Of a stretch of 64,000 nt of DNA, positions 1 to 64,000 are shown piece by piece. The stretch is taken from NCBI GenBank assembly GCA_008632985.1, contig QPGO01000008.1, positions 414,979 through 478,978 on the forward strand, in the 5' to 3' direction. The stretch's first letter is position 1, and every line of letters starts with the position of its first letter. Made by a program: the position numbers and the translations under genes. Below the pieces are notes generated by a model. That model made no database searches and had not been told where the DNA came from. It saw nothing but the letters and a program-made list of their open reading frames with translations. This DNA comes from Psammoneis japonica (lineage: Eukaryota).

Positions 1-489
1 ACAGCAGCCCAAGAAGCAATGCCACATATTACTGCCTATGTTCACAATCATGATGTTGTCCCATCCCTATCTGTATCATCGTTTCGGCAGCTATTTGCAC
101 AAGTAGCTATTTTCAACAAAGAGTTACAGCACGAAAGCTGGATAAATTACATTCGTATGCGACGAGGAAGCAAGGCAATACCCAAGCACATTGTAGATGA
201 CGTGGTCAACGTCCGAAAGAACCACCAGACATTGTTGCCAAAAGTACAAGGAGCTCCCATGCTGGCGATCCCTGCTGACGTGATTGTGTGGTTAAAAGCC
301 GACCAGCCAGAGAGTATTGCCAACGATATGGATGCGTCATTCTCAACCATTCTCTGCGACGCAATCAAGTATGCCGACTCTGGGATCCGCCTCAGCGACA
401 ACATGGTTTTTGATCACTTTCCGCCAAAGTATCAGGTTGCGCTCGAAAGTGTATGGACTCGAGAGAAGAAAACGACAACCGCAGGCTAG
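1..489 (+). CDS. 3' part of class 3 lipase (DAG lipase-like), 5' end outside window
   Basis: VHNHDVVP (catalytic Asp region) and DHFPPKY (catalytic His region) typical of the Lipase_3 C-terminal half; frame open from base 1. Confidence 0.7.
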   Translation, partial: TAAQEAMPHITAYVHNHDVVPSLSVSSFRQLFAQVAIFNKELQHESWINYIRMRRGSKAIPKHIVDDVVNVRKNHQTLLPKVQGAPMLAIPADVIVWLKADQPESIANDMDASFSTILCDAIKYADSGIRLSDNMVFDHFPPKYQVALESVWTREKKTTTAG

Positions 490-895
490 AGATCTTGTTG
501 CGAGTTTTGCTAGAGCCAACTGCTCAGAGCTCTACAGGGGTATCCTTGCTCCATCCATCTATCTCTCTAGTGAGAGGGTATAGGATTACACCGTGTAGTA
601 TTGCTTGGTAGTCGATACAGTGTTTTTACTTTGAGCAAGTGCTTTGCAACCCACGGTTGAGATTGGCGAGTGGCAGCGGTCAGGTAATATCTAGTAGAGA
701 CTTCCCGTGATGCGACATCCAAAAAGGAGGAGTGAGTCAAGTTTTTCCCTCTAGAACGAGTAATATAGTCTACTTGTTGCTACTCTACATACTTTGAGGT
801 AGCCTAAGTCTACCTCTACTAAAGGGCAAAGTTAGAGTGTAGTGCCCTAGGGCCCTACCTCTAATGTACAGTGAGACAGTGAGAGATTAGAGAGG
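488..895. repeat. TAG/CTA-rich low-complexity intergenic tract
   Basis: dense ctag/gtag/ctac/tagag words (e.g. ctctctagtgagag, tctagtagag, tacctctactaaag, ccctagggccctacc). Confidence 0.5.
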
Positions 896-967
896 GGAAA
901 AACTCTCAAAAATGTGAGGAACAAGGGGCAAAAATGCGAGAAGTTGGGTCAACGTTCAGACGTATTG

Positions 968-1001
968 TGACGTCCGCGACGATATGACGTGGGCATGACG
1001 T
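968..1001 (+). promoter_or_regulatory. cluster of three TGACGT (bZIP/aureochrome-type) motifs upstream of TPR gene
   Basis: TGACGT at 968, 985 and 996. Confidence 0.4.
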
Positions 1002-1358
1002 GGTAGTTGAGCTTAAAAATTGATGCTAAATGTCCGTTCTATATTATCCTATTCATACTTAAATGACTTTAATAAGTAATTCAAGCGTTGCGAGACCAAT
1101 CTAATCGATAGTGCATATTCTCCATGTTTTATATTAATATTTATTTATGCATATCCAAGTTTTTATGCCATCAGTCGTGAAAACCGCGGTCTCGCAGATT
1201 TGGGGTACTTACTCTAGTAGTATTGACTTGATGTACATTTCTACGTGGCAACTCCATCTGCTGCGACACGCAAACTGGGAACCAAAACAAACAAAAAACC
1301 CAAGATTCTTCACACGAAGCACTCGTTATTTCTCAATCAACTTGTCCTTGCCATCACG

Positions 1359-2978
1359 ATGAATACATCATCGTCCGTAGATGTCTTGTCCAACGCCAAC
1401 ACATCACCAGCGACCATGCCGTCAAAGCGAAAGAAATCCAGTGGAATAGTGCGACTCGTAAAGTACATGAAGCCCAAGCGCTCGAATCGAACCGCAGCGA
1501 CTCGAAGCAGCTTTTGTGACGATGACGAGAGCTTTCTGGATGATCATGTCAAACAAGACGAAATCATAATTAAAGGTCTCAAGAAGAAGCACCGAAAGAA
1601 AAAGACGTGGGCACAGTCGTCTTCGGGTTCCATCTCATCTCTGTCGTCATCGTGTCGACGTGACAGTGGTCGCAGCTGGAGTTTGCGTAAGAGTCAGAAG
1701 CAGCGAGAGGAAGAAGCGCTGCTGTCGCTGCTGGGTATGGCCGACGTGGAGTTTGATGGGGGGCACCCAGATCGAGCTTATGCCTGTTGGAGACAAGCGA
1801 GAAAGCAAAGTCGTGATGCTTCTGAGCCGGAGATTGCAATCCTGCATCAATGTTCTCTATGGAAACTAGCTCTGTTTCACGTCAGTCAGGAATGTCACGG
1901 ATCTCAAGAGGACGGAGAACAAGAAGAAGAAGATTCTTTTGATCGAACCGAAGCTCTGGAGTACCTGCAACAATTGGATTTTGAATCTTGTCCTGAGGAT
2001 TGGCTGCTTGATGTGGCCTCAGAGAAGGAAGCGTCTCTGCTATTGACGCTGCTTATGGAGGCCTCGCAGTGGCGTACGGCCCTGAAACTGGCCGAGTCCC
2101 TGAACGATGTAACACCTTATACGATTGAGTTTTGCCGCTTCCAAATCGCGAAGCAGTCGGGCAGTGTAGATAAGCTGGAGAGCTGTACATGTCAGGACCG
2201 AGACTTGCAGCGACAAGTGCTTCTAGCTCTATCCCGCGCCTATGCTCAGCGTCATGACTGGGATCTGGCCTTGGAGACCAACTCGAGGGTAGAATCCACG
2301 ACTACCCTCGAAGTTGCCGAAGCGATTTCACAAAAGGCAGAGTTCTGTATCTCGAGTGGTCGCGACGAGTTAGCGTGGGATGCTCTGGCGGAAGGTTTCG
2401 AGGCAGCAGAGAACGACTCTGAGGCTTCACTCCTTCTGCTGCAAACTAAGGCGCAGCTGCTGTTCAAGTCGGGCAACTTTGTCGAGTCTCTCAATGTCCA
2501 CCATGAGCTGCTGAATCAATGGCGTATCATTAATGGACCTGTGTGTCCTGAGGTCGCAAAAACGTACTACACAATGGGCCGCATTTGGTGTCGTGCCAAC
2601 AATGCCTACAAGGCTATCGAGTGCTTTCGACAAGAGCTTCATATCACACAGTTGGCACTCGGAAAGAACCATTCGGAAGTTGCAAGGATTCTTCATGAGA
2701 TTGCTCGTCTCTACGATGAGAATCTCGGGGACTACGAGAAGGCACTTGGCTTTTATCAAAACGCATTGCAGGTGGAGCGGTGTCTTTTGGAGGACTGCCG
2801 GACGAAAGCTAAAGCTAGTGCAAGTCACCAGCAACGTTACGGAGAGTACTTGGTGCAGATTCGAGAAACCCAAAAATGCATGGGACGTATACACTACAAG
2901 ATGGGCGACTTGAGTATGGCGGTGCAAACTTCTTTTGACGGAAGGTCGATTGCCCAGAGTGCTTCCGTGGAGAAGTAG
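1359..2978 (+). CDS. TPR-repeat protein (kinesin light chain-like TPRs) with basic/Ser-rich N-terminus
   Basis: long ORF; repeats such as HSEVARILHEIARLY...YEKALGFYQNALQV and PEVAKTYYTMGRIW; first in-frame ATG at 1359. Confidence 0.8.
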   Translation: MNTSSSVDVLSNANTSPATMPSKRKKSSGIVRLVKYMKPKRSNRTAATRSSFCDDDESFLDDHVKQDEIIIKGLKKKHRKKKTWAQSSSGSISSLSSSCRRDSGRSWSLRKSQKQREEEALLSLLGMADVEFDGGHPDRAYACWRQARKQSRDASEPEIAILHQCSLWKLALFHVSQECHGSQEDGEQEEEDSFDRTEALEYLQQLDFESCPEDWLLDVASEKEASLLLTLLMEASQWRTALKLAESLNDVTPYTIEFCRFQIAKQSGSVDKLESCTCQDRDLQRQVLLALSRAYAQRHDWDLALETNSRVESTTTLEVAEAISQKAEFCISSGRDELAWDALAEGFEAAENDSEASLLLLQTKAQLLFKSGNFVESLNVHHELLNQWRIINGPVCPEVAKTYYTMGRIWCRANNAYKAIECFRQELHITQLALGKNHSEVARILHEIARLYDENLGDYEKALGFYQNALQVERCLLEDCRTKAKASASHQQRYGEYLVQIRETQKCMGRIHYKMGDLSMAVQTSFDGRSIAQSASVEK

Positions 2979-4387
2979 GCGTCTTTACAATTAGTTGTAA
3001 TCAATAAAGTTAGCAAGCTAAAAAAGGTACGCATTCACTGAAACAATAGCTAGGATTTCGTTCCGATAGGGAAACGCTTTAGTTGCTTTGAGCGGATAGC
3101 CAGTTGTTTGCATGGAGGCCGGTGCATGATTCTCTAGCTAAATACACAAGATCGCTTCACCTAAAAGGAGAGGCTTCGCCTAAAAGGAGAGAAGTCGAGA
3201 GATTGGATCCGGATATTTTACCGTAGCCTAACGTGATTCTTTGACTTTGTTTGAAAATCTTCCTTTAGGGTTTAGTGCTCCTATGTTTCGTAATCGCTGA
3301 GATGCCAGCATTGAATCGTGCTCCGCCGGGTACACAAACGTTTCAAAGGAAATCCGATATTGCTTCGCGTTTGCAACATTGATTATCACGGCTAACGATA
3401 CGACCAAGAAAAGAGCAGTGGTTCATCATGATTGGTTACAACGCCTCAATCTTAATCAAAGACCACTGAAGGCAAGTTTAATTAGTTCCCGTAAGGCTAT
3501 ATCGAGTGATGCGCAATGCCTTCTCCCCTTCTACTGAAAGGAACAGTGCAATCTCGAGGACCAACCGAATCCTGATCAATGATCAATTCAAGCCACACGC
3601 CATCTATTATCACCTTGCAATCTTATCACAAATTTCAAGGGATGCGAACTGTTGTCGTTGTCGAGCCATTGGGCGGCCTTGAGGAGAACAACGTCGGTGC
3701 TTCTTCACAGTTCTTCCTTGAACACATCACGGAGAAAGGAGAATACCTAACAATTCGCCTAAAGGTTCAGATATTGAATAATTGGCCGATGATAATTGAT
3801 GAAGCTACCTATGATTTTTGAGTGTCTGTCGGACGAAAATAGGGGAACCGTTCAACCTTGCATCTTCCATCCAGTTCCGTGCCAGCTAATAACCAAGCAA
3901 TGCATTCATCGTAGTAGCGCTATTCATTCTCAGTTTCTGTCTTCGTTTCTTTCAATCTCGAAACGAGCTGCAGTTCTCCCTTTTCACAGAAATACGGCAA
4001 TCGCTTCATCTTCGTTTCTTCCATTGATTCTGCCTCTTTTCTGGAGTGAGTGATTCTTTTCAACGGTTGATCCGAAAGTTTCGTCAATCCAGTCCTCAAA
4101 GATGAATGAAGATATTGCTGAATTCCTGTCTGCTTCGCTCTATTTCCACGATCGTTTTTCGTATTGAAAATTTGAAATTTTAATAGGTTAATCGAGTGCT
4201 TAGGTAATTAACTATTATATATTCCTTTAAGCGTCTTATACTATATTAATTTTTCTCACAATAACTCCGTCCGAATGGTGTTTCCACGAACCACGACAGC
4301 ATACAGTACTGTCATACTGTACAGTCGAGCCCCAATACTTTAGAAAAGAATCATTTTTGCAAAGCCAAAAGAAAAATTTAATGGAAA

Positions 4388-5835
4388 ATGAGGCCAAACG
4401 AAACCATCGCGTTGACTCTAGCCCTCGCAGTCGTATTTTTCCGTTGCTCGTTCATTCATGGTGAACCGATCCAGGAGAGCGACACAACAATTATTGACAA
4501 CAAGAACAATGATGGGAGACACCTGCTTCAGTGGGAGGGTGGCAAGAAAGGGGGTAAAGGTGGCAGCCATGACAAACGAGGTCGAAGCAGAAGTAGGAAA
4601 AAGGGTGCACACCAGGTGAAGCGCGAAACGGTCCGACAATATGTTGACTTGGGGAAACACATTGCTCCCGACGACTTGGGAATCAGATTCTCCAAAGTCA
4701 CCTTTGACGGCCCGCCACCCATAAATGTCAACAGTGTCATGCCTCTTACAGCGGCAGACTTTCCACCCAATCGCCAGCTTACATGGTTTCTACGGCAATC
4801 TCGTTGTATCTCGGTGGTGGACCCGCGCGACTGCGATGAATGTGACATTCCAACCAAGGAGCTAATTCATGCGATAGGCGGTTACCCAAATCATGCATCA
4901 AGAAATTCAGCAAGTTCTTTTTGGGTTGAGTTCCGGGAAGTATTGCGTCGTCAGGTGCAACGTAGAAATGGAGCTGACCCTACAATTGTGTTACCCATTC
5001 CTAAGGTTTGGAAGAAAAGTGGGTTGTCACTTGAACAAGTTGCCGAGTATGTACATGATGAGGTGAGTTAGCTTATCATTCAAAGACTGGTACATTTTGT
5101 TATGTTGAAGTTGATGTTCTTTGTTGCGGCACTTCTGTTCCAATTTAGCTGCCGGGGACCCATCACCACGACATGTTACGTCTTTTTATCGGTCAAGGAT
5201 TCACGGTCAATAAAGACATGATACCGTCCCCGTCAAAAACCGAGTTTCTCCGTCGAGAAGTCATGCTGTCCGCAATGACCACCTGGGCAATTGAAAAAGT
5301 TGGAGCACAAAACTTTGCCATCAAATACCACGTGGGTCGCGCACGTCCCGAAGAAATCGCTTGGCTGATTGCTCAGGGAAAACTAACAACCGCTGATGGC
5401 GTTCCTTCTGATATTGTTAAGGATGTCGAGAAAATGAAGCTGAAATCGCAATTCGATTTTACTGCATATGGCGAAGGATCTCCAGCTCATCCCTCTTGGC
5501 CGGCCATGCATTCTGCTGGCAGCGCTTCAGCTTTATGGGTTCCCTTAATCTTGAACCTGAACGAAGAGCAGATTTGCCAAACCAAACTGGTGGATTGGGC
5601 TGTGTCGTATGCTCGCACTGTAGCTGGGGTTCATTATATATCAGACAACATTGCTGGGTTGAATCTTGGGCAAGAGATTTTGGCGCGCATTCTTCCTGAC
5701 TATCTGCACAAGACGTATGGTGTAGATCCAAGACTTGTAAGGCTGAGAATTCGAAGGCTTCGTTTCGACTGGAAAGACTTTCCAGACTCGGACTGTTACA
5801 AAAATAACATTGGTGTTCCCCTACCCAAGGCATAA
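4388..5835 (+). CDS. secreted vanadium-dependent haloperoxidase / PAP2-superfamily protein, join(4388..5062,5149..5835)
   Basis: signal peptide; GT-AG intron 5063-5148 joins the two ORFs in frame; motifs KYHVGRARP (KxxxxxxRP), HPSWPAMHS (PSGH position), RTVAGVHYISD (RxxxxxHxxxD). Confidence 0.8.
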
Positions 5836-6482
5836 CTACGGTACGGATTGAAAAATGGGAAAGGGGGTCGATTAGTTGGGGTATCTTCGAACGTTAGAAG
5901 TTCTACACGTACAGTAGTTCTACATTTACACTCACGATTGCCTATCACAGAGTACATCATACAGTATACACAAAGAGCTTCAAACTTATAAGAAAAGGCG
6001 AGGTTTCGAGAGCTCTTACTATCTTACTCCTGCTGCACTGGTCTGGTTGTTCGATGCTGAGAATACACTCCGCGACCTACGAACTCTAGAAGAAACAGCA
6101 ATAATATGAAGATCGGCTAGCCCGGTTTGCAATCACCAAAGAAAATGCTAGGGTTATTTCTCGTACCAAATCTATCTCATCACCGATTGAAACAAATAGA
6201 AAGCACCGATGGTAAGCGTTGCAGGCCCACTGTACGCCTTGCACTTCACGAGAATCACCGCAAGGTTTCGACTGTCGCGATGCTCCCGTACCGAATGTAG
6301 TCGTGAAGTTATGACCTTGCCCTTACTGGCTGGAGAAAGCAGCACGCTCAATGTTTGCCCGACAATTCAACACGTTTGAGTCGATAACTAAATGGTTTTA
6401 GAGTAAGACAGGAACTACAACAACTACTGTGCAGACAAGACTCGTATTGTCCTTTATTTGAAACCACGAACCACAACTAAAG

Positions 6483-7097
6483 CTAATCTTGACGTCCCTT
6501 GAGTTCTCTCGTCATCACACCATCCTTGGTAATAATATGGACAACTCCACCCCATCCTGACATGGCGTCCCGATCCACCGACGATAGCAGAGCTTGCGCA
6601 AGTGTCTCAAAGAGTTCGTCAGGTTCAAGATTGGGTTTGAAGAGTGATTCGCACATTCCAAACAAGTTTCCCGTGCATGTGCCCGACACACAAAACTCCT
6701 GACATTTCTCCGGCGCTCCAATCAGGTCCATGCTGCTCAAGAAGGGCTTTCCGTCCTCCTGCAGTCCCGCCACGATGGGCTCGCAAAAGTACGGGCCAAA
6801 CCTCTTTTCGTACAGCAGCGACGAGAGCAGATGCGAAAACACCGCCGGACTCATGGGACGCTCTTCTCGGAGTTCGTACAGATTCATGCGGAACTTGAGA
6901 ACGTTGTGGAGGGTCTGAACGTCCGTCGCCAACCCACCGAGACCCACGTGGATGGAGTCGTTCATTTTAAACACCTTTTTGAAGTCCGTAGCCACCGTTT
7001 GGCCCTGAATACCAAGGCGTCGATCCGCGGCAATGCCGACGCAGTCCTTGCCAGCCATGGCAATCATGGCGGCACCGTTGTATTCTAAAATAGACAT
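6483..7097 (-). CDS. PSMB3: 20S proteasome subunit beta type-3
   Basis: MSILEYNGAAMIAMAGKDCV...LYEKRFGPYFCEP...DRDAMSGWG...RQD, the canonical beta-3 sequence. Confidence 0.97.
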   Translation of the reverse strand: MSILEYNGAAMIAMAGKDCVGIAADRRLGIQGQTVATDFKKVFKMNDSIHVGLGGLATDVQTLHNVLKFRMNLYELREERPMSPAVFSHLLSSLLYEKRFGPYFCEPIVAGLQEDGKPFLSSMDLIGAPEKCQEFCVSGTCTGNLFGMCESLFKPNLEPDELFETLAQALLSSVDRDAMSGWGGVVHIITKDGVMTRELKGRQD

Positions 7098-7290
7098 GGT
7101 GAGAATAAGGAAGGGGTAGAGTAGCGTACTAAGGTTGTTGTTTCAACAGCGGCAGCGACACAAGGCTTGCAGTTCCTGTCAACAGCGCAGAGTCGTCGAG
7201 ATCATTGAGCAGAGTGAGATTTGCGCATCGATCTGCGCCATGCCGCGACGCATCTCTCTCGAAGCGCTTCGAACCTAACCGACTTCGCGT

Positions 7291-7410
7291 AGACTTCTGG
7301 TAGAGTTCTACGTAGAAGATTTAGTGTTGAACGCAAGAGCTCGAGCTACCATTTCCTCTCTGATGACGATACTGTAGCTAGCTCTCTCTAGCTAGCTCTA
7401 GAGAGTAGCA
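7291..7410. repeat. TAG/CTA-rich tract
   Basis: gtagctagctctctctagctagctctagagagtagc. Confidence 0.6.
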
Positions 7411-7556
7411 TTTCATTTGCATTCGCCTGTTTTAGTACATTGGCTTTTATTTGCCTTCCACTAGCATTTAGTTTTGTTCAGTCTCTAGATTGGTTTACCC
7501 TATTTCCTTGTTATGCTATTCCCACATTGTATCTTCTCTGGTAAACGGTGAAAACC

Positions 7557-9086
7557 TCATGGACAATGACCATGAGTCATTCCACAATTCACCTTTCCTA
7601 GCGGTTCTTGGGCAATCTGTTTGGCCCAGCTAGAAAGCACGGTCAGCAACTGAGGCTTTTCCGAATCGTTGGCCAAGAAGATCTTTTCCTTCAAACTTTC
7701 ATGCAACTCGGCAAGTCTTCTCTGGAATGAGGCGGGGTCATCATGACTTGTCTGCGATGCGGTATCATCACTATCACTTTCGTTTTGTGGCATTAAATCC
7801 CTCCAAATGAAATCATCAAAGTCCAGCAAATCGGGATCCACATCAAAGTCAGACGGAACCCACTCTCGTTGTCGAGGATCAATCATGACACATGACGACT
7901 CGTCATCAGCACAAGCCGAGGGAGGTAGCCACTGCGGCGCCTTCTTGCCAAAGCTTGAAGCATGACTGGGCGGGGTCACTTGCTGCCGACTCCTGCTGCC
8001 GTAACCAACAACATCGTCACCAAACAAGCTTGCATCTTCGTTTCCTGGCCAAGCCCCAGCCGACTGAGAATGCCGAGCTTGATGGTGGAAAGGTGATAGT
8101 AGTGGTGGAGTTGCTGCGCTGTAGTCACACACAGGATTCATCTGGTCAAAGACACCGCGGATAGGCGTGACAAAGGAGGACTTTGTATTGCAAATGGTGG
8201 TCTCGTGAGGAGGCGAGAATATGGGTGACGACGGATGGGACGCAACATAATTGTGATCAAAAGACGTCGAGGACAAGTCGAACGACATGCATTTCGCAGG
8301 AGCCAGCAATGGTGGAGCATGTGCAACTGTAGGCTCCTTGATCGCCTTGGAGGTGTTGGGTTGCTTTCGAGCCCTCTTGGGAGGTGGTGAGCCAATTGGT
8401 TCTTCCGTGGGCTCACGGACCTTGAGGCCTTTGTTCGCTGCTCGTTTCGCAGAGTAATAGACATACAAGAGACGAAACTCCTTGTCTTCCTGACCATCAA
8501 TATACTAAAAGCAAAGAAAGTAACGAACGTGAATTTAGCGCTTATTAAAGCTCCGTGGTCAGGTCCAACAAAAGATAAGAACGGGAACCACGTACCATAG
8601 TGTACATTGTAGCTCCTTTACGAAGGCAATATTCATCATCCCCCTCAGCATAGCAGTATCGTTGTTGAATGGCGGATCCTTTTTCATTCTGGGGACCACT
8701 TAAACGCCAGCCCGAGGCCTTGAAGGACGGAGGAGGCTGGGACATGAGACAATGCATGAGGTTTGGTGGCACTCGGGGTGGATGTTGATGGTGCAGGATC
8801 CTCTTCTTTTTCGTTTTCTTTTCTGGGCGCAACAAGACGTATAATCCATCTGCGAGAACAACAACAAAATGGTTAGTTCCCGCTGCGATTCGTTGGAAAC
8901 AATTTGATCGCAAATTCGCGGCAAATTCTTACCCTCAAACGCAAAGGGCGGAGGCGACAAAGGCTGGCCCTCAGACCCCACAGGAACAATCTGAAACGAT
9001 ATATCGCCCGGGGGGGGACGGTTGAAGATAAGACTTTCAAAGATGGATCTCACGTCCGCGTCGGGTAGTTTACGGTTGGTCGCCAT
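7557..9086 (-). CDS. putative transcription factor, complement(join(7557..8504,8596..8849,8933..9086)), 451 aa
   Basis: two GT-AG introns link three ORF pieces in frame; folded N-terminal domain with basic patch KKTKKKR, NLS-like PPPKRARK, long Pro/Ser-rich then acidic tail. Confidence 0.7.
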
Positions 9087-9676
9087 GGTTTGTAGTAACT
9101 GCTGATCAAGTCGAAGGGAGAAGTAATAGGTATTTGTGAGCCAGTCTCTCAATCTTTGCCGTCTTACTCCTATGGTGGTGAGTGATAAGCTTGCACTGTT
9201 CTCGTGACAAAATCTGATGCATATGGATCACACTTGTGTGTCTGAATTCGTCATTGTTTCGGGAAGGTATTATGGCGGGACAAGCAAAATCCGACAGATG
9301 GGAACGGACAGAGGGCTTGACACTCACGACTGACTTCATCATTGTGACGCGTTGCTTTACCGTATGTAGGGTAGGTCCACAAAGGAGTTGCTGGAGGGTA
9401 CATGATCGTGGGAGCATGAGAGGAGCGGGATGATGATTCTTCAACATGGTCATGATCACGACGATACCTGTATATCGATCGGCTTGCGGCTTCTTGTTGT
9501 GTTGGTCTTTGGTCTGTTGGGTGCGCTACAGTCAGAAAATTCTGTATTACTAAATACTTATTACAAATGAAGGAAATTGCTTATTAAATGTGATTAGTTT
9601 CTAGGTTCAAACAGAGAATTTGTTGAAGTTCGCTTTCGTCTGTACCGGTACGACTATTCAACCCACCAATCCCAAA

Positions 9677-9980
9677 CTCTGCAGAGAGTACCGGTAGGCC
9701 TAGCTAGAGTAGAGAGTAGCTCTGCTACTACTACTCTCTACTCTCTCTAGAGCTAGCTACTAGCTAGAGAGAGAGTAGCGACTGACTTTGTATTTTACGG
9801 CGCATGTCAAATAATGTCAACCTCCAACGTAAAGTTGAGCTTGAGCCCTTCTTAAACCAGGCTCCTCCAGCTCTAACTTTGATCTCTCTAGCTACAGAAA
9901 GAGACAGTGAAATATGATACTCTGGTAGAGTTGAATGGTAGTTAGAATCCTACACCGTTCTACTAGATAACAGTAGTAGT
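9677..9980. repeat. TAG/CTA-rich tract
   Basis: tagctagagtagagagtagctctgctactactactctctactctctctagagctagctactagctagagagagagtagc. Confidence 0.7.
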
Positions 9981-10165
9981 GGCAATTTTGATCATCTTAT
10001 CCATTGGATCCTTAGGCCCTCTTCTTCATCAACTGAAATGCCTTGCAGTTGTTGCCCAGCATTCTGGGCGACATCAAAACGGTGACTCCATATCAATGAT
10101 AGAGATGCATTCCTGTCAGCTGGAAGGCAAGGGGGCAGCCCTATATTGTCGCGCACTCAATTAAT

Positions 10166-11776
10166 CTACCCCTCTGTTTTTGCCTCAGTTTTGCTGGATC
10201 CATTAGGATCTTCATCTTTCAGCCACAATTCAGCTGCAGCCTCTACCTGCGGTTTCAACCACGTTGTAGCTCTAGGCATGGCTCGCGTCGCAGCATAATC
10301 AACAATGAATGACGGTAGCACTCGCGACACGGAGAGCTCGCAAAGGAGCCATACACGTGTATATCCCTTTACAGACCAAAGCGATAGAAATTAAAGCATT
10401 GGCAGTTGTAAGTGTATTTGTTGCAAACACACAAAAATTGATTGAAGTTTGAAGTGTTCAGACACACTTACCTCTCGGCCATCGGGATCAGCCTGCGTGT
10501 GCCACACACCCTTTGCGCTTTTAAGAACCAAATTGGTGCTCTGTGGGTCTAGAGTAAAAACCATGTAGTCTCCGAGTGGATGTGGTCTGTACTTGTGAAT
10601 AGCGGCAATGTTTAGACGGAACTTGGAAAGGGTAAAGGCGGCTCGAGTAACGCTAGGCTTTCCGTAATGACGTGTCGCCTTTCCTGTGCCAAGGTCCACA
10701 GGCGTCTCGGATCTATAACCCGACGTAAGATGAGTGCTGGTAAACAGTCGGATATCGCGTACAGTCGGGATGGTTTCTGGGTAAGACTCAAAATCCAGTA
10801 GGCACTCCCAAACCACATACGGAGGTGCTTTGACGTCCACCACAACGTATCCAGATCCCTCCCGTGCCATTTTCGATTGATATTGCACTCTTTCTCCGTT
10901 TCTTAATTGCACCTCTTGCTCTTTCGACAGAGTTGGCAAAGTGAAAGGATGAGGTTCTGGAGGCACGGCGGCCGCTGACACATCCGATTTCAGTGCATCC
11001 ACCACAGAGGCTGACTGCGGCGACGCTGTGCTTCCGGAGCTTGCCGAAGCGACAATAAAGTCATCTTCTGGGTTTCGTTGCAGAGGTTTGACTTCGAGAG
11101 ACGGGGTAGAGGCAGGTTTGGATTTGGGAACTGAGTATGCATTCGAGATTTTCTTCGCTTTTTTCCCATTCAACATATCAATGGCAACATCAACGGTTCC
11201 TTCCTCCGTCATGACAGCTCCTAATCCTCCAATAGAAGCTGCATCCGCTACGATATCTAGCCCTGTCTGCTCTGTTCTCAAGGATTCTTCCGAGTAATTT
11301 TGCACCCCAGTGCGATTTTTTGCCTTTTCCAGCACAGATCTAACACGCCGCCTAACTCCCAGAGGCGAACCGGCACGAGTCTTTTCGTGATTTTCTGACG
11401 GAGCGGCCTTTAGTTCGCGGCTACGTCTCAGTGAGGAAAACACGGATCGCACTCTTCGTCTGAATCCCAGGGGCGATTCGCTTCGGTTGCTCGCACGAGC
11501 CCATCTCCTCTCATTCTCATTCTCGCTATTCTTCAAAGATGATGCATACAAGACACAATCCTGATCAAAAAAACTGCGTGAGGCTCTATCTGAATCAATT
11601 CCTCGAGTGACGTGTCGAATGGGAAGCGAGGCTGAACTCGGTGCTGTGGATGAGAAGCCGACCACGAAAGATGCACTGCTGAGAAGCAAAGCGGAGACAA
11701 TCACAAGATTCTTCGGGGAACGTCTACGTGCACTAGATGTTCGACGGCAATTCACTTCATCCCGTGGTATTCTCAT
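10166..11776 (-). CDS. START/polyketide cyclase (SRPBCC) domain protein, probably plastid-targeted, complement(join(10166..10366,10472..11776))
   Basis: signal peptide ending VVG-F plus Ser-rich transit; VDVKAPPYVVWECLLDFESYPETIP; exon 2 GYTRVWLLCELSVSRVLPSFIVDYAATRAMPRATTWLK joined by GTAAGT...AAG intron. Confidence 0.8.
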
Positions 11777-12698
11777 GTCGATAGCTATATTTTCTTACGT
11801 ACAATTCGTTTTTGTGGTGTTATAATGATGTGACCATGTCGAGCGATGACAAGCACAAGCACAGCATCCAGTCAGAAAACAACACATGCAACATCGCTCG
11901 CTCATCCTCTGCATCAGCATGTTTCGCGATACGAGAGATTCCCCGTAGATTCTACGCTACATACGTACCTTGTTCGGAATCGGATGGCGGATAAATTTTC
12001 ACAGTTTATTGATTCCGCATTCCCCATTCCGTTCAACAAGAACGTTCCGCTCATTTTCGTCATGATGACGTACGCACACCGCCACGCAGTAGTAGCAATG
12101 CTACGTATGTAGAAAATGTACTGCGGGACCGCCACCCATCATCCGTTCATCGGCGGAGAGCCAGTGCGTGGTCACACAACATCTTTGAAACCACAGGTAA
12201 GAAGTAAAATTGACCATGACCGTCGTTCCCCAGTCTCCGTAGTGTCTGATTGTGTCAAAAGAAGCGTGAAACACAGTCCCATCACTTCGTAAACTGGCTG
12301 AATGACTTATTCTTTCTCTCGCAGCTTTGAATTGGAAAAGATCGACCTGTGACTCGGATCGGAACGCAATTTCGGTGGGGCGGGTCGTCTCCGAACTGAT
12401 TTCCTTTCGCCTATGGACAGTCCATCCTTGTCATTGGCGTATGTCTTTACACATTGTAGACTGCTTTGTCGAAGAATAAGCCACGGCGGTGAATGAACAA
12501 TCCATCATTCGATTGTCATTGCCTGATCGTCCGCGATAATTTTCTTTTTTCGATGCATATTCGTCAAATCGTGCGTCCGTACAGAGTCTGCGTATGTTTC
12601 TACGTGATGACGCGCACTTGTCCGAGCTAAATTGTTCGCATGACGACAACGGAGTTTTTGCTCACTTTTTCATTTTTTTTCCCTCGCTTTCAGTGAAC

Positions 12699-13610
12699 AT
12701 GTCGTCCTCTACTGAATTTCTTGTCAACTTTCTTGCCGGAGGTGTCTCTGGTGCCGTCGCCAAGACGTGCACTGCCCCAATTGAGCGCGTGAAGCTTCTC
12801 ATCCAGACCCAGGATGCCAACCCTAAGATCATCAGCGGAGAGGTCCCTCGTTACACTGGTATCATTGACTGTTTCACCCGTGTTTCTAAGGAACAGGGTA
12901 TCGCTGCTTTCTGGCGTGGTAACTTTACCAACATTATCCGTTACTTCCCCACACAAGCCTTCAACTTTGCTTTCAAGGATTCCATCAAGGCTGTCTTCCC
13001 CAAGGCCGACAAGAACACGGAGTTTGCTAAGTTCTTTCTCATCAACATGGCATCTGGTGGCCTTGCCGGAGCCGGATCTCTCATGATCGTCTACCCTCTT
13101 GACTACGCCCGTACCCGTCTTGCCTCTGATGTCGGAACTGGAAAGAAGCAATTCAACGGTCTCGTGGACTGTTTGAAGAAGACCGTCCAGGCCCAGGGAG
13201 TCGGTGGACTTTACAACGGAATTGGAGTCTCCGTTGTTGGTATCATCCCTTACCGTGGTGTGTACTTTGGTCTCTTTGATACCCTCTCTGGATACAACCC
13301 CTACCAAAAATCCGAGAGCAACATCCTCCGTGCTGCCTCCAAGTTCGGTTGCGCCCAGTTCTCCGCCATTGCTGCCGGTTACGCCTCGTATCCATTCGAC
13401 ACTGTCCGTCGTCGTCTCCAGATGCAGTCCGAGAAGCCCGAGGCTGAATGGATCTACAAGGGTACTGCCGACTGCTTCGGAAAGATCATCAAGGAAGAGG
13501 GAACTGCTGCCTTGTTCAAGGGAGCTGGAGCTAACGCCCTTCGTACCGTCGGAGCCGCCCTCGTGTTGGTGCTCTACTCAGAGATCACGGCTGCTGTCAA
13601 CAAGAAATAA
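12699..13610 (+). CDS. AAC: mitochondrial ADP/ATP translocase
   Basis: APIERVKLLIQ, FWRGNFTNIIRYFPTQAFNFAFKD, YPLDYARTRLA, YPFDTVRRRLQMQ; strong codon bias. Confidence 0.97.
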   Translation: MSSSTEFLVNFLAGGVSGAVAKTCTAPIERVKLLIQTQDANPKIISGEVPRYTGIIDCFTRVSKEQGIAAFWRGNFTNIIRYFPTQAFNFAFKDSIKAVFPKADKNTEFAKFFLINMASGGLAGAGSLMIVYPLDYARTRLASDVGTGKKQFNGLVDCLKKTVQAQGVGGLYNGIGVSVVGIIPYRGVYFGLFDTLSGYNPYQKSESNILRAASKFGCAQFSAIAAGYASYPFDTVRRRLQMQSEKPEAEWIYKGTADCFGKIIKEEGTAALFKGAGANALRTVGAALVLVLYSEITAAVNKK

Positions 13611-14028
13611 GCTTCATCTTTATACGCGACGAGTTCATGTTGTTGCCGCTCTGTTTTGGACAATGCCGATTGGAATTTTGCTGAAAAAGAGGATTGGTTT
13701 ACTATTTTGTAATTGATTGATAAAGGATCACTAGAGAAGCCTACTGTTGTGACAGTTTAGTGGAATTCATCATCTGCGTTGGAGGAGCTTTGTCCTCTCT
13801 CATTATTACATACAGTCTGTACCGATTGTTACCTCATACCTGCATTGTTTAGCCTCTACTCAAATCAACGACCAAACGTAAGTCGCCGCAGTCACTGTCG
13901 TTTGCGAGCTCCGAGCTCCTCCGCCAGCAGATCTCGGTAATCCAAATCGCATGTCAACAACTTCAAACTGAACTGAAAGCACAGTGACAAAGGTGTTGGA
14001 CGGAGACATACGCTACAGTGTACATGCC

Positions 14029-14750
14029 ATGTCTTGGACGCTCTCTGAACCTGTATTATCCTTTCAAGAATATCTTTTGTCGATACCAATAGATCCAAAT
14101 CTTTTTCGGTATTTCAGAATTGGATTGGCCGTCGGATTGATTGTCGTGATATTGTTGTCTGTGTTTCCAGGTAAGATAGCACGACAATTGGCATCGTTTT
14201 GGCGTCAGGTCGAACACAATATGCACTCAAAACACTGATGCTCATTTCTATGATTTGTTTCTTACTGCATTTTCAATTTCGCACCACTGTCTATTTAAAT
14301 TCAGGGAAACCATGGGGTATACCGTATGGGAACGATCGGACCGATCATGTCATGCAAGCCACAGAGAGTGTTCAAAGCAAAAGTACCTCGAAAAAAAATG
14401 GACAGGGAAAAATCGACACCCACGGTGACCAAGGAAGTGTTTCTAACCAAGAAGAAGAGAAGGCACAGGAGCTTACCTGTATGTTTTCACCACGACAACT
14501 GGAAATGATCCAGCAGCGTTTTGATTTGACCCATGATGAACTGAAACGTATTGTTCATGACTCGCAAAGACAGGACCTGACAAACCGCGTCATCAACGAC
14601 AAAGAACTCTGGACAGAGCATCAGAAATTCAATGCCGCGGTGTACCTGGTTAGTATAGTTGTGCTTGTTATCGTAATCAACGTCCAGTACAACCCGAGTT
14701 TTCGACGGGCGTGGACGCCTTTCCTGTCAAAAGAATCATGGGATAGTTAA
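14029..14750 (+). CDS. small two-TM membrane protein of unknown function, join(14029..14170,14305..14750)
   Basis: GTAAGA...TTCAG intron joins two ORFs in frame; hydrophobic segments near both ends. Confidence 0.6.
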
Positions 14751-15777
14751 GTCGATCAGTGATGTGGATTATGCTGAATCCACTAACAACCAGTGATTCT
14801 ACTATGCAACGACTTTATGAAAGGAGACACACGTGGCTTTCTAGAGGCTAGAGGAAGCTCCTCCAGGTGTTGGACTTTCATCTCTTGTAGTCAGCCTATG
14901 CGCAACGTCCCGACTCACTCTGAAACTTGAACTGAAAAAGAAAAGGGCTCGGTCCTCGGAGAGAATCAAATGATTTTTGTGACGCCAGAGAGACCGTCCA
15001 TTCCAGTATTTCAAAACGAGCAATGCCAACGACCAGTCTCTTAATCCACTTTCCCACTCTCAAAATTGCAGTATTCTCTGATGACAGCCAAGAAAAAGCA
15101 CCATCGAATGAAACTACCGCATCCATAACCCTTAGTGTGCGACGCAAGAAGCTAATAGAAGATCGACTGATTCGACAGCGGCGCGCATAGCGGTTCTTAT
15201 TTACAATGTTGGTGGTCGAAGATTATTCTGATGATCTTCTAACACCTCGAGTTCTTGCCGATTGGTGCAATGTCACCTACTCGGAGTACTTATTATCTTG
15301 TCGAATTTGAAATTGTGAAGCCCATCGCCATCGCTCCTCTCGGCGGAAGTAGACTAGGTGCTTAGCATCGATGTCGCCACTAAATGCTTTGTGATTTATG
15401 CCCTCCAAGTAATGACCATTGTTACGTTTATGCCTTTTGATGTCTGTCTCTGGTTTTGCTACACTAGCACCAGTCATTCGACACTCCCTAGACATTACAA
15501 CTAACATTCATTCCACTCAAAGGCAACGGGTTAATTATGCCTTCGCGACCAGTTCGTGACTCGGGATGAATCTTTCTCTTGGCGTATTTATGGCAACCAC
15601 GAACACAAAAATGACGCAAGGTACGACCCCGACTTGGATTGGACTGGTACCGTACGGCATGGTACGAGTACCGATCGAGTATCTGACTTCGTACGAGTGT
15701 CAAAGAGTGTAAAGGCAACACAAGCAAACCAGCAACAAAGAGTCGAACAACCCCCTTGTATCCTATTCGTACTTATC

Positions 15778-16566
15778 ATGGCTAGTAGATTCGCCTTCAT
15801 CAAAAGTCTAATTGTTTTGTTTGAAATATTTTCAGTCGGGCATGCTGGGGAAGAAGGTATGCGACGAACGCAGAAGGTGTCGCTCCCGAATTTTCGTTCC
15901 GTGATTCTCATTGTGTACTTTGCGAAACGATTGTCAAATACTACTCTGATCGTGCTCTGTCTTGTGTTAATTCTACTATCAACCGGCTATGTTCAATATG
16001 TAGGTGCAAACGATCATCATCTTCGGGGCGCCGACCAGGTGGAGTTATCTTTTCGAATGCTAAGTCCCGAAGACAATGCCGAACTGTGCGCGTTGTGTTT
16101 CAAACACGACTGCGATGAAGAAACAAATGACCCGTTTTGCGGAGCGCATCAAGAAAAATGTGATGCCGTTGATTGCTCGGCGCATGATGCTAAAAATAAG
16201 GAAAAATACTGCAAGAGATGCCACGATCTCAACAGATGCGCCATGAGCTTTTCTCCTCAATGCAGCCGTTGTTCCAAGCTTGATTGCCCAAAGCGCTTAT
16301 CTAGCTGCGACGACTGCCATAATTATCATTGCTTTAACAGCGGGAAAAGAGAAAATTGGTGCATTTTGCATGACTGTGTCGCAGTCTGTCGACAAAGAGA
16401 CCACACCTCCCGTGGTGCTTGCAAGCGCTTTAAAGGCAAAGAACTGAAAGATTGCGAAGCCTGCAAAAAGTGCATGGACAACGGCTGCTTCGAATTGGGG
16501 GGCTCAGCTGCGGGAAGTCAGTGCAAGGAATGCAACAGAGATTGCTCCATTCTTCACTCGGGCTGA
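15778..16566 (+). CDS. secreted Cys-rich repeat protein, join(15778..15856,16004..16566)
   Basis: signal peptide MASRFAFIKSLIVLFEIFSVGHA, HLRG motif, about four CxxC-x4-5-C modules; in-frame GT-AG intron. Confidence 0.65.
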   Translation: MASRFAFIKSLIVLFEIFSVGHAGEEGMRRTQKVSLPNFRSVILIVYFAKRLSNTTLIVLCLVLILLSTGYVQYVGANDHHLRGADQVELSFRMLSPEDNAELCALCFKHDCDEETNDPFCGAHQEKCDAVDCSAHDAKNKEKYCKRCHDLNRCAMSFSPQCSRCSKLDCPKRLSSCDDCHNYHCFNSGKRENWCILHDCVAVCRQRDHTSRGACKRFKGKELKDCEACKKCMDNGCFELGGSAAGSQCKECNRDCSILHSG

Positions 16567-18850
16567 AGGAACATGTTGAGACCGCAAACGAAAACGACAA
16601 CCTAAGAACACCGCGAGAGAACCTGCATTTTACCTTTTTCAGCATGGCAGAACTGCACGTTTGAAAGACAGATGTGAATAACAAGTAGTAGAAATTACAC
16701 AGTCCTCAATGATCAGCCTGTGACAGCGTGTCGAGAGAGGGCGGATCACAGACCCTGCTAGAACTGAGAGACCTGACTTTGTGGTCTAAGCCAAAAATGA
16801 TGGGGGATGTAAGAGAAGAGGCGAGAGTGGTTGTTCCTTGCAGTGCCCCACAAGCACCGTGCAATGCTGACAGAGTGCCAGCCCACACCCCCAGCACATG
16901 CCAAACTGGGTGAGATGTGGAAGGGCTGACCCTTCCTTGGCATCATGCAACAATGGCACCAGTTCAAAATGGAGCCAAACTGTTCTTTTGTTCTTCAGGA
17001 GAGGCATGTGCAGTGTGCAATGCATCCCATGGTCAATCGTCTCCCTTTCAGTTTATGTTGTTCTTTCCTGTTGCCATTGTGGCAAACATTGTCATTGACT
17101 GAGCTCCCCATTGTGTTTTTGCTTTGGTTGTGATGAGGGCATGAGTGGCCCACCTCTGGATGAGATTTCTCTCAGCAACTGGACAGGCACAGATTCCACC
17201 CAACCTCGCACATTTGTTGTGCAACAGCATGCCCAACAAAAGGCAAAGCCACCTCACCCAAATCTTTGGCAACTGCCATGGAAAACTTTGCTTTGTCTGT
17301 GAATCCCTTTGCTGCCGTGCACTCACGTGTGCGCAGCAGGTTGTCCTGTGGGTTCTTGCACACCACGTGGTCCATCCCACAATGCTGATGAGCCCCAGTG
17401 ATTTGCGATGCTGTTGTGAGTGCCACAAGCACAAAATGGCACCAGCACTTTGCAAGTCTTCTCAATGATGCATCAAGGTTGTTTGAAACAAGATTGTTGG
17501 TGCAGGCATGAACTCCATTGGCAGAGCTGTCACAGCTGTGGTGAATGACGGCACAGATCAGCAAGAAGATCTCCTCTTCCAAAACCTTCTGACTCTTTGG
17601 CGCCACAAGTGCTCATCAGAGAAACAGGCCCATGAATGTCTCAGTCAACTGATGTGAGAGTTCCTGAACTCTGTTTGCTTTGGTCACTTAGATGTTGTGC
17701 ACACACTGCCTGCACAATGTGGTTGTCTCACTCGCCACTTCCATGATGATTTTTCAACTGTGCTTTGGAGTCAGATGTGCAGAGTGTGGCCCAAGTTGGC
17801 CATTTCAGATGACCTGCTTTGCTGTGCTGTGAGAAGCCCAATCCCTTGTCACTTTTGCTGTGGAGCTTGATTGTCAGACGCCCTCTGTCAACACAGTCCT
17901 TTCTCAACAAAGTCAAAATGCTGTCAACAGCTTAGACAACAAAACAACTTTTTGTTGGCTTGTTGATGTTTTGCTGCTTTCAGTGGCAGGTTCAGCCAAA
18001 TGCACTGATGTGCCAAAATCAATGCTGGGTGTTGCAGCACACTGTGTGCACAACAGCTGGTGTTGTTCCCAAGCTCTTTGTGCTGCTGTTTGCTGGCTGG
18101 TGCGTTGATGGCGCAATGCCATCATGCTGTTCCTAGAGTTGTGCCTGGTTTGGGCCACTTTGGACTTGGAATCTTTTCTTTTTTCTTTGCTTGTTGTTGT
18201 CTGAAGAGTTTTCTGTCCCAGCGCTGCACTGCTTTGTCTTTCCCCCCACTGCCATTGCTTGAGACAGCACTGTCATGGCTTGCTTTTTTCTTGATGCCCT
18301 TGGCATTCTTGACAGTGTGCTCTTCTTTTCTTTGCCCATCTTGGACCTTCTCTTGAGCTCTTTCTTCTTGTCAAGCACAGCATCTTTTGTGGGCTCCCTG
18401 TCTGTTGCTGTGACCTCTTGGCAGAGCAGGCTGAGCCTCTTGGCTTTTCCTTCTGGGGCACTTTCTCCTTTCCACCCCAACCTCCATCATCTCTCCCTTG
18501 ACTCTTTCTGCCACCATGAGAAGACCTTTGTTGAACAGAGCTGCAGTGTCAGCAACAGCTCACCCCAGCATCTCAGATGACAATTGTTGGCTGCTTGCCG
18601 CTCATTGCACACTCTTTGCTGTGGTGATTTGTGTGGCACTGTTTCTTTTTGCACCTGCAGCAGCCTTTGACACACTTTTTCACTCCAATCTCCCTCCATT
18701 TCCTGATGCCCATTCTTGCATGCTGAGCTTGCTGCCAGCTGCAAGCTTTTGCATCACTGTGTGGCACCTTCTTGCTGCACACAACAAGCTGGACTTCTCA
18801 GCAAAAAGTCTTGACTTTGGGGGCAGCTCTTTGCAAGCCAGCACATTGTT

Positions 18851-18881
<31 letters not shown>

Positions 18882-21800
18882 TGATGGGTTGGTGCTCCAT
18901 TTTTCTTCCATTTGCTTTTCAGCACAGCTGGCACACTTGGCTGGTCAGAACACCATGGAGTTGGTGGACATGGCCCTCTTTTTGGCATCATTGGCACGTG
19001 TTGTTTTCTGTCTGACAGACATCTGAGATGGGGAGTGCACTCCCTTGTGTTGGACAGACTGGCATGGACAGCATGGAGAGATCCAATGATCTCTCCTTTG
19101 CTCACTTTCTTTCTCATCCAGGGCATGATTGTCATCTGTCCCAGATGTCTGTCAGATTGTCCCTCATGCCGGCAGTCCACAACTGTCAAAATGGCACGGC
19201 ATGGTTTGCAAGAGAATTTGCTCACTGTGTGCACTGGCCTTGGGTGTTGGAGCATGCTCATCTTCCATCTCATGCCCACCTTGCTTGTGCCCACCCTCAC
19301 ACCTCACACCTGCGGCGCCACTTTTTTGCAGTGCTGCTGCCACAATCACAAAAAAACTGACAAGCAAGCAACAAAATTTGGTGAGTGCAAGTGCACAGCC
19401 ACTGTGAGCTTGCCTTTCCTTGCACGTTTTCCCAGATGACAATTGGCTCAAGACTCAACCCTGCAATGACGCCAAATGAAAGTGTCATGGTTTTCCCTTG
19501 TGCAAATGTTCAGCTGCTCTCCGAACACCTGCAACCCTCTTCTCACCCACAAAAGGCTTTGGTTGATGCAATGAAGCGCCAGCGCAAATTCCCTTGCCAC
19601 AGCATTTTCCTGCCTTGGCTGTTTCTGCTCTTCATGGTGTCACAGCCAATGACCAAAAAATGTGAGGCAAATCTGCCACACAAAGCTGCAAGTTTCTGCA
19701 GCAACAACTGCACAATTGAGTGGTCAGCATGCTGCCTGCCCATGTTGTGGAGACACAGCTTCCAGCAGATCACACATGGCCCACTTCAACAAATGACCTC
19801 AGCTGCAAAATGTTCTCTCTCTCTCTCTTTCCATTTCCCATGACACTCACAACAAAGCTCGCATGTCAGATGGGGTTGAGCAAGCAAGAAGTTCAGAGCC
19901 AATTGCAAGTTGAGGCACAGCCAGACCTGCTCTCCACCTGGTTTTCTTGCACATGCAACCACTGACAAACTCAAAGCATTTCTGCCTCTGCCACACCTGA
20001 GGAGTCCAGTGAAACAGCGCCAGCACCACTCTCTGCTCAATTCTTGTGTGCACAGCTCACCAGCCAACAACTCAAAGCATTCCCATCTGTGGCGTGCCTG
20101 AGTCCAACAAAGAGCGTGTCCTGGGATCTGTTTGTCTGTTGCGCAACACAGAGAAATCAAGTTGAGAAGCACAAGAAGAAAGGAGAGCTGGGAGAACAAA
20201 CATGAGTTGCACCAAAACCACCCTTGGCATTCCACGTTAAACTCACTTGCCTGTGCAGCCCACCAAAAAACAACTCAAAGCATTCTTGCATTTGCCAGGC
20301 CCAAATCCTGCAAGGATGAGGTGAGTCCAGGCATCTGTTGAGATCTTTGATGCTGAAAAAAATCCAAATGGCAAGAGATTGCAGAAAGAAGCATTGTGAG
20401 TGCTGCTCATTGCATTGTTTGCAAGACAGAGGTGTGCTCTTAACCAGAGCTCATTTTGCAACAAAAAAATGGTGCAACCACACTTTCACATTGTCGGGTG
20501 AGCAGCAAGAGCTTCTGGGGTCATTCTCCAGCCCAGCGCAAACCTTGCGCTCATGCCACACCAAGTTTCCAGCTGCAAAAGAAGAGAAGCACGCAATTTT
20601 GCTGACATCAGAAAACAAAGCATTGCACTCCACTCACATGGTCAGCAGCAGATGTCTTGACAATTGCTTTTCATCTGTTGGCTGGTTGTTGATTTTGTTG
20701 GTTGACTGGGGGGTGTGGCAGCAAGAGGAAAATGCTTGGCAGGGCGACAATGGGAGGACCCCATGATGGCTTGCTGATTCTGTTAGATGGAAGTTGCCAA
20801 CCACCGCATGCAGAAAAATGTGCATCATCATGGCACAGCGCACGCTCTCATTGTGAGATGGTGTGCAGAGCTTTGGCACACAAGCAGCAAGAACACCAAA
20901 AAATGAGCAGCACCAGGTGGTGCAAAAAGCTTCAAGAAAAATGAGCAGGGGTTGCAAGAGAGCAAAGTGTGGCAACAAGGAGGCAGCAGCCACGAGTGAA
21001 AAAAATGGGTGTCAGCACACAGGAGGGAAAAGGGTTTGAACATCACTGAGCAGGGGTGTGAACAAATGTTGTCCACAGCCATGCAAGAAAGTGGGCAAAA
21101 AGTGTGCGCTGTTTGCAAGGCAACATCAGCTGGGGCTGATTGTCCAAAATGATGGGGGGTGCAAATGTTGTCTCACAGCACAGTTGGAAGCTGAGCAGGA
21201 GTGCTTCCACAATGACGCCAATCAACACAACTTTGTTTTTCAAAAGTTTCAGAACAAAGGCAGCACAGTTGCTTTGACAAAAATTCAAAAACAAACCTGA
21301 GCATTGTGAGGTTGCAAGCAGTGGCACACCTGGTGTTCGTGTCCAACCTGCAGTGCATTGTTGCTGCTGGGTCATGCGGAAGGCTTCCAGCACACAGCAG
21401 CTGTGTGGCGGAACATGGCAACACATGCCATGTCTGCACTTGCTGATGCCAGAAATTTGGTGCTGCTGCAAGTGGCTGTTGTTGTCATTTTTTGTGTTTG
21501 GCTGGTTGTCTCTTTCCCTGTTTTGCCGCTGTCTTGTCAGCCTCAATCCAGGTGTGCAGCCCAACTTGGTGATCATGCATTGCAGCATTGCCTGCACCTG
21601 TGTTCTGAGCTGGTGTTTTGTGTCCAGCAGATGTGGTGCTTGAGGTTCTTGCCCCTGCCATCAAAGTTGCAGCTTGTGCAACAATCTTTCTTCTTGTGAA
21701 TGTCGTGCTGCCTCCCTTGGCAAGTGTCTCCAATGCACCCATTGGACCAACCAGTCTCTGACCCTCTGCATGTTGGATTTGTTGCCATGCTGTGTCCCTC

Positions 21801-22743
21801 CTGCAGACAATGTTGGATGTCAGGTTGAGAGGTGCACTTCAAAATCTTTTGGCTCTGACCTCAGAGAGCCAAGGAAATCCCAGAAAAATGGCTGTCATCA
21901 GGGGAAAGTTGTTTGAGCAATCCTCTGGTGGTGGCTGTGTGCAGCCCAGCACACAGAGGTGCGTTGGCCTGCTGCCCACATCATTTGCTGTCATTGCTGC
22001 TCCTGCTGCTGTTGCTGCTGTTTTGTTGTTCTGCCTGCCATGATTTGGTGGTGGGAAATGGCAAGCATTGACTCATTTTGCACAGTGGCTGCTGTGCTTC
22101 CTGGAGTGTGTTTTGCAGCATTGTCACATGTTGGTGGTTCAGCAATTTGGTGGTTGGCTGGTGACAACTGTCTCCAGTGCATGTGGTGCACAGAGATGGA
22201 AGGAAGGGCAGCTGCTCAAACTGCTGAGCATGGGTCAGGGGTGAGCTTGACAAGAACCTGATCACAGATCCAGTCATGAGGAGAGGTTTGGAGCTCCTGT
22301 CCATTGTGCTGTTGAGCTCCCACAGCATCCCATGACAAAGCATGCCACTCACACTGCATCACACTGTGAAGCTGCAGTGGTGCCATGGGGTGCAAGAGAA
22401 CCAGGTGCTGTGATTGTGACAACTGTTGCTTTGTTGCAAATGCCAAAAAGCAAATGACAAGAAGAGATGAGAGCATTGAAGAACCAAGCACAACAGCCAG
22501 CCAGCCCCCTCCATGCAAAGTGCACTCCATGTGGACATGACCACCAAGGCATGAGAGTGGGTGAGGCAGAAGCACCTGCGGCTTCTGTTTTGGGCACTGG
22601 TTGACTTCAAAGCCAGGACTCAACTGCCTCTTGCGCACCCACTTTGTCAGTGATGACATGAGGCCAAGACCCAGTTCAGCAAAGTGCTCAACAACTGTCA
22701 AAGTGTCACTTGAAAAGCAACAATGAGGAAACAATGAACAAGA

Positions 22744-25700
22744 GTGCCACACACAGAAATCTTGTGCAAGCTGCTGGGAGTGCTTGACAAGCAAGCCAGA
22801 TTTGAGGTCAGTTGCGAGGAGGTGCAAAAGGAGGCATTGCTTGTGTGCTCATGTTGGCTCAAAGGGAAGCCCATGTCTGAGGGACAAAGCTTTTTTCAGA
22901 TGTCAAAGAGCATGGTGCAGCAGTTGAGACTCTGGATGATTGTGTGGCTGTGGCCAAGGAGAAAATGGCTGTTGAGGATGAGCGAGCCAGAGAAATTGGC
23001 GATGCAATGGTCTGGACATGATGTCAAAAATCTTGCACTCTGTGACACCAAAGGGTCAGAAAAAGAATGTTCTGCTGACAAGCTGACTTTTTTGTGCCTT
23101 TGTGTGGACAAGATTAAGAACTCTGACACTGATCTGACATTTTGCAGTTTTGAAAAACAGCTCTGTTGGCTGAGCAAGCTGGCGCATGGAGGGTGCCACC
23201 CCGTGCACACTCGCAAGTCCTCAAACTCATTGTGCAGCACTTTTGCTTTGTGCACCCAGCAGCAAACAGCATGGTGATTCAGCAGCTGCTTCTTCAGTTG
23301 CTTTGGGCTGCAGCAAAAAGAGCTCAGTTGCATCCATGGGCCAAACCAGCAGTTGGAACGGAAGAAAAAAAGCGGACATGAAAAGCTCCTGGGGTCTGAG
23401 ACAAGAGCAGGGTTGCCAGAGGAGTTGTTGGCTGTCAAAGATGCAAATGATGAAAAAAAATGGCAGCAGTGTCATCAAGCTGGCCATGCAAGGAATCAAA
23501 GATGTCCTTTTCAACCAAGGTGGCACACACAATGCACAGTGGGGGCACTTGGCATTTTCTGAGGACGGCCTGCTGCTCAACAGTCAAATGAGGCCAGCAG
23601 CTGCTCAGCAATGGGTGGCAACACTTCCATGCACTGGGCAGAGAGACAAAGAAGAGTCTTCATGATTTCTTCAAAATGCCCAGCAAACAAGGCACCCAGT
23701 CCACTGAGGATTAGAGTGCAGTGTGGGTGCAGCCATGGCTGGTGGATCTGACATCACAGAAAAGTGCCTTGGAAGAGGGAGCCATGCAGCAAGCACTTTG
23801 AACCAAATGAGATGTGCACCATTGCTCACAGCACACATCCACAACATCTGAAAGAGTTCAAAAGACAAAAGAAAGAAACAGAAGGTGTGAGCCAGCTGTG
23901 GTGCACGGTGCAAGGGCTCAACAAAAGAGGCCATCTCATCTGCAGAGAGACTCACCATCACCTTGCAGAAAATCTCAGACTTTTTGCATTCTGACAAGGT
24001 TTTGCACCAAGAGAAAACACAAACAAATGCAAGCACTTTGTGCCTGCAGGAGTTGCACACATGAAGGGCAACAGGAGATGTGTGACCTCCACAAGGCATG
24101 ACACTTGCCACAGTGTCTGTGATGAAGAAATGTTTGGTTTGTGGAGCTGACTCTGAAAAGCCAAACAAGCCACATTCAATGCAGGAGGAGGTTCTCCAAG
24201 AGTGCACAAAGTTGCCAAGGAGACAAGACAGCATCAAGGGCAGCTTGAAGCTTCTCAACAAATGTGCGCATGCCCATCATGGCGATTGCAGCAAGTGGGC
24301 ACACAGGCCCATTTTTGTTCTTGCCAAAATGTCCGCCACTTGCCAAGTTGCTGCAATTGTGCAACAAAGCCAGAAGAGAGTGGCCTCAACAAGCCATTGA
24401 AAAAACACATGAGACAGAAGACTTTTTGGGGGGTGGGTGGCTGCAAATGCAACATCAGTGCCAGACTTCTCCTGCTGTCATCACTTTGATCAGCATGGAA
24501 AGTTTTCCACCTCCAAACTTGTGTGGCTGTCTGGAGAAGCTTTTGTGCAAGTGGGGGACAATGCCAGAATTGCCGCTGCCCAACATTGACAAGAGCAGGA
24601 GAGCTGAGAGTGCAAGAAAGATGAGAGTGGCACCTCAGCCCATGAATGAGACAGGGAAGGGAATGGGTCATTTGCTGTTCAAGACAAAAATGAGCCCTTC
24701 TACTTCCAGGAGGCTTGTTGCAGGGACAGTTGCACACACTGTTTGTTCCTGAGGGCAAGTGCAGAGAACCCAACAAGTGAAGCAAAAAGAGACCGCAAAG
24801 GGAAGAGTGTGTGTGCAAATGGGACAAAAAGTTTGCTGATTGCCTGCTGCATGTTGCCTGAAATGGACCCAGTGACTGGCAAAAGAAGGGGCCACAAAAT
24901 GTGTGCTTGTTCTCTCTGACAAAATGATGGACCACAACTTTGTTCACAAAAAATGTGCCAAGGTGGCCCACCCTTCAAGCAAAGATGGGTGCAAGCAACT
25001 GAGTCTGATGGCACCACCTGTGGTGACAATGGAGTTGCAGCCCAGGAAGAGTTTCTCACTTGGTTGTGAGGATGTGAAAGAGTTCATGTCTTGCCTCCTG
25101 AAGGATGCATTTGAGGAGCACACAGCACACAACACACTGTGCTGGAAAGCAAGGCATGATTGGGGCTCAAAGTTGAACAAGATCTGGCGCTCCGTTTGCT
25201 TTGTTGAGTGCAAAAGCATGACAAAAGAAATGCTTGCACCCAGAGGCTCACAATTGCAGCATCACTCACTTGGCCCACAGAGTGCTTCTTTCTTGAAATG
25301 GCCAAAGCAACCCCTGACGTGCATGTGCAAAGAATGTCACATTTTTTGAACACAGCAAAGAATCTGGAAGCACAGCTTGCAATCACACAATGATGGCTGG
25401 TGCTGTCTCTGCCCCAAAGATGGGGAAAGTGAGCAACAGCCATGGGGCAGAGGCATTCCTCAATGAAAAGCAACTGCCTGGAGGAGTCAAAAGTGACTCT
25501 CCAATCATTTTTTGCTGGAGAGGGGCCCGGGTTGGCAAATTGGAGCAAGTCCACCAGAGCCGCTGTTTCCAACAATGTGTGAGTCACATTTGTGTCGTCA
25601 ATGGGGTGGCGCTGCAAAGGACAGCATCAAGGAATGAAAGCTTTTTTTAGCTGGCAAATGCTCCAAACAAAGAACGTGTGGAAGCCAAAGACATGCTCAG

Positions 25701-27430
25701 CCTGGTCCATCATGGCCACATGGACAGCTGATGGTTTGGCACGTGGCCAGAATTTCAGCACGCACACATGTGTCAGAGGTTGACAACTGAGGACCTGGAG
25801 CTCAAGCCATGATCAAACACTTGGCAGCCAAGTGCCTCTCCCAAAGGCCAAAAGAAAGACTGGGCATTCTGAAAAAGTCCAACAACCAGAGGACAGATGA
25901 TGAGAGCTCTTCAATGTGAGACATTTGCAGCTGACATGTGTGCTCATCTGTGCTGCCCTCCTCTTGACCCATTTGACCACCAAGTTGTCAACACAGAGAA
26001 AGGCTGCAAAGCACCTGGCTTGGACTGCTGTTTTCATGTGTCCTTGGCAAAAGAGTCATGCCCTGCTTGATCAAATTTGATGTGACAAAGGGGCATCTCT
26101 GCACATGTGCACCTTGCCTCTCAAAAGTCAGCGCAAAAAGAATTGTGGCTGACACCATGCTTCACAGGAAGCTTCTGGAAAACCTGTCTGGGCTGAGCCA
26201 GCCAAGCCATCCAGTGTGTCAGAAAATTGAGGTGAGCACACCTTGGAAGAGCCACGCAGAGAAATCCAAACAAGAGGAGGTGCTGCAATTGTGAGAATCC
26301 ACCCAACAACAGAGAAAACCATGCACCCCAACAGCAGTCATTTTGTGACATGTGACATGATGGTTGCTTGAAAAGCCTTGGAAGTTGATGGCATGTGGAG
26401 TGCATGGGGCCAATTGATTTGATGCTGGGTGGTTTGCAGCCCATGTTTGATGGCTTCAATGTGAAGAAACAAAAAGGAATGAAGGCCAATGGTGCATTGC
26501 TGGCACAGAGCAAATGCTGCAGTGCAGCGGTGCTTTTGTTTGCAGAACAAACCAAACAAGGTTTGATCTTGTGTGCAGCAAAGCCAAAATGATGTGCAAG
26601 CTCACGGAAGTGCAAGCAACAAAAAGCAGCAATGCAGTCAGCTTGAATTGCACACTCTTGCAGAGGGAAATCAAGTGGGAAAATTTTGAGCAAAAAAGTG
26701 ACCATGAGAAAACAGTCATTTCAAAAGGGGCGACACTGTGCTGAGTGTCTTGTGTGAGCATGATCTTCATTCAGTCATTGAGAAACATTTTAAATGTGGA
26801 ATGTTGTTGACCACATTGGCGACCACAAGAAAAGAGCCATTTCAAAATGGGGGGTTTCAATGTTCCAAGTGCCTGAGGTGAGCCCAAGATCCAAGCTTTG
26901 GCTGAAGTTGCCAGGACATCCAAGATCTCAATTTGCCAAAATCAGGTGATTTTGCCACACCTGACCAGCCAACTGCCCAATGCATGTGATGGTCATTGCA
27001 CCAAGCAGGTGCAATTGAGGGCTGCCTTCATTTTCTGTGTGTCACAGTGTTCTTGTTTTCATTGTGCAATGACATCCTGCATCAGACCTCAGTGCCAAAA
27101 ACAAGCAAAGCTGCTGTGTGCAAAGAGATTGAAGAATTGCTGTTGGCAGTTTGGGTGGTTGACAAGTGTGGTTGTTCACACATGCCAAACAACAAAGTTG
27201 GCAAACACACATTTTTTGCTGCCACACTTGTGTTCTCTTCATGCAAGCAAATGGACACAGAGGTTGTTTTCCTCAGGCAACTGCAGCAGGGCTGCATGGG
27301 CACTGGTGTGCCATGATGGTGATCTCCTCTTGGCAGAGGAGATGCACAAAGTGCCAGATGAGGGAAAATCCTGCAAAAGACTGCCCCAGCCCCAGCTGCA
27401 AAGGTGAGCAGCTGAGATGCTCTGCCATGT
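22744..27430 (+). mobile_element. decayed LINE-like non-LTR retrotransposon: APE-like? - RT - RNase H-like? - C5 DNA methyltransferase-like
   Basis: collinear RT motif remnants across frameshifts: GDCSKWAHRPI (~24281), QKTF.GVGGC..NI (~24415), VWL..EK/AF..V (~24521), GLLQG...TLF (~24712), FAD (~24832), HKKC (~24945); weaker LALCDTK/GD (APE) and SDS...ADGLARG (RNase H). Confidence 0.6.
26172..27010 (+). pseudogene. degenerate DNMT3-like cytosine-5 methyltransferase domain inside the LINE-like element
   Basis: ordered remnants LLENLSGL (motif I?), NH.P...FCDM*, GPIDLMLGG..PC (motif IV), N...QKG, FAE (VI), NA...QR...WENF (VIII), AECL, LTTLATT, LW/AEVAR (IX), QL.NA..VI (X), with DNMT3-like spacing. 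Confidence 0.55.
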
Positions 27431-29831
27431 GATCTGAGAATTCACAGTTGTTCCAGCTGACCAAGAACTCTCATGTTGCGCAGCGCATTTTGATGCTCAC
27501 AATCTCCAAGCATGCAGGTGCCAGTGCTTGCAAAAACAAAATGTCTCCACTAAATGCTGCTTCCCTTCAATGTGAGCAAGCACACTGCTCCACCCATGCA
27601 CAGTTGGAGCTGTCATAAAATTTGGTGCTGAGGTCTTGGTGTGCTGCGTGCTTGCCCCTCCATGGCTCGGCTGTGGGGATGACTTGTTTTTTCTTCAAAT
27701 GGTCTGAGATGTTGCCTGACTCTTGTTTTGTGTTTGCAAATCTCTTCCCCTTTTGATTTGTGCTGTGCTGTTGTCAAGCACTTTGGCAGCAACAGCACAC
27801 AGGCTGCTGCGTGATCTCTCACACCTGTTTGCATCACCACATGGTTGCTGTTGTGGTGTCTGGTGACATTCTTTGTCATTTTGGCATTGTGCATGTTTTG
27901 CTCTTTGTTCTTTCTTTTCTCTTTCATTGTTGCAGTGTTGGTCATTTTCTGCTTCTTGCATGCTTTGACTGTTCTTCAGTTGGCAGCATGTGTGGTGCGG
28001 AGTGTCACATCTCTGAGCATGCAAACTCTGGGGGGCTTGAGCAAGACATGTGCATCTTTGTTGCATGTGGGCTGCTTTGCTTGGTCAAATGTTGTGAACA
28101 AGCAGAGCATCTCTCTTTGGAGCTGGAGTCATTTCCAAGCTCAGCAGTGCAAAGCTCTTGTCATGCTGCAGGTTTGCTGCTTGGTTTGCTTGCTCTTTCA
28201 TTTTTCAGCAAAGTTGCAGCCACTGCTGCCATTGCTTTTTGTGGGTCATTGTTGTCACTGTCTCAAAAGAAGCTCTCTCTCTCTCTCTCTCTCTCTCTTT
28301 TCTCCACACAGCAGCAAGTCATTTTTTTGTTGTGTTGCTGTTGTTGCTGCAAGAGGGGGGGAGTGCAGGCTGTCATTGTCAAAGCTTGCTGAGGAGGCTG
28401 CAAAACATGGTGAGAACAATTTGCTTGGCTGAGCGATGCTGTTGTCACACGCTGGCATGTCTTTGCAGAGCTGGTTTGTTTCTCTTTTTTCCATGTGCCA
28501 GGTGGGCTCTCTTTTTCCATCTTTTGTCATTGGGGCCTGCTGAGAAGAATGCAGAAATTTCTGCGGCCCTTGTTGTTGTTCTTTGTCCTTTCTCCTCTCT
28601 AAACCAGACTTTGGCTTTGAGGCAACAGCAGAACAAAGGGGCAAAAGCAACATGATTGGATTTTTTAGGATTTTCCACTGCACAAGAAAAGCACAGTGTG
28701 CTGCATGCCTCATTGCCAAGAGGTGGTGACGTGAATGTGGCGTGTGTTGTTGTGACGTTTGTGCCATGTCAGCAGTGTGCCCCAGAGTCTTTTGTCCTTG
28801 CAGACACTCAGTTTGTCAAGTTTGTGAATTCACTCAGTCATGTGAAAGAAGTCCCCACGAGCAACCTTTGTTTGACAGCAAAAGGTCATGCCAACACAAG
28901 GCTCTGTTTTTTGCCCCGTCGTTTGATGCACTCCATTGTTGAGCAATTGAGAGGAGTTCATCCGGGGGAATTTCTTCACACACATTCATGTTCACAACAG
29001 CACAGTCAACTGATGTGTCAAGCACCAACTGCAAAGTCATCCTCTGGCTTCATCTAAAAAGTGCCGTTGTCATCATTCCTGTCGAGCGACAATTTGCCAT
29101 GCAAACCGCAGTCAGCTGCGTGTCCTGCATCGTCGGCCCAATGTTGCACTGCTGTGCTCAATGACTTTTGTGCACACCCTGAGAGCTGCTTCACACCCAG
29201 ACTGCAAGCATTAAGTCAAACCACACATTTTGCTCCTGCTGTCAACGGATGTGCCAAGAGCAAGAGGTGTGAGGACAATCTGCACTGCCTGACTCGTTCG
29301 ATTGTTCAAAGCTCCCAATCTGGATCTCATCCATCCACGCGCGCAAGATGCGTCATGGCTTCAACTCGGAAGGGTGAAGTTCCGCTTCATTCAAAAGCAG
29401 TTCGCGTTCTGGCAGTGAAATGTACCCTACGAGTCTTAAGAATCACATACATAGCCTCTAAATAAAACTCCGGGAATGGCATGAGAAGAAGTGTGACTCG
29501 TATGCAAAAGTAACTCGATACACGCAGTCGTCATTAAAAATCTGGCGAGCTTCACTTATGATGATGACGTGTCTTCATCTGTCGATGAGCCATTCGTGTC
29601 ATCATTACTTATGGGACAGCGGTTTGCAAGATCGGCTTCTCGTCGTTTTCTGACGACTGCGGCGGCATGTTGACAAGCGATCTTCTTCGTTTTTTCACTT
29701 GGCACATCCCGCCCATCATCTCGCTACTTCGTTTTGCAATCCCATCAAAGCTGTTGATTGCATCACGTGACAACAGTGTCACAGTCACGCAACACAGCTC
29801 TCACACTGAGTACTGATTCAACAACAGCATC

Positions 29832-30563
29832 ATGACTGTCACTGTAAATGCCGCTTCGGATGAGCTCGTTCTTGCCACACAAGATTTGAAGGAACTGAAG
29901 CTTACAACAACTGCATCCAACGATTCTTTGTCGTCTGATGGAAGCATCGCTTCGAGCACCGTGGCTAGTGAGCCGACAGTAGAGCCTGATAATGATGATG
30001 CTTCAATATCATCAGCAAGACCTTGTATCAAATCAAACTATTCCATTGACGATATTCCTCTGGCTCTGCACAAGAGTTCCTTCAAGTGTCTCCCCAAACC
30101 AGACATGAGCTCGCTCCGAAAGACGCGTGCGATTTCGTGCGAATCTTACTTTACCGATAAGCAGCAAAAACAACAAAAACGCCGGGGTGTCTCGTTCAAG
30201 GATGTGACTGTTCGCAAGTACGATTTGACCTTGGGCGATCATCCGTGTGTTTCGTATGGCTTTCCGATTTCGTTGGATTGGGGCTTTGAAGAAATGGAGC
30301 CGATTGATTTGGAGAGTTACGAATCGGACCGTCAACCGCAACGCCGGAGTATGCGTCAATTGGTGTTGTCTCATTATCAGCGAAAGAACATCTTGTTGCA
30401 CACATATGGTCACTCTAAAGAAGAATTGCAAGCGGCGTCTAAACAGGTCAAGACAGCTCAACGTCAACGAGCCTTAACAAAGTACTGGCTGAAACTATCC
30501 AAAGTCGAAGAAGCGGCAGAGAGCGCTAGAAGAAAGGCCAAGCGAGCCGTCAAGTCATCATGA
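29832..30563 (+). CDS. diatom-type protein with VxFxxVxVRxYxxxLGDHP...ISLDW domain (RVxF-containing)
   Basis: intact ORF; RGVSFKDVTVRKYDLTLGDHPCVSYGFPISLDWGF. Confidence 0.8.
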   Translation: MTVTVNAASDELVLATQDLKELKLTTTASNDSLSSDGSIASSTVASEPTVEPDNDDASISSARPCIKSNYSIDDIPLALHKSSFKCLPKPDMSSLRKTRAISCESYFTDKQQKQQKRRGVSFKDVTVRKYDLTLGDHPCVSYGFPISLDWGFEEMEPIDLESYESDRQPQRRSMRQLVLSHYQRKNILLHTYGHSKEELQAASKQVKTAQRQRALTKYWLKLSKVEEAAESARRKAKRAVKSS

Positions 30564-31261
30564 TGTCTTCCAATTTTGGTTGCTATCGAGCAACCCCCAA
30601 AACCTACACTTCATCCTGTATGCTATTCATTACTCATTACATTTCACTTCTTTTGGTTTTTGGACACGAACTGTCCCCACTCTGAACATACCACTTGTAA
30701 CATAATCATCACTACGTTTCTCTTTTCACAAGCTTTCACCTTTTCTTAGTAGTATAATATGTTCTAGAGGTAGTATGGTGTTAGTAACTTGCGATGCTGC
30801 TTCTATCGCTTCATAGATGCTCTAGAACTCTAACTTCTCTACTCTTACTCTAGGTAGCCGGCTCCATCCTCTAAGGTACCCCATCAATGTTGAATGAGTA
30901 GAGTGGGAGCTACACACTATGGATAGATCCGATCTACCCTTGCTCTAGCAAGTGGGTACGACACTCTCCTGCTTACAGTATTCATTTTATGGTCCTCGCG
31001 CCACTATTATTCGAGTCGAACAGGTCAACTTGAAATTCCGGAAGAATTTCCACTCGCACCTTTCAATGCGAAGGTCGCGCACTTTTTCCACCAATCAGAA
31101 TGAGCAATGTCGTCACGAGTTGAATGAGTGTATACAACTCTAAATAAAAATATATAAAAATGAAGCCCTCCCATTGGTTCATTCCTCCGGAAGTTGCGAG
31201 AGAACGACGTGGCGTGGCGCGATGACCAACACGCGGGAAAAAACACGCACGACCTCTTCTA

Positions 31262-31460
31262 NNNNNNNNNNNNNNNNNNNNNNNNNNNNNNNNNNNNNNN
31301 NNNNNNNNNNNNNNNNNNNNNNNNNNNNNNNNNNNNNNNNNNNNNNNNNNNNNNNNNNNNNNNNNNNNNNNNNNNNNNNNNNNNNNNNNNNNNNNNNNNN
31401 NNNNNNNNNNNNNNNNNNNNNNNNNNNNNNNNNNNNNNNNNNNNNNNNNNNNNNNNNNNN
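31262..31460. other. assembly gap (Ns)
   Basis: run of N. Confidence 1.
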
Positions 31461-32502
31461 TTCAGGAATTCCTTCGACTGTGGTGATGCAACAGCAAGGC
31501 TCTGTAAGATTCGAAGCAACGGCCCTCGCTCCAGCAATGAAGAAGAAGAACAAAGATCATAACAATATCTTGTCTGTCGGGGACGGTCGCGTCTGTATAC
31601 ATGATGATAAGGCTGATACTCTCGTTGAAACGGATAGCGATGATGAACACAGCAAACAAGATACTCTGGATTCGACTCACTCGAGCGACGCAAGTTCCGA
31701 CGAAGAAGCGGAACCAGCAGCGACACAGCTGGAACACTCAACAAAAACAGCACCCGCAGCAGTAGCTCAAGACAGCAACGACGATACGGTCCAACCCTTG
31801 ATGAAACAACCAATAAAATGTGATGCAAGCACTGCAGTCACGTTGGATATGTCTCAATCGTCGGCCAGCACGTTTGCCAGTCATTCTGCAGTACCGCAAC
31901 CACTGCAACCGCGAGAATTGCCACGACGCCGTTCCATGTTGAAACCAGAATCCGTCGTGACGATGGAAGACTTGAGTATTTCACCTCGCAAAAAGGTATG
32001 GATGACTCTGCCTCCTCCGGATATGAACAAGATTCTTCAGCGATCCGTCACTGTCGATACCGCCGCCACGAGCGAACCACTCTCTACTACTAGTGCTGGC
32101 GCTGCTCGCAAGGGCGTTCGATTTGCAGACGTAAACATTCGAGAGTACGACATGACTCTGGGAGACAATCCGTCCGTGTCGATTGGACCACCCATTTCGT
32201 TGGATTGGACCTATGAAGAACAGGCAGCACTCGACTTGGAAGATTACGAGGCGCAGCGAGGACCACGACGAATGCTCAGACAAATGATGATGAATTATTA
32301 TCAACGGAGAAATCTCTTGCTTCATACCTATGGGCACTCGGAAATGGAATTGAAAAAGGCAGAGAAACAAGTCAACAAAATCAGGAGTCAACGAGGAACA
32401 ACTAGATACTTTTTGCAGTTTTCAAAGGTCATGGATGCCGTCGAAAGCACCGGGCGCAAGACGAAGCGACTGGTCAAGGGTGGAAAGAAGAAGAACAAGT
32501 AA
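31461..32502 (+). CDS. tandem paralogue of 29832..30563; start uncertain (ATG near 31486 or within the gap)
   Basis: KGVRFADVNIREYDMTLGDNPSVSIGPPISLDWTY...LLHTYGHS shared with upstream gene. Confidence 0.8.
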
Positions 32503-33244
32503 TAAGCACAGCTCATGCTAACGCTGGTGTGGGTGGCTCTTGTGTACATGGACTATATGCAATTTTTGATTTATATTATTAGACAGCAGTTTTGAACAGA
32601 ACGTTTTACGGGTAGTTAGTTTTGTTTAGCATGCCACCAATGTACAGTATGTTGCTCTAGTACACCGCTGGTGCGAGAGGATTGAGTACTGTGCTTTAAC
32701 GAGAAAACTCTGTGAAAGAGAATGGGCACTGCGACCGTCACTTACAACCTGCCTACTCCGCTCGTGCTCGGCTCAAAAAATGCAGGACTAGCAATTTTGT
32801 AACCACACTGTTTCTTCTGCTCTTCTCAAGGTCAATGTCAGCACACGATATTTGACGACAAGTTTCCCATCGCGTCGAAGATAGCATTTTTGAGCCTTTT
32901 TTAGTTGACCTACCGGGACTTTTACATGACTGACATTTGCCACCTAAACAGGATTTCAGTCGAAAAGTCCTGCCAAAGCCGGAATGACTGGACTGTACTT
33001 TAGATAAGGCATACCGGTACGAGTCGATGCCTTTTTGGAAAAGATAGGCCCAAAAGCCTACTGTACTGGGCTAGAGACTACATGATTTTTTGAAATTGGT
33101 CCTGACCCCAAGAATCGCGACCATCCAATTGCCCCTCAGTCATGCCGATGCACGACACGGACCAAGAGAAGAAGCGCGAATGCAATGTCTATGCCTTAGA
33201 GCTACAGCCGCTATCGGCAGCTCTCATAAGTAATCCCTTCGAAC

Positions 33245-33772
33245 GTGGATTGGTCAGAGACAAACATTCTCGTCAGCCAAAAGGCGACCTTTTTTTTGAC
33301 CGGTATTTTGTCTTCCCCATCAAGTGTGGACTACGTTGCCATTCATCAAGACGATTCGTGGCATTGTTCCCCTCTGATCAACATGCATTTCAGGTATTAT
33401 CAAGACTACTACGCAACCCTAGGTGATAGCGGTGACGACTCAAAGGCCGTATCCAAGTCGTTTGACGACCTGCAGGAGGTCACGCCGAACCCGAAGGACC
33501 AGGAATACGATGGCACTACTGGTGATATCGGCATTACTACTCGCAGGATGCCGCATGACAGTTGGAATCCCACATTGAAGTTCAGTGAAAAGTACGAGAG
33601 TGTTTTCATGGGAGCAGGAGACATCATACAGTCCCCATCAAGTGCTCCTTCAGCATTCTTGTTGCGGGAGAATGATCTAGGTGCCAGTACTTCTGCTGGT
33701 GCTGGCAGCACGGTGACCGACTATACCAGTGTTGCGGTGGCGATTGTTATTATTCTTTCTCTACTGCTTTAG
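33245..33772 (+). CDS. possible last exon or fragment of a surface protein with GPI-anchor-like C-terminus
   Basis: Ser/Thr/Gly-rich end followed by hydrophobic tail VAVAIVIILSLLL*; no clear start or upstream exon found. Confidence 0.3.
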   Translation: MDWSETNILVSQKATFFLTGILSSPSSVDYVAIHQDDSWHCSPLINMHFRYYQDYYATLGDSGDDSKAVSKSFDDLQEVTPNPKDQEYDGTTGDIGITTRRMPHDSWNPTLKFSEKYESVFMGAGDIIQSPSSAPSAFLLRENDLGASTSAGAGSTVTDYTSVAVAIVIILSLLL

Positions 33773-34040
33773 GAATGGTGGGGCGGGGGAAGAAGGATGA
33801 GACAGGACATGCTGGCTTTTGCCTCGTGGTGAGGTTGGGATATTCCAAATCGAAACTTGCTGGACAGCATCGTCAGAGACCACGCAAAGAAGTACCGTAT
33901 AAAGGAGTAATAAAGCCTCTAGCTAGCTAGTAGTAGCTGATTTCTGTTTGTTTCTATTATTTTTACAATTTCCTTCTAACGCCTCGCTACTACGGGCCGA
34001 CATAGAGCGTCGTACGTGGTCGCACAAGCACTTTCTTAAT

Positions 34041-35585
34041 TCACGCAGTTGCGGCGGCCGGGTGTTGCAAACCAGCCTTGGCCAAGGTGGATGCCCATCT
34101 TGAGTCGATATCGTAACGAGAGTTGCGTACGTGATCATTCTCCTGGTCTGCTGCACCGGACCGAGCAGCCATGGCATACGCGTCCATGGCTTCGCTGAGA
34201 CGACCAGTCTCGACCAAAACGTTACCCAAGACTTGTAGCCGATCAGCCACAAAGGGATGTTTCTTGCCCCGTGCCAAGCGACGAGCCAATTCGACAATTT
34301 CCTGGTTCACCTTGAGACACGCTTCCAAATCGCCAATAACGTGATGAACGCGAGCCACGTTGCAGAGAGTCGTCACAACATCGATGCAAATACTCGATTT
34401 CATGATTTGTCGCTGCAAGGTCAACGTCTGCTGGTACATCTGCAAAGCATCTCGATATTCTTCGCGGTCATGCAAGGTTCGACCAACAGAGTACATGGCC
34501 TTGGCCAACTCGCGCTTGTCCGCATGAGGATGTTGCTCGAGGATTTGTTTGCATGCGAGCTGTGCTAACATTGCATGGTGGAGTTTTCGTTGATCAAAGA
34601 GCACCATTCCCTTCATACAGAGCACAGTTGCAACGTGCAAATGCGCATGACCAAGCTCATGACGAGCGTCATTCACAAACATCTTGTAGCATTCCAACGC
34701 CTTGCTCAGTTCCTCTCTGCGTTGATAAACCATACCGGTAATGTAACGAGTCGCCACTATGTTCATCCAACGAATACGGGCCTGCAAGTGCAATACAGAC
34801 GGTGATGTCTTGTTGCAGTTTTGTGGTCTGCCGTTCTGGATAGATAAATCAAGTTCTTCGAGCTCTGCTACAAGACGCAGCGCGGTGGACGTGTCGTTCA
34901 GTCTTACACAAGCTCGAGCACGGTTCAAGAGAATCGCTGCTCTCAAATACGACAATTCGGCATCTTCTTGTGCTGACGAAGAAATATTGCGAATGGTATC
35001 ATGTGCTCGATCAAAATGCGCCAGGGCCTCCTTGCTCTTGCCCAGTCTAAAGAGCAACACTCCCACGTTAGTGTCGTAGGCTGCCCAGAGAAAGCCAGAC
35101 TTTGGTCCTCGGTTATGCGGCTTCAAATCAGTGAAAAGTTGCTCCACTTGGTCATTGCCTACAGCGGCCTCGTATTGAATCAATGCATTGTTAAGACACG
35201 ATGCAGTCTCGACATCCTCTGTACACGTGACGGACAACGGTTCATGGTAGTACTCAAGCCCAAGCGGCGTCAGTTCGTGACTGCACAGTGGCTTTACAGT
35301 TCCAGTGCTGCTGTTTCTTCTGAGCAGTCCTCGTCTCGGCTTGGTGGTTACCTCCTCTGTACTCTCGGCCACATGACCACGCCTGTGTTCAGCGGCAAGC
35401 TTTCGGTAAAACCAAGCCAAACCACCGGCGGCACTCGAGTCATCGCTCTTGCCTGAAGCGTCATCTGCCGCCAATTTATAATGCTTCTTGGCATCCTCGA
35501 ATTCCCCTCTCTTGTGCAACAATGCACCAATGTTGTTATGCAATACTGCGCATGACGGCTGACCTGAGGAACAAGTAGGCGTCAT
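34041..35585 (-). CDS. TPR-repeat protein
   Basis: HNNIGALLHKRGEFEDAKKHYKLA, HLHVATVLCMKG, LCNVARVHHVIGDLE, HPFVADRLQVLGNVL. Confidence 0.8.
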   Translation of the reverse strand: MTPTCSSGQPSCAVLHNNIGALLHKRGEFEDAKKHYKLAADDASGKSDDSSAAGGLAWFYRKLAAEHRRGHVAESTEEVTTKPRRGLLRRNSSTGTVKPLCSHELTPLGLEYYHEPLSVTCTEDVETASCLNNALIQYEAAVGNDQVEQLFTDLKPHNRGPKSGFLWAAYDTNVGVLLFRLGKSKEALAHFDRAHDTIRNISSSAQEDAELSYLRAAILLNRARACVRLNDTSTALRLVAELEELDLSIQNGRPQNCNKTSPSVLHLQARIRWMNIVATRYITGMVYQRREELSKALECYKMFVNDARHELGHAHLHVATVLCMKGMVLFDQRKLHHAMLAQLACKQILEQHPHADKRELAKAMYSVGRTLHDREEYRDALQMYQQTLTLQRQIMKSSICIDVVTTLCNVARVHHVIGDLEACLKVNQEIVELARRLARGKKHPFVADRLQVLGNVLVETGRLSEAMDAYAMAARSGAADQENDHVRNSRYDIDSRWASTLAKAGLQHPAAATA

Positions 35586-35944
35586 GATTGTTACACTTCC
35601 AGTGAAAATGATGATGGCAATCAACGCGAATTGTGTTGAGAAGAACGTTGAAGGAAGCTTCCTGCTCGTGCTTTGTTCCTTTTCGGGCTCTCGCTCCCGT
35701 CCACGGACTGATGATTCTCGTTCGAGGGGCGCAGTACTCAAACCACGTAGATCTTACGTGGTTGACACCCCGAAGACGTCATCCGCCAGTACCGCCGGGA
35801 GATCAAAAGTATACGTCAATGAAGAAATTGGAATACAACCCGTGACTGACGACTCGACGAACTGTTGGGCGTTGTCACCATCCTGTGACGTCAACCTCAT
35901 TTATTATCGCCCATCAAGAGAGAAGTGGAGGCGGCCAAAAAACA

Positions 35945-36280
35945 GCTAGCACACCATGCCATGTACTCTCTCTAGCTAGAGTAGACCTATGTTACTGTAC
36001 AGTATTTCTGATGCAACTATTAGTAGTAGCTTAGAGAGGGTCTACTAGTAGAGTACGGGCGGGTGGGTAGGGCTAGCTGGGAATACTTAGTAGCTAGGGC
36101 AAAGCTGAGAGCGAAAAAGATCCTACTTACTACTAGTTGCTCTACCTTGGCTACTACTAGACCCTTCTTTACTAATGATTTGGCGGACGACTACCATAGC
36201 TACTTCGTTCAGTATTATCTATCGAGTACTCTATCCGCAGCCCTCTGCCTTGCGCACTGTACTACCAAAAGATCACTGTG
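35945..36280. repeat. TAG/CTA-rich tract
   Basis: ctctctctagctagagtagacc, tagtagtagcttagagag, tctactagtagagtac, tactactagttgctctacc. Confidence 0.65.
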
Positions 36281-36384
36281 CTGTATGAGATAAGGAGGAA
36301 GATTATGAAGGCAGCTAGGAGGTACCGGGTTTCCAGCAGAGCATCACAATTCGAGTCCGGTGCAACAAAGGTCCAAAAACATCT

Positions 36385-37779
36385 CTAGTTTTTGTTAAAT
36401 CCTGCAGATGTCGCAAATCCCATTGCAACTCTTGTGGCATGCAACGTGCGTGAGGCAATTTCACTCGCAGCACTGGCACCCTCCTCAAGAACACTGTTCA
36501 GGTATGCATCGTCGGCACGAACTTCGGCATACTTTTTTTGGATTGGTTCCAAATGCGCCACGACTGCATCCGCCAACTTGGGTTTGAATTCTCCCCAGCT
36601 CATATCTTTGACTTCTTCTATAATGTCTTCTTTGGTACGATCAGGCTGCACAGCCAAGTAAATTGTCAACAGGTTGGTTGCTTCAGGACGCTCCGGGTTG
36701 TCCCATTCAATTCCCTGAAAAGCATCCGTTTTACACTTTTTGATCTTGTCTCGAATAACCTTGGGAGGATCTAGCACATTGATACGGGAGGCATCACTGG
36801 GGTCACTCTTGGACATTTTCGATGTTCCGTCTGTCAATGACATGATGCGGGCGCCGTTCTTGACAATCATGGCTTGTGGCTCAGTAAAGACTGGTCGCGA
36901 TGGAATGCCAGCTGCCTTGCACCGCTTCTTGAACTGATTACCTTTGCAAAACAAATCATGGAATCGACGAACCGTATCACGAGCTAGTTCCAAATGCTGT
37001 CGCTGATCTTCGCCAACTGGAACACGATCCGCTTGGTACAAGAGAATATCAGCAGCCATGAGAACAGGATAAGTGAACAAACCAACGCCAACACCAGCTT
37101 CTCCCTGCTTTTTCGCCTTGTCTTTGTATTGAATCATTCTTTCAAGCCAGTTCATGGGAGTCATGCAATTCAGCAACCACGCCAGTTCGGAATGTGCAGG
37201 AACGTGAGACTGAACAAATACCTTTGATTTGACCGGGTCGATTCCTATAAACATTGCAACTCTATGGTGAGACATGACGCGACATGAAACATTGACATGC
37301 ATTCTCTTGTTGTCGGAGCCTCCTTTTGACATGATACACATACCTGCTGCAATATAGAGAGCTGCACTAGCTAGAGTGCTTTCCTTTAATTCAGTTGGAT
37401 CATGCGGCATTGTAATAGCGTGCAAATCGACAACGCAAAACAAATTCTCAGTCTTCACTTCCACGCCGTCTTCTGTTTGCACCGGAGGCTCGTTTTGAAA
37501 GTCGACCCATTGTCTAATTGCTCCCAAGTAGTTTCCAAGGTGCAATGAACCCGTCGGCTGCACTCCTGAAAGAACTCGTGATGTTCTCACTTTCTTTGTT
37601 GCCTTCAATTTTGGTTCCTCGGCAGTTTCTGTCGAGCTGCTGTACAGGCGTGTATCGGGGCATGCCACTCTCTGGCGAAACGAGGGTGCAGCCGTACGAG
37701 CAACAAAGGCCCGGGTCATCATCTTGGTAGTACTCGTAATGGTTGCCAAGACCATTATGGTGACACTTGTAATCCTCAT
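36385..37779 (-). CDS. WARS2: organellar (bacterial-type) tryptophanyl-tRNA synthetase, complement(join(36385..37244,37344..37779))
   Basis: SGVQPTGSLHLGNYLGA, YPVLMAADILLY, VPVGEDQRQHLEL, KMSKS; N-terminal targeting peptide; 99-nt in-frame intron. Confidence 0.95.
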   Translation of the reverse strand: MRITSVTIMVLATITSTTKMMTRAFVARTAAPSFRQRVACPDTRLYSSSTETAEEPKLKATKKVRTSRVLSGVQPTGSLHLGNYLGAIRQWVDFQNEPPVQTEDGVEVKTENLFCVVDLHAITMPHDPTELKESTLASAALYIAAGMCIMSKGGSDNKRMHVNVSCRVMSHHRVAMFIGIDPVKSKVFVQSHVPAHSELAWLLNCMTPMNWLERMIQYKDKAKKQGEAGVGVGLFTYPVLMAADILLYQADRVPVGEDQRQHLELARDTVRRFHDLFCKGNQFKKRCKAAGIPSRPVFTEPQAMIVKNGARIMSLTDGTSKMSKSDPSDASRINVLDPPKVIRDKIKKCKTDAFQGIEWDNPERPEATNLLTIYLAVQPDRTKEDIIEEVKDMSWGEFKPKLADAVVAHLEPIQKKYAEVRADDAYLNSVLEEGASAASEIASRTLHATRVAMGFATSAGFNKN

Positions 37780-38555
37780 GTGGAATGGTAATAAGAAACG
37801 AAAATCAAAAAGAGCAAGCAGCGGGGTCCTTCTTCAAGACGGAGGATCAAAAATCAGAAGGAGGGAAGAGAGCAATCTTCTAGCTTCACCAAAGTCTCCC
37901 TTTCGACACGTCGAATCTAATTTGCTGGTAAAGATGAGATGAAACTTGAAATCCGCTGTTGACACCGCAAGTTGCTGAGTCAAGGTCGTTGCTCGCTCTA
38001 TCGCGTTGCAGTTCTTTGCCGACGTTTTTTTGCGTGGTCCTGCCTTGTGGTTCGCGGAGGTTGGCGCACACCACGGGCGGGTCGACTGACGTGTGATAAA
38101 TCGTTTGGCTGGTCTTGGGTGTGACTTGCACAGCTTGGGTTGTCACAAGTCACAACCACTTCACACTTATCTTTTAGACCTGCATTAGCTTTTTCGAACT
38201 ATTCGGCAGTCACAGCATGGAACAGGAACCACTCAAAACAAAGGTATGCATTCGTTCTCTTGGCTTGTCTATTCTTCTAAGATATTCTACATACTTCTAG
38301 TAGAAGTGCCCGCTTGAGTGCCCCATTACTTTGCCGGCACAATCGACGTTCGCTGCATGGCATCGGGATTTGGTTGATACTACCAGTAAAATAATGTTTC
38401 GGTAATTCAATAGTATGTATTTATTATGACAGCATGCACTATCTAGCCCTTTCGCTTCTAGGCACACCATGTTCACTTGTTGTTTCGTGCGATAGGTTTC
38501 ACCCAATTTCTTCAACACAACCCGAGACCCTCAGATCTGATCCAGTTTAGATTAC

Positions 38556-39449
38556 TTAATACCCATCAAGAGGATCGAGAACAATTCCGGCAACTACCGC
38601 GGCAAGTCCAACAGCAGCAATTCCGACGGCAGCAATCACCGCTGCCCTTTGTTCGTCTGCGGTTTGGACATCAACAAGACTTTGGCACAAGTCACTCTCC
38701 TTTCCGTCTTTGTCACATTCAGAGATACGGTAGACATAGCCACCGGGAGAAACAGTGTCATCCAAGTAGCGGTACACTCCACCCTCGGGTCCCTGCGACG
38801 CCAAAGGACCAAAGTTCTCGTACGATGCAATCACAGAAAAATCTTCCGTTTTGGCTGCACGGCGCTTCACAACAAACCCTTTCGTATTGGTTTCAGATTT
38901 CGTGGCCCACTCAAGTTCCACTTCACCATCGATGACTTTGCAAGTAAGACCGGTACCACTGAGTTCCTGCGCCTGCGAGTCAAAGTAAAGATTGCCGGAT
39001 ACACTCTTTTCTTGAAGCTGTCGCTTACGACGTGCCTCGGCGCGTTCCTGCATGACTTGTCGGATCTTCTCCTCGTCTTCTTCCGAAATATTCATCCAAG
39101 GGGCATAGTCCACACCATTAGCATTTCGAAGATTCGATACCTTCTTTTTCTTGGCAACCTCTTCTTTCACCAGGGCGTCCACCTCTTCCTCGAGCGTCAT
39201 TTCTTCCTCCTGTTGATCACTGTCGGCGAAGAAAGGCACATTATCTTGTGCCATGAACCGTGCCACTGTTTCAACGAACAGCATTGAAAAAAGTTAAAAA
39301 CGACAACGAGAAAACGAGACACAAGCAACAATCAGTTTCTTACCTTTTCCTTCGGTCGACACGACAAACGCACGGGGCGTGGACACGGGGGCAAAAGCCG
39401 AAACAGAACCTGCCGCTCCGAGGAGAATAAATGCAGAACAGAGCTTCAT
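38556..39449 (-). CDS. plastid-targeted protein with FN3-like beta domain and C-terminal TM helix, complement(join(38556..39265,39344..39449))
   Basis: MKLCSAFILLGAAGSVSA-FAP (ASAFAP motif); VELEWATKSETNTKGFVVKR...YRYLD...YVYRI; GT-AG intron restores frame. Confidence 0.8.
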
Positions 39450-40249
39450 GGTGTCGAGTATCTTCCTTGTGAACAGCAAATGAGATGCACAACGATTGCA
39501 GCGATTGACTTGTTGTGATGCGAGTGCGTCCACTGACGACACCGCGTTGCACGTCAGCGAACGTCTTGGCGGCAAGTTTTGGAGCATCATTATCGCGCGC
39601 GAACAATCGACCGTACCGGTACGAGGACAGACAACCGTGAGACAAGAAGAACAATGGAGTGCAAAATGCTTTGGCAGGCGAGTACAATCAGCTGCACGAA
39701 AACATTCGGAGCGCTCCGCTGTGCTCTCTGCATGAGAGAAAGGAAAGAAACAATTCGTGCAATCGATCAATGTGCAGTGAACAGTGAAACCTCTCCAGTG
39801 ATCAACACTGACAAGAACAAAAATTCTTTGGTGCCTGCAGGCACAAAACCAAGTTTCACAGGTTCCCAAAAAGAGATGTCTCCACATGAACACACTTGAG
39901 CTGATGAGGGTGGACAGCATGCCTCCTGAAAGAAGTTGCAGTGGTGGCATCACACACATGCATGGAATCACCCCACCTTCAGGTGACCCAAATGAGCGCA
40001 TCTGTGTGCACGTGCCAAGAGCCACTGTCAGCGGTCAGCGCATGACTTCAGATTCAGCAAGCTGGCTGTTTGGTTCTTGCTGACAACTGGGTCTCACTTC
40101 TGTTTGGTCTCTGTGATGTTTGTGCTGTGTCATGTGTGTGTCTTGCTCCATCTGTCCACATCAGGTCCGTTCTTTTAAACTTCAAATTTCAAACAGAGTG
40201 TGCCAACCTGAGGCAACAGACAAGATGTTTGGCATGGGATGATGTGAGG

Positions 40250-41974
40250 TGACGTCAGTCAACGAACCCCCCATTGAACCAACCAACCTTGATGGAGGAC
40301 CCAAAAAAGGTTCACCACAGTGGCTTGAAGCTGTCTCTGCAGAAGCCTCACATGAAGAAACAAAAAGTGGAGAGTTGAAATCTTGCCCTGCTTGCCAAGA
40401 AAGAGAAACAGCCAAAGAAACAGAGCAAGAAGGAGACATGCTGCAATTGCATGTTCATGTCCACCTGCCAAACTTGTGCTTGCTCAGCATGTTGCAAACA
40501 TGGTCAACCATGCAACTCTTGCACTTGCTTTGCCAAATGCAAAAACAAAGCTGGGCTCCCTGTTGCATCTTCAGCAACAGGAGCTCATGTGTGAGAGGCC
40601 ATGGAAACTTCCAACCTCTGCCCAGAAACTGGTCCACTTCAGCCAAAAATTTGTCAACTCATCTCTGACACCCCTGGTGATGCCGGCAAAAGAGAAAAAA
40701 ATGGCCAGCCCCAAAGCTGACAAGGAGAGCACCACACCCAGCAGTGATCAAGATGCAGATGCTGACGAGGGCAGAACTGGTGAGGTCAACACTGTCTCAA
40801 GGGAAAGAACATGCAATCTCAACAATGTCGCTCATCTGAATGGTGGAACATTTTGTGACCAAGCTCAGCAAGAGCATTGGCACCTGCTGGCATGCTGCCC
40901 AACACACAATGGTGTGATGCCCCAAACACCTCCACAGGGAAACAGTTCATTGCAATGTCAGCAAAGTTGCTTCACATGGTCATGACGTGCAGAAATGGAG
41001 CTCAGACAGGTCTGTGGTGTTTCAGATTGTCACTCTGCAGCAGGATTGCAGCACCAAAGGAGCAAAGGATGTTAGAGCCATGTTTGCCAGGTGCAAGAAC
41101 AAACACAAAATGCTGGTCAAATCCACCGAGAGTGGCTGCTTGCAAGCAACCTCAAGTCCACTCAGAAGGACAAAATGCCCAAGCAGCATGCCAAGACATT
41201 CAATGGAATGGTGCCATGAGGAAACCCAAGAGGTGCAGTCAGGTGCATTGCTGAATGGGAAAAAGGTGGAAGGCTGTCACACTGGATGATGTCAATGAGA
41301 AGAAAAAGGGCACACTTCTGGAGGTCTCACAAGCAAAACATCCAGAGTCTTTTTGTTGAAGAAGCCCAATTTCCCAAATGTGGCACCTGAGCTCCAAGAT
41401 GTTGCCATCACTGGCAGTGTTGTCAGTGCTGCAGTGCAGACATTGTTGGGGAGCATGTGGCAGGACTTGACAGATCTGATGCCAGCACAGCATCACAATG
41501 GCTTCTCCATTGTCACATGGCAAAGCCAGCAGATTACTTTGAGAAGCATTGTGGTGTGCATGTTCAGAAGCTGGACAGCAAATGAATGAGTTGCCCCCTT
41601 GGGTGGCCTGCCAGGCTCTCATGATGAAAAGACTCATTGTGCAAAACAAAAATCTGGGCATCCATCTGGTCGGTGGGTGTGGAGGAGGCTTGGCAATGAG
41701 CCACAGCCAAAGCCGTTCTCCCAGTTTCTGCAGCTGAAGCCAAAAAAGGTTTGTGGTTTGTGTCACAGACCAAGCACGGGCCAGATTGGAAGCAGGCAAT
41801 GAAGGTGGCATTCACACTGTGAACCTGGGAACAACACAAATTTGAGGATGACTGTGGAGGGCTCTTTTCAGTCAGCAGTGCCTCCAACAGCTTCAACAAC
41901 AAGAACAAGATGCCAGCACTCCTGTTCACAGTCAGGCACAAATGACCTTCTGGCACTCAGTTTGCCTTTAACTG
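40250..41974 (+). mobile_element. 5' part of decayed CRE-like (RLE-type) non-LTR retrotransposon RT ORF
   Basis: LLEVSQAKHPE, NELPPWVACQALM.KRLIV.NKNLGIHLVG, LEAGNEGGIH, NSFN...LFTVRHK*PSGTQFAFNC match the family pattern PPWAAYRALM..RLIALDK.PGIRPVG / EAG.EG.IH / NAFN...VRH.WPSGARFAFNCY. Confidence 0.8.
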
Positions 41975-44900
41975 CATCTGGAAAATGTCGTTGCTCTTGT
42001 TCAGAGCTCACATTCTCTTGTTCAAAATCCTGTGCTCTTGTCAAGTCCTTGACAATCATCAATGAAGGGAACTCAACAATTGTTTCAACCTTCCAAGTGG
42101 GGTTTAACAGTCAACACAAATCAGTCTCATCATGCACACATTCTTGGCAATTTTTCATGTCTGCTTGTTTTGACATTGTTTTTGATTCTGTCCATGCTCA
42201 AAGTGACCTTGTAAGTGGGAAATGGCAGTCATCAATGAAGCTTGTCACTTGCATTTGTTTCTGTCTTAACAACCATGTGTTGGCAACAACTTTCTGACAT
42301 TGTTCATTTCTGACAACAATGGTGTTCAATTGTCTTGTCAACCTGATTGTGCGTTGGCTGTGTGCTGCTTGTCATCTGATTTGCAAATGTTCTGTTTTGT
42401 CATTTCTGTGATGGATGCTAAAAAATGCTCCCCCTTTGTCCTGCCCTTGTTTTTCTCCTGCACTGCACCAGTTCCTGTCATCTTTTGCAGTCCCCACATG
42501 ATGGGTGTCCTGTTTTGGTCCTTGTGTCCTCCCTTGTGGCCACTCTTGCTCTCTCCATGACTCCACTCTTGCTCTCTCCATGATCGTCTGCACCAGGTGA
42601 CAATGCCATCCCACGATGATCTGTCTTGCATTCCTTCTGTTTGGCAGGCACCAAAGTGTTGTCTGTAACAAGAGAAAACTTTGTGCAAATGATCAGGTTT
42701 GTGCATGTCTTGTGTCTCTCATGATCTCATCTCATGCACTGCTGCTGCTGTTGCTCACCTTTGTGCCCTCCCCACTGCCTGTCTCCCATTTTAGCTCAGG
42801 TCGCATGTTCAGATGTCTGTGTGCAAAGATTTGTGCAAGTGTCAGTCGTTTGCATTGTTTGTCCGATCTCCATGCACCCACCACTTGTTTCCTCTTTCTC
42901 ACCTTATGTCCCATGTTTTGCTCCATCCCATCCACAACACTGTTGCCTGTCTCCACTGCTCTCATTGTTGGACATTGGATGAAACTTGAGTTTGCATTTT
43001 TGTGTCTTGCGAGGCGGCAACAATTCATGTTTTTGGCAAAAAGACAAGCCTGTCTGTCAGTTGATTCCCATTGGCATCTCTTTTTCAGCAACAACTTTGT
43101 TTTAGAAATCAATGTCAACATTGTGTTGTGAAGGTTTGAATGATTTGAAACAACTTCAATGAACCATCCAGCCATCAATGTCATGCACGCATTCAACAAG
43201 TTTAATTTTGTCACATTGGTGTGTTCTTGTTGAGATTGAGGTGCACATTCTTCCTGGCTCTGGGACTTCAGTCAACACGTTTTTGCCATTTGGTGTGTTC
43301 GTTGACCATGCTGCCAAGAAAAAAGAAGAAGCAGATCCCACAAGGTGCTGGCCACAACAACGCCAGTCATGCCAGTGCCGCCTGTTTCCATGGTGGCTGG
43401 AGGTGGTGCTCATGGTGCTCAAGCACAAAGTTGAGGTCCACCCAGGCAGCCCAGGCAAGGCTCCAGGACAAGCCCTTGGCAAATCCAATGCCTTTGACAA
43501 TGCACCTGACAAATGTTCCCCTGCAGCTCAACAAGAAGATCTTGACTTTCTCAAGGAGTGTGATGGAGTCCCTTCCTGCAAGCTGCAAGACTCCCTTGCT
43601 CTTTGGAGCCTCTGAGCACCATGCCACCCACAGCATCAGCCCAAAAGAAATGTCTGGTGATGAACGCAGAATGTGGCTGTTGTTTTGCTGGTGCAGACAT
43701 GTGGCCTTTGCAAAAACCAAAACAAAAAAGATGTGCAAGCAGCTGCAGCAAAAACACAAAGTCAGTGGTGCAAAAATTGCCACACTGCCAACAAGATGAC
43801 AGCCTCCCTCCAGAAAGCTCAGAAACACACCCTTCATGCCAGCCAAATGATGACTTTGGAGACCAACCTTGTGAAGAAAGTGGGCAACTTGAAGGTGGGT
43901 TGTGCTCTTCTGTTCTCTCTTGGTTTTCCATCCAGACAAGAGATGCAGGGAACACCATGAGTTTCCACTCAGTGATTCCCTGCCCTGGTTGTTGTTGGCT
44001 CCCCTGGGGCACAATGGAGGCACCCAAGGCCATCCAAAGACAACTGGCGCTGACTGGGCCAAAGAAAGCCAATCACATCAGAAAAAAAGGGGCTGCATTG
44101 GTCCAAGACAAGGCTTTTCCTTCCCAGCCATTGTTGTTCTTGCCTCCTCAAGGACCCAATGGAGCCTCTTGTGCCCATCTCAAGACAAACGGGGGCTTGC
44201 ATTGTCACACAGATGGCTCCTTTGTCTTTCTTGCAAATTGATTCTTGGCTGGACCAAACCCAGTCATGTCAGAGAGACAAGGTGCTGCATTCACACAAGA
44301 CAAGGCCTTTGCTTCCCAGCCATTGTTGTTGTTGTGTCCTGCCTCTGGGATCCAATGGAGTCACCAAAAGCTGTCCCGAGATGACTGAGCACTTGCACTG
44401 TTGCACAGATGGTTTTCTTGTCTCTGCGGGTGGGGTGGCCATGCCAAACCCAATCATGTCAGAGAGACAGGGTGCTGTGTGGACACAAGACAGGGCCTTT
44501 GCTTCCCAACCATCATTGCCATTGCATTTTCTGGGATCCAATGGATTCATCCAAGGCCATCCCAAGCCAAGACAATGGAGCACTTAAGCTGTTGCACAGA
44601 TGTTTCCCTCCTTGTCTCTGCAGGTTGGCTGGCTGGGCCAGCAAAAGCCAGTCATGTCAGAAAGACAAGAAGATGCTGCATTGACACAAGACAAGGCCTT
44701 TGCTCCCCAACTGTGGTTGTTGGCATGTTCCTGGCAACCCACTGGAGTCCTCCAATGCCATCCCAAGACAACTGCACACCTCCTTTGCCACACCTGTGGG
44801 TCTGATGCTTTCACACCTCCTTGTGCAGCTGGGCATCCTCTTGTTTGTGGAGGAATCACACAAGGGGCTGCTGCTTCCCAAGACAAGGCTTGCAGCATGG

Positions 44901-47900
44901 GTGCACCACCACATTCTCCATTTTAGTTTCTCAAGTGGCACTGGCATGTGCATCATGCACCATCCACCCCACAAGCATGTTGCTCCAATCAGAGATGCCA
45001 AGACACATGTCATCAAACTCAACACCAGAATGAACCCCTTGGAGCTGAGGATGTGTGGCTGATGAACTCTGGCCATTGTCTTCATTTGCAACAATGGTGA
45101 CAGGGAAGAAGATGAGACAATCTTCCCAGTCTCTGTCATCTGGCAATGGCTTTCCAAGCAGTGGTGCCATTGCTTGCTTCATTGGATGCAAAGACCATGC
45201 CTTGGCAAGTTTAAATCTAGGCTGCTCTTCCTGCTGTTGTTCCCAGTGCTTCTCTTCCTGCAGCACTGGGGGTGTGCTTGCCAAAGTCATCATCAGGGTT
45301 CAGGCCAATGTGGAGAAAGAACACTGGAGATGCCTTGGAAAATGTCTTTGGAGAGCATGCTTGTTGTTGTTGCATTGTCACACATCCAACCAGCACAACA
45401 AAGTGGATTGTGACAGGGGTGCCTGCACCATTGTTGTTGGCATGGATGTCAGATTGGAGGATGAGTTGTGCGGTGTCTAGCAGGAAAAAATGACAGGTGC
45501 AACAGAGACAGAGCAAGCCAAAGCAAAGGCAGAGAGCTGACAAATGGAAGGAAAAGGAAACATCAATGGGGGGGAAGGGAACAAATGAAGCTGTTCTTAG
45601 CAAGAGTTCAAAATGAGGACAAAATGAGCCACACAGGTGACTCAACATGATGCTTTTGGGCCACGTCCGCATGGCCATTGTTGTGATTTTTGACAAAATG
45701 CCCATCACTCATGAAATCAATTCTTTTTCTTTCCCAAAATGCAGACATGCAATGCAACTCAAGTTGACCATGGGATCAGTTGTGGTGGCAGCAACATTTG
45801 GCACCAAGTGCAAGAAACACCTGGAGAGCATGTTAAAACATCATTGTGATCATGAGGTGTGTGTCCCAGCAAAGAAAGACATCTTTGCTCAATGTTTTCA
45901 ACCAGCATCTGAACTTTTCACCTGATTTCTTTGTTTCTTCTGCATCTGACACTGCAGCAGCAAATGTTTTGAAGGTCTAAAGTGGAGTGCATTCTGCAGA
46001 TGCCTGTGACTTGGACAGCACATTCAACAAAGATGACAGAGAAAGGCACGTGCTCTTTCTTTGGCTTTGTTTTCCATGTCAAAAACAAAAGCAAGCATGG
46101 CAATCCTTGCTTGTCACGATCATCTGCAACAATCAATGTGACTCAATGTCTGCATCAATCTGTCCAAAATTTTCAATCAATGGCTCAGACACCACACCCT
46201 CTGTGACTCAGGGAAACCATCCTGGGCAGTTGTCAGGTGTCAAAAATTCGTGCAAGCTCCTGAGGAGCTTCAAGCAGTTGGACACAGGACCCTGTGAAGA
46301 TGCCAGCTCCAACCAAATTGATTCAAAGCATGGCTTGAATTGTTCACATTGTCTTCAAAGAGGCATTTTCAAGTGGCCAATGCTTCTGAGATTGGGGTCA
46401 AACTGCAGAAAATGCTGCCAGCAACAATCAAATGACAACAGCCAGCCAGAAACCTTCTGTCGGACACCCATTTTCATCCTTTTGCATGCACAGAACAATG
46501 TGTGGCTTGTCAGCAATGCAGATTGAACATTGTGCAATGGTCCAAGAAGCGTCTGCTGCACAGAAGGACGTTGAATGTGAGCAATGGTGAGAATTGACAA
46601 GCACTGTTGGTGTCATTAACTCAAGAAAGGTGGGTTTGATCCAGGATTTGGTGAGTGCTCAAGCAGCTCTCTCTGCTGGGCTCCAAGCACCAGAAGTCAT
46701 TGCTGCAATGATGAGAATGGCTTTGCCAAAGAGCAACATCACAAAGTGGCATGGGCTGGTGTGCTTTTAATGGCCAGTTGCAACCAGAAGTCATCTCCTG
46801 TTTTGCAAAATGTCTGCTGTGACCAAGAGAATTTGCAGTGCAGTTGCTGGACCCCCTTCCACTGCAGTCTCCAAAAAGTGTGTGCATTGAAGGTCCAAGC
46901 ACTGTGGGCATTGTCTGCACAGTGGAGAAGTCAAAGAAGCCAATGAGAGTGCACAAACAAACTGACCTGCATCGCATCACTTCTCACCGACATTTGCCTT
47001 GACTGCTGCTGCCCATAAAATCCAGCATCCAGAGACCAGTCTTCTGGCATTGAAGTGGTGGCCTTGTTTTTGATTGCACTGCAAAGGCCTGTGATGATCG
47101 TTCATGTCATGTGTGAGGCAAGTGAGCCACCCAAAAGAGTTCACATTACATCCGAGAAATTCTCACAAGCTTGCAAGTGAGGATCTCATGCTCAAAAGTG
47201 CAAGAAAGTGATCAATGTTCCTTCTGTCAAGCTAAAATGACACTGTGCCTGTGCCAAATGAAACAAGCAATGCCTGCAAGCATGCACTGCATTGTGAAAA
47301 ATTCCACAATGACAAGCAACCTTTTCACACTTGCCTTGGTCATTTCACACATCACCATCACTGCAGCTCTCCTGGCAGACCTGGAAAAGAGGACATGACA
47401 TGTTGGCACTTCAACCATGATCTCCTGGCTGATTGTTGCAATGACTCTGCATGCAAAGCTTTTTTGCCCAACAACCAGAGCAAAAACGCTGTGTCTCAAG
47501 AGTCCTGTCAACTTGCACATCACGCAAAGCTCACTCGAGTGCCTTTCAGAAAAGTGTCACCAAGCTCACTTCCCTTCACCACAACAAATTGAACCAGCAA
47601 ACTGCAGCACATGGAGAAAACACTCATGTGAGCCACACAGGCAACTTGAACAAAGGCAGAGATCTGACAAATGGAAGGAAAAAAACAACAAAAGCTCTTG
47701 ACAAGCGTTTGAAATGTGAACAGAATGAGCCACACAGGTGGCTTAAAATGAGCAAAAATGATTCAATTGCTTGTGACTTGACATGTGCCAAGAAAAAAAT
47801 TGACAACTGTGTGTGTTGAAGATCTGTGGATGCAATCAGCGTGCATGTGAAAATTTCAGTCATTGACAAGTTGCGCTCTTGTTGAGCATGGAAACATGTT

Positions 47901-47907
47901 GCAGACG
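41975..47907. mobile_element. ~5.9 kb nested insertion with short degenerate terminal inverted repeats, class unresolved
   Basis: interrupts RT at FNC|CK-HW; left end catctggaaaatgt vs reverse complement of right end cgtctgcaacatgt (11/14); TG on both flanks. Confidence 0.5.
43950..44800. repeat. degenerate tandem repeat, unit ~190-200 bp, at least 4 copies
   Basis: caagacaRggcYtttScttcccaRc recurs at ~44104, 44296, 44486, 44686. Confidence 0.8.
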
Positions 47908-49250
47908 TGCTGCAAGCGCACTGGAGCACCTTGATTGTCTGTGGGAACCTTGGGCTGTTCATCCTCCTTCTCAGCAAGGAAGGCTTCTCAAGCAGAGTGA
48001 TCTGCTGGGTGTGGCAGTGTGCGGGCAAGGCCTTCTGCTCCCACCAAACTGTGAGATGACCAAGCATTTTCCAGATGCACTTGCTCCTTCTTGGCGTGCC
48101 AATGTCTCTGCTGCAGCAGGTGAATTTCACATTTTGCAAAACTTCTTCCTGGCCCAATTCTGTGAGCCAAAAGACCTGAGCCCAGCTGCTGTCCCACCAA
48201 CAACTCCAAGAACATTCCAGCGGTCCCAGAGTGCAGTGTGCTGGAGAATGCCAAGAAAGGCTTTCTTGGAGAACTTGACTGGCAGCCAGCCACTGCCCAG
48301 GAAGTTTCAAAGGAGAGCACAAATCCTTTCATGAGTGGGCAGCAAAGAAGACTGAAAAGTGGGCCTCAGTCTCATCCAGCAGGAACTCACCAAGACATCT
48401 GCTCATGGCCCACAGACAGCCTGTGCCAGTCTGCAGAAGTCTTTGCAGCATGAGGATGTCCAACACACACAGCAAAGGACTGCGGTGACTGTTTTGCCAA
48501 TGTGGAAAATGGGATTAAGTGTCAATTCCTGCCAACACTTTTGGGAGAAACCCTGGTGGATGATGACCTGAGACTGGCCCTTGCCACCCCACCAATCAAA
48601 TTTGAAGGACTGTCTGTCCAATGTCTCCAGCTGAGTGTTTGCAAAGCAGAGCTTTGAAGCAAGCACTCTCACATGTTTGCACATGATTTGCTCACTTCAT
48701 GACCACTCACAATTCACCACAGCTGTCCACAAGGACATGATGCATGAGGTGAGGACAGCAGCAGCTGAAAGGAGCCAAAAAGCATGAGGACGCACTCAAA
48801 TCTGTCCTCTGCACTCTGCCTGAAGTTGACGCTTGCGCAGCACCAAAACTGGTGCTTGGTCTGGAGATGGTGATCATGGAGATCTTTTAGCCAAAGACTT
48901 GTGGGAATGGAGCACAGACACAATCATGGATGTTGGAGCAGCTGATGCTGATGTGCCATCCCATGTGTCCAAGACAGCCAAACAAGTCCTGCTGGATCAT
49001 GAAAAGGAGAAGAAGCACAAGTGTCTCAAGCCATGCCTGCTTGAGCAACACCATCATTTTTTGCCTGTTGTGGTTTCATACGATGGTCTGATTGGCAAGG
49101 AGGCTCAAGCCATCCTGCATCAGACAGCCAGAAAGATTTCGAACAAGTGGCAGAAGCCCTGTTCTGAAGTGTGTGGCTTTGTCAATTCAAGATGATTCAG
49201 CATTGCAATGGAAATTCGCGCGCGAAACTCAGTGCCGTGGTCGCACATGT
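47908..49250 (+). mobile_element. 3' part of the same CRE-like element (RT core, CCHC region, restriction-like endonuclease)
   Basis: HWSTLIVCG..LLSKEG, QSDLLGVAVCG (QGDPLG..YG), WRANVSAAAG (WYADDSAAAG), GDLLAKDLW...IMDV...HEKEKKHKCL..C....HFLPVVVSYDGLIGKEA...KWQKPCSEVCG. Confidence 0.85.
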
Positions 49251-49309
49251 CCCTTACTACATAAATAAATCAAATCCTCCTTTTCTCTATCTGCAGCAGG
49301 GCCCCACTT

Positions 49310-49440
49310 CTATCCTCTACTCTCTCTCTCTCTACTAGCTGCTCTCTCTCTAGAGAGAGAGAGAGAGAGTAGAGAGAGGGCCTGCGAATAGCTAGAGTAG
49401 ACCTACCATACCCTGGTACAGAGCCCTAGCTAGCTAGAAT
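49310..49440. repeat. TAG/CTA and (CT)n/(AG)n palindromic tract at right border of block 2
   Basis: ctactctctctctctctactagctgctctctctctagagagagagagagagagtagagagag. Confidence 0.8.
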
Positions 49441-49766
49441 CCTCTCTGCGGCACAAGCACTAGATTTTTTGATGGCACACGTCCCGTTGGTGGCCTGAGA
49501 ATGCTCATACGGCATCATTGCAAAGCCATGCATACGTGGCGGTTGTGCTGAGGTTCTGGTGGTAGTAATGTAAGGAGCTCCTCATCAATTCTCGTTTAGA
49601 GGCTAGCGACTGCGGTAGCTACAGCAGTATTTCAAATCAAACAGCAAGCGCAATTTTTTCATATTGAAGAAGCCACATGCACTAAAATATATTACAAAGA
49701 ACAGAGACAAATGAAAACGAAGAGGCGTCGCACGTCACACCGCAGAATTGAGTGGTATTGCAATTT

Positions 49767-50357
49767 TTAGGGAGCACCGCAGCAGAAGAAAATGTCAGCA
49801 AGCGCCGAGCTGGAGGGAGACTCCCTTGTGCTTGAGTCCCTAGTGTCTTTCGATGGAGCTTCGTTCACGGTGTCGAGTCGCTCTTCAGGACGAGGTGACT
49901 TCCCGTGCGAAGGCTCCAAGTCTCTCGGCATGTGGTCATCTTCCATGGGAGCCGTCGGTTGAGGGTGTTTTGCTGATGGTTTATCCTCGTGGGCCGCTTT
50001 CTTCTTTCGCCAGCTTCGAGTCTTTTTCTCTTTCACCGACTTTTCCTTGGCCGCTTTCGGAAGCGTGTCGGCTTCGGATTTCTGAGAGCGCTTAAAAAGT
50101 CTGTTTCAACAAATGACAAGGCACGGATTGACGAGGCATAAAAAAAATATTAGAATACCGGGAAAGAGAAAAGCTTGCTGCACTGCGATTGGTCGTTTTT
50201 ACAATGTAGAATCCTTGTTTTCATCATCAGCGTCAAAATCATCCTTCCGAATCCTGAATTCCGGGCACGAAGACAAAGAGGAAAACCAAACACATAATCG
50301 AAACCAGACAATCGCTTTCCCCATAAATTGCATGACGCGCAATCAGACTTACTTCAT
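49767..50357 (-). CDS. small hydrophilic protein ending FFCCGAP, complement(join(49767..50100,50203..50253,50353..50357))
   Basis: GT-AG introns give a 129-aa frame; C-terminal di-Cys suggests lipidation; exon model tentative. Confidence 0.45.
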
Positions 50358-50953
50358 GTGTTTTTGGATGATGTAAAACTAGCGCAACTCTTGATAGAAT
50401 TGTGTGTATTAATACAGTAGGGACGATGATGAAAAATCAAAATGATCTCAACTTTTCACACCAAGACATAAAGTGACACTTTCTGCTTTCAACGCTTCAA
50501 GGATTCGGATTACAGTAAGGTTACAGTAGGGCCCCTAGCTAGAGTAGTATTATCAAATGGTCGCTTTCAAACATATGTTGATTTAGGAATATCGAACATA
50601 AGGGTACGAATACGTCATAAATTTATCCTTTATTCAGGATGTAAGGTAAAATTTCAATAGTACTGAATTTGACGTTCGTGACAAAGTAGAAAAGACATTC
50701 GGAGACTGGCATCGCTCGCCAACTTCTCATTGGCGACTGGAAATGCCAATCGCCGATGCATCGGATTCAGGATGACGAACGATACTGTAAGATGCGCAGT
50801 ATTAGACAGCAGGTTGGTCCTGTGTGTTGTTGTACAAGAGCACATGCATTCTATTCTGCTGTCCCACTTTGAAAACTGACTGTAATACCATTGGAAGTCA
50901 GAAGCTCTGACGGCGAAGCGTATCTTTTCCAAGAGCTGGCGAAAAACGACACG

Positions 50954-52947
50954 ATGCGACCAAAGATGAGGAACAAGACATCGGAGATGATGGCAAAGGT
51001 TGACGACAAACTAGCAAAAGCTTCGACAGAAACTGTGAATTACGAAATTACGATTGACGGCCCAACAAAAACAGAAAGGAAACCGGCTGCAGCAGACGGT
51101 GAAAGAGCGACAAAGGTGGCAAACGACGACCAGCTGGTTAGTAATTTCACGGGAGAATCAAGCTTTACCGAGCGAGAAAGTCACCACACAGAGGAGAGTG
51201 ATACGAAAAAAGAAGACTTCGATCAAGATCTAAGAGCCAAACACACCGTTGCATGCAAACACATGAAGGTGAGGTTATGGGGTGATTCATACTTTTGGAG
51301 CGATGTAAATTATTCAATCTGAGTGTTGCTGTGTTCTCTTCTCTCGACTTACGAACACTAGCATGGTGAGTTTGAACTCGCGCTGAAAGAGTTTGAATCC
51401 ATCTTGGCAGCAATTTACAAGCTGTACGGCAACGTACACTATCGGGTCGGCGCTGCATTACATAATGTTGGGATTGCGAACTTGCGGGCTGGAAGACTAG
51501 AGGATGCGATGGACGCCATTGAAGAGGCTGTTCGGATCCGGAAATTGACGTTAGGAAATGAAGACCCAAAGGTTGCGGTAAGGCTATTTTCAGAAATGAA
51601 ACATGGAACCATCTCTTGTGTTTGTGTCTAGTGATTTACCCTTTTCTTTTCGTATTTCGAACTTGGCAATAGGACTCTTTGGTTGAACTCGGCATCGTCT
51701 GTTATCCATGAAAGAGTATTCAGACGCATTAGAGATTTTTTATGAAGCGCTGGAGCTGCGAGAAGTCGAGCAAGACGATGCTCTTCATCCAGATGATGTT
51801 GAGACGACAATGAAAATTGCCAAGGTTCTCAATAACAGTGAGTGATCCCTCATGAATATTTCTCAATGGTTGTGACTGGCCAGCGTCACTGATCAATGTT
51901 GTTATCGATTTGTTGCTTTTCTGTGCAGTCGGTTGCGTCAACTTTGAACGCGGGAATTTCGGGGAAGCGCATAAAGTATTTAAAAAAGCAGTCAGCAAAC
52001 AACGGGATGCGCTCGGCGATTTTCAATCTTACGATGGAACAACTCCGACACCTGGCGTTTTGTCAATGGCAACTACCATGTGCAACATGGGTAAGTGTCA
52101 CTCGTGAAAGCCCTAGCAGTGTGTGCTAATAATGGAATGCTACTTCGCACAGGTACCTCATTTTGTGTCTTTGCAACAGGCTATGTGCTTTTGGAGCGCA
52201 CTGAGTTCACGGAGGCATCCAAAATCTTTGAAGAATCTCTAGAGGTATGTGCATCCTAGTCGTATTTATTGACTGGAACCATGCGTTTATTTCCACTCTG
52301 TCTTCGAAGCGCAATTCTAAACCTTCTGTCGTTGCAGATTCAGAAATGTTTTCTTGGAGCCGATAACAAGCTCATTTTGAACACCCTAGACAATCTGGGT
52401 TTCTCTTATGCCATGAAGCATTCTTACGAAAAGGCCTTGAAGGTACGGCGTGTACGCACTGTCAACAACTATCTTGCTTCCCGCCGACCCCGAATATTTC
52501 CCATGTTTTCTTATGCTGTTCCTTCCTTCATACTCAGGTCTATGAGGCTTTGCTCGCAAACCAACAAAAGTCGTACGAGGAAACCCAATTGAATTGTGCT
52601 TCTACTCTGCGGAACTCGTGTACGTTCGTATTAAATTGCAGCAGTATGAAGAGTGTCTCAGGGACTTGTGCTTGTTGGAAGATATCCAGTTGGAAAACTT
52701 CGGGCCTGATAGTCAGCAACTGATTCAAACACAAGAACTTATGGGTCAAGTCAACTACGAAGTCTTGAAGTTTCCTTCATTTGCTGAGTCGATTGCAAGA
52801 TCATTCAAGGGTCTTCGTTTTCTCGGTAGTGCATGTACTAGTGGTCGGGACGATTTGGAGAATGATGCAATCGACCTTCGAGAGTGGTCCCCACAAAAAC
52901 CAGTTAACAACAGCAAGATGTCCGGACACAGGGTTACCTATGCATGA
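50954..52947 (+). CDS. 7-exon TPR-repeat protein (exons ~50954-51268, 51362-51577, 51673-51837, 51929-52090, 52180-52244, 52338-52442, 52538-52947), two apparent 1-nt deletions
   Basis: HYRVGAALHNVGIANL...AIEEAVRIRK.TLG.EDPKVA, KIAKVLNNIGCVNF, LNTLDNLGFSYA; canonical splice sites; frame slips near 51698 and 52612. Confidence 0.75.
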
Positions 52948-53874
52948 CCAACGGGCGCTGGTCTCTCAGTAGCTCTTCTTTATTTAGAAGTTCTATCTAA
53001 CTAACATATCACGGTAGAGTTTCGTCCGCCACTTTACAGAGAGAGTGAAGAAGTGAAGCAACAATGCCCTAGGTGGAGGAGAATGTCAATTCTAGAGAAA
53101 TAAAAGCAGATCTAGTTTATATGCTTCCACTCCATCCATTGCCAGCTAAGCCGGCGATGGTTAACCCACACTCCCAGTACATTACAAATAATGCGGCAGG
53201 AGCTGACAGAAGAGCAGTGCCCGTAGTGCAACATTGCCAGTCACAGTCCACTTCGATCGACTGTATTCCCTGTTCCCTGCGGCACCAATTCTGGATGTGT
53301 GCTCGCTGCCGTCAGCAAACACAAAAGCGCCCAGGTTCGCGGCTTGCCGGAAATGTCGTGTCTACGATTGGGACTGTATCCGATATGTCAAACCTAGAGG
53401 TGCGACGTTGGGAGTAGGCTGGGCAATAATGTATGAGATGTCGTCCTCGAATTCTAAACCCGTTTTTAGAACTCCACATTACTACACGATTCTCTACGAC
53501 TAACATCTTGGGTAGCTTTATCACGACAGAGAATACCATGCATCCACAGTGTCTTATGCAAAAATAGTGAATGACTTCGACGGAATGAAAAGGGAATGAC
53601 TGACTCTCCAAGAAGAAGCATAGAAGCTGTTTTACATATAATAGTTTTTTCGGGATGACAAGACTGAAAGAGAAACAGACAAAATATTTTGGGCATATGT
53701 CTGAAATTTGTTAATGGAGGGCCTATTTCTCGCTAGCATGTTTAGTCACGATGACCGTGGCACTTTACTGCTTCACCCTTTACCGGCATGCATCATCCAC
53801 CCTTCCATTCAGGAAGGAATGACGAGAGGAAACGATTCACCCGCTAGACGATACAAGACCACCTGCTCTCCACT

Positions 53875-56800
53875 ATGTTTCGCCGCAAGAAACAGCACGT
53901 CGATGTCAAGGTATCCAACAGCAGTGCAGGAGGAACTGGCGGTCGCCTTTTTCAGCGACAGAAGACGTCGTCTCGTCACACACCAGAGGACAGCAACTCG
54001 TTCCAACACAGTGGAGGCGCAAAGAAAGTTTCGAACAATTCCCAAGAACCTTCAAAAGAAAGGGTGCGTTTAGATTTCTGGTTCAGCCAAAACAACAAGA
54101 CCAACGCCAAAGTGCACAGCACTGAAGGTGATGGAATGATTATACCACCTGCCAAGTCTGGGAACCGTGACAGTTTCTTTAAGAAGCTAGACGAACTGGA
54201 GGAGAGGTCTCTCCACTCTACCAGCAAGCGAAGGGAGCGGCTACTATCAGATACCGATGCGTCACGGTTAGATCTCTGTCAGCTCATCGTAAGACGAGAA
54301 TGGAAGCGAGCGTTGGAGAAGCTCAAGGCAAACCCTGCCGCTGCGAAGAAACAGAAGAAGATGTCTTTAAGAGGTCTCGGCGTTACCACAGCACTTCCTA
54401 TACATTTGGCGGTGACAAAGAAACCTCCTGTGAGTTCTAATAGAAAACATCGTGCAAGCTGCCCTTGACTTCGCATCGTAGCTCTTATCCTTCTAAAAAA
54501 TCTTACAATTCCTTTTTATTCGAACATCCCAGGGAGATTTCATCGACGAATTGATTCGCGCTTACCCAAATGGTCCCAAACAGCCCGACAAGCAATGGAA
54601 ACGACTTCCAATCCACATTGGCTGCATATGCGATACAGGTGCACACATATTGCAGATTCTCTTGGACGCACATCCATTGTCCTTGCGAGTCGTCGATCAG
54701 GCCGAAGGACGCGTACCTTTGCACTATGTGTGCCGTTATGGTTCTCCGTATGAAATCTCCCTACTAATGAATGCCAAGAAAGAGGCTCTCCGAGTCAAAG
54801 ACAAACACGGTAAAACACCAGTCGATTTGGCTAGAGAGAATCCTAATGAGCATAGGGACACGATCGTGAGGAGATTAGAAAATACACTTCGTTCCATGGG
54901 TGTTGCAAGCAGCCATACAAGGCGACAAAGCAGAAACGCATTGAGGTCAAATGCCGCTGCCGTTGCTTCCGCGTCAAGCATCTCCGTGGCTTCATCCTCT
55001 GCATCTCCTGTTCGGAGACGTCCGCCGCCACCGAAGCGATCACGCTCCATTGATTCTCTTGCAACGCCAGACGAGCCTCTACCTCCTCCACCTACCGGAA
55101 ACTTCTTCCGCGAGGAAGCGTATAACTCCACTTTGTTTAATAACTTGGACTTCAACAACAGTCTCACTTTGGAGGAAGTGCAGGCGATATCACTCATGGA
55201 ATACCAGGAATCTCAACGACTGCAGAGTTCAACCTCTCCTGATTTGGATCCAACAGAATCCTCAATGGGTATTTCCGAGCAGGAGCACCATCGCAGTATT
55301 ACATTCAGAGATGAAGTGCTACAGAGTTCACTAACGGCCCCTGGACAGTCGCACAGCATTGAAGATGACGAGGCACTTGCCAGGACGCTGCAGGAATCGC
55401 TGAACAGCACGGAACGCACACAAAATACCCAGAGAGGTACCACAGTATCATCGATCTTAAGGAACGGTACCTCGACTTTTGACAAGTCCATTCAAAGCGT
55501 CGACAGCCTACAATGGATCACATGGATTCGGCGCCAGCAACCACCCCGCCTCGTGGTTCGATGCAGAATTCTCTTGACAAACTCAACGAGGCCGCCCCAG
55601 ATGAAGAAAGAAGTGACTCGTCAGACGAGGCAGTGGATCCAAGTAGCTTTCACAATTCTTTGAATATGATCTCACTTACCTCGGGTGCCATAGATATCTC
55701 GGCAGAGAATTGCGCTTCGACCGTCAGTACAGAGAAACACAGAAACGGGGCTGCCACTCAAAGAGATGCCGTGGATCCCACACTGACAGCAGAAGATATT
55801 CATGAGCCGGTTAAGACTGTGGCAGTGGCGGAGAGTTCGCTGTCAACGAGTAATGCAACGCAGTCGTCTGAAGATACTGGCAGGGCTGTAGTGCACGCCT
55901 CCAATGCTGGGTCTTCTTCTGGGGGGCTCGCGTCAGTAGCTGGCTCAATGGCAAACGATACAACTGCTGAAACGACCAACCGGAATATCTGAAAGAAGGG
56001 GACAGTCCAGAACCTACTGTGCGAGACACTCCTCAAAGTGTTCGTGCCAGATCGGAAGAATTAAGTTCCGATGAAAACAAAGCAAAAGACGCCAAGTCGA
56101 CCAGAAGCTCTCCTGTTCGCAACTCAAGTCACCGCCGTCCCCGCCAGTTAAATTTGGAAGACTCTGACGATGACATGCAACCCCGTTCTCGCAAACCAGT
56201 ACCGCCGAAAAACTTCAAGAAGCCGCAGAACAGGTCGCGAGCCCATCCTTCTGATGCACCGAGTGTTATTTCTCGCGTTGGTGATAATTCCAATGCTCAA
56301 GTTGCAAGAAGCTCTGAATCAAGCGTGGGAAGAAGCAATTCTGCCAGACCATACAGAAATTCGTATGACTACGACTCTCCTGCCAAGTCGCCACTCAAAT
56401 GGGCAGAAGTGGCAGTGGGATCCGCGGACGTTCCAACCTTTTCTTCTTCTTCTCATGCTCGGAACCTCACGAGTCTCATGATCGACGTACCACCACCTCC
56501 TGTAGACTATGCACCTCCGCTAGGACATGACTCACGTGAGAGAATGTCTCTACAGAACTCTTTGCTGGGTTCTTTTCGGGATTTAGCCTCTGATACTTCC
56601 TCCCATCAATCGGAACTATTTGATATTCCTCGCGATCCGAACGAAGAAGTATTGTTCAAGGAGATGGAGGAACAGGGAAAAGCCCTAGAAGAGAAAGACT
56701 CTGAGCTTTCTCAGCTAGAAATGCACATGAAAAACCTCGATTTGCGACGGCAGGCGCTATCACAAGAACGCGAGTATGTGCAACAGAGTGCCAAGGACAA

Positions 56801-57107
56801 GGAAGCCAAAGCTAAGGCGTCCCGCGAGAAAGTGTCCAGACTGGAACTAGAACTCCAGAGACTTGTATCTGAACTTGAAGTCGAGAAAAAGGAGTTGGAG
56901 TTAGCGGAGAGTGGCGCAAAGGTGCACATGGAGACACTAGCGGAGAACGAAGAGCGGATAAATGCAACCCATGCAGAGCGGGAAGCTCTTATATCTATCC
57001 GTTCCAATCTGTTACAGGAACGATCTGTCATGATGAGTAAGCTTGAAAGCACACGAAACGACATTAAGTCCAAATGGGCACGAGGTAGTGTTACCAAACT
57101 ACTGTAA
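53875..57107 (+). CDS. ankyrin-repeat protein with disordered middle and C-terminal coiled coil, join(53875..54429,54533..57107), frame slips near 55510 and 55990
   Basis: LPIHLAV, LPIHIGC, GRVPLHYVC, DKHGKTPVDLAR ankyrin motifs; UIM-like EDDEALARTLQES; heptad-rich C-terminus. Confidence 0.75.
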
Positions 57108-57125
57108 CAAATTCATAAATTGAAT

Positions 57126-57189
57126 TCTACGCGTTGCATGCTATGCAATAGTAATCCTCTACGTGTTGTATGCTATGTAATAGTAATCC
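57126..57189. repeat. 32-bp tandem duplication
   Basis: tctacgcgttgcatgctatgcaatagtaatcc / tctacgtgttgtatgctatgtaatagtaatcc. Confidence 0.9.
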
Positions 57190-57346
57190 TTCGGCATTCT
57201 CTGGAGCGACACTACTCTAGATGTAGCTAGAATTTAGTTGAGAGCTAAGATTTCGGTCCGAATTGGAAGCAAAAAGAAGCATTAAGAAATCGCAAATGCT
57301 CGTTATGATGTTTGCAGATGTTCAGGGTAAGAAGCCACGTGACTTA

Positions 57347-58852
57347 TCATTCCATCCATGTGATTTCCCCAGCAAGAAGCGTGTGACTTGGCAATGAACC
57401 GGCACAAGGACTTAGCAAATGGACGGTGTCGGTATCCGTTATTACTTTTTCCACGACCACAAACCCCGCCACACCAGCTTCATACAGATCGCTCGGTCTT
57501 CCACTAGCTTCGTAGGCCTCAACAGCAGCCGGATGGCAAACGGCCAACAGCATGTGTTGTAGTTGCTCCGATACCGTGACCTGCTGTAGCTGCACCGGGT
57601 CCGTCGATTGCTTGGATGACACGGGCAAGAGAGACGCCGAAAGAGCAACAGAGGACAATTTGTAGCACGTCAAATCTCCAACTTGTACATGAAGGGCAAA
57701 TGGCGTTAGCTGGTGAACAATGCTCTTTTGCTGCTTTTCATCTGTGTTCTTGACAATGAAGTCTCCATAAAAGTATCGTTTCATCTCGAGAGACCGAGAT
57801 TGTCGACAAAAGGTTGCATCCCGTGATACAACCCCGCCAGAACGAGGTAACTTGATAATTTTCGGAGCTGCATCTTTTGCTTCCTGTTTTGCAAAGTGGC
57901 TAGTCATCATGCTGTACAGTCGATCGTGCCCCAAAATCAAAACGACAGAAATTTCCAACGCCTGGACGGCGTGAAGCAAAAGCTCATATCCATCGTTCTG
58001 AATCCACCCATTTGTGTTGCAAACAATGCCACTAGCGCGCGCATCAACGTCGGTTTTCAGTCTTGCATTGATAGTTCTCCCGAGAGCAGTGACTTGGGCT
58101 TTGTACAAGTCAATGTTATCTTCTAACGAAGTCGAGCCATACCATAGAACATAAGGGGTGGTATTCGAAAGAATGCCGGGTGACGCAAATGATTCGACAG
58201 AAACTGCCGAACGTGTCATGGGTGCCACTGCGAGCGTTCCCGGAACAGCCAAATTGTTATCCGCTGGATCCAAGTCGACCCACAACGGAGTCCTGCCTAA
58301 TTTAACAGCTGTGGCAATTGTGAATCAAAAGCGTCAGGCACAAACTACCGACAAACTTCTGACCAAGTCCCACAATTTACGCACCATAAGCAACAAGAAC
58401 ACGAACTAGAGCAGATTTTCCACATTCAGTAGGCCCTACAACAAGAACACGCGGTCCATCCGCAGATGCTGCAAGGGCTTCGTCGCGGAGAGCTTCGAGT
58501 TGAGCATGCGTGTTAACGTGCGCCACGTTAACGTTCGTTTCGTCGCTTGTGTAGACATGTCGAGCTTATCGCAGTCGACATCCACGACGCATCCATGCCA
58601 TGTGAACAGAGCAAACTTGGTACCGCCCACCAGAGTATAGTCACGGTTCAACGCCAATTCCGCTCCGCACACTTCGCAACTTCCTTTTTGCAGGCGAATT
58701 GTACACGTAGTGTTGGAAGAAGATCCGTGCGGCACCTCTAATCGTAATTCTGTTTCGGCACTCAACGTATGTCGTTCGCCTTGAGGTGGAGGGAGAGTAG
58801 ATTCACCTGCACTCATTGTGCCACCGGCACCGCTGGCTATTGGTTCCATCAT
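57347..58852 (-). CDS. CLP1: polyribonucleotide 5'-hydroxyl kinase / cleavage factor Clp1, complement(join(57347..58308,58385..58852)), 1-nt slip near 58555
   Basis: ETELRLEV, ALFTWHGC, GPRVLVVGPTECGKS (Walker A), VDLDP, SGIVCNTNGW, LPRSGGVVSR, YFYG. Confidence 0.9.
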
Positions 58853-59059
58853 GGTGTCGCCTACCGGTACTCGACTTGGTGCTTGATGCATGCCGCGCTT
58901 CGTGGTTCGTTGTTTGGGGTCACTCCTCATCGTTCATAAAACAATTGATACACCTTGATACGCCTTGCGCCACTTATGTAGGTACGATAGATACTTCTAC
59001 TTACGCTGATACGCCTTGTGCGTGCCCAGGTGTGCCAAAAAAATCAGAGCAAAACGATG

Positions 59060-59115
59060 GAGAGTAGGCCCCTATAGCTCGACCGGACCTCGCCTGCTCT
59101 AGTCTTAGAGAGCTC
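59060..59115. repeat. short TAG/CTA-rich tract at left border of block 3
   Basis: gagagtaggcccctatagctc...ctctagtcttagagagctc. Confidence 0.4.
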
Positions 59116-59119
59116 ACGA

Positions 59120-60530
59120 CTCCAAGTTGACTGAGTTGCTGTTGTCAGTCATCAGACGTTAGAGCGGAGGTCGTTGCCTGCTCTTGCTGTTGCTTGCGGT
59201 TGTTGGTGCTGTTTCTGGCTAGAGATGTGGTGCTCTACACTGACTGTAAACTGTGAGTTGAAAGGAGTGCATCAGACTGGTGTGTTTTGTTCAAAGCCTC
59301 AGGGTGGGTTGTCGCTCAAAATCAAATGGCCAAGGTCAGCCACGACAGTTGGCAAGCAGGCATTTTCCAACTTCCAACATTATTGAATGTGCTTCATCAG
59401 AAGGAATGTCAAAGCTCTGCACACATTACCTCACTTCCTCTCATGTCCTTGATGTCTCCGTTGCTTCTTCCAATCTGCGCACCCGGAGAAAAAAAGAGAC
59501 AAGCCTGCGCCAAGCAGAGCAGCCATCCCTTCTCCTGGGAGCCAAGTCAGTTCTCTTGATTGCAGGTGACTGGGTCCAGCTTGGCAGACATGTCCGTGGT
59601 GACAGGTTTGATGAGCTTGTTGGCCAAGAAGTTTTTTGTCGCCATCCAACGGAAGTCTTCTTGCTCTTTGGCCAGCAAGACGTGCAATTTCAGTGGCTTC
59701 TTGTTGGCTCAAATGGGTGTGGCATGGGCTCTGGTGACACTTTCAGTGCTGGTGAAAAAACTGATCATGGTTGCAGTTTTGATTTTCAATTTTGGTCCAA
59801 GGCACAGCTTGGTCTGTTCTCAGACAAAATTTCCATGAAGTGATGCAGGCCTGGCGCCTGCATGATGTGCCTCAGCATCAACCTGCAATCTTTGTGCTGC
59901 ACTCATGCTGAATTTGGGAATTGACCAGCTGTGTGCAATGCATCTCAGCAGACGTGCGAGTGTGGTGCTGGTGCCACACTCAAAGCACAATGCACAAAGA
60001 GGAAAGGGGTGGCCTGCCTGCTGTCTGAACAGTCAGATCCACTGCAGCAAAGTGGATTGAGAATCTCAGTGATTCCGCCTCCAGCTTTTCCAAAGCCATG
60101 GGCAAGAAGGAAGCAAGTAACTGTGCCATTGAACTGGTGAAGAGCTTTGTTGGTGCACACGAGAACAAGTTGTTCACACAGACAAAGCCTTCCTGGAAAG
60201 TTTAGTCAAACCAAAACTCACAGCAGCCAAGGCAAGGAGAGCTTCCAAAAAGTAGAAGGAAAGTGTCATCAAGATTAGCAACACCATGTGGAGAATTATG
60301 AAGGAGTTGGACGAAGGGTCAATCCCACATTGTGATGCATGGGGTTGAATTGTTGAGACCAACAAGTCAATTACGTGAAGAGAGGATCATTGTCAGGGCA
60401 CTGCGGTCTATGATGTTTCGAACATGCTTGTCATTTCAGCCTTGTTGTTGAAATCGGTTTGGTGAGGGCGTTGCGGCTCCCAGAGTCCCCATCCACGATT
60501 ACCTGACTGTCCTTGAAATCTGGATGACAC
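59120..60530. mobile_element. hypermutated block 3 (less complete TA/CG loss), origin unidentified
   Basis: TG/CA-rich with few TA and CG, between CLP1 promoter and IMP4 3' end. Confidence 0.6.
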
Positions 60531-60664
60531 GAATTGCTACGAGTCGCCACCTGCATTAGTTTGCCCCTACTTGATACTGCTACTCAACATGCCTAAGTCT
60601 TCACTCTACCATAGTCTTGGTTTGCATTAGGTACTGCGATTTCCCTCGAGTGTCGTTATCTAGG

Positions 60665-61552
60665 CTACTTCTTTCTGGCTGAATTCTGGTATGGCCGCAA
60701 TACGTATTCATTGTCAGCTTCCTTCTGTTCCAAGGTCCCCAGCTTAATTTGGTACAACCGCATTTCAAACCGTGGCCCCACTTCATAGAGAACAACTTCT
60801 TGCTTGTGACTAGGTCCTTGTTTGGAATACATGTGATGACGAAAGGAGTAGTGTCCGCTTCCGTTGTTGGCAAAGGTAACTACGCGTTTGGAATCAGCCT
60901 TTGGAACAGGAAAGAGGCATTTCAAAATATTCCCCACTCGCTGACCAAGAGGCGTTGAATCATCATCAAACTGATGCAAAATTAAATGAGGATAGGCTTC
61001 CGACATGGGTGCTACGCCGTTCAAGTCGTGTCTGAGGACCGCGTTAGACAGTGAAAAGTACGCCGTCGGCCCAAAGGGCAAGTGACACACCACTAGCCCG
61101 TCGGGTTCACCACGTGTCTCCTGCACCAGCACCAAGTCTGTAAATTCCGAAGCTTTGCATGAATCAATCAATTCATCGACACGGTTGTTACCGCGGTTGA
61201 TGCGTGTTGAATTGGGAATCAGCAACTTGACTTCTTTTGCAAATTGCTTGAGACGAGATGACGGATCACGGCTCGTTGTCACACAGACTCGTGGATCAAT
61301 TATACCTGCCATACCATACTCGTCATCGACGTTGGTTTTGGGGGTTGACGTCTTGTCATCTTCCAAGTCAGTCTGTCTCTTTAAATCATCATAGGAAGCA
61401 CGGACTTCGGTTGGGAGCGGTTTTCCTTCGGCCAAGGCTTGTCGGACGATGCGTTTCTGTTCATACAACACTTTCTCTTGCCCCTGTAGCGATTTTCGAT
61501 AGAGGTATTCACGACGTAACCGTGTCTGACGACGTTGAGATGCAGATGACAT
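60665..61552 (-). CDS. IMP4: U3 snoRNP protein IMP4 (Brix domain)
   Basis: RRQTRLRREYLYRK, TTSRDPSSRLKQFAKE, ETRGEPDGLVVCHLPFGPTAYF, EVGPRFEMRLYQIKLGTL. Confidence 0.95.
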   Translation of the reverse strand: MSSASQRRQTRLRREYLYRKSLQGQEKVLYEQKRIVRQALAEGKPLPTEVRASYDDLKRQTDLEDDKTSTPKTNVDDEYGMAGIIDPRVCVTTSRDPSSRLKQFAKEVKLLIPNSTRINRGNNRVDELIDSCKASEFTDLVLVQETRGEPDGLVVCHLPFGPTAYFSLSNAVLRHDLNGVAPMSEAYPHLILHQFDDDSTPLGQRVGNILKCLFPVPKADSKRVVTFANNGSGHYSFRHHMYSKQGPSHKQEVVLYEVGPRFEMRLYQIKLGTLEQKEADNEYVLRPYQNSARKK

Positions 61553-61719
61553 GATCAACAACAACAAAGAGGACTTGAGGTTGCGATAGTAGATGTGTTG
61601 TGGAGCTCGCTGTGGTTGGCAAATTGAAACATGATGATAGCGATGCATTGCATGTTGCGGCTCCAGGCTTTTTTCGTGGCGGGAAATCATCGCCGTCGTA
61701 CGAAGCACGGTCTGACTGC

Positions 61720-61840
61720 TCCTCTCTACTAGCCTTAGCAGAAGTAAGTGCTCTCTACTCTAGCTAGAGAGTAGAGTAGCTAGCTAGCTAGCTAGCTAGC
61801 TAGTGGCAGCTACTCCAGCTAGAGAGTAGCTAGAGTAGAA
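61720..61840. repeat. TAG/CTA tract including (GCTA)n at left border of block 4
   Basis: tagctagagagtagagtagctagctagctagctagctagctagtggcagctactccagctagagagtagctagagtag. Confidence 0.85.
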
Positions 61841-62421
61841 CGCGTGGGCTCTCCGTGGGGCGTGATTGTGAGCATTGGTTTTTGAGAAGGCTCAAACAGA
61901 AGCCGACAACTCGTTTTTGTGTTCCAGTCAATGGCAACAGAGGCTGAACAGGGAAGCAAGTCATGATCCAGCAAAATGACAGACCAGCGGTGTGCAGCTG
62001 TGGCTGGTGAGAAAACAAAAGCTCTCAGCTTTCTGGACAACGCTGTGTGCAGCAACAGCCGTTTGGTCAAATTCGTGTGACGAAAAGCACAGCAAACAAA
62101 ATTGGCCACTTTTTTTTTGTTGCACATTCAAAGTCTTTTCTGGCTTTTTTGACAACTTTCACAGCACATGATGCAGAATGAGCAGCTGGCCACCAATGGC
62201 TTCTCTCTCTCTCTCTCTCTCTCTCTCTCCAGAACGAGCAAACGATCAAAATTGTTGAAGCCAATTTTCCATCAAATGTGACAAACAGACAGTGCCAGCA
62301 GCCAAGGTGGAGCTGCTCAGTTGGACATTTGTCCAACCATTTCAATGAACAGCAGAAACAACAATGTCAGCCAAAGTCAGGAGAATGAGACTTTTGCAGT
62401 GGCTTCATCAGTGGCTGGTCA

Positions 62422-62462
<41 letters not shown>

Positions 62463-64000
62463 GGGCCACCCAGGGGTGCAGGAGGTGCAATGTTTGCAGC
62501 AGGAAAGAGAAGGTTTCCAAGGTTGTGTGAGCGGCTGCAACAGACAATCATGTGGTCAAGGCCAATGTGTTGTCAAGCATGATTTTGAAGGTTTGAGAGG
62601 GGTTCACTTGATGGCAGATCATTCAGGTGACAGGGGATGTGCAGGAAGATGGGATTCAACTGGGGTTCTTGAGTTGGTCTGGCTGCATTTCTAAAGATGA
62701 GGTCGCAAGGTCGCACGCCTTTCAGAAGAGCAGCTGCAATCATCTGCTGGGCTTCTTGCAGCCTCGAGCTTGCAGTCAAAGGTGGAGCAGTCTCATTTTT
62801 GCTTTTGCACCTGCATTGTTGGAGCAAAGATTTTTGAAGCAGAAGAGCACACCCATGATCAGGCCGGCGAGCACTCCAGGTGGATGAGCTGAGTGGGGTG
62901 GAATGTGCACGTGGAGATTTGTTTTGTTTTTGTAGAGGGCAGTGTGAAGGTGGGAGCCTTGGAGCAAGATTGTGAGGTCCATGAAGTTAACTTGGTGGCT
63001 TCAGGTGCTCATGATCCAGGTGGTGTCAAAGTCATTGGGCCTGGAGGCAAATGCTTCCCAGGTGGTGGCATTGGCGGCTGTGTCTGCCATGTGCCAGATG
63101 CCAAAGACATCATCAATGAATCATTTGCAGCAAAATGGCTGGGAGCTAAACTCCTCCAGGAGCATGTCTTCATGAAGTGCACAATGTGGGGCAGCATGTA
63201 GAGGGGTGGGTGGTGTGCCCATGGTGGCTCCATTGCACTGGTGCCAGCTGGTGTCTCCGAATGTGAGTGCATCTTTGTCCATCACGATTCAGAGGGCTTG
63301 GATGATGGCATCCATTGGGTGCATCATTGCAGTTGTTTTTGTGACGTTGAAGACAGGATGCAATCAATCGACAAAGTGCTTTGTTGGCGGACATGTTGGA
63401 GCAGTGGGCCTCAGCATCAGATGTGAAGAGGAGGCAATTTGGTGGCATCTCCATTTGGACAAGTGCTTGTTTCATGTCCAGGGAGCTCTTGAAGTGTGTG
63501 ATTGTTGGTGGTGAGCAACCTTCTGGAGCTTGTCATCTAACCAGACACCTGAGCTGCAGAGCAAGCTGCTGCTGGCAGAGATGATTGGTCAGGATTGCAG
63601 TGGCAGGGGCTTGTGCTCCCCCATGGAGTGAGGCAGAAGACAGGGAACAGGTCTTCATTGGTTTCAAGGCAATGTTTTGGCTGCTTGCATTCCATTAGAG
63701 TGAGGCCAGCTCATTGTGCCTTGAGCCAATCACTGAGGAGTTTTTTGATGCAGCGTTCTTGGATTCTGGCTTCAAATTTGCTCAAGAATTGATGCAAGTT
63801 GGTGTTGTTAAAATGTCTTGGAATGCCATCTTGATGCATTCAGTCTTTTCAATGATGGAGAGTCCCAGGTTCTTGTCGCATTGAGCCTTTGTGAAGTCAT
63901 CTTGTTTGCAGAGGCAAGTGAGGACGTGACATTGGTGGGGCAGGAGGTGGGTTCTGCCTTGACATTTCACAAGAAGGTCAGTGACTTGTTTCTTGAAGGT
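61841..64000. mobile_element. hypermutated block 4, runs off window
   Basis: abrupt loss of TA right after 61840. Confidence 0.85.
62573..64000 (-). mobile_element. decayed Penelope-like element reverse transcriptase
   Basis: CDKNLG (~63870), LFTSDA, FGDTSWHQCNGATMGTPP, FIDDVFGIW (~63095-63120), VNFMDLTI, NLHVHIPPHSAHPPG. Confidence 0.85.

Follow-up and report, generated by a model that had tools for sequence, protein, structure and literature searches.

Depletion of TpA alongside CpG in four blocks of old inserted DNA in the diatom Psammoneis japonica

Described hypermutation systems and the composition of the blocks

To our knowledge, all of the transposon-directed hypermutation described to date proceeds as C>T, namely RIP, TpCpG hypermutation, APOBEC editing and CpG decay. 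RIP of ascomycetes (e.g. Neurospora) leaves saturating transitions on both strands, confined to inserted or repeated DNA within fairly sharp limits, and the element is dead. It converts C to T mostly at CpA, creates TpA and lowers G+C, acts premeiotically and only on duplications that exceed a minimum length, and needs a homologue of the RID-type methyltransferase; RIP is indicated by a TpA/ApT index of ~0.89 or more and a (CpA+TpG)/(ApC+GpT) index of ~1.03 or less. Methyl-CpG decay, known from vertebrates and plants, changes CG to TG/CA and brings the CG o/e of silenced repeats to 0.1-0.2, and it cannot remove TA. As for changes of A, the Pol eta phase of somatic hypermutation, which follows the processing of U:G or T:G mismatches, converts WA to WG; ADAR prefers a 5' U, and TadA/ADAT, like the adenine base editors developed from it, prefers a 5' U/T, with a 3' C in the natural UACG loop. 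ADARs are, as far as we know, found in animals only. We are aware of no natural TadA/ADAT-family enzyme that deaminates adenine in chromosomal DNA, nor of any other natural DNA adenine deaminase; base editing needed one evolved in the laboratory. A RIP-like hypermutation of C>T at TpCpG in transposon-like repeats of Pucciniomycotina was described by Horns et al. (2012, PMC3318451), in which A:T pairs are unmentioned and TpA occurs 0 times. Heritable APOBEC editing of LTR elements has also been published (PMC4866542).

The window analyzed here is a stretch of 64,000 nucleotides, in which four TA/CG-poor islands were found. Blocks 1 (16760..29420, 12.7 kb) and 2 (39780..49250, 9.5 kb) are delimited by composition and edges, the former being made up of segments that differ in the sign of their purine skew and containing no ORF of a known family. 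Block 3 (59200..60250, ~1 kb) is intergenic, between the Clp1 and Brix genes, and block 4 (61950..64000) reaches past the window end and contains a retroelement relic. The composition changes sharply, over no more than 200 bp, at each edge: ~16.76-16.81 and 29.42 kb for block 1, 39.78 and 49.25 kb for block 2, 59.2 and 60.25 kb for block 3, and 61.95 kb for block 4, which runs to the window end. The intergenic DNA adjoining the blocks has normal TA.

When the four blocks were pooled (24,954 bp), 59 TA were observed against 1090 expected from the density in the flanks, and 218 CG against 1351. The overall o/e is 0.04 for TA and 0.15 for CG, so the depletion of TA is the stronger one. Per 1-kb bin, TA o/e was 0.00-0.10 in the blocks and 0.47-0.96 in the flanks, CG o/e 0.06-0.24 and 0.74-1.55, and TG and CA o/e 1.5-2.3 and ~0.9-1.6, respectively; G+C was equal in both (~0.46-0.52). 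These counts across the window confirm the contrast between TA-poor blocks and normal flanks that had been drawn in the preliminary description, and the details given there hold as well: 20786-23114 is free of TA (the nearest ones are at 20784 and 23115), and 21001-21600 contains 0 TA and 6 CG (at 21107, 21216, 21338, 21377, 21409 and 21527).

TG/CA rose twofold in the blocks (o/e 1.82), and pyrimidine-purine steps amounted to 0.2385 per bp in the blocks and 0.2411 in the flanks. Since the total of these steps is conserved, the change in the blocks consists of transitions only. Converting TA and CG of the flank DNA to TG/CA in silico reproduced the 4-mer spectrum of the blocks with r=0.95, against r=0.68 for unconverted flank DNA. 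AA/TT was not depleted (o/e 1.23 in the blocks vs 1.11 in the flanks), AT was mildly reduced and GC mildly raised across the blocks. The TG:CA counts of blocks 1-4 (1506:1399, 1056:1082, 116:106 and 234:203) indicate that the loss of TA is strand-symmetric. Altogether, two context-specific transition processes have operated near saturation in the blocks, CG>TG/CA and a separate TA>TG/CA, with TG/CA as the sink; both affected the strands about equally and stopped within 200 bp at the block edges, leaving the adjoining genes and intergenic DNA untouched.

The blocks resemble the products of ascomycete RIP in their saturating transitions on both strands, their restriction to inserted DNA, their fairly sharp limits and the death of the element. 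The sign is opposite, however: TpA is erased rather than created, CpA/TpG are the products, and G+C is unchanged. The indices fall on the wrong side of both RIP thresholds, with a TpA/ApT of 0.046 (0.70 in the flanks) and a (CpA+TpG)/(ApC+GpT) of 2.05 (1.19 in the flanks). With the TpCpG hypermutation of Pucciniomycotina, the blocks share a 5' T preference, TCG being their most depleted CG trinucleotide, but all CG contexts are depleted in the blocks and not strictly TCG. Methyl-CpG decay agrees with the CG side of the pattern (CG o/e, the rise of CA/TG and the changes of Arg codons described below).

Codon changes in the retroelement relic of block 4

The blocks had been regarded as mobile DNA in the preliminary description. 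This stands for block 4, by virtue of its reverse transcriptase (RT)-like relic, and for the MITE in block 1 (see below), and mobile DNA was demonstrated only for these two; a Pfam search of all four blocks (~25 kb) in six frames detected 0 transposon domains (block 1, 0 families; block 2, 0 families at E<=1). All four blocks consist of inserted DNA that is old and dead, at least one of them being a retroelement.

The dead RT-like ORF (62498..63997, minus strand) covers positions 105-618 of the family HMM over three frames. Its best match in the family search had an E of 6e-57 at 40% identity, 2800 relatives were found at E<=1e-3, and the relic scored 248.5 bits against an HMM built here from 85 homologues. 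The motifs DKNLG, FGDT..Q..G.TMGTPP (FGDT..Q..G.AMGTPP in the family), FIDDVFGIW, FMDLTI, IPPHSAHPPGV and NLGNLL are recognizable, and polymerase motif C (Y/F-x-D-D) is kept as FIDDVFGIW vs YIDDVFGIW in the family. No Pfam family was matched by the relic or by the 8 homologues tested among the 150 listed (the RVT model was unmatched), and a PDB sequence search with an alignment profile yielded 0 matches. The family may be akin to Penelope-type elements. The main reading (-1, P0001) is interrupted between 61801 and 63999 by 25 in-frame stops, of which 22 are TGA.

Tyr codons were rewritten almost throughout the relic. At the 18 consensus-Tyr positions we found His 7 times, Cys 6 times, Val twice, and Tyr, Phe and Gln once each; His or Cys occupied 13/18 of these positions vs 28/411 of the others (Fisher p=5e-11), and the residue was kept at 1/18 Tyr positions vs 189/443 for other residues (p=0.001). 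At the 25 consensus-Arg positions, the relic has TGA at 4, Cys at 4, Arg at 3, His at 2 and Gln at 2, and Arg codons turned into TGA/TGY/CAY/CAA at 12/25. The 64 most conserved positions kept 44/57 of the residues other than Tyr and Arg, but 0/5 Tyr and 0/2 Arg; here Tyr became His or Cys at 5/5, whereas the other single A:T>G:C outcomes occurred at 0/41. Because conserved residues were retained at 44/57 and Tyr at 0/5, the rate at TA was far above the background and no slow drift. Tyr>His followed a purine in 5/6 cases and Tyr>Cys a pyrimidine in 5/7, an association that is not significant (p=0.10, n=13).

The preliminary description had named intact, active copies of the same families that are equally TA-free as a finding that would speak against it. 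All 79 intact relatives, which come from metagenome loci and not from the host species, have normal TA (median o/e 0.67, minimum 0.45), and a 500-bp stretch with one TA or fewer was found in none of them. The loss of TA in the blocks is mutational, through the A:T>G:C rewriting seen in the Tyr codons of the relic, and there is little doubt that TA>TG/CA changes did take place in the blocks. The relic being old and frameshifted, the process may have been chronic and long-term instead of a dedicated burst. A native composition, in which the elements themselves evolved the avoidance of TA and CG (e.g. to escape TA-targeting transposons, nucleases or methylation), would account for the composition itself and nothing further. 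A coding element needs Tyr codons, though, and the relic has His/Cys exactly at the family Tyr positions, is broken by TGA stops at family Arg positions and belongs with 79 intact relatives of normal TA; we give this explanation practically no credence.

The same codons bear on whether the changes preceded insertion, i.e., whether retroelement RNA or cDNA underwent hyper-editing of an ADAR-like (A>I) or APOBEC-like (C>U) type and was inserted afterwards. Such editing would end the pattern exactly at the element ends, and it is in line with the sharp edges, with block 4 being a retroelement, and with the edges of blocks 2 and 4, which fit transposon ORF ends or a 3' region. It predicts a single direction, however, whereas the relic is balanced between the strands (His:Cys = 7:6; Arg>TGA/Cys 8 vs Arg>His/Gln 4) and TG about equals CA in each block. 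Moreover, the in-block MITE, a DNA transposon by its inverted ends, was converted too. The footprints that APOBEC (G>A) and ADAR (A>G) leave in retroelements are alike in that enzymatic deamination became heritable in transposon copies, but they are single-stranded and pre-integration, while the blocks were hit on both strands and the MITE was affected by its location. Editing before integration is improbable as the origin of the pattern.

Repeats within the blocks and read support

MITE copies, and reads, were compared in X1, a DNA run that is possibly the assembly's own source and hence not an independent sample. The MITE-like element of block 1 (19011..19157, 147 bp; inverted self-match 19010-19157) has terminal inverted repeats CTGACAGACATCTG... 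and is high-copy, with an X1 depth of 5,000-27,000 vs ~65. The copy in block 1 contains 0 CG and 0 TA, while most copies of the family keep theirs. The majority of the family (over 50% of the depth) departs from the window copy at 6 positions, all of which lie in TG/CA dinucleotides of the window; the majority states of the family at such positions are CG (3 sites), TA (1 site) and mixed (one site). The single clear TA>CA site belongs to the 'resistant' context, YTAR (see below). As only the in-block copy lost CG/TA, the place or the element matters and not the copy number alone. The targeting of repeats, as claimed in the preliminary description, is shown in part and is doubtful as stated: the block copy of the MITE was converted, but most copies of this high-copy family were not. 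Block 1 is mostly single-copy in X1 at >=85% identity. As a side observation, a 147-bp high-copy MITE left unconverted in most of its copies offers a hint on the duplication rule of RIP.

Block 2 harbors a tandem repeat (44049..44815) with a unit of ~190-200 bp, which served as an internal clock of post-duplication conversion, and short direct repeats with many aligned CA-versus-TG sites were found in block 1 (19911..20391). The transition:transversion ratio of the intra-block repeats is 1.8-4.8, with 4-13 aligned CA-versus-TG sites per pair; the corresponding values of a duplicated gene in the flank are 1.1 and 2/57 sites. Conversion took place after the duplication of the intra-block repeats.

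Short-read-type contigs of X1 span 15001-31000 with an even k-mer depth of 60-70 inside and outside block 1, and differ from the window by 4 substitutions and one small insertion. The preliminary description had named raw reads with TA at these positions as a finding that would refute it; block 1 is reproduced at even depth, albeit in what are possibly the assembly's own data. This reproduction makes a one-off base-calling artefact unlikely. An artefact could also have arisen in heavily modified DNA, if modified bases or miscalls peculiar to one chemistry had entered the assembly during polishing, and both the possible identity of X1 with the assembly source and the three CG/CA/TG sites in block 1 at which X1 and the window differ are compatible with it. 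Nevertheless, a misread modified pair would yield strand-discordant calls and broken unitigs, whereas the X1 contigs cross block 1 without bubbles at the depth of the flanks, the choice of TG or CA is fixed at each site, and the codon changes of the relic are coherent and accompanied by frameshifts, like those of a real pseudogene. We hold an artefact to be very improbable.

Sequence context and the proposed mutator

Among the 59 remaining TA, 44 are in YTAR (21% in the flanks; p=1e-17) and 1 is in RTAY (29% in the flanks; p=1e-7). The residual densities relative to the flanks are 0.011 for ATA, 0.016 for GTA, 0.056 for CTA and 0.156 for TTA, values that come from a near-equilibrium composition in which survival and re-creation of TA are mixed. 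At least one remaining TA was newly made, in a relic codon CTA at a family Pro position. The residual CG density is lowest in TCG (0.09) and 0.26 in GCG (0.09-0.26 across NCG).

TA remains absent or nearly absent over the final 170-570 bp of blocks 1 and 2, where CG has recovered its normal frequency. The right tail of block 1 (28850..29420) has a normal CG density with 2 TA in 570 bp, and that of block 2 (49080..49250) has several CG, including cgcgcg, and 0 TA. The loss of TA is partly uncoupled from that of CG. Methyl-CpG decay as the whole explanation is ruled out by the 59 TA found against 1090 expected, the CG-retaining tails included.

The claim in the preliminary description of a second mutator, TA to TG/CA, on top of CG decay is supported by the Tyr codons of the relic, the intact relatives and the CA-versus-TG sites within blocks. 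On the CG side, 5-methylcytosine would be deaminated in methylated transposon DNA, preferentially at Y-C-G, TCG showing the strongest depletion. On the TA side, a distinct DNA-level mutator would change A to G at T-A-Y (R-T-A on the opposite strand), and its weaker action at other A-Y steps would produce the extra reduction of AT, the raised GC and the preference of the surviving CG for RCGY contexts. As the probable cause, we lean towards a mutator that is dedicated to TA, works separately from CpG decay and attacks transposons at the level of their DNA.

The main competitor is a passive by-product of heterochromatin, in which error-prone T:G repair (Pol eta patches, strand-blind glycosylase) or a nucleotide-pool bias acts over long periods in methylated, late-replicating, poorly repaired DNA and brings about A:T>G:C at TA. 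The age of the relic, which lies in three frames with 25 stops in the main one, the long-standing methylation implied by CG decay in the same tracts, and the mild general loss of AT with gain of GC are consistent with it. On the other hand, AA/TT is undepleted, contrary to the WA signature of Pol eta; TA is gone at the block tails where CG stays, and normal in the intergenic DNA adjoining the blocks; the most conserved relic positions retained other residues and no Tyr; and the in-block MITE copy lost all CG/TA, with 0/6 of the positions at which most of the family differs from it falling outside these dinucleotides. Pol eta, one of the candidates in the preliminary description, fits poorly: somatic hypermutation by Pol eta does yield A>G at TA, but WA includes AA, which is not depleted, and TA was also lost where CG is not decaying. 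A by-product of this kind appears rather unlikely.

As for the chemistry of a dedicated mutator, we prefer the enzymatic conversion of A to hypoxanthine, which would be read as G. The T-A-Y target suggested by the blocks resembles the context of TadA/ADAT in sequence terms, the enzyme being a candidate, and we tentatively raise adenine deamination by a TadA/ADAT-like enzyme of the CDA fold that would be targeted either to the chromatin of transposons or to the element itself. It is likewise conceivable that diatoms possess a RIP-like defence of opposite sign, in which an enzyme converts A (or the paired T) at TpA on both strands, limited to the element and independent of CpG methylation. If so, the defence would destroy Tyr codons and erase TAA/TAG, and would be the first natural DNA-editing defence of the A:T>G:C type, a natural counterpart of the engineered adenine base editors. 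A full-text literature search found no description of a TA-erasing mutation pattern in transposons, in agreement with the preliminary description, which knew of none in diatoms. Transposon-limited TpA erasure by A:T>G:C would constitute a new mutational signature and imply an unknown activity on A:T pairs of DNA.

TA-poor tracts evade homology- and Pfam-based repeat annotation (0 in 25 kb, six frames), and composition-based gene finding is distorted in them because TGA is the only stop left; a TA o/e below 0.1 is a simple marker by which heterochromatin and old insertions of transposons can be mapped genome-wide in diatoms. One lead is an ORF at 48830..49249 (plus strand), probably what is left of a second ORF of transposon type, which terminates a few bases from the right edge of block 2. 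It had no match in a word-based sequence search; its Atlas feature score was 0.97/0.96 to eukaryote clusters, and its motifs may resemble those of a transposon-type ORF.

Composition and limits of the four blocks

The window comprises compact-gene nuclear DNA of a eukaryote, in which Pfam recognized a mitochondrial carrier, a class I tRNA synthetase (W and Y), Clp1, Brix and TPR proteins. The Atlas cluster nearest to the synthetase is that of tryptophan--tRNA ligase and contains mostly Bacillariophyta, so a diatom origin is plausible. Two diverged copies of one coding segment (30180-30554 and 32107-32478) flank a gap of 199 N (31262-31460), and may stem from a gene having been duplicated locally or else from a scaffolding problem. 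A GT..AG junction between 15854 and 16002 in the run X2, labelled 'DNA?', resembles an intron of 147 bp in the gene on the left side of block 1, suggesting that X2 is RNA despite its label. Around block 1, X2 covers the flanking genes only.

The four blocks poor in TA and CG (approximately 16.76-29.42, 39.78-49.25, 59.2-60.25 and 61.95-64.0 kb for blocks 1 to 4) displayed observed/expected ratios (o/e) in 1-kb bins of 0.00-0.10 for TA, 0.06-0.24 for CG and 1.5-2.3 for TG and CA, while those of the flanks were 0.47-0.96 for TA and 0.74-1.55 for CG. G+C was equal in blocks and flanks. In the pooled blocks (24,954 bp), we observed 59 TA and 218 CG against 1090 and 1351, respectively, predicted from flank density. 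The counts in the preliminary description, namely no TA in 20786-23114 and no TA with six CG in 21001-21600, were exact. The sum of the four pyrimidine-purine steps per bp was unchanged (0.2385 in blocks versus 0.2411 in flanks), implying that purines and pyrimidines kept their class, and that TA and CG became TG or CA via transitions. The tetranucleotide spectrum of the blocks was matched with r=0.95 when every TA and CG in the flanks was changed in silico to TG or CA, compared with 0.68 for the unconverted flanks.

The edges of the blocks were sharp, being confined to 200 bp or less. CG was back at its normal density over the final 570 bp of block 1 and the final 170 bp of block 2, yet hardly any TA occurred there. 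Thus, the loss of TA does not simply follow CG decay. The edge of block 4 lies about 0.5 kb past the last aligned part of a retroelement relic (see below for the details), and the right edge of block 2 is a few bases from the C-terminus of an ORF at 48830-49249 (+). The limits of conversion thus look like those of inserted elements. A cgcgcg run is found near the edge in both of the CG-retaining tails (29330-29345 in block 1 and 49205-49215 in block 2), which may be fortuitous or point to a terminal motif common to both; at their right ends, blocks 1 and 2 bear no significant similarity to each other.

TGA is the only stop left in blocks 1-4, TAA and TAG having been erased, and hence all frames of both strands abound in spurious ORFs (150-250 aa) with a high content of Cys, His, Gln and Trp. 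Such ORFs are a trap for gene finders.

Codon changes in the block 4 relic

The relic in block 4 provided the decisive test of mutation against native composition. The period-3 power of the purine/pyrimidine sequence, a signal that survives transitions, led to 62.8-63.4 kb; of two simpler frame scores, neither was informative and one assigned the wrong strand to a known gene. The minus-strand reading with X at stops (P0001) was searched with HMMER against 1.84 billion representatives, and matched 2800 of them at E<=1e-3 and 706 at E<=1e-10 (best E=6e-57, 40% identity). An HMM of 85 homologues placed the relic at 62498-63997 (-) across three frames, the main one of which contains 25 stops (22 of them TGA). 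In the six-frame translated window, the family HMM detected no further relic outside 62.5-64.0 kb.

The family consists of ORFs of about 600-700 aa with the polymerase motifs DKNLGPA, FGDTxWxQxxGTAMGTPPAPPYA, YIDDVFGIW, FMDLTI, LYIPPHSAHPPGV and NLGNLLSYR, from which we regard it as putatively reverse transcriptase-like. No Pfam match was found in the 8 homologues scanned among the 150 listed, nor did a profile of the family alignment match any PDB sequence. The eight members looked up reside on contigs of about 2.5-4.5 kb and are annotated merely as 'hypothetical protein'. The family, which may resemble Penelope-type elements, looks like an unclassified group of retroelements common in aquatic metagenomes.

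We compared the residues of the relic with those of the family at an alignment posterior of at least 7. The 18 family-Tyr positions are occupied by His (7), Cys (6), Val (2), Tyr, Phe and Gln (1 each); His or Cys thus appeared at 13/18 Tyr positions versus 28/411 other positions (p=5e-11), and Tyr was retained at 1/18 versus 189/443 for other residues. The 25 family-Arg positions include TGA and Cys (4 each), Arg (3), and His and Gln (2 each). Of the 64 best-conserved positions, 57 are occupied in the family by residues other than Tyr and Arg, and the relic retains 44 of these (77%), while none of the five Tyr (3 Cys, 2 His) or two Arg (both TGA) survived, and no other single A:T>G:C outcome was seen (0/41). 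The preliminary description had let its proposal, a second mutator converting TA to TG or CA in silenced repeats on top of CpG decay, depend on the substitution spectrum, and changes of TAY to CAY or TGY in the relic were far above other A:T>G:C changes. A purely passive effect of heterochromatin is rather unlikely and would have to explain the loss of TA while 77% of the other highly conserved residues survive. One TA in the relic was newly made, in a CTA codon at a family Pro position.

It had also been considered that intact copies might be equally free of TA. Among 501 confirmed matches in metagenome contigs, we kept 79 loci encoding intact relatives, using search patterns that included Tyr and by which converted copies are unfindable. 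These relatives, which are not copies of this species, have normal TA (median o/e 0.67, minimum 0.45), and none of the 79 loci contains a 500-bp stretch with one TA or fewer. In four of them (L035, L037, L036 and L018), CG o/e over the whole locus was 0.23-0.55 with sense-strand TG far above CA (2.05 and 1.22 in L037). The CG loss in these loci is strand-asymmetric, in contrast to the symmetric pattern in the window.

Authenticity of the sequence and origin of blocks 1-3

X1 is the sole public DNA run found to contain this stretch (0.99 of sampled words), and is possibly the source of the assembly itself; no RNA run was listed as containing it. Its contigs span 15001-31000 at a k-mer depth of 60-70, even within and beyond block 1, and differ from the window there at four substituted bases and by a small insertion. 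Three of the substituted sites, all in block 1, are exchanges among CG, TG and CA, namely CG>TG at 18112, CA>CG at 20591 and CG>CA at 25194; no fixed difference was found in the 3.3 kb of flanks compared. So few differences do not suffice to indicate that the process is ongoing. Misread modified bases could mimic the pattern, but a misread base pair would yield strand-discordant calls and broken unitigs, neither of which was seen in the X1 contigs. Although X1 is not an independent sample, we consider such an artefact extremely improbable. At 29019-20, where the window reads CA, another contig of the same depth reads TG; this contig also omits 142 bp (regions 29019-29027 and 28842-28985), and is a paralogous copy in which that site was resolved in the opposite direction.

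Copies of the repeats within blocks (44.05-44.8 kb, 19.9-20.4 kb, and 45.5 versus 47.6 kb) diverge chiefly by transitions, with transition:transversion of 1.8-4.8 under transition-tolerant alignment scoring. Of the roughly 16-38 pyrimidine-purine sites aligned in each pair, 4-13 have CA facing TG. The corresponding values for a duplicated gene in the flanks are 1.1 and 2/57. The CA-versus-TG sites match what is predicted if ancestral CG or TA was resolved independently after duplication.

Block 1 harbors a MITE-like element of 147 bp with inverted ends (19011-19157), which is of high copy number as its depth in X1 is 5,000-27,000 versus about 65. At each of the six positions at which the window copy departs from over half of the family depth, it carries TG or CA; the family majority has CG at three sites and TA at one (19119-20, 71% T), and one site is mixed. 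Thus, most copies elsewhere have retained the CG and TA that are lost from the block-resident one, implying that the trigger is not copy number alone but place or membership in a larger element. An exact 33-mer of the MITE had no match in metagenome contigs.

Six-frame Pfam searches of blocks 1-4 with stops as X detected no transposon domain, yielding three chance-level matches (E 0.085-0.24), and Rfam had no match in the window. By self-blastn, both plain and purine/pyrimidine-recoded, the blocks were not alike and no LTR pair was found; only internal tandem or short repeats exceeded shuffle noise (83 bits). Tandem Repeats Finder reported five arrays, including that at 44.26-44.77 kb, the only one used in the analysis. 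Block 1 is mostly single-copy in X1 at an identity of at least 85%, with depth bumps marking multi-copy pieces at 26.75-27.28 and 28.35-28.88 kb. Judging from the MITE, the few multi-copy pieces and the analogy with block 4, blocks 1-3 may likewise be of transposon origin. The block 2 ORF at 48830-49249 (+) is probably the relic of a second transposon protein, with Atlas values of 0.96-0.97 to unnamed eukaryote clusters (sponges, basidiomycetes). It bears His or Cys at presumed Tyr positions and TGA at presumed Arg positions. Word-based protein searches at 'longer' and 'near' lengths and tblastn against the 79 loci found no match to it. The tblastx matches between block 1 (21.95-22.05 kb) and the loci were dismissed as (TGC)n low complexity.

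Strand, sequence context and possible mechanisms

TG and CA occurred at 1506:1399, 1056:1082, 116:106 and 234:203 in blocks 1 to 4, respectively. In the relic, His:Cys among the Tyr changes was 7:6, and Arg changed to TGA or Cys 8 times versus 4 times to His or Gln. This strand symmetry favours a process acting on duplex DNA, or else on both strands, over the editing of one-strand RNA or cDNA. Editing prior to integration conflicts with the symmetry and with the converted MITE, and we therefore give it little credence.

The TA remaining in the blocks are mostly in YTAR (44/59; TTAA 19, TTAG and CTAA 22, CTAG 3) versus 21% in the flanks, while RTAY accounts for 1/59 versus 29%. The residual densities per strand relative to the flanks are 0.011 for ATA, 0.016 for GTA, 0.056 for CTA and 0.156 for TTA, and the preferred event is thus R-T-A>R-C-A (T-A-Y>T-G-Y on the opposite strand). 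The relic agrees with this preference, with Tyr>His after a purine in 5/6 and Tyr>Cys after a pyrimidine in 5/7, albeit not significantly (p=0.10). The bias for CG was opposite to that for TA, with depletion strongest at TCG (0.09) and weakest at GCG (0.26), and RCGY constitutes 40% of the remaining CG in blocks versus 21% in flanks. AA/TT is not depleted (1.23 in blocks versus 1.11 in flanks); AT is lower in the blocks than in the flanks (0.77 versus 0.90), and GC is higher (1.30 versus 1.05).

We propose that two processes may have acted on transposon DNA, one being methyl-CpG deamination and the other a separate, DNA-level, TA-specific A:T>G:C mutator. From the dinucleotide shifts, the latter would be an A>G mutator that requires a 3' pyrimidine and strongly favours a 5' T. 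Acting less strongly at C-A-Y and A-Y, it would create RCGY and GC, and a C>T process favoured at Y-C-G and weaker at Y-C-A would create new YTAR, of which the CTA codon in the relic is a visible case. TadA-type adenosine deaminases have UACG as their natural site. Since the 5' T and 3' pyrimidine fit this site, adenine deamination is the chemistry we prefer, though tentatively. Alternatively, a TET/JBP-type enzyme might oxidise thymine to a derivative that pairs with G; this gains no support because base J in trypanosome telomeres sits in Y-T-A-R, the resistant context here. Pol eta-type error-prone repair is a poor fit, as AA is spared in the blocks.

The blocks are similar to RIP products in that saturating transitions are confined to inserted DNA, but the direction is opposite, and they fail both RIP indices (TpA/ApT 0.046; (CpA+TpG)/(ApC+GpT) 2.05). 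A full-text search of openly accessible papers found no description of TA/TpA erasure in repeats, and within that scope no counterpart was found for the TA half of the pattern. Of what was initially claimed, the conversion of TA to TG or CA restricted to dead inserted DNA stands, while the qualifier 'repeat-targeted' is doubtful and the enzymology is putative. The pattern would represent hypermutation limited to transposons, with a specificity that is new and opposite in direction. Its CG half is similar to ordinary CpG decay and, in the bias towards TCG, to the TpCpG hypermutation of Pucciniomycotina (PMC3318451).

Follow-up and report, generated by a model that had tools for sequence, protein, structure and literature searches.

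Hypermutation of transposons is known for cytosine, as exemplified by RIP, methyl-CpG decay and APOBEC. RIP, which operates in ascomycete fungi, converts only C to T, mainly at CpA; it thereby creates TpA and renders the DNA AT-rich. ADAR and APOBEC act on RNA or single-stranded cDNA, in a strand-asymmetric manner and with a one-sided neighbor preference. To our knowledge, neither a base modification at TpA nor an enzyme for such a modification is known, and our literature search returned no account of a DNA process that is strand-symmetric, limited to transposons and more thorough in removing TpA than CpG. TCG-type RIP-like decay is described for basidiomycetes (PMC3318451), and methylation at CpG has been documented in the transposons of diatoms (PMC9998398).

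Here, we analyzed a window, the whole 64,000-nt stretch at positions 414,979–478,978 (forward strand) of contig QPGO01000008.1 from the nuclear genome of the diatom Psammoneis japonica (GCA_008632985.1). Within it, a non-LTR retrotransposon copy, a repeat nested in this copy, a Penelope-like copy and two further blocks have probably undergone the same erasure of TA and CG, in place and confined to transposons. The loss of conserved tyrosines in two unrelated dead elements points to a transposon-confined mutation process that has not been described before.

Blocks depleted of TA and CG

Dinucleotide counts place both elements in kilobase-scale blocks, in which TA falls to 0.02–0.06 and CG to 0.14–0.27 of expectation. 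In the pooled blocks, the values are 0.03 for TA and 0.13 for CG, so that the loss of TpA is more complete than that of CpG. TG and CA are nearly doubled, and the G+C content is unchanged (0.484 versus 0.473 outside). The remainder of the window shows TA at 0.628 and CG at 0.952–0.96 of expectation. Block 1 (16811–29422; 12,612 bp) retains 18 TA (0.022 of expectation) and 117 CG (0.156), and its content was not recognised. Block 2 (39684–49254; 9,571 bp), with 30 TA (0.046) and 76 CG (0.139), comprises the non-LTR copy together with the insert nested in it, and shows TG at 1.90, CA at 1.74 and a G+C content of 0.478. The small block 3 (59428–60117; 690 bp) contains no TA and 12 CG, and block 4 (61837–64000; 2,164 bp), with 8 TA (0.058) and 30 CG (0.236), contains the Penelope-like copy.

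The block edges are sharp and coincide with the element ends. The non-LTR alignment stops at 49252, and the first TA after block 2 lies at 49255; at the edge of block 4, TA is dense through 61836, after which 856 bp contain none until 62692. Immediately next to the blocks lie (CTAG)n/(GA)n tracts that are rich in TA and remain untouched, indicating that repetitiveness alone is not the trigger. Converting TA and CG in ordinary window DNA to TG or CA in silico reproduced the ratios of all 16 dinucleotides in the blocks (r = 0.977), with an RMSD of 0.098 as compared with 0.371 for unconverted DNA, and the G+C content stayed the same. In the blocks, GC stands at 1.30 of expectation and AT at 0.77, for which the simulation predicts only 1.03–1.10 and 0.91, respectively. 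The change is strand-symmetric and occurs site by site: the blocks contain 2,690 TG versus 2,558 CA, and a runs test gave no sign of strand patchiness (z between −1.5 and +0.9).

Domain searches contributed little to the annotation. Six-frame read-through of 39501–49200 and 16001–29800 gave no Pfam match, as erosion of the copies is too advanced. Judged by eye, no ORF in block 1 or in the nested insert was recognisable, Rfam returned no match in the window, and in a self-BLAST neither element had a second copy within the window. As a separate observation, a metagenome locus contains a 1-kb stretch with TA at 0.10–0.16 of expectation that adjoins an intact element and whose coding content is not recognisable.

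Two dead retroelements and the fate of their tyrosine codons

The first element is a dead R2/CRE-type non-LTR ORF on the forward strand, which was aligned in a frameshift-aware manner to a profile of homologues found by search. Its 5′ part (40818–41975) spans profile columns 98–477, corresponding to the N-terminal region and the RT fingers, with 10 frame changes. The 3′ part (47919–49252) spans columns 480–1033, corresponding to the RT palm and a C-terminal nuclease-like domain, with 9 frame changes; columns ~795–910 are missing. In hmmsearch, the 5′ region was recovered as pieces in three frames, and the C-terminal domain scored 110.6 bits (E 1.5e-35). The two parts are separated by the nested insert (41976–47918), identified from the gap in the alignment and by self-BLAST. 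This high-copy repeat is equally TA-free and includes a tandem array with a unit of ~190 bp at 44065–44771. In the sequencing reads of run X1, it is represented by 1,047 contigs, mostly 90–99% alike, with a summed depth of up to ~4,000.

A profile of eight full-length homologues carries a non-LTR-type RT domain, matching R2 proteins (E 3.5e-13) and LINE-1 ORF2p (E 6e-11); RVT_1 was found at 28.3 bits, just under the cut-off, in one of three family members scanned. The C-terminus of the consensus reads CDGC...H...C followed by RGD...DV...EKEKK, a pattern that may represent a Cys/His knuckle and a PD-(D/E)XK restriction-like endonuclease. Pfam and PDB searches gave no match over the CDGC...EKEKK region. 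The host of this first set of mutated Tyr codons resembles the R2/CRE-type (restriction-like-endonuclease) non-LTR retrotransposons; "CRE-like" and "Penelope" are used as presumptive clade labels, based on motifs rather than a phylogeny.

The second element, 13 kb away, is a dead Penelope-like RT copy on the reverse strand (62507–64000) that runs off the window end. It covers profile columns 107–615 of 635 in 475 aligned codons with 9 frame changes (best match E 1.4e-57; hmmsearch 279.8 bits). The family consensus contains DKNLG, an AMG..P segment, RFIDD, an LYEK..NL.LYIPP..S.HP thumb and EYI; all but the last may represent PLE-like RT core and thumb motifs. Its nearest named atlas clusters, which are found most often in rotifers, contain DUF8422, HTH_animal and RVT_1. 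PDB and Pfam searches with the family, including its profile, gave nothing useful, and neither did single-sequence PDB searches with the homologues P0021 and P0157. No GIY-YIG endonuclease is present at the C-terminus, where the consensus stops at 635 residues without such a domain. As judged from its sequence, the family, if it belongs to the PLEs at all, would be of the endonuclease-less kind, which is the known type that the host of the second set of mutated Tyr codons resembles.

An earlier note, made from the letters of this DNA, had reported that conserved Tyr reads Cys or His in both elements. All of its quoted peptides and codons are present in the window, and the family patterns that it had used could be re-derived from the homologue consensi (NElPPWAAYRAL, WYADD, KKrKYL, pSY and rPYS for the non-LTR family), with exceptions at three motifs. 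The first is PPWVACQAL (41594–41620, forward strand; codons gcc tgc cag), which stands for the family PPWAAYRAL. Column 358 reads A>V (GTG), column 360 Y>C (TGC) and column 361 R>Q (CAG); the presumed conserved Tyr is found in five of the eight covering sequences, the only ones for the N-terminal half of the profile, and the other three have Ile. The second is AVCG (48014, forward strand), in the same frame as WRANV, PSHV, KHKCL and KPCS: a near-ungapped reading reproduces the proposed Y>C, while dynamic-programming alignment assigns Leu to column 513. The third is NLHVHIPP (62896–62919, reverse strand; family NL(H/Y)LYIPP), both His of which the note had read as former Tyr. This holds for the second (column 470, CAC; Tyr in 117 of 120 homologues), but the first is probably native (column 468; H 70, Y 49 and N 1 of 120).

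The remaining motifs are more straightforward. WRANV (48092–48106, forward strand; tgg cgt gcc aat) replaces the catalytic WYADD, with Y536 reading Arg (CGT, two transitions) and D538 reading Asn (G>A after C); the TA-to-CG change is as claimed, although it belongs to the non-LTR element and not to the Penelope-like one. PSHV, KHKCL and KPCS (48956–49165, forward strand; starts 48956, 49013 and 49154) stand for pSY, KKrKYL and rPYS. Here, columns 934, 954 and 999 read Y>H (CAT), Y>C (TGT) and Y>C (TGT), and the homologues have Tyr in 73 of 130, 116 of 131 and 99 of 118 cases, respectively. In ECIK (63830–63841, reverse strand; family EYIK), column 161 reads Cys (TGC), where 106 of 108 homologues have Tyr.

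Since TAY are the only Tyr codons, the erasure of TA removes every Tyr. Consistently, none of the 14 aligned conserved-Tyr columns of the non-LTR copy retains Tyr (C 6, H 2, F 2, and L, R, G and D one each); the six that read neither Cys nor His include one that is alignment-dependent. The 13 columns of the Penelope-like copy read C 7, H 4, Q 1 and Y 1. Intact relatives keep Tyr in the same columns: of 625 cells in the non-LTR family, 447 hold Tyr, 14 Cys and 26 His, and of 1,517 in the Penelope-like family, 1,305 hold Tyr, 7 Cys and 21 His. The same is true of eight intact metagenomic relatives passed through the same pipeline, in which 79 of 109 cells hold Tyr, 18 Phe and none Cys or His. 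Cys or His is thus not the native state at these positions; the window copies differ from the eight intact relatives with Fisher p = 2.9e-9. Within the copies themselves, Cys or His occupies 8 of 14 Tyr columns in the non-LTR element and 11 of 13 in the Penelope-like one, as compared with 10.0% of 412 and 11.7% of 223 codons, respectively, at mismatched columns with a consensus other than Tyr, Cys and His (binomial p = 1.7e-5 and 3.4e-9). The direction in which the earlier note had read the changes, namely the loss of Tyr, is accordingly supported. Its claim that TA was present ancestrally is likewise supported, as the DNA of 44 loci encoding relatives, found with a 5-sequence alignment, has an ordinary TA content of 0.34–0.91 of expectation versus 0.02–0.06 in the blocks.

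Both predicted outcomes, TAY>TGY (13) and TAY>CAY (6), occur in the two copies together and inside single elements. The CpG-type changes noted alongside are also present, including the A>V at column 358. Conserved Arg is kept in 11 of 29 columns of the non-LTR copy, and 13 of the 18 changes are to His, Gln, Cys, Trp or stop; the Penelope-like copy keeps 2 of 9, and all seven changes are to stop, Cys, Gln or His. Of 21 conserved Pro columns in the latter, five have Leu. TGA stops are numerous, and TGA is almost the sole remaining stop codon. With the family consensus as a stand-in for the ancestor of each copy, and with the closest intact relative sharing only ~54% of residues, 88 single transitions at conserved columns could be called unambiguously, and 61 of them lie in the predicted TG/CA phase (background 0.43–0.47, p = 3.5e-6). 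The other 27 transitions are out of context and 35 transversions occur at conserved columns, indicating that ordinary divergence is mixed in. Among the residual CG in the blocks, Y536>CGT fits a TA hit on both strands, and most others belong to retained Arg or Ala codons. Six of 18 low-Tyr database homologues, in short contigs from JGI, ENA, Logan and NCBI, likewise read mostly Cys or His at the Tyr columns.

Timing, chemistry and competing explanations

Run X1, which possibly derives from the same sample as the window assembly and whose platform is not on record, yields contigs that match TA-free stretches over 339–1,083 bp with 0 differences (e.g., 47845–48927). Its depth on these stretches is 32–39 versus 45–53 in the flanks. 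Runs X2 and X3 contained next to none of the words of the window, and the runs listed included no RNA run containing it. Compared with the window, paralogous copies in X1 show all four transitions in nearly equal numbers (A>G 23, G>A 25, C>T 22, T>C 25), as compared with 3–8 for each transversion type. Among the differences listed (40 of 134), adjacent TG-versus-CA doublets occur at 39920–39921 and 43851–43852. These paralogue differences, together with the strand symmetry, favor a loss after insertion over editing during retrotransposition.

In the proposed mechanism, the target would be double-stranded DNA in place, and the action would be confined to transposon or silenced chromatin. Transitions, A:T>G:C at TpA and C:G>T:A at CpG, have replaced ~97% of TpA and ~87% of CpG by TpG or CpA; each self-complementary dinucleotide would be hit independently, on either strand with equal chance. 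Tyr becomes Cys when the coding-strand A changes and His when the T changes, and CGN Arg becomes His, Gln, Cys, Trp or stop. The CpG half may represent ordinary 5-methylcytosine deamination in methylated transposons, while the TpA half would need adenine-to-hypoxanthine deamination or a mutagenic modification of thymine at TpA. Such a process could be a dedicated defense or a by-product of chromatin marks. We tentatively consider it possible, at slightly less than even chances, that diatoms possess a system, directed at transposons, that mutates or modifies DNA at the A:T pairs of TpA and at the cytosine of CpG, and that erases both of these self-complementary pyrimidine-purine dinucleotides from silenced elements.

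A doubtful alternative is a homology-triggered, RIP-like burst, in which the cell would detect duplicated DNA, possibly during the sexual cycle, and saturate it with mutations within a single round or a few. The near-saturated loss of TA, the sharp edges at element ends and the high copy number of at least the nested insert fit this scheme. RIP, however, creates TpA and lowers the G+C content, whereas TpA is destroyed here at unchanged G+C, and the strand-coordinated patches typical of RIP are absent. The neighboring (CTAG)n repeats are spared, and the 19 and 9 frame changes in the non-LTR and Penelope-like copies, versus 0–1 and no stops in the eight intact relatives, suggest age rather than a single event. 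Diatom DNMT4, which might be involved, clusters with the RID enzymes of fungi, and its function is not known (PMC9998398).

If instead the RNA or cDNA intermediate had been deaminated in an ADAR- or APOBEC-like manner during retrotransposition, the copies would have arrived mutated. The coincidence of block and element ends, and the fact that both elements recognised are retrotransposons, speak in its favor. This scenario appears quite improbable, given the near-equality of TG and CA, the coexistence of Y>C and Y>H within single elements, and the targeting of two palindromic dinucleotides with no one-sided neighbor preference (AA stands at 1.28 of expectation, i.e., without depletion). Moreover, 12.6 kb of unrecognised DNA and the nested insert are affected alike, and the same sites are resolved differently in paralogues.

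It is very unlikely that the pattern is a sequencing or assembly artefact, in which modified CpG and TpA bases in silenced transposons are miscalled and the real DNA retains TA and CG. Symmetric modified sites read from two strands could yield TG or CA at random, and the platform of the assembly, like that of X1, is not on record; yet strand-specific miscalls would break k-mer contigs, and the X1 contigs, which merge both strands, match exactly. The Tyr-less homologues from four other sources and the deletions, nested insertion and transversions in the copies also speak against it. A native composition, i.e., families that evolved to avoid TA and CG, has nothing in its favor beyond the composition itself and is contradicted to the point of being scarcely credible by the ordinary TA and CG and the retained Tyr of intact relatives, as well as by the Tyr depletion, TGA stops and frame changes of the window copies.

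Should such a process prove real, it would point to an unrecognised base modification or deaminase in a major marine algal group. A system of the proposed kind would be the first hypermutation of the genome-defense type to target DNA adenine or thymine, and would imply an undescribed TpA-specific modification or deaminase, acting by deamination of adenine or 6mA or by oxidation of the thymine methyl group in parallel to 5mC. The orphan RID-like DNMT4 of diatoms would gain a testable context. Silenced diatom DNA would carry a compositional mark, consisting of no TA, little CG, doubled TG/CA, no Tyr codons and TGA-only stops, and annotation would have to reckon with regions that give long spurious ORFs and escape Pfam. 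The protein-level Tyr test, furthermore, polarises the mutations without an ancestor sequence.

Comparison with known systems

The clustered transitions that inactivate retroelement copies, A>G included, resemble the products of ADAR (A>G) and APOBEC (G>A). They differ in that two palindromic dinucleotides are the targets and both strands are hit alike.

With RIP, the blocks share transitions that are specific to certain dinucleotides and apparently confined to transposons or repeats, as well as sharp borders and many missense and nonsense changes. As to confinement to repeats, the borders are sharp, one part (the nested insert) is high-copy and the adjacent (CTAG)n repeats are spared. The C>T change at CpA, with its rise in TpA and in AT content and hence a high TpA/ApT index, was not found in the blocks. 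There, TA/AT is 53/1180 (0.045), A:T pairs mutate too, the G+C content is unchanged and strand patchiness is absent. A RID-like DNMT4, carried by many diatoms (PMC9998398), provides a possible link between the two.

The CG>TG/CA half of the erasure, strand-symmetric and transposon-confined, matches methylated-CpG decay as seen in the silenced repeats of vertebrates and plants, and this signature is present in the blocks. Methylated-CpG decay leaves TpA alone, whereas here TpA is lost more completely (0.03 of expectation) than CpG (0.13).

Composition and borders of the eroded blocks

Four stretches of the window (blocks 1–4) have lost TA and CG. Relative to expectation, TA and CG stand at 0.022 and 0.156 in block 1 (16811–29422), 0.046 and 0.139 in block 2 (39684–49254), and 0.058 and 0.236 in block 4 (61837–64000), while block 3 (59428–60117) has no TA at all and CG at 0.273. 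Outside the blocks, the values are 0.628 and 0.952. TG and CA reach 1.4–2.1 of expectation within the blocks, and G+C is equal inside and outside. As an earlier note on this sequence had claimed, TAA and TAG stops have been removed: on the plus strand of block 1, 304 TGA triplets face 9 TAA and 7 TAG. TGA is nearly the sole remaining stop codon in the blocks, and long spurious ORFs therefore appear in all six frames. Six-frame read-through translations of 39501–49200 and 16001–29800 yielded no Pfam match within the blocks, and protein homology was not recognisable in any reading frame of the 12.6-kb block 1. (GA)n/(CT)n runs also occur in block 1, around 18850 and 28270.

Between the blocks lie ordinary eukaryotic genes with few introns, which encode a proteasome subunit, a mitochondrial carrier, TrpRS, Clp1 and a Brix-domain protein; the named relatives of the TrpRS are all diatoms (identity up to 74%). 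An assembly gap of 199 N lies at 31262–31460. The block borders are sharp. The alignment of the retrotransposon in block 2 stops at 49252 and TA returns at 49255; at the block 4 border, TA occurs densely as far as 61836, after which 856 bp contain none. At 49255–49440 and 61745–61836, immediately beyond the 3′ border of each eroded element, lie TA-rich (CTAG)n/(GA)n/(CT)n tracts that are themselves un-eroded and may represent target sites or more recent microsatellites. A cluster of surviving CpGs (CGCGCGCG run) is present at 49217–49242, the extreme 3′ end of the eroded ORF in block 2.

Two dead retroelements and their conserved residues

Block 2 contains a dead non-LTR retrotransposon ORF. 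When the read-through translation of 47696–49192 was used as a phmmer query against the full library, it returned 861 relatives at E ≤ 0.001 (176 at E ≤ 1e-10), and eight of the best 150 are full-length (1002–1159 aa). The profile of these eight matches the reverse transcriptase (RT) of R2 proteins (E 3.5e-13) and LINE-1 ORF2p, and the family consensus ends in a Cys/His knuckle followed by a D...D...ExK-like domain, an arrangement that we take to be the putative restriction-like endonuclease of R2/CRE-type elements. Block 4 holds a dead RT on the minus strand (62507–64000) with 302 relatives (top E 1.4e-57). The motifs of its family consensus are presumably those of Penelope-like elements; a GIY-YIG domain is absent from this consensus, and the closest Atlas clusters that bear a name are DUF8422/HTH_animal/RVT_1 proteins, found most often in rotifers. 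Each element represents a different class of retroelement, so the two serve as independent witnesses.

Pieces of the non-LTR copy were detected by hmmsearch in three frames. Because both copies are frameshifted, a dynamic program that allows for frameshifts was used to align the DNA to position-specific profiles. The non-LTR profile was built from 132 of the 150 best hits; the other 18, with <1% Tyr, were left out to keep any Tyr-loss signal from the profile. The Penelope-like profile used every one of the best 120 of its 302 relatives. The plus-strand non-LTR ORF aligned as a 5′ part (40818–41975, columns 98–477) and a 3′ part (47919–49252, columns 480–1033), with 19 frame changes and columns ~795–910 absent, and a 5.9-kb TA-free insert separates the two. 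The Penelope-like ORF runs from 64000 down to 62507 on the minus strand (columns 107–615, 9 frame changes). The same program was applied as a control to eight of 44 metagenomic loci encoding intact relatives, selected from the longer ones, which gave 0–1 frame changes and no stops.

The earlier note had reported that conserved Tyr residues read Cys or His in both elements. The peptides it named are all found in the window; 41582–41680, within block 2, reads NELPPWVACQALMMKRLIVQNKNLGIHLVGG in one plus frame, with gcc tgc cag at 41606–41614. The family pattern proposed for this segment is PPWAAYRAL. Only eight sequences cover the N-terminal half of the profile, and the Tyr of PPWAAY is Tyr in only five of them.

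Conserved-Tyr columns were defined as those in which Tyr is the commonest residue (≥50%) among at least six sequences, with the family consensus standing in for the ancestor of each copy. The non-LTR family has 21, 14 of which align to a window codon; there the copy reads six Cys, two His, two Phe and one each of Leu, Arg, Gly and Asp, with no Tyr (at one column, 513, the residue depends on the alignment), and its homologues read Tyr in 447 of 625 cells (Phe 57, His 26, Asn 21, Cys 14). The Penelope-like family has 22 (16 within the aligned span), and at the 13 aligned to a window codon the copy reads seven Cys, four His, one Gln and one Tyr, with Tyr in 1305 of 1517 homologue cells (Phe 146, His 21, Cys 7). 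All Cys codons at these columns are TGY and all His codons CAY, so both proposed routes, TAY to TGY and TAY to CAY, are represented. The 109 Tyr columns of the control loci contain neither Cys nor His (Tyr 79, Phe 18, Asn 4, Gln 4, and Ala, Ile, Arg and Trp once each). As Cys and His are common in TA-free DNA, their background was measured at mismatched columns with a consensus other than Tyr, Cys or His; it is 10.0% (n = 412) in the non-LTR and 11.7% (n = 223) in the Penelope-like copy, and the excess at Tyr columns is significant in both (p = 1.7e-5 and 3.4e-9).

The CpG-type replacements were likewise borne out. The non-LTR copy retains 11 of 29 conserved Arg residues (otherwise His 5, Gln 3, Cys 2, stop 2, Lys 2, and Trp, Met, Leu and Gly once each) and the Penelope-like copy two of nine (stop 3, Cys 2, Gln 1, His 1), against 185 of 193 in the control loci. 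Conserved Pro has become Leu at 5 of 21 Penelope-like columns.

Direction and strand behaviour of the changes

Nucleotide context was evaluated at conserved columns one unambiguous base change away from the consensus, where the predicted phase is a new G after T, C before A, T before G or A after C. The non-LTR copy has 50 transitions (34 in phase) and 19 transversions, and the Penelope-like copy 38 (27 in phase) and 16. Together, 61 of 88 transitions are in phase, compared with a block background of 0.43–0.47 (p = 3.5e-6). The remaining changes reflect ordinary divergence between the family consensus and the progenitor of each copy, or decay at a later stage.

The intact homologues do not already carry Cys or His at these positions; they are mostly Tyr, and the 44 loci encoding relatives contain TA at 0.34–0.91 and CG at 0.46–1.18 of expectation. 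Three of them (L002, L004 and L016, on marine metagenome contigs of 3.5–5.2 kb) encode full-length members of the same non-LTR family with ~1000 uninterrupted codons and, judged by sequence, are apparently active. Random conversion of 97% of TA and 87% of CG to TG or CA was simulated; it keeps G+C constant and reproduces the block dinucleotide profile from ordinary window DNA (RMSD 0.098; unconverted 0.371) and from the relatives' loci (0.116; unconverted 0.376). The relatives' TA content and this simulation indicate that the family is not natively TA-free. The direction of change is TA/CG to TG/CA. In 17001–29000, 40001–49000 and 62001–64000, GC is over-represented (1.30 of expectation; simulated 1.03–1.10) and AT under-represented (0.77; simulated 0.91), in both cases more strongly than the conversion predicts. 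On a metagenome contig, approximately 1 kb adjoining an intact non-LTR relative (L003:1485–2500) has TA at 0.10–0.16 and TG/CA at 1.6–1.9 of expectation and may reflect the same erosion in another sample.

The outcomes are balanced between strands (2690 TG vs 2558 CA in the blocks), neighbouring TG and CA sites do not cluster into runs (z −1.5 to +0.9, like ordinary DNA), and Tyr-to-Cys and Tyr-to-His changes coexist inside single elements. These observations count against processive editing of single-stranded RNA or cDNA and favour double-stranded DNA that was hit independently on one strand or the other.

Further sequence comes from X1, a public DNA run (platform not on record) that may be the window's own source sample and contains 69% of the sampled words of 39000–48999. 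Among the listed contigs, six pieces (339–1083 bp, depth 32–39) match TA-free stretches with no differences, and those over the flanks have 10 differences in 1770 positions and 15 in ~1050. The TA-free insert that splits the non-LTR ORF (41976–47918) is high-copy, with 1047 contigs (554 at 90–95%, 283 at 95–99% and 210 at ≥99% identity). Within it, a tandem array at 44065–44771 (period ~190 bp, ~70% identity between units) has the peak summed depth, up to ~4000. Relative to the window, the contigs show A>G 23, G>A 25, C>T 22 and T>C 25, with each transversion at 3–8; adjacent TG-to-CA doublets occur at 39920–1 and 43851–2 among the 40 of 134 differences listed. We infer that, if ancestral TA/CG sites common to the copies were resolved independently, all four transitions would be expected in equal numbers at ~10% divergence, as seen here. 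Among the 18 low-Tyr hits set aside from the best 150, six homologues of the C-terminal domain (P0012, P0037, P0065, P0068, P0112 and P0118; from JGI, ENA, Logan and NCBI contigs) contain hardly any Tyr and read mostly Cys or His at the Tyr columns, in differing combinations.

Possible mechanism and comparison with known systems

TpA and CpG have been replaced by TpG/CpA in a transposon-confined, strand-symmetric and site-autonomous manner. The change would have occurred in place, on double-stranded DNA. Its CpG half probably arose by deamination of 5-methylcytosine; CpG methylation is documented for diatom transposons (PMC9998398). The TpA half would require either deamination of adenine (or 6mA) to hypoxanthine or a G-pairing modification of thymine. 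TpA has been lost more thoroughly than CpG, so the process at TpA runs no slower than methyl-CpG decay. The same source describes diatom DNMT4 as RID-related and without known function (PMC9998398). The replacement may be a dedicated defence, possibly RIP-like and linked to this enzyme, or it may be a by-product of chromatin marks.

Full-text searches of the openly available literature turned up no account of TpA erosion in transposons, whether of diatoms or of other organisms. The process resembles RIP and methyl-CpG decay in its dinucleotide-specific transitions restricted to transposons. It falls outside the compositional definition of RIP, as TpA is destroyed instead of created and AT is not enriched, and its symmetry and sequence context set it apart from ADAR and APOBEC editing. 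Compared with methyl-CpG decay, it goes further than CpG.
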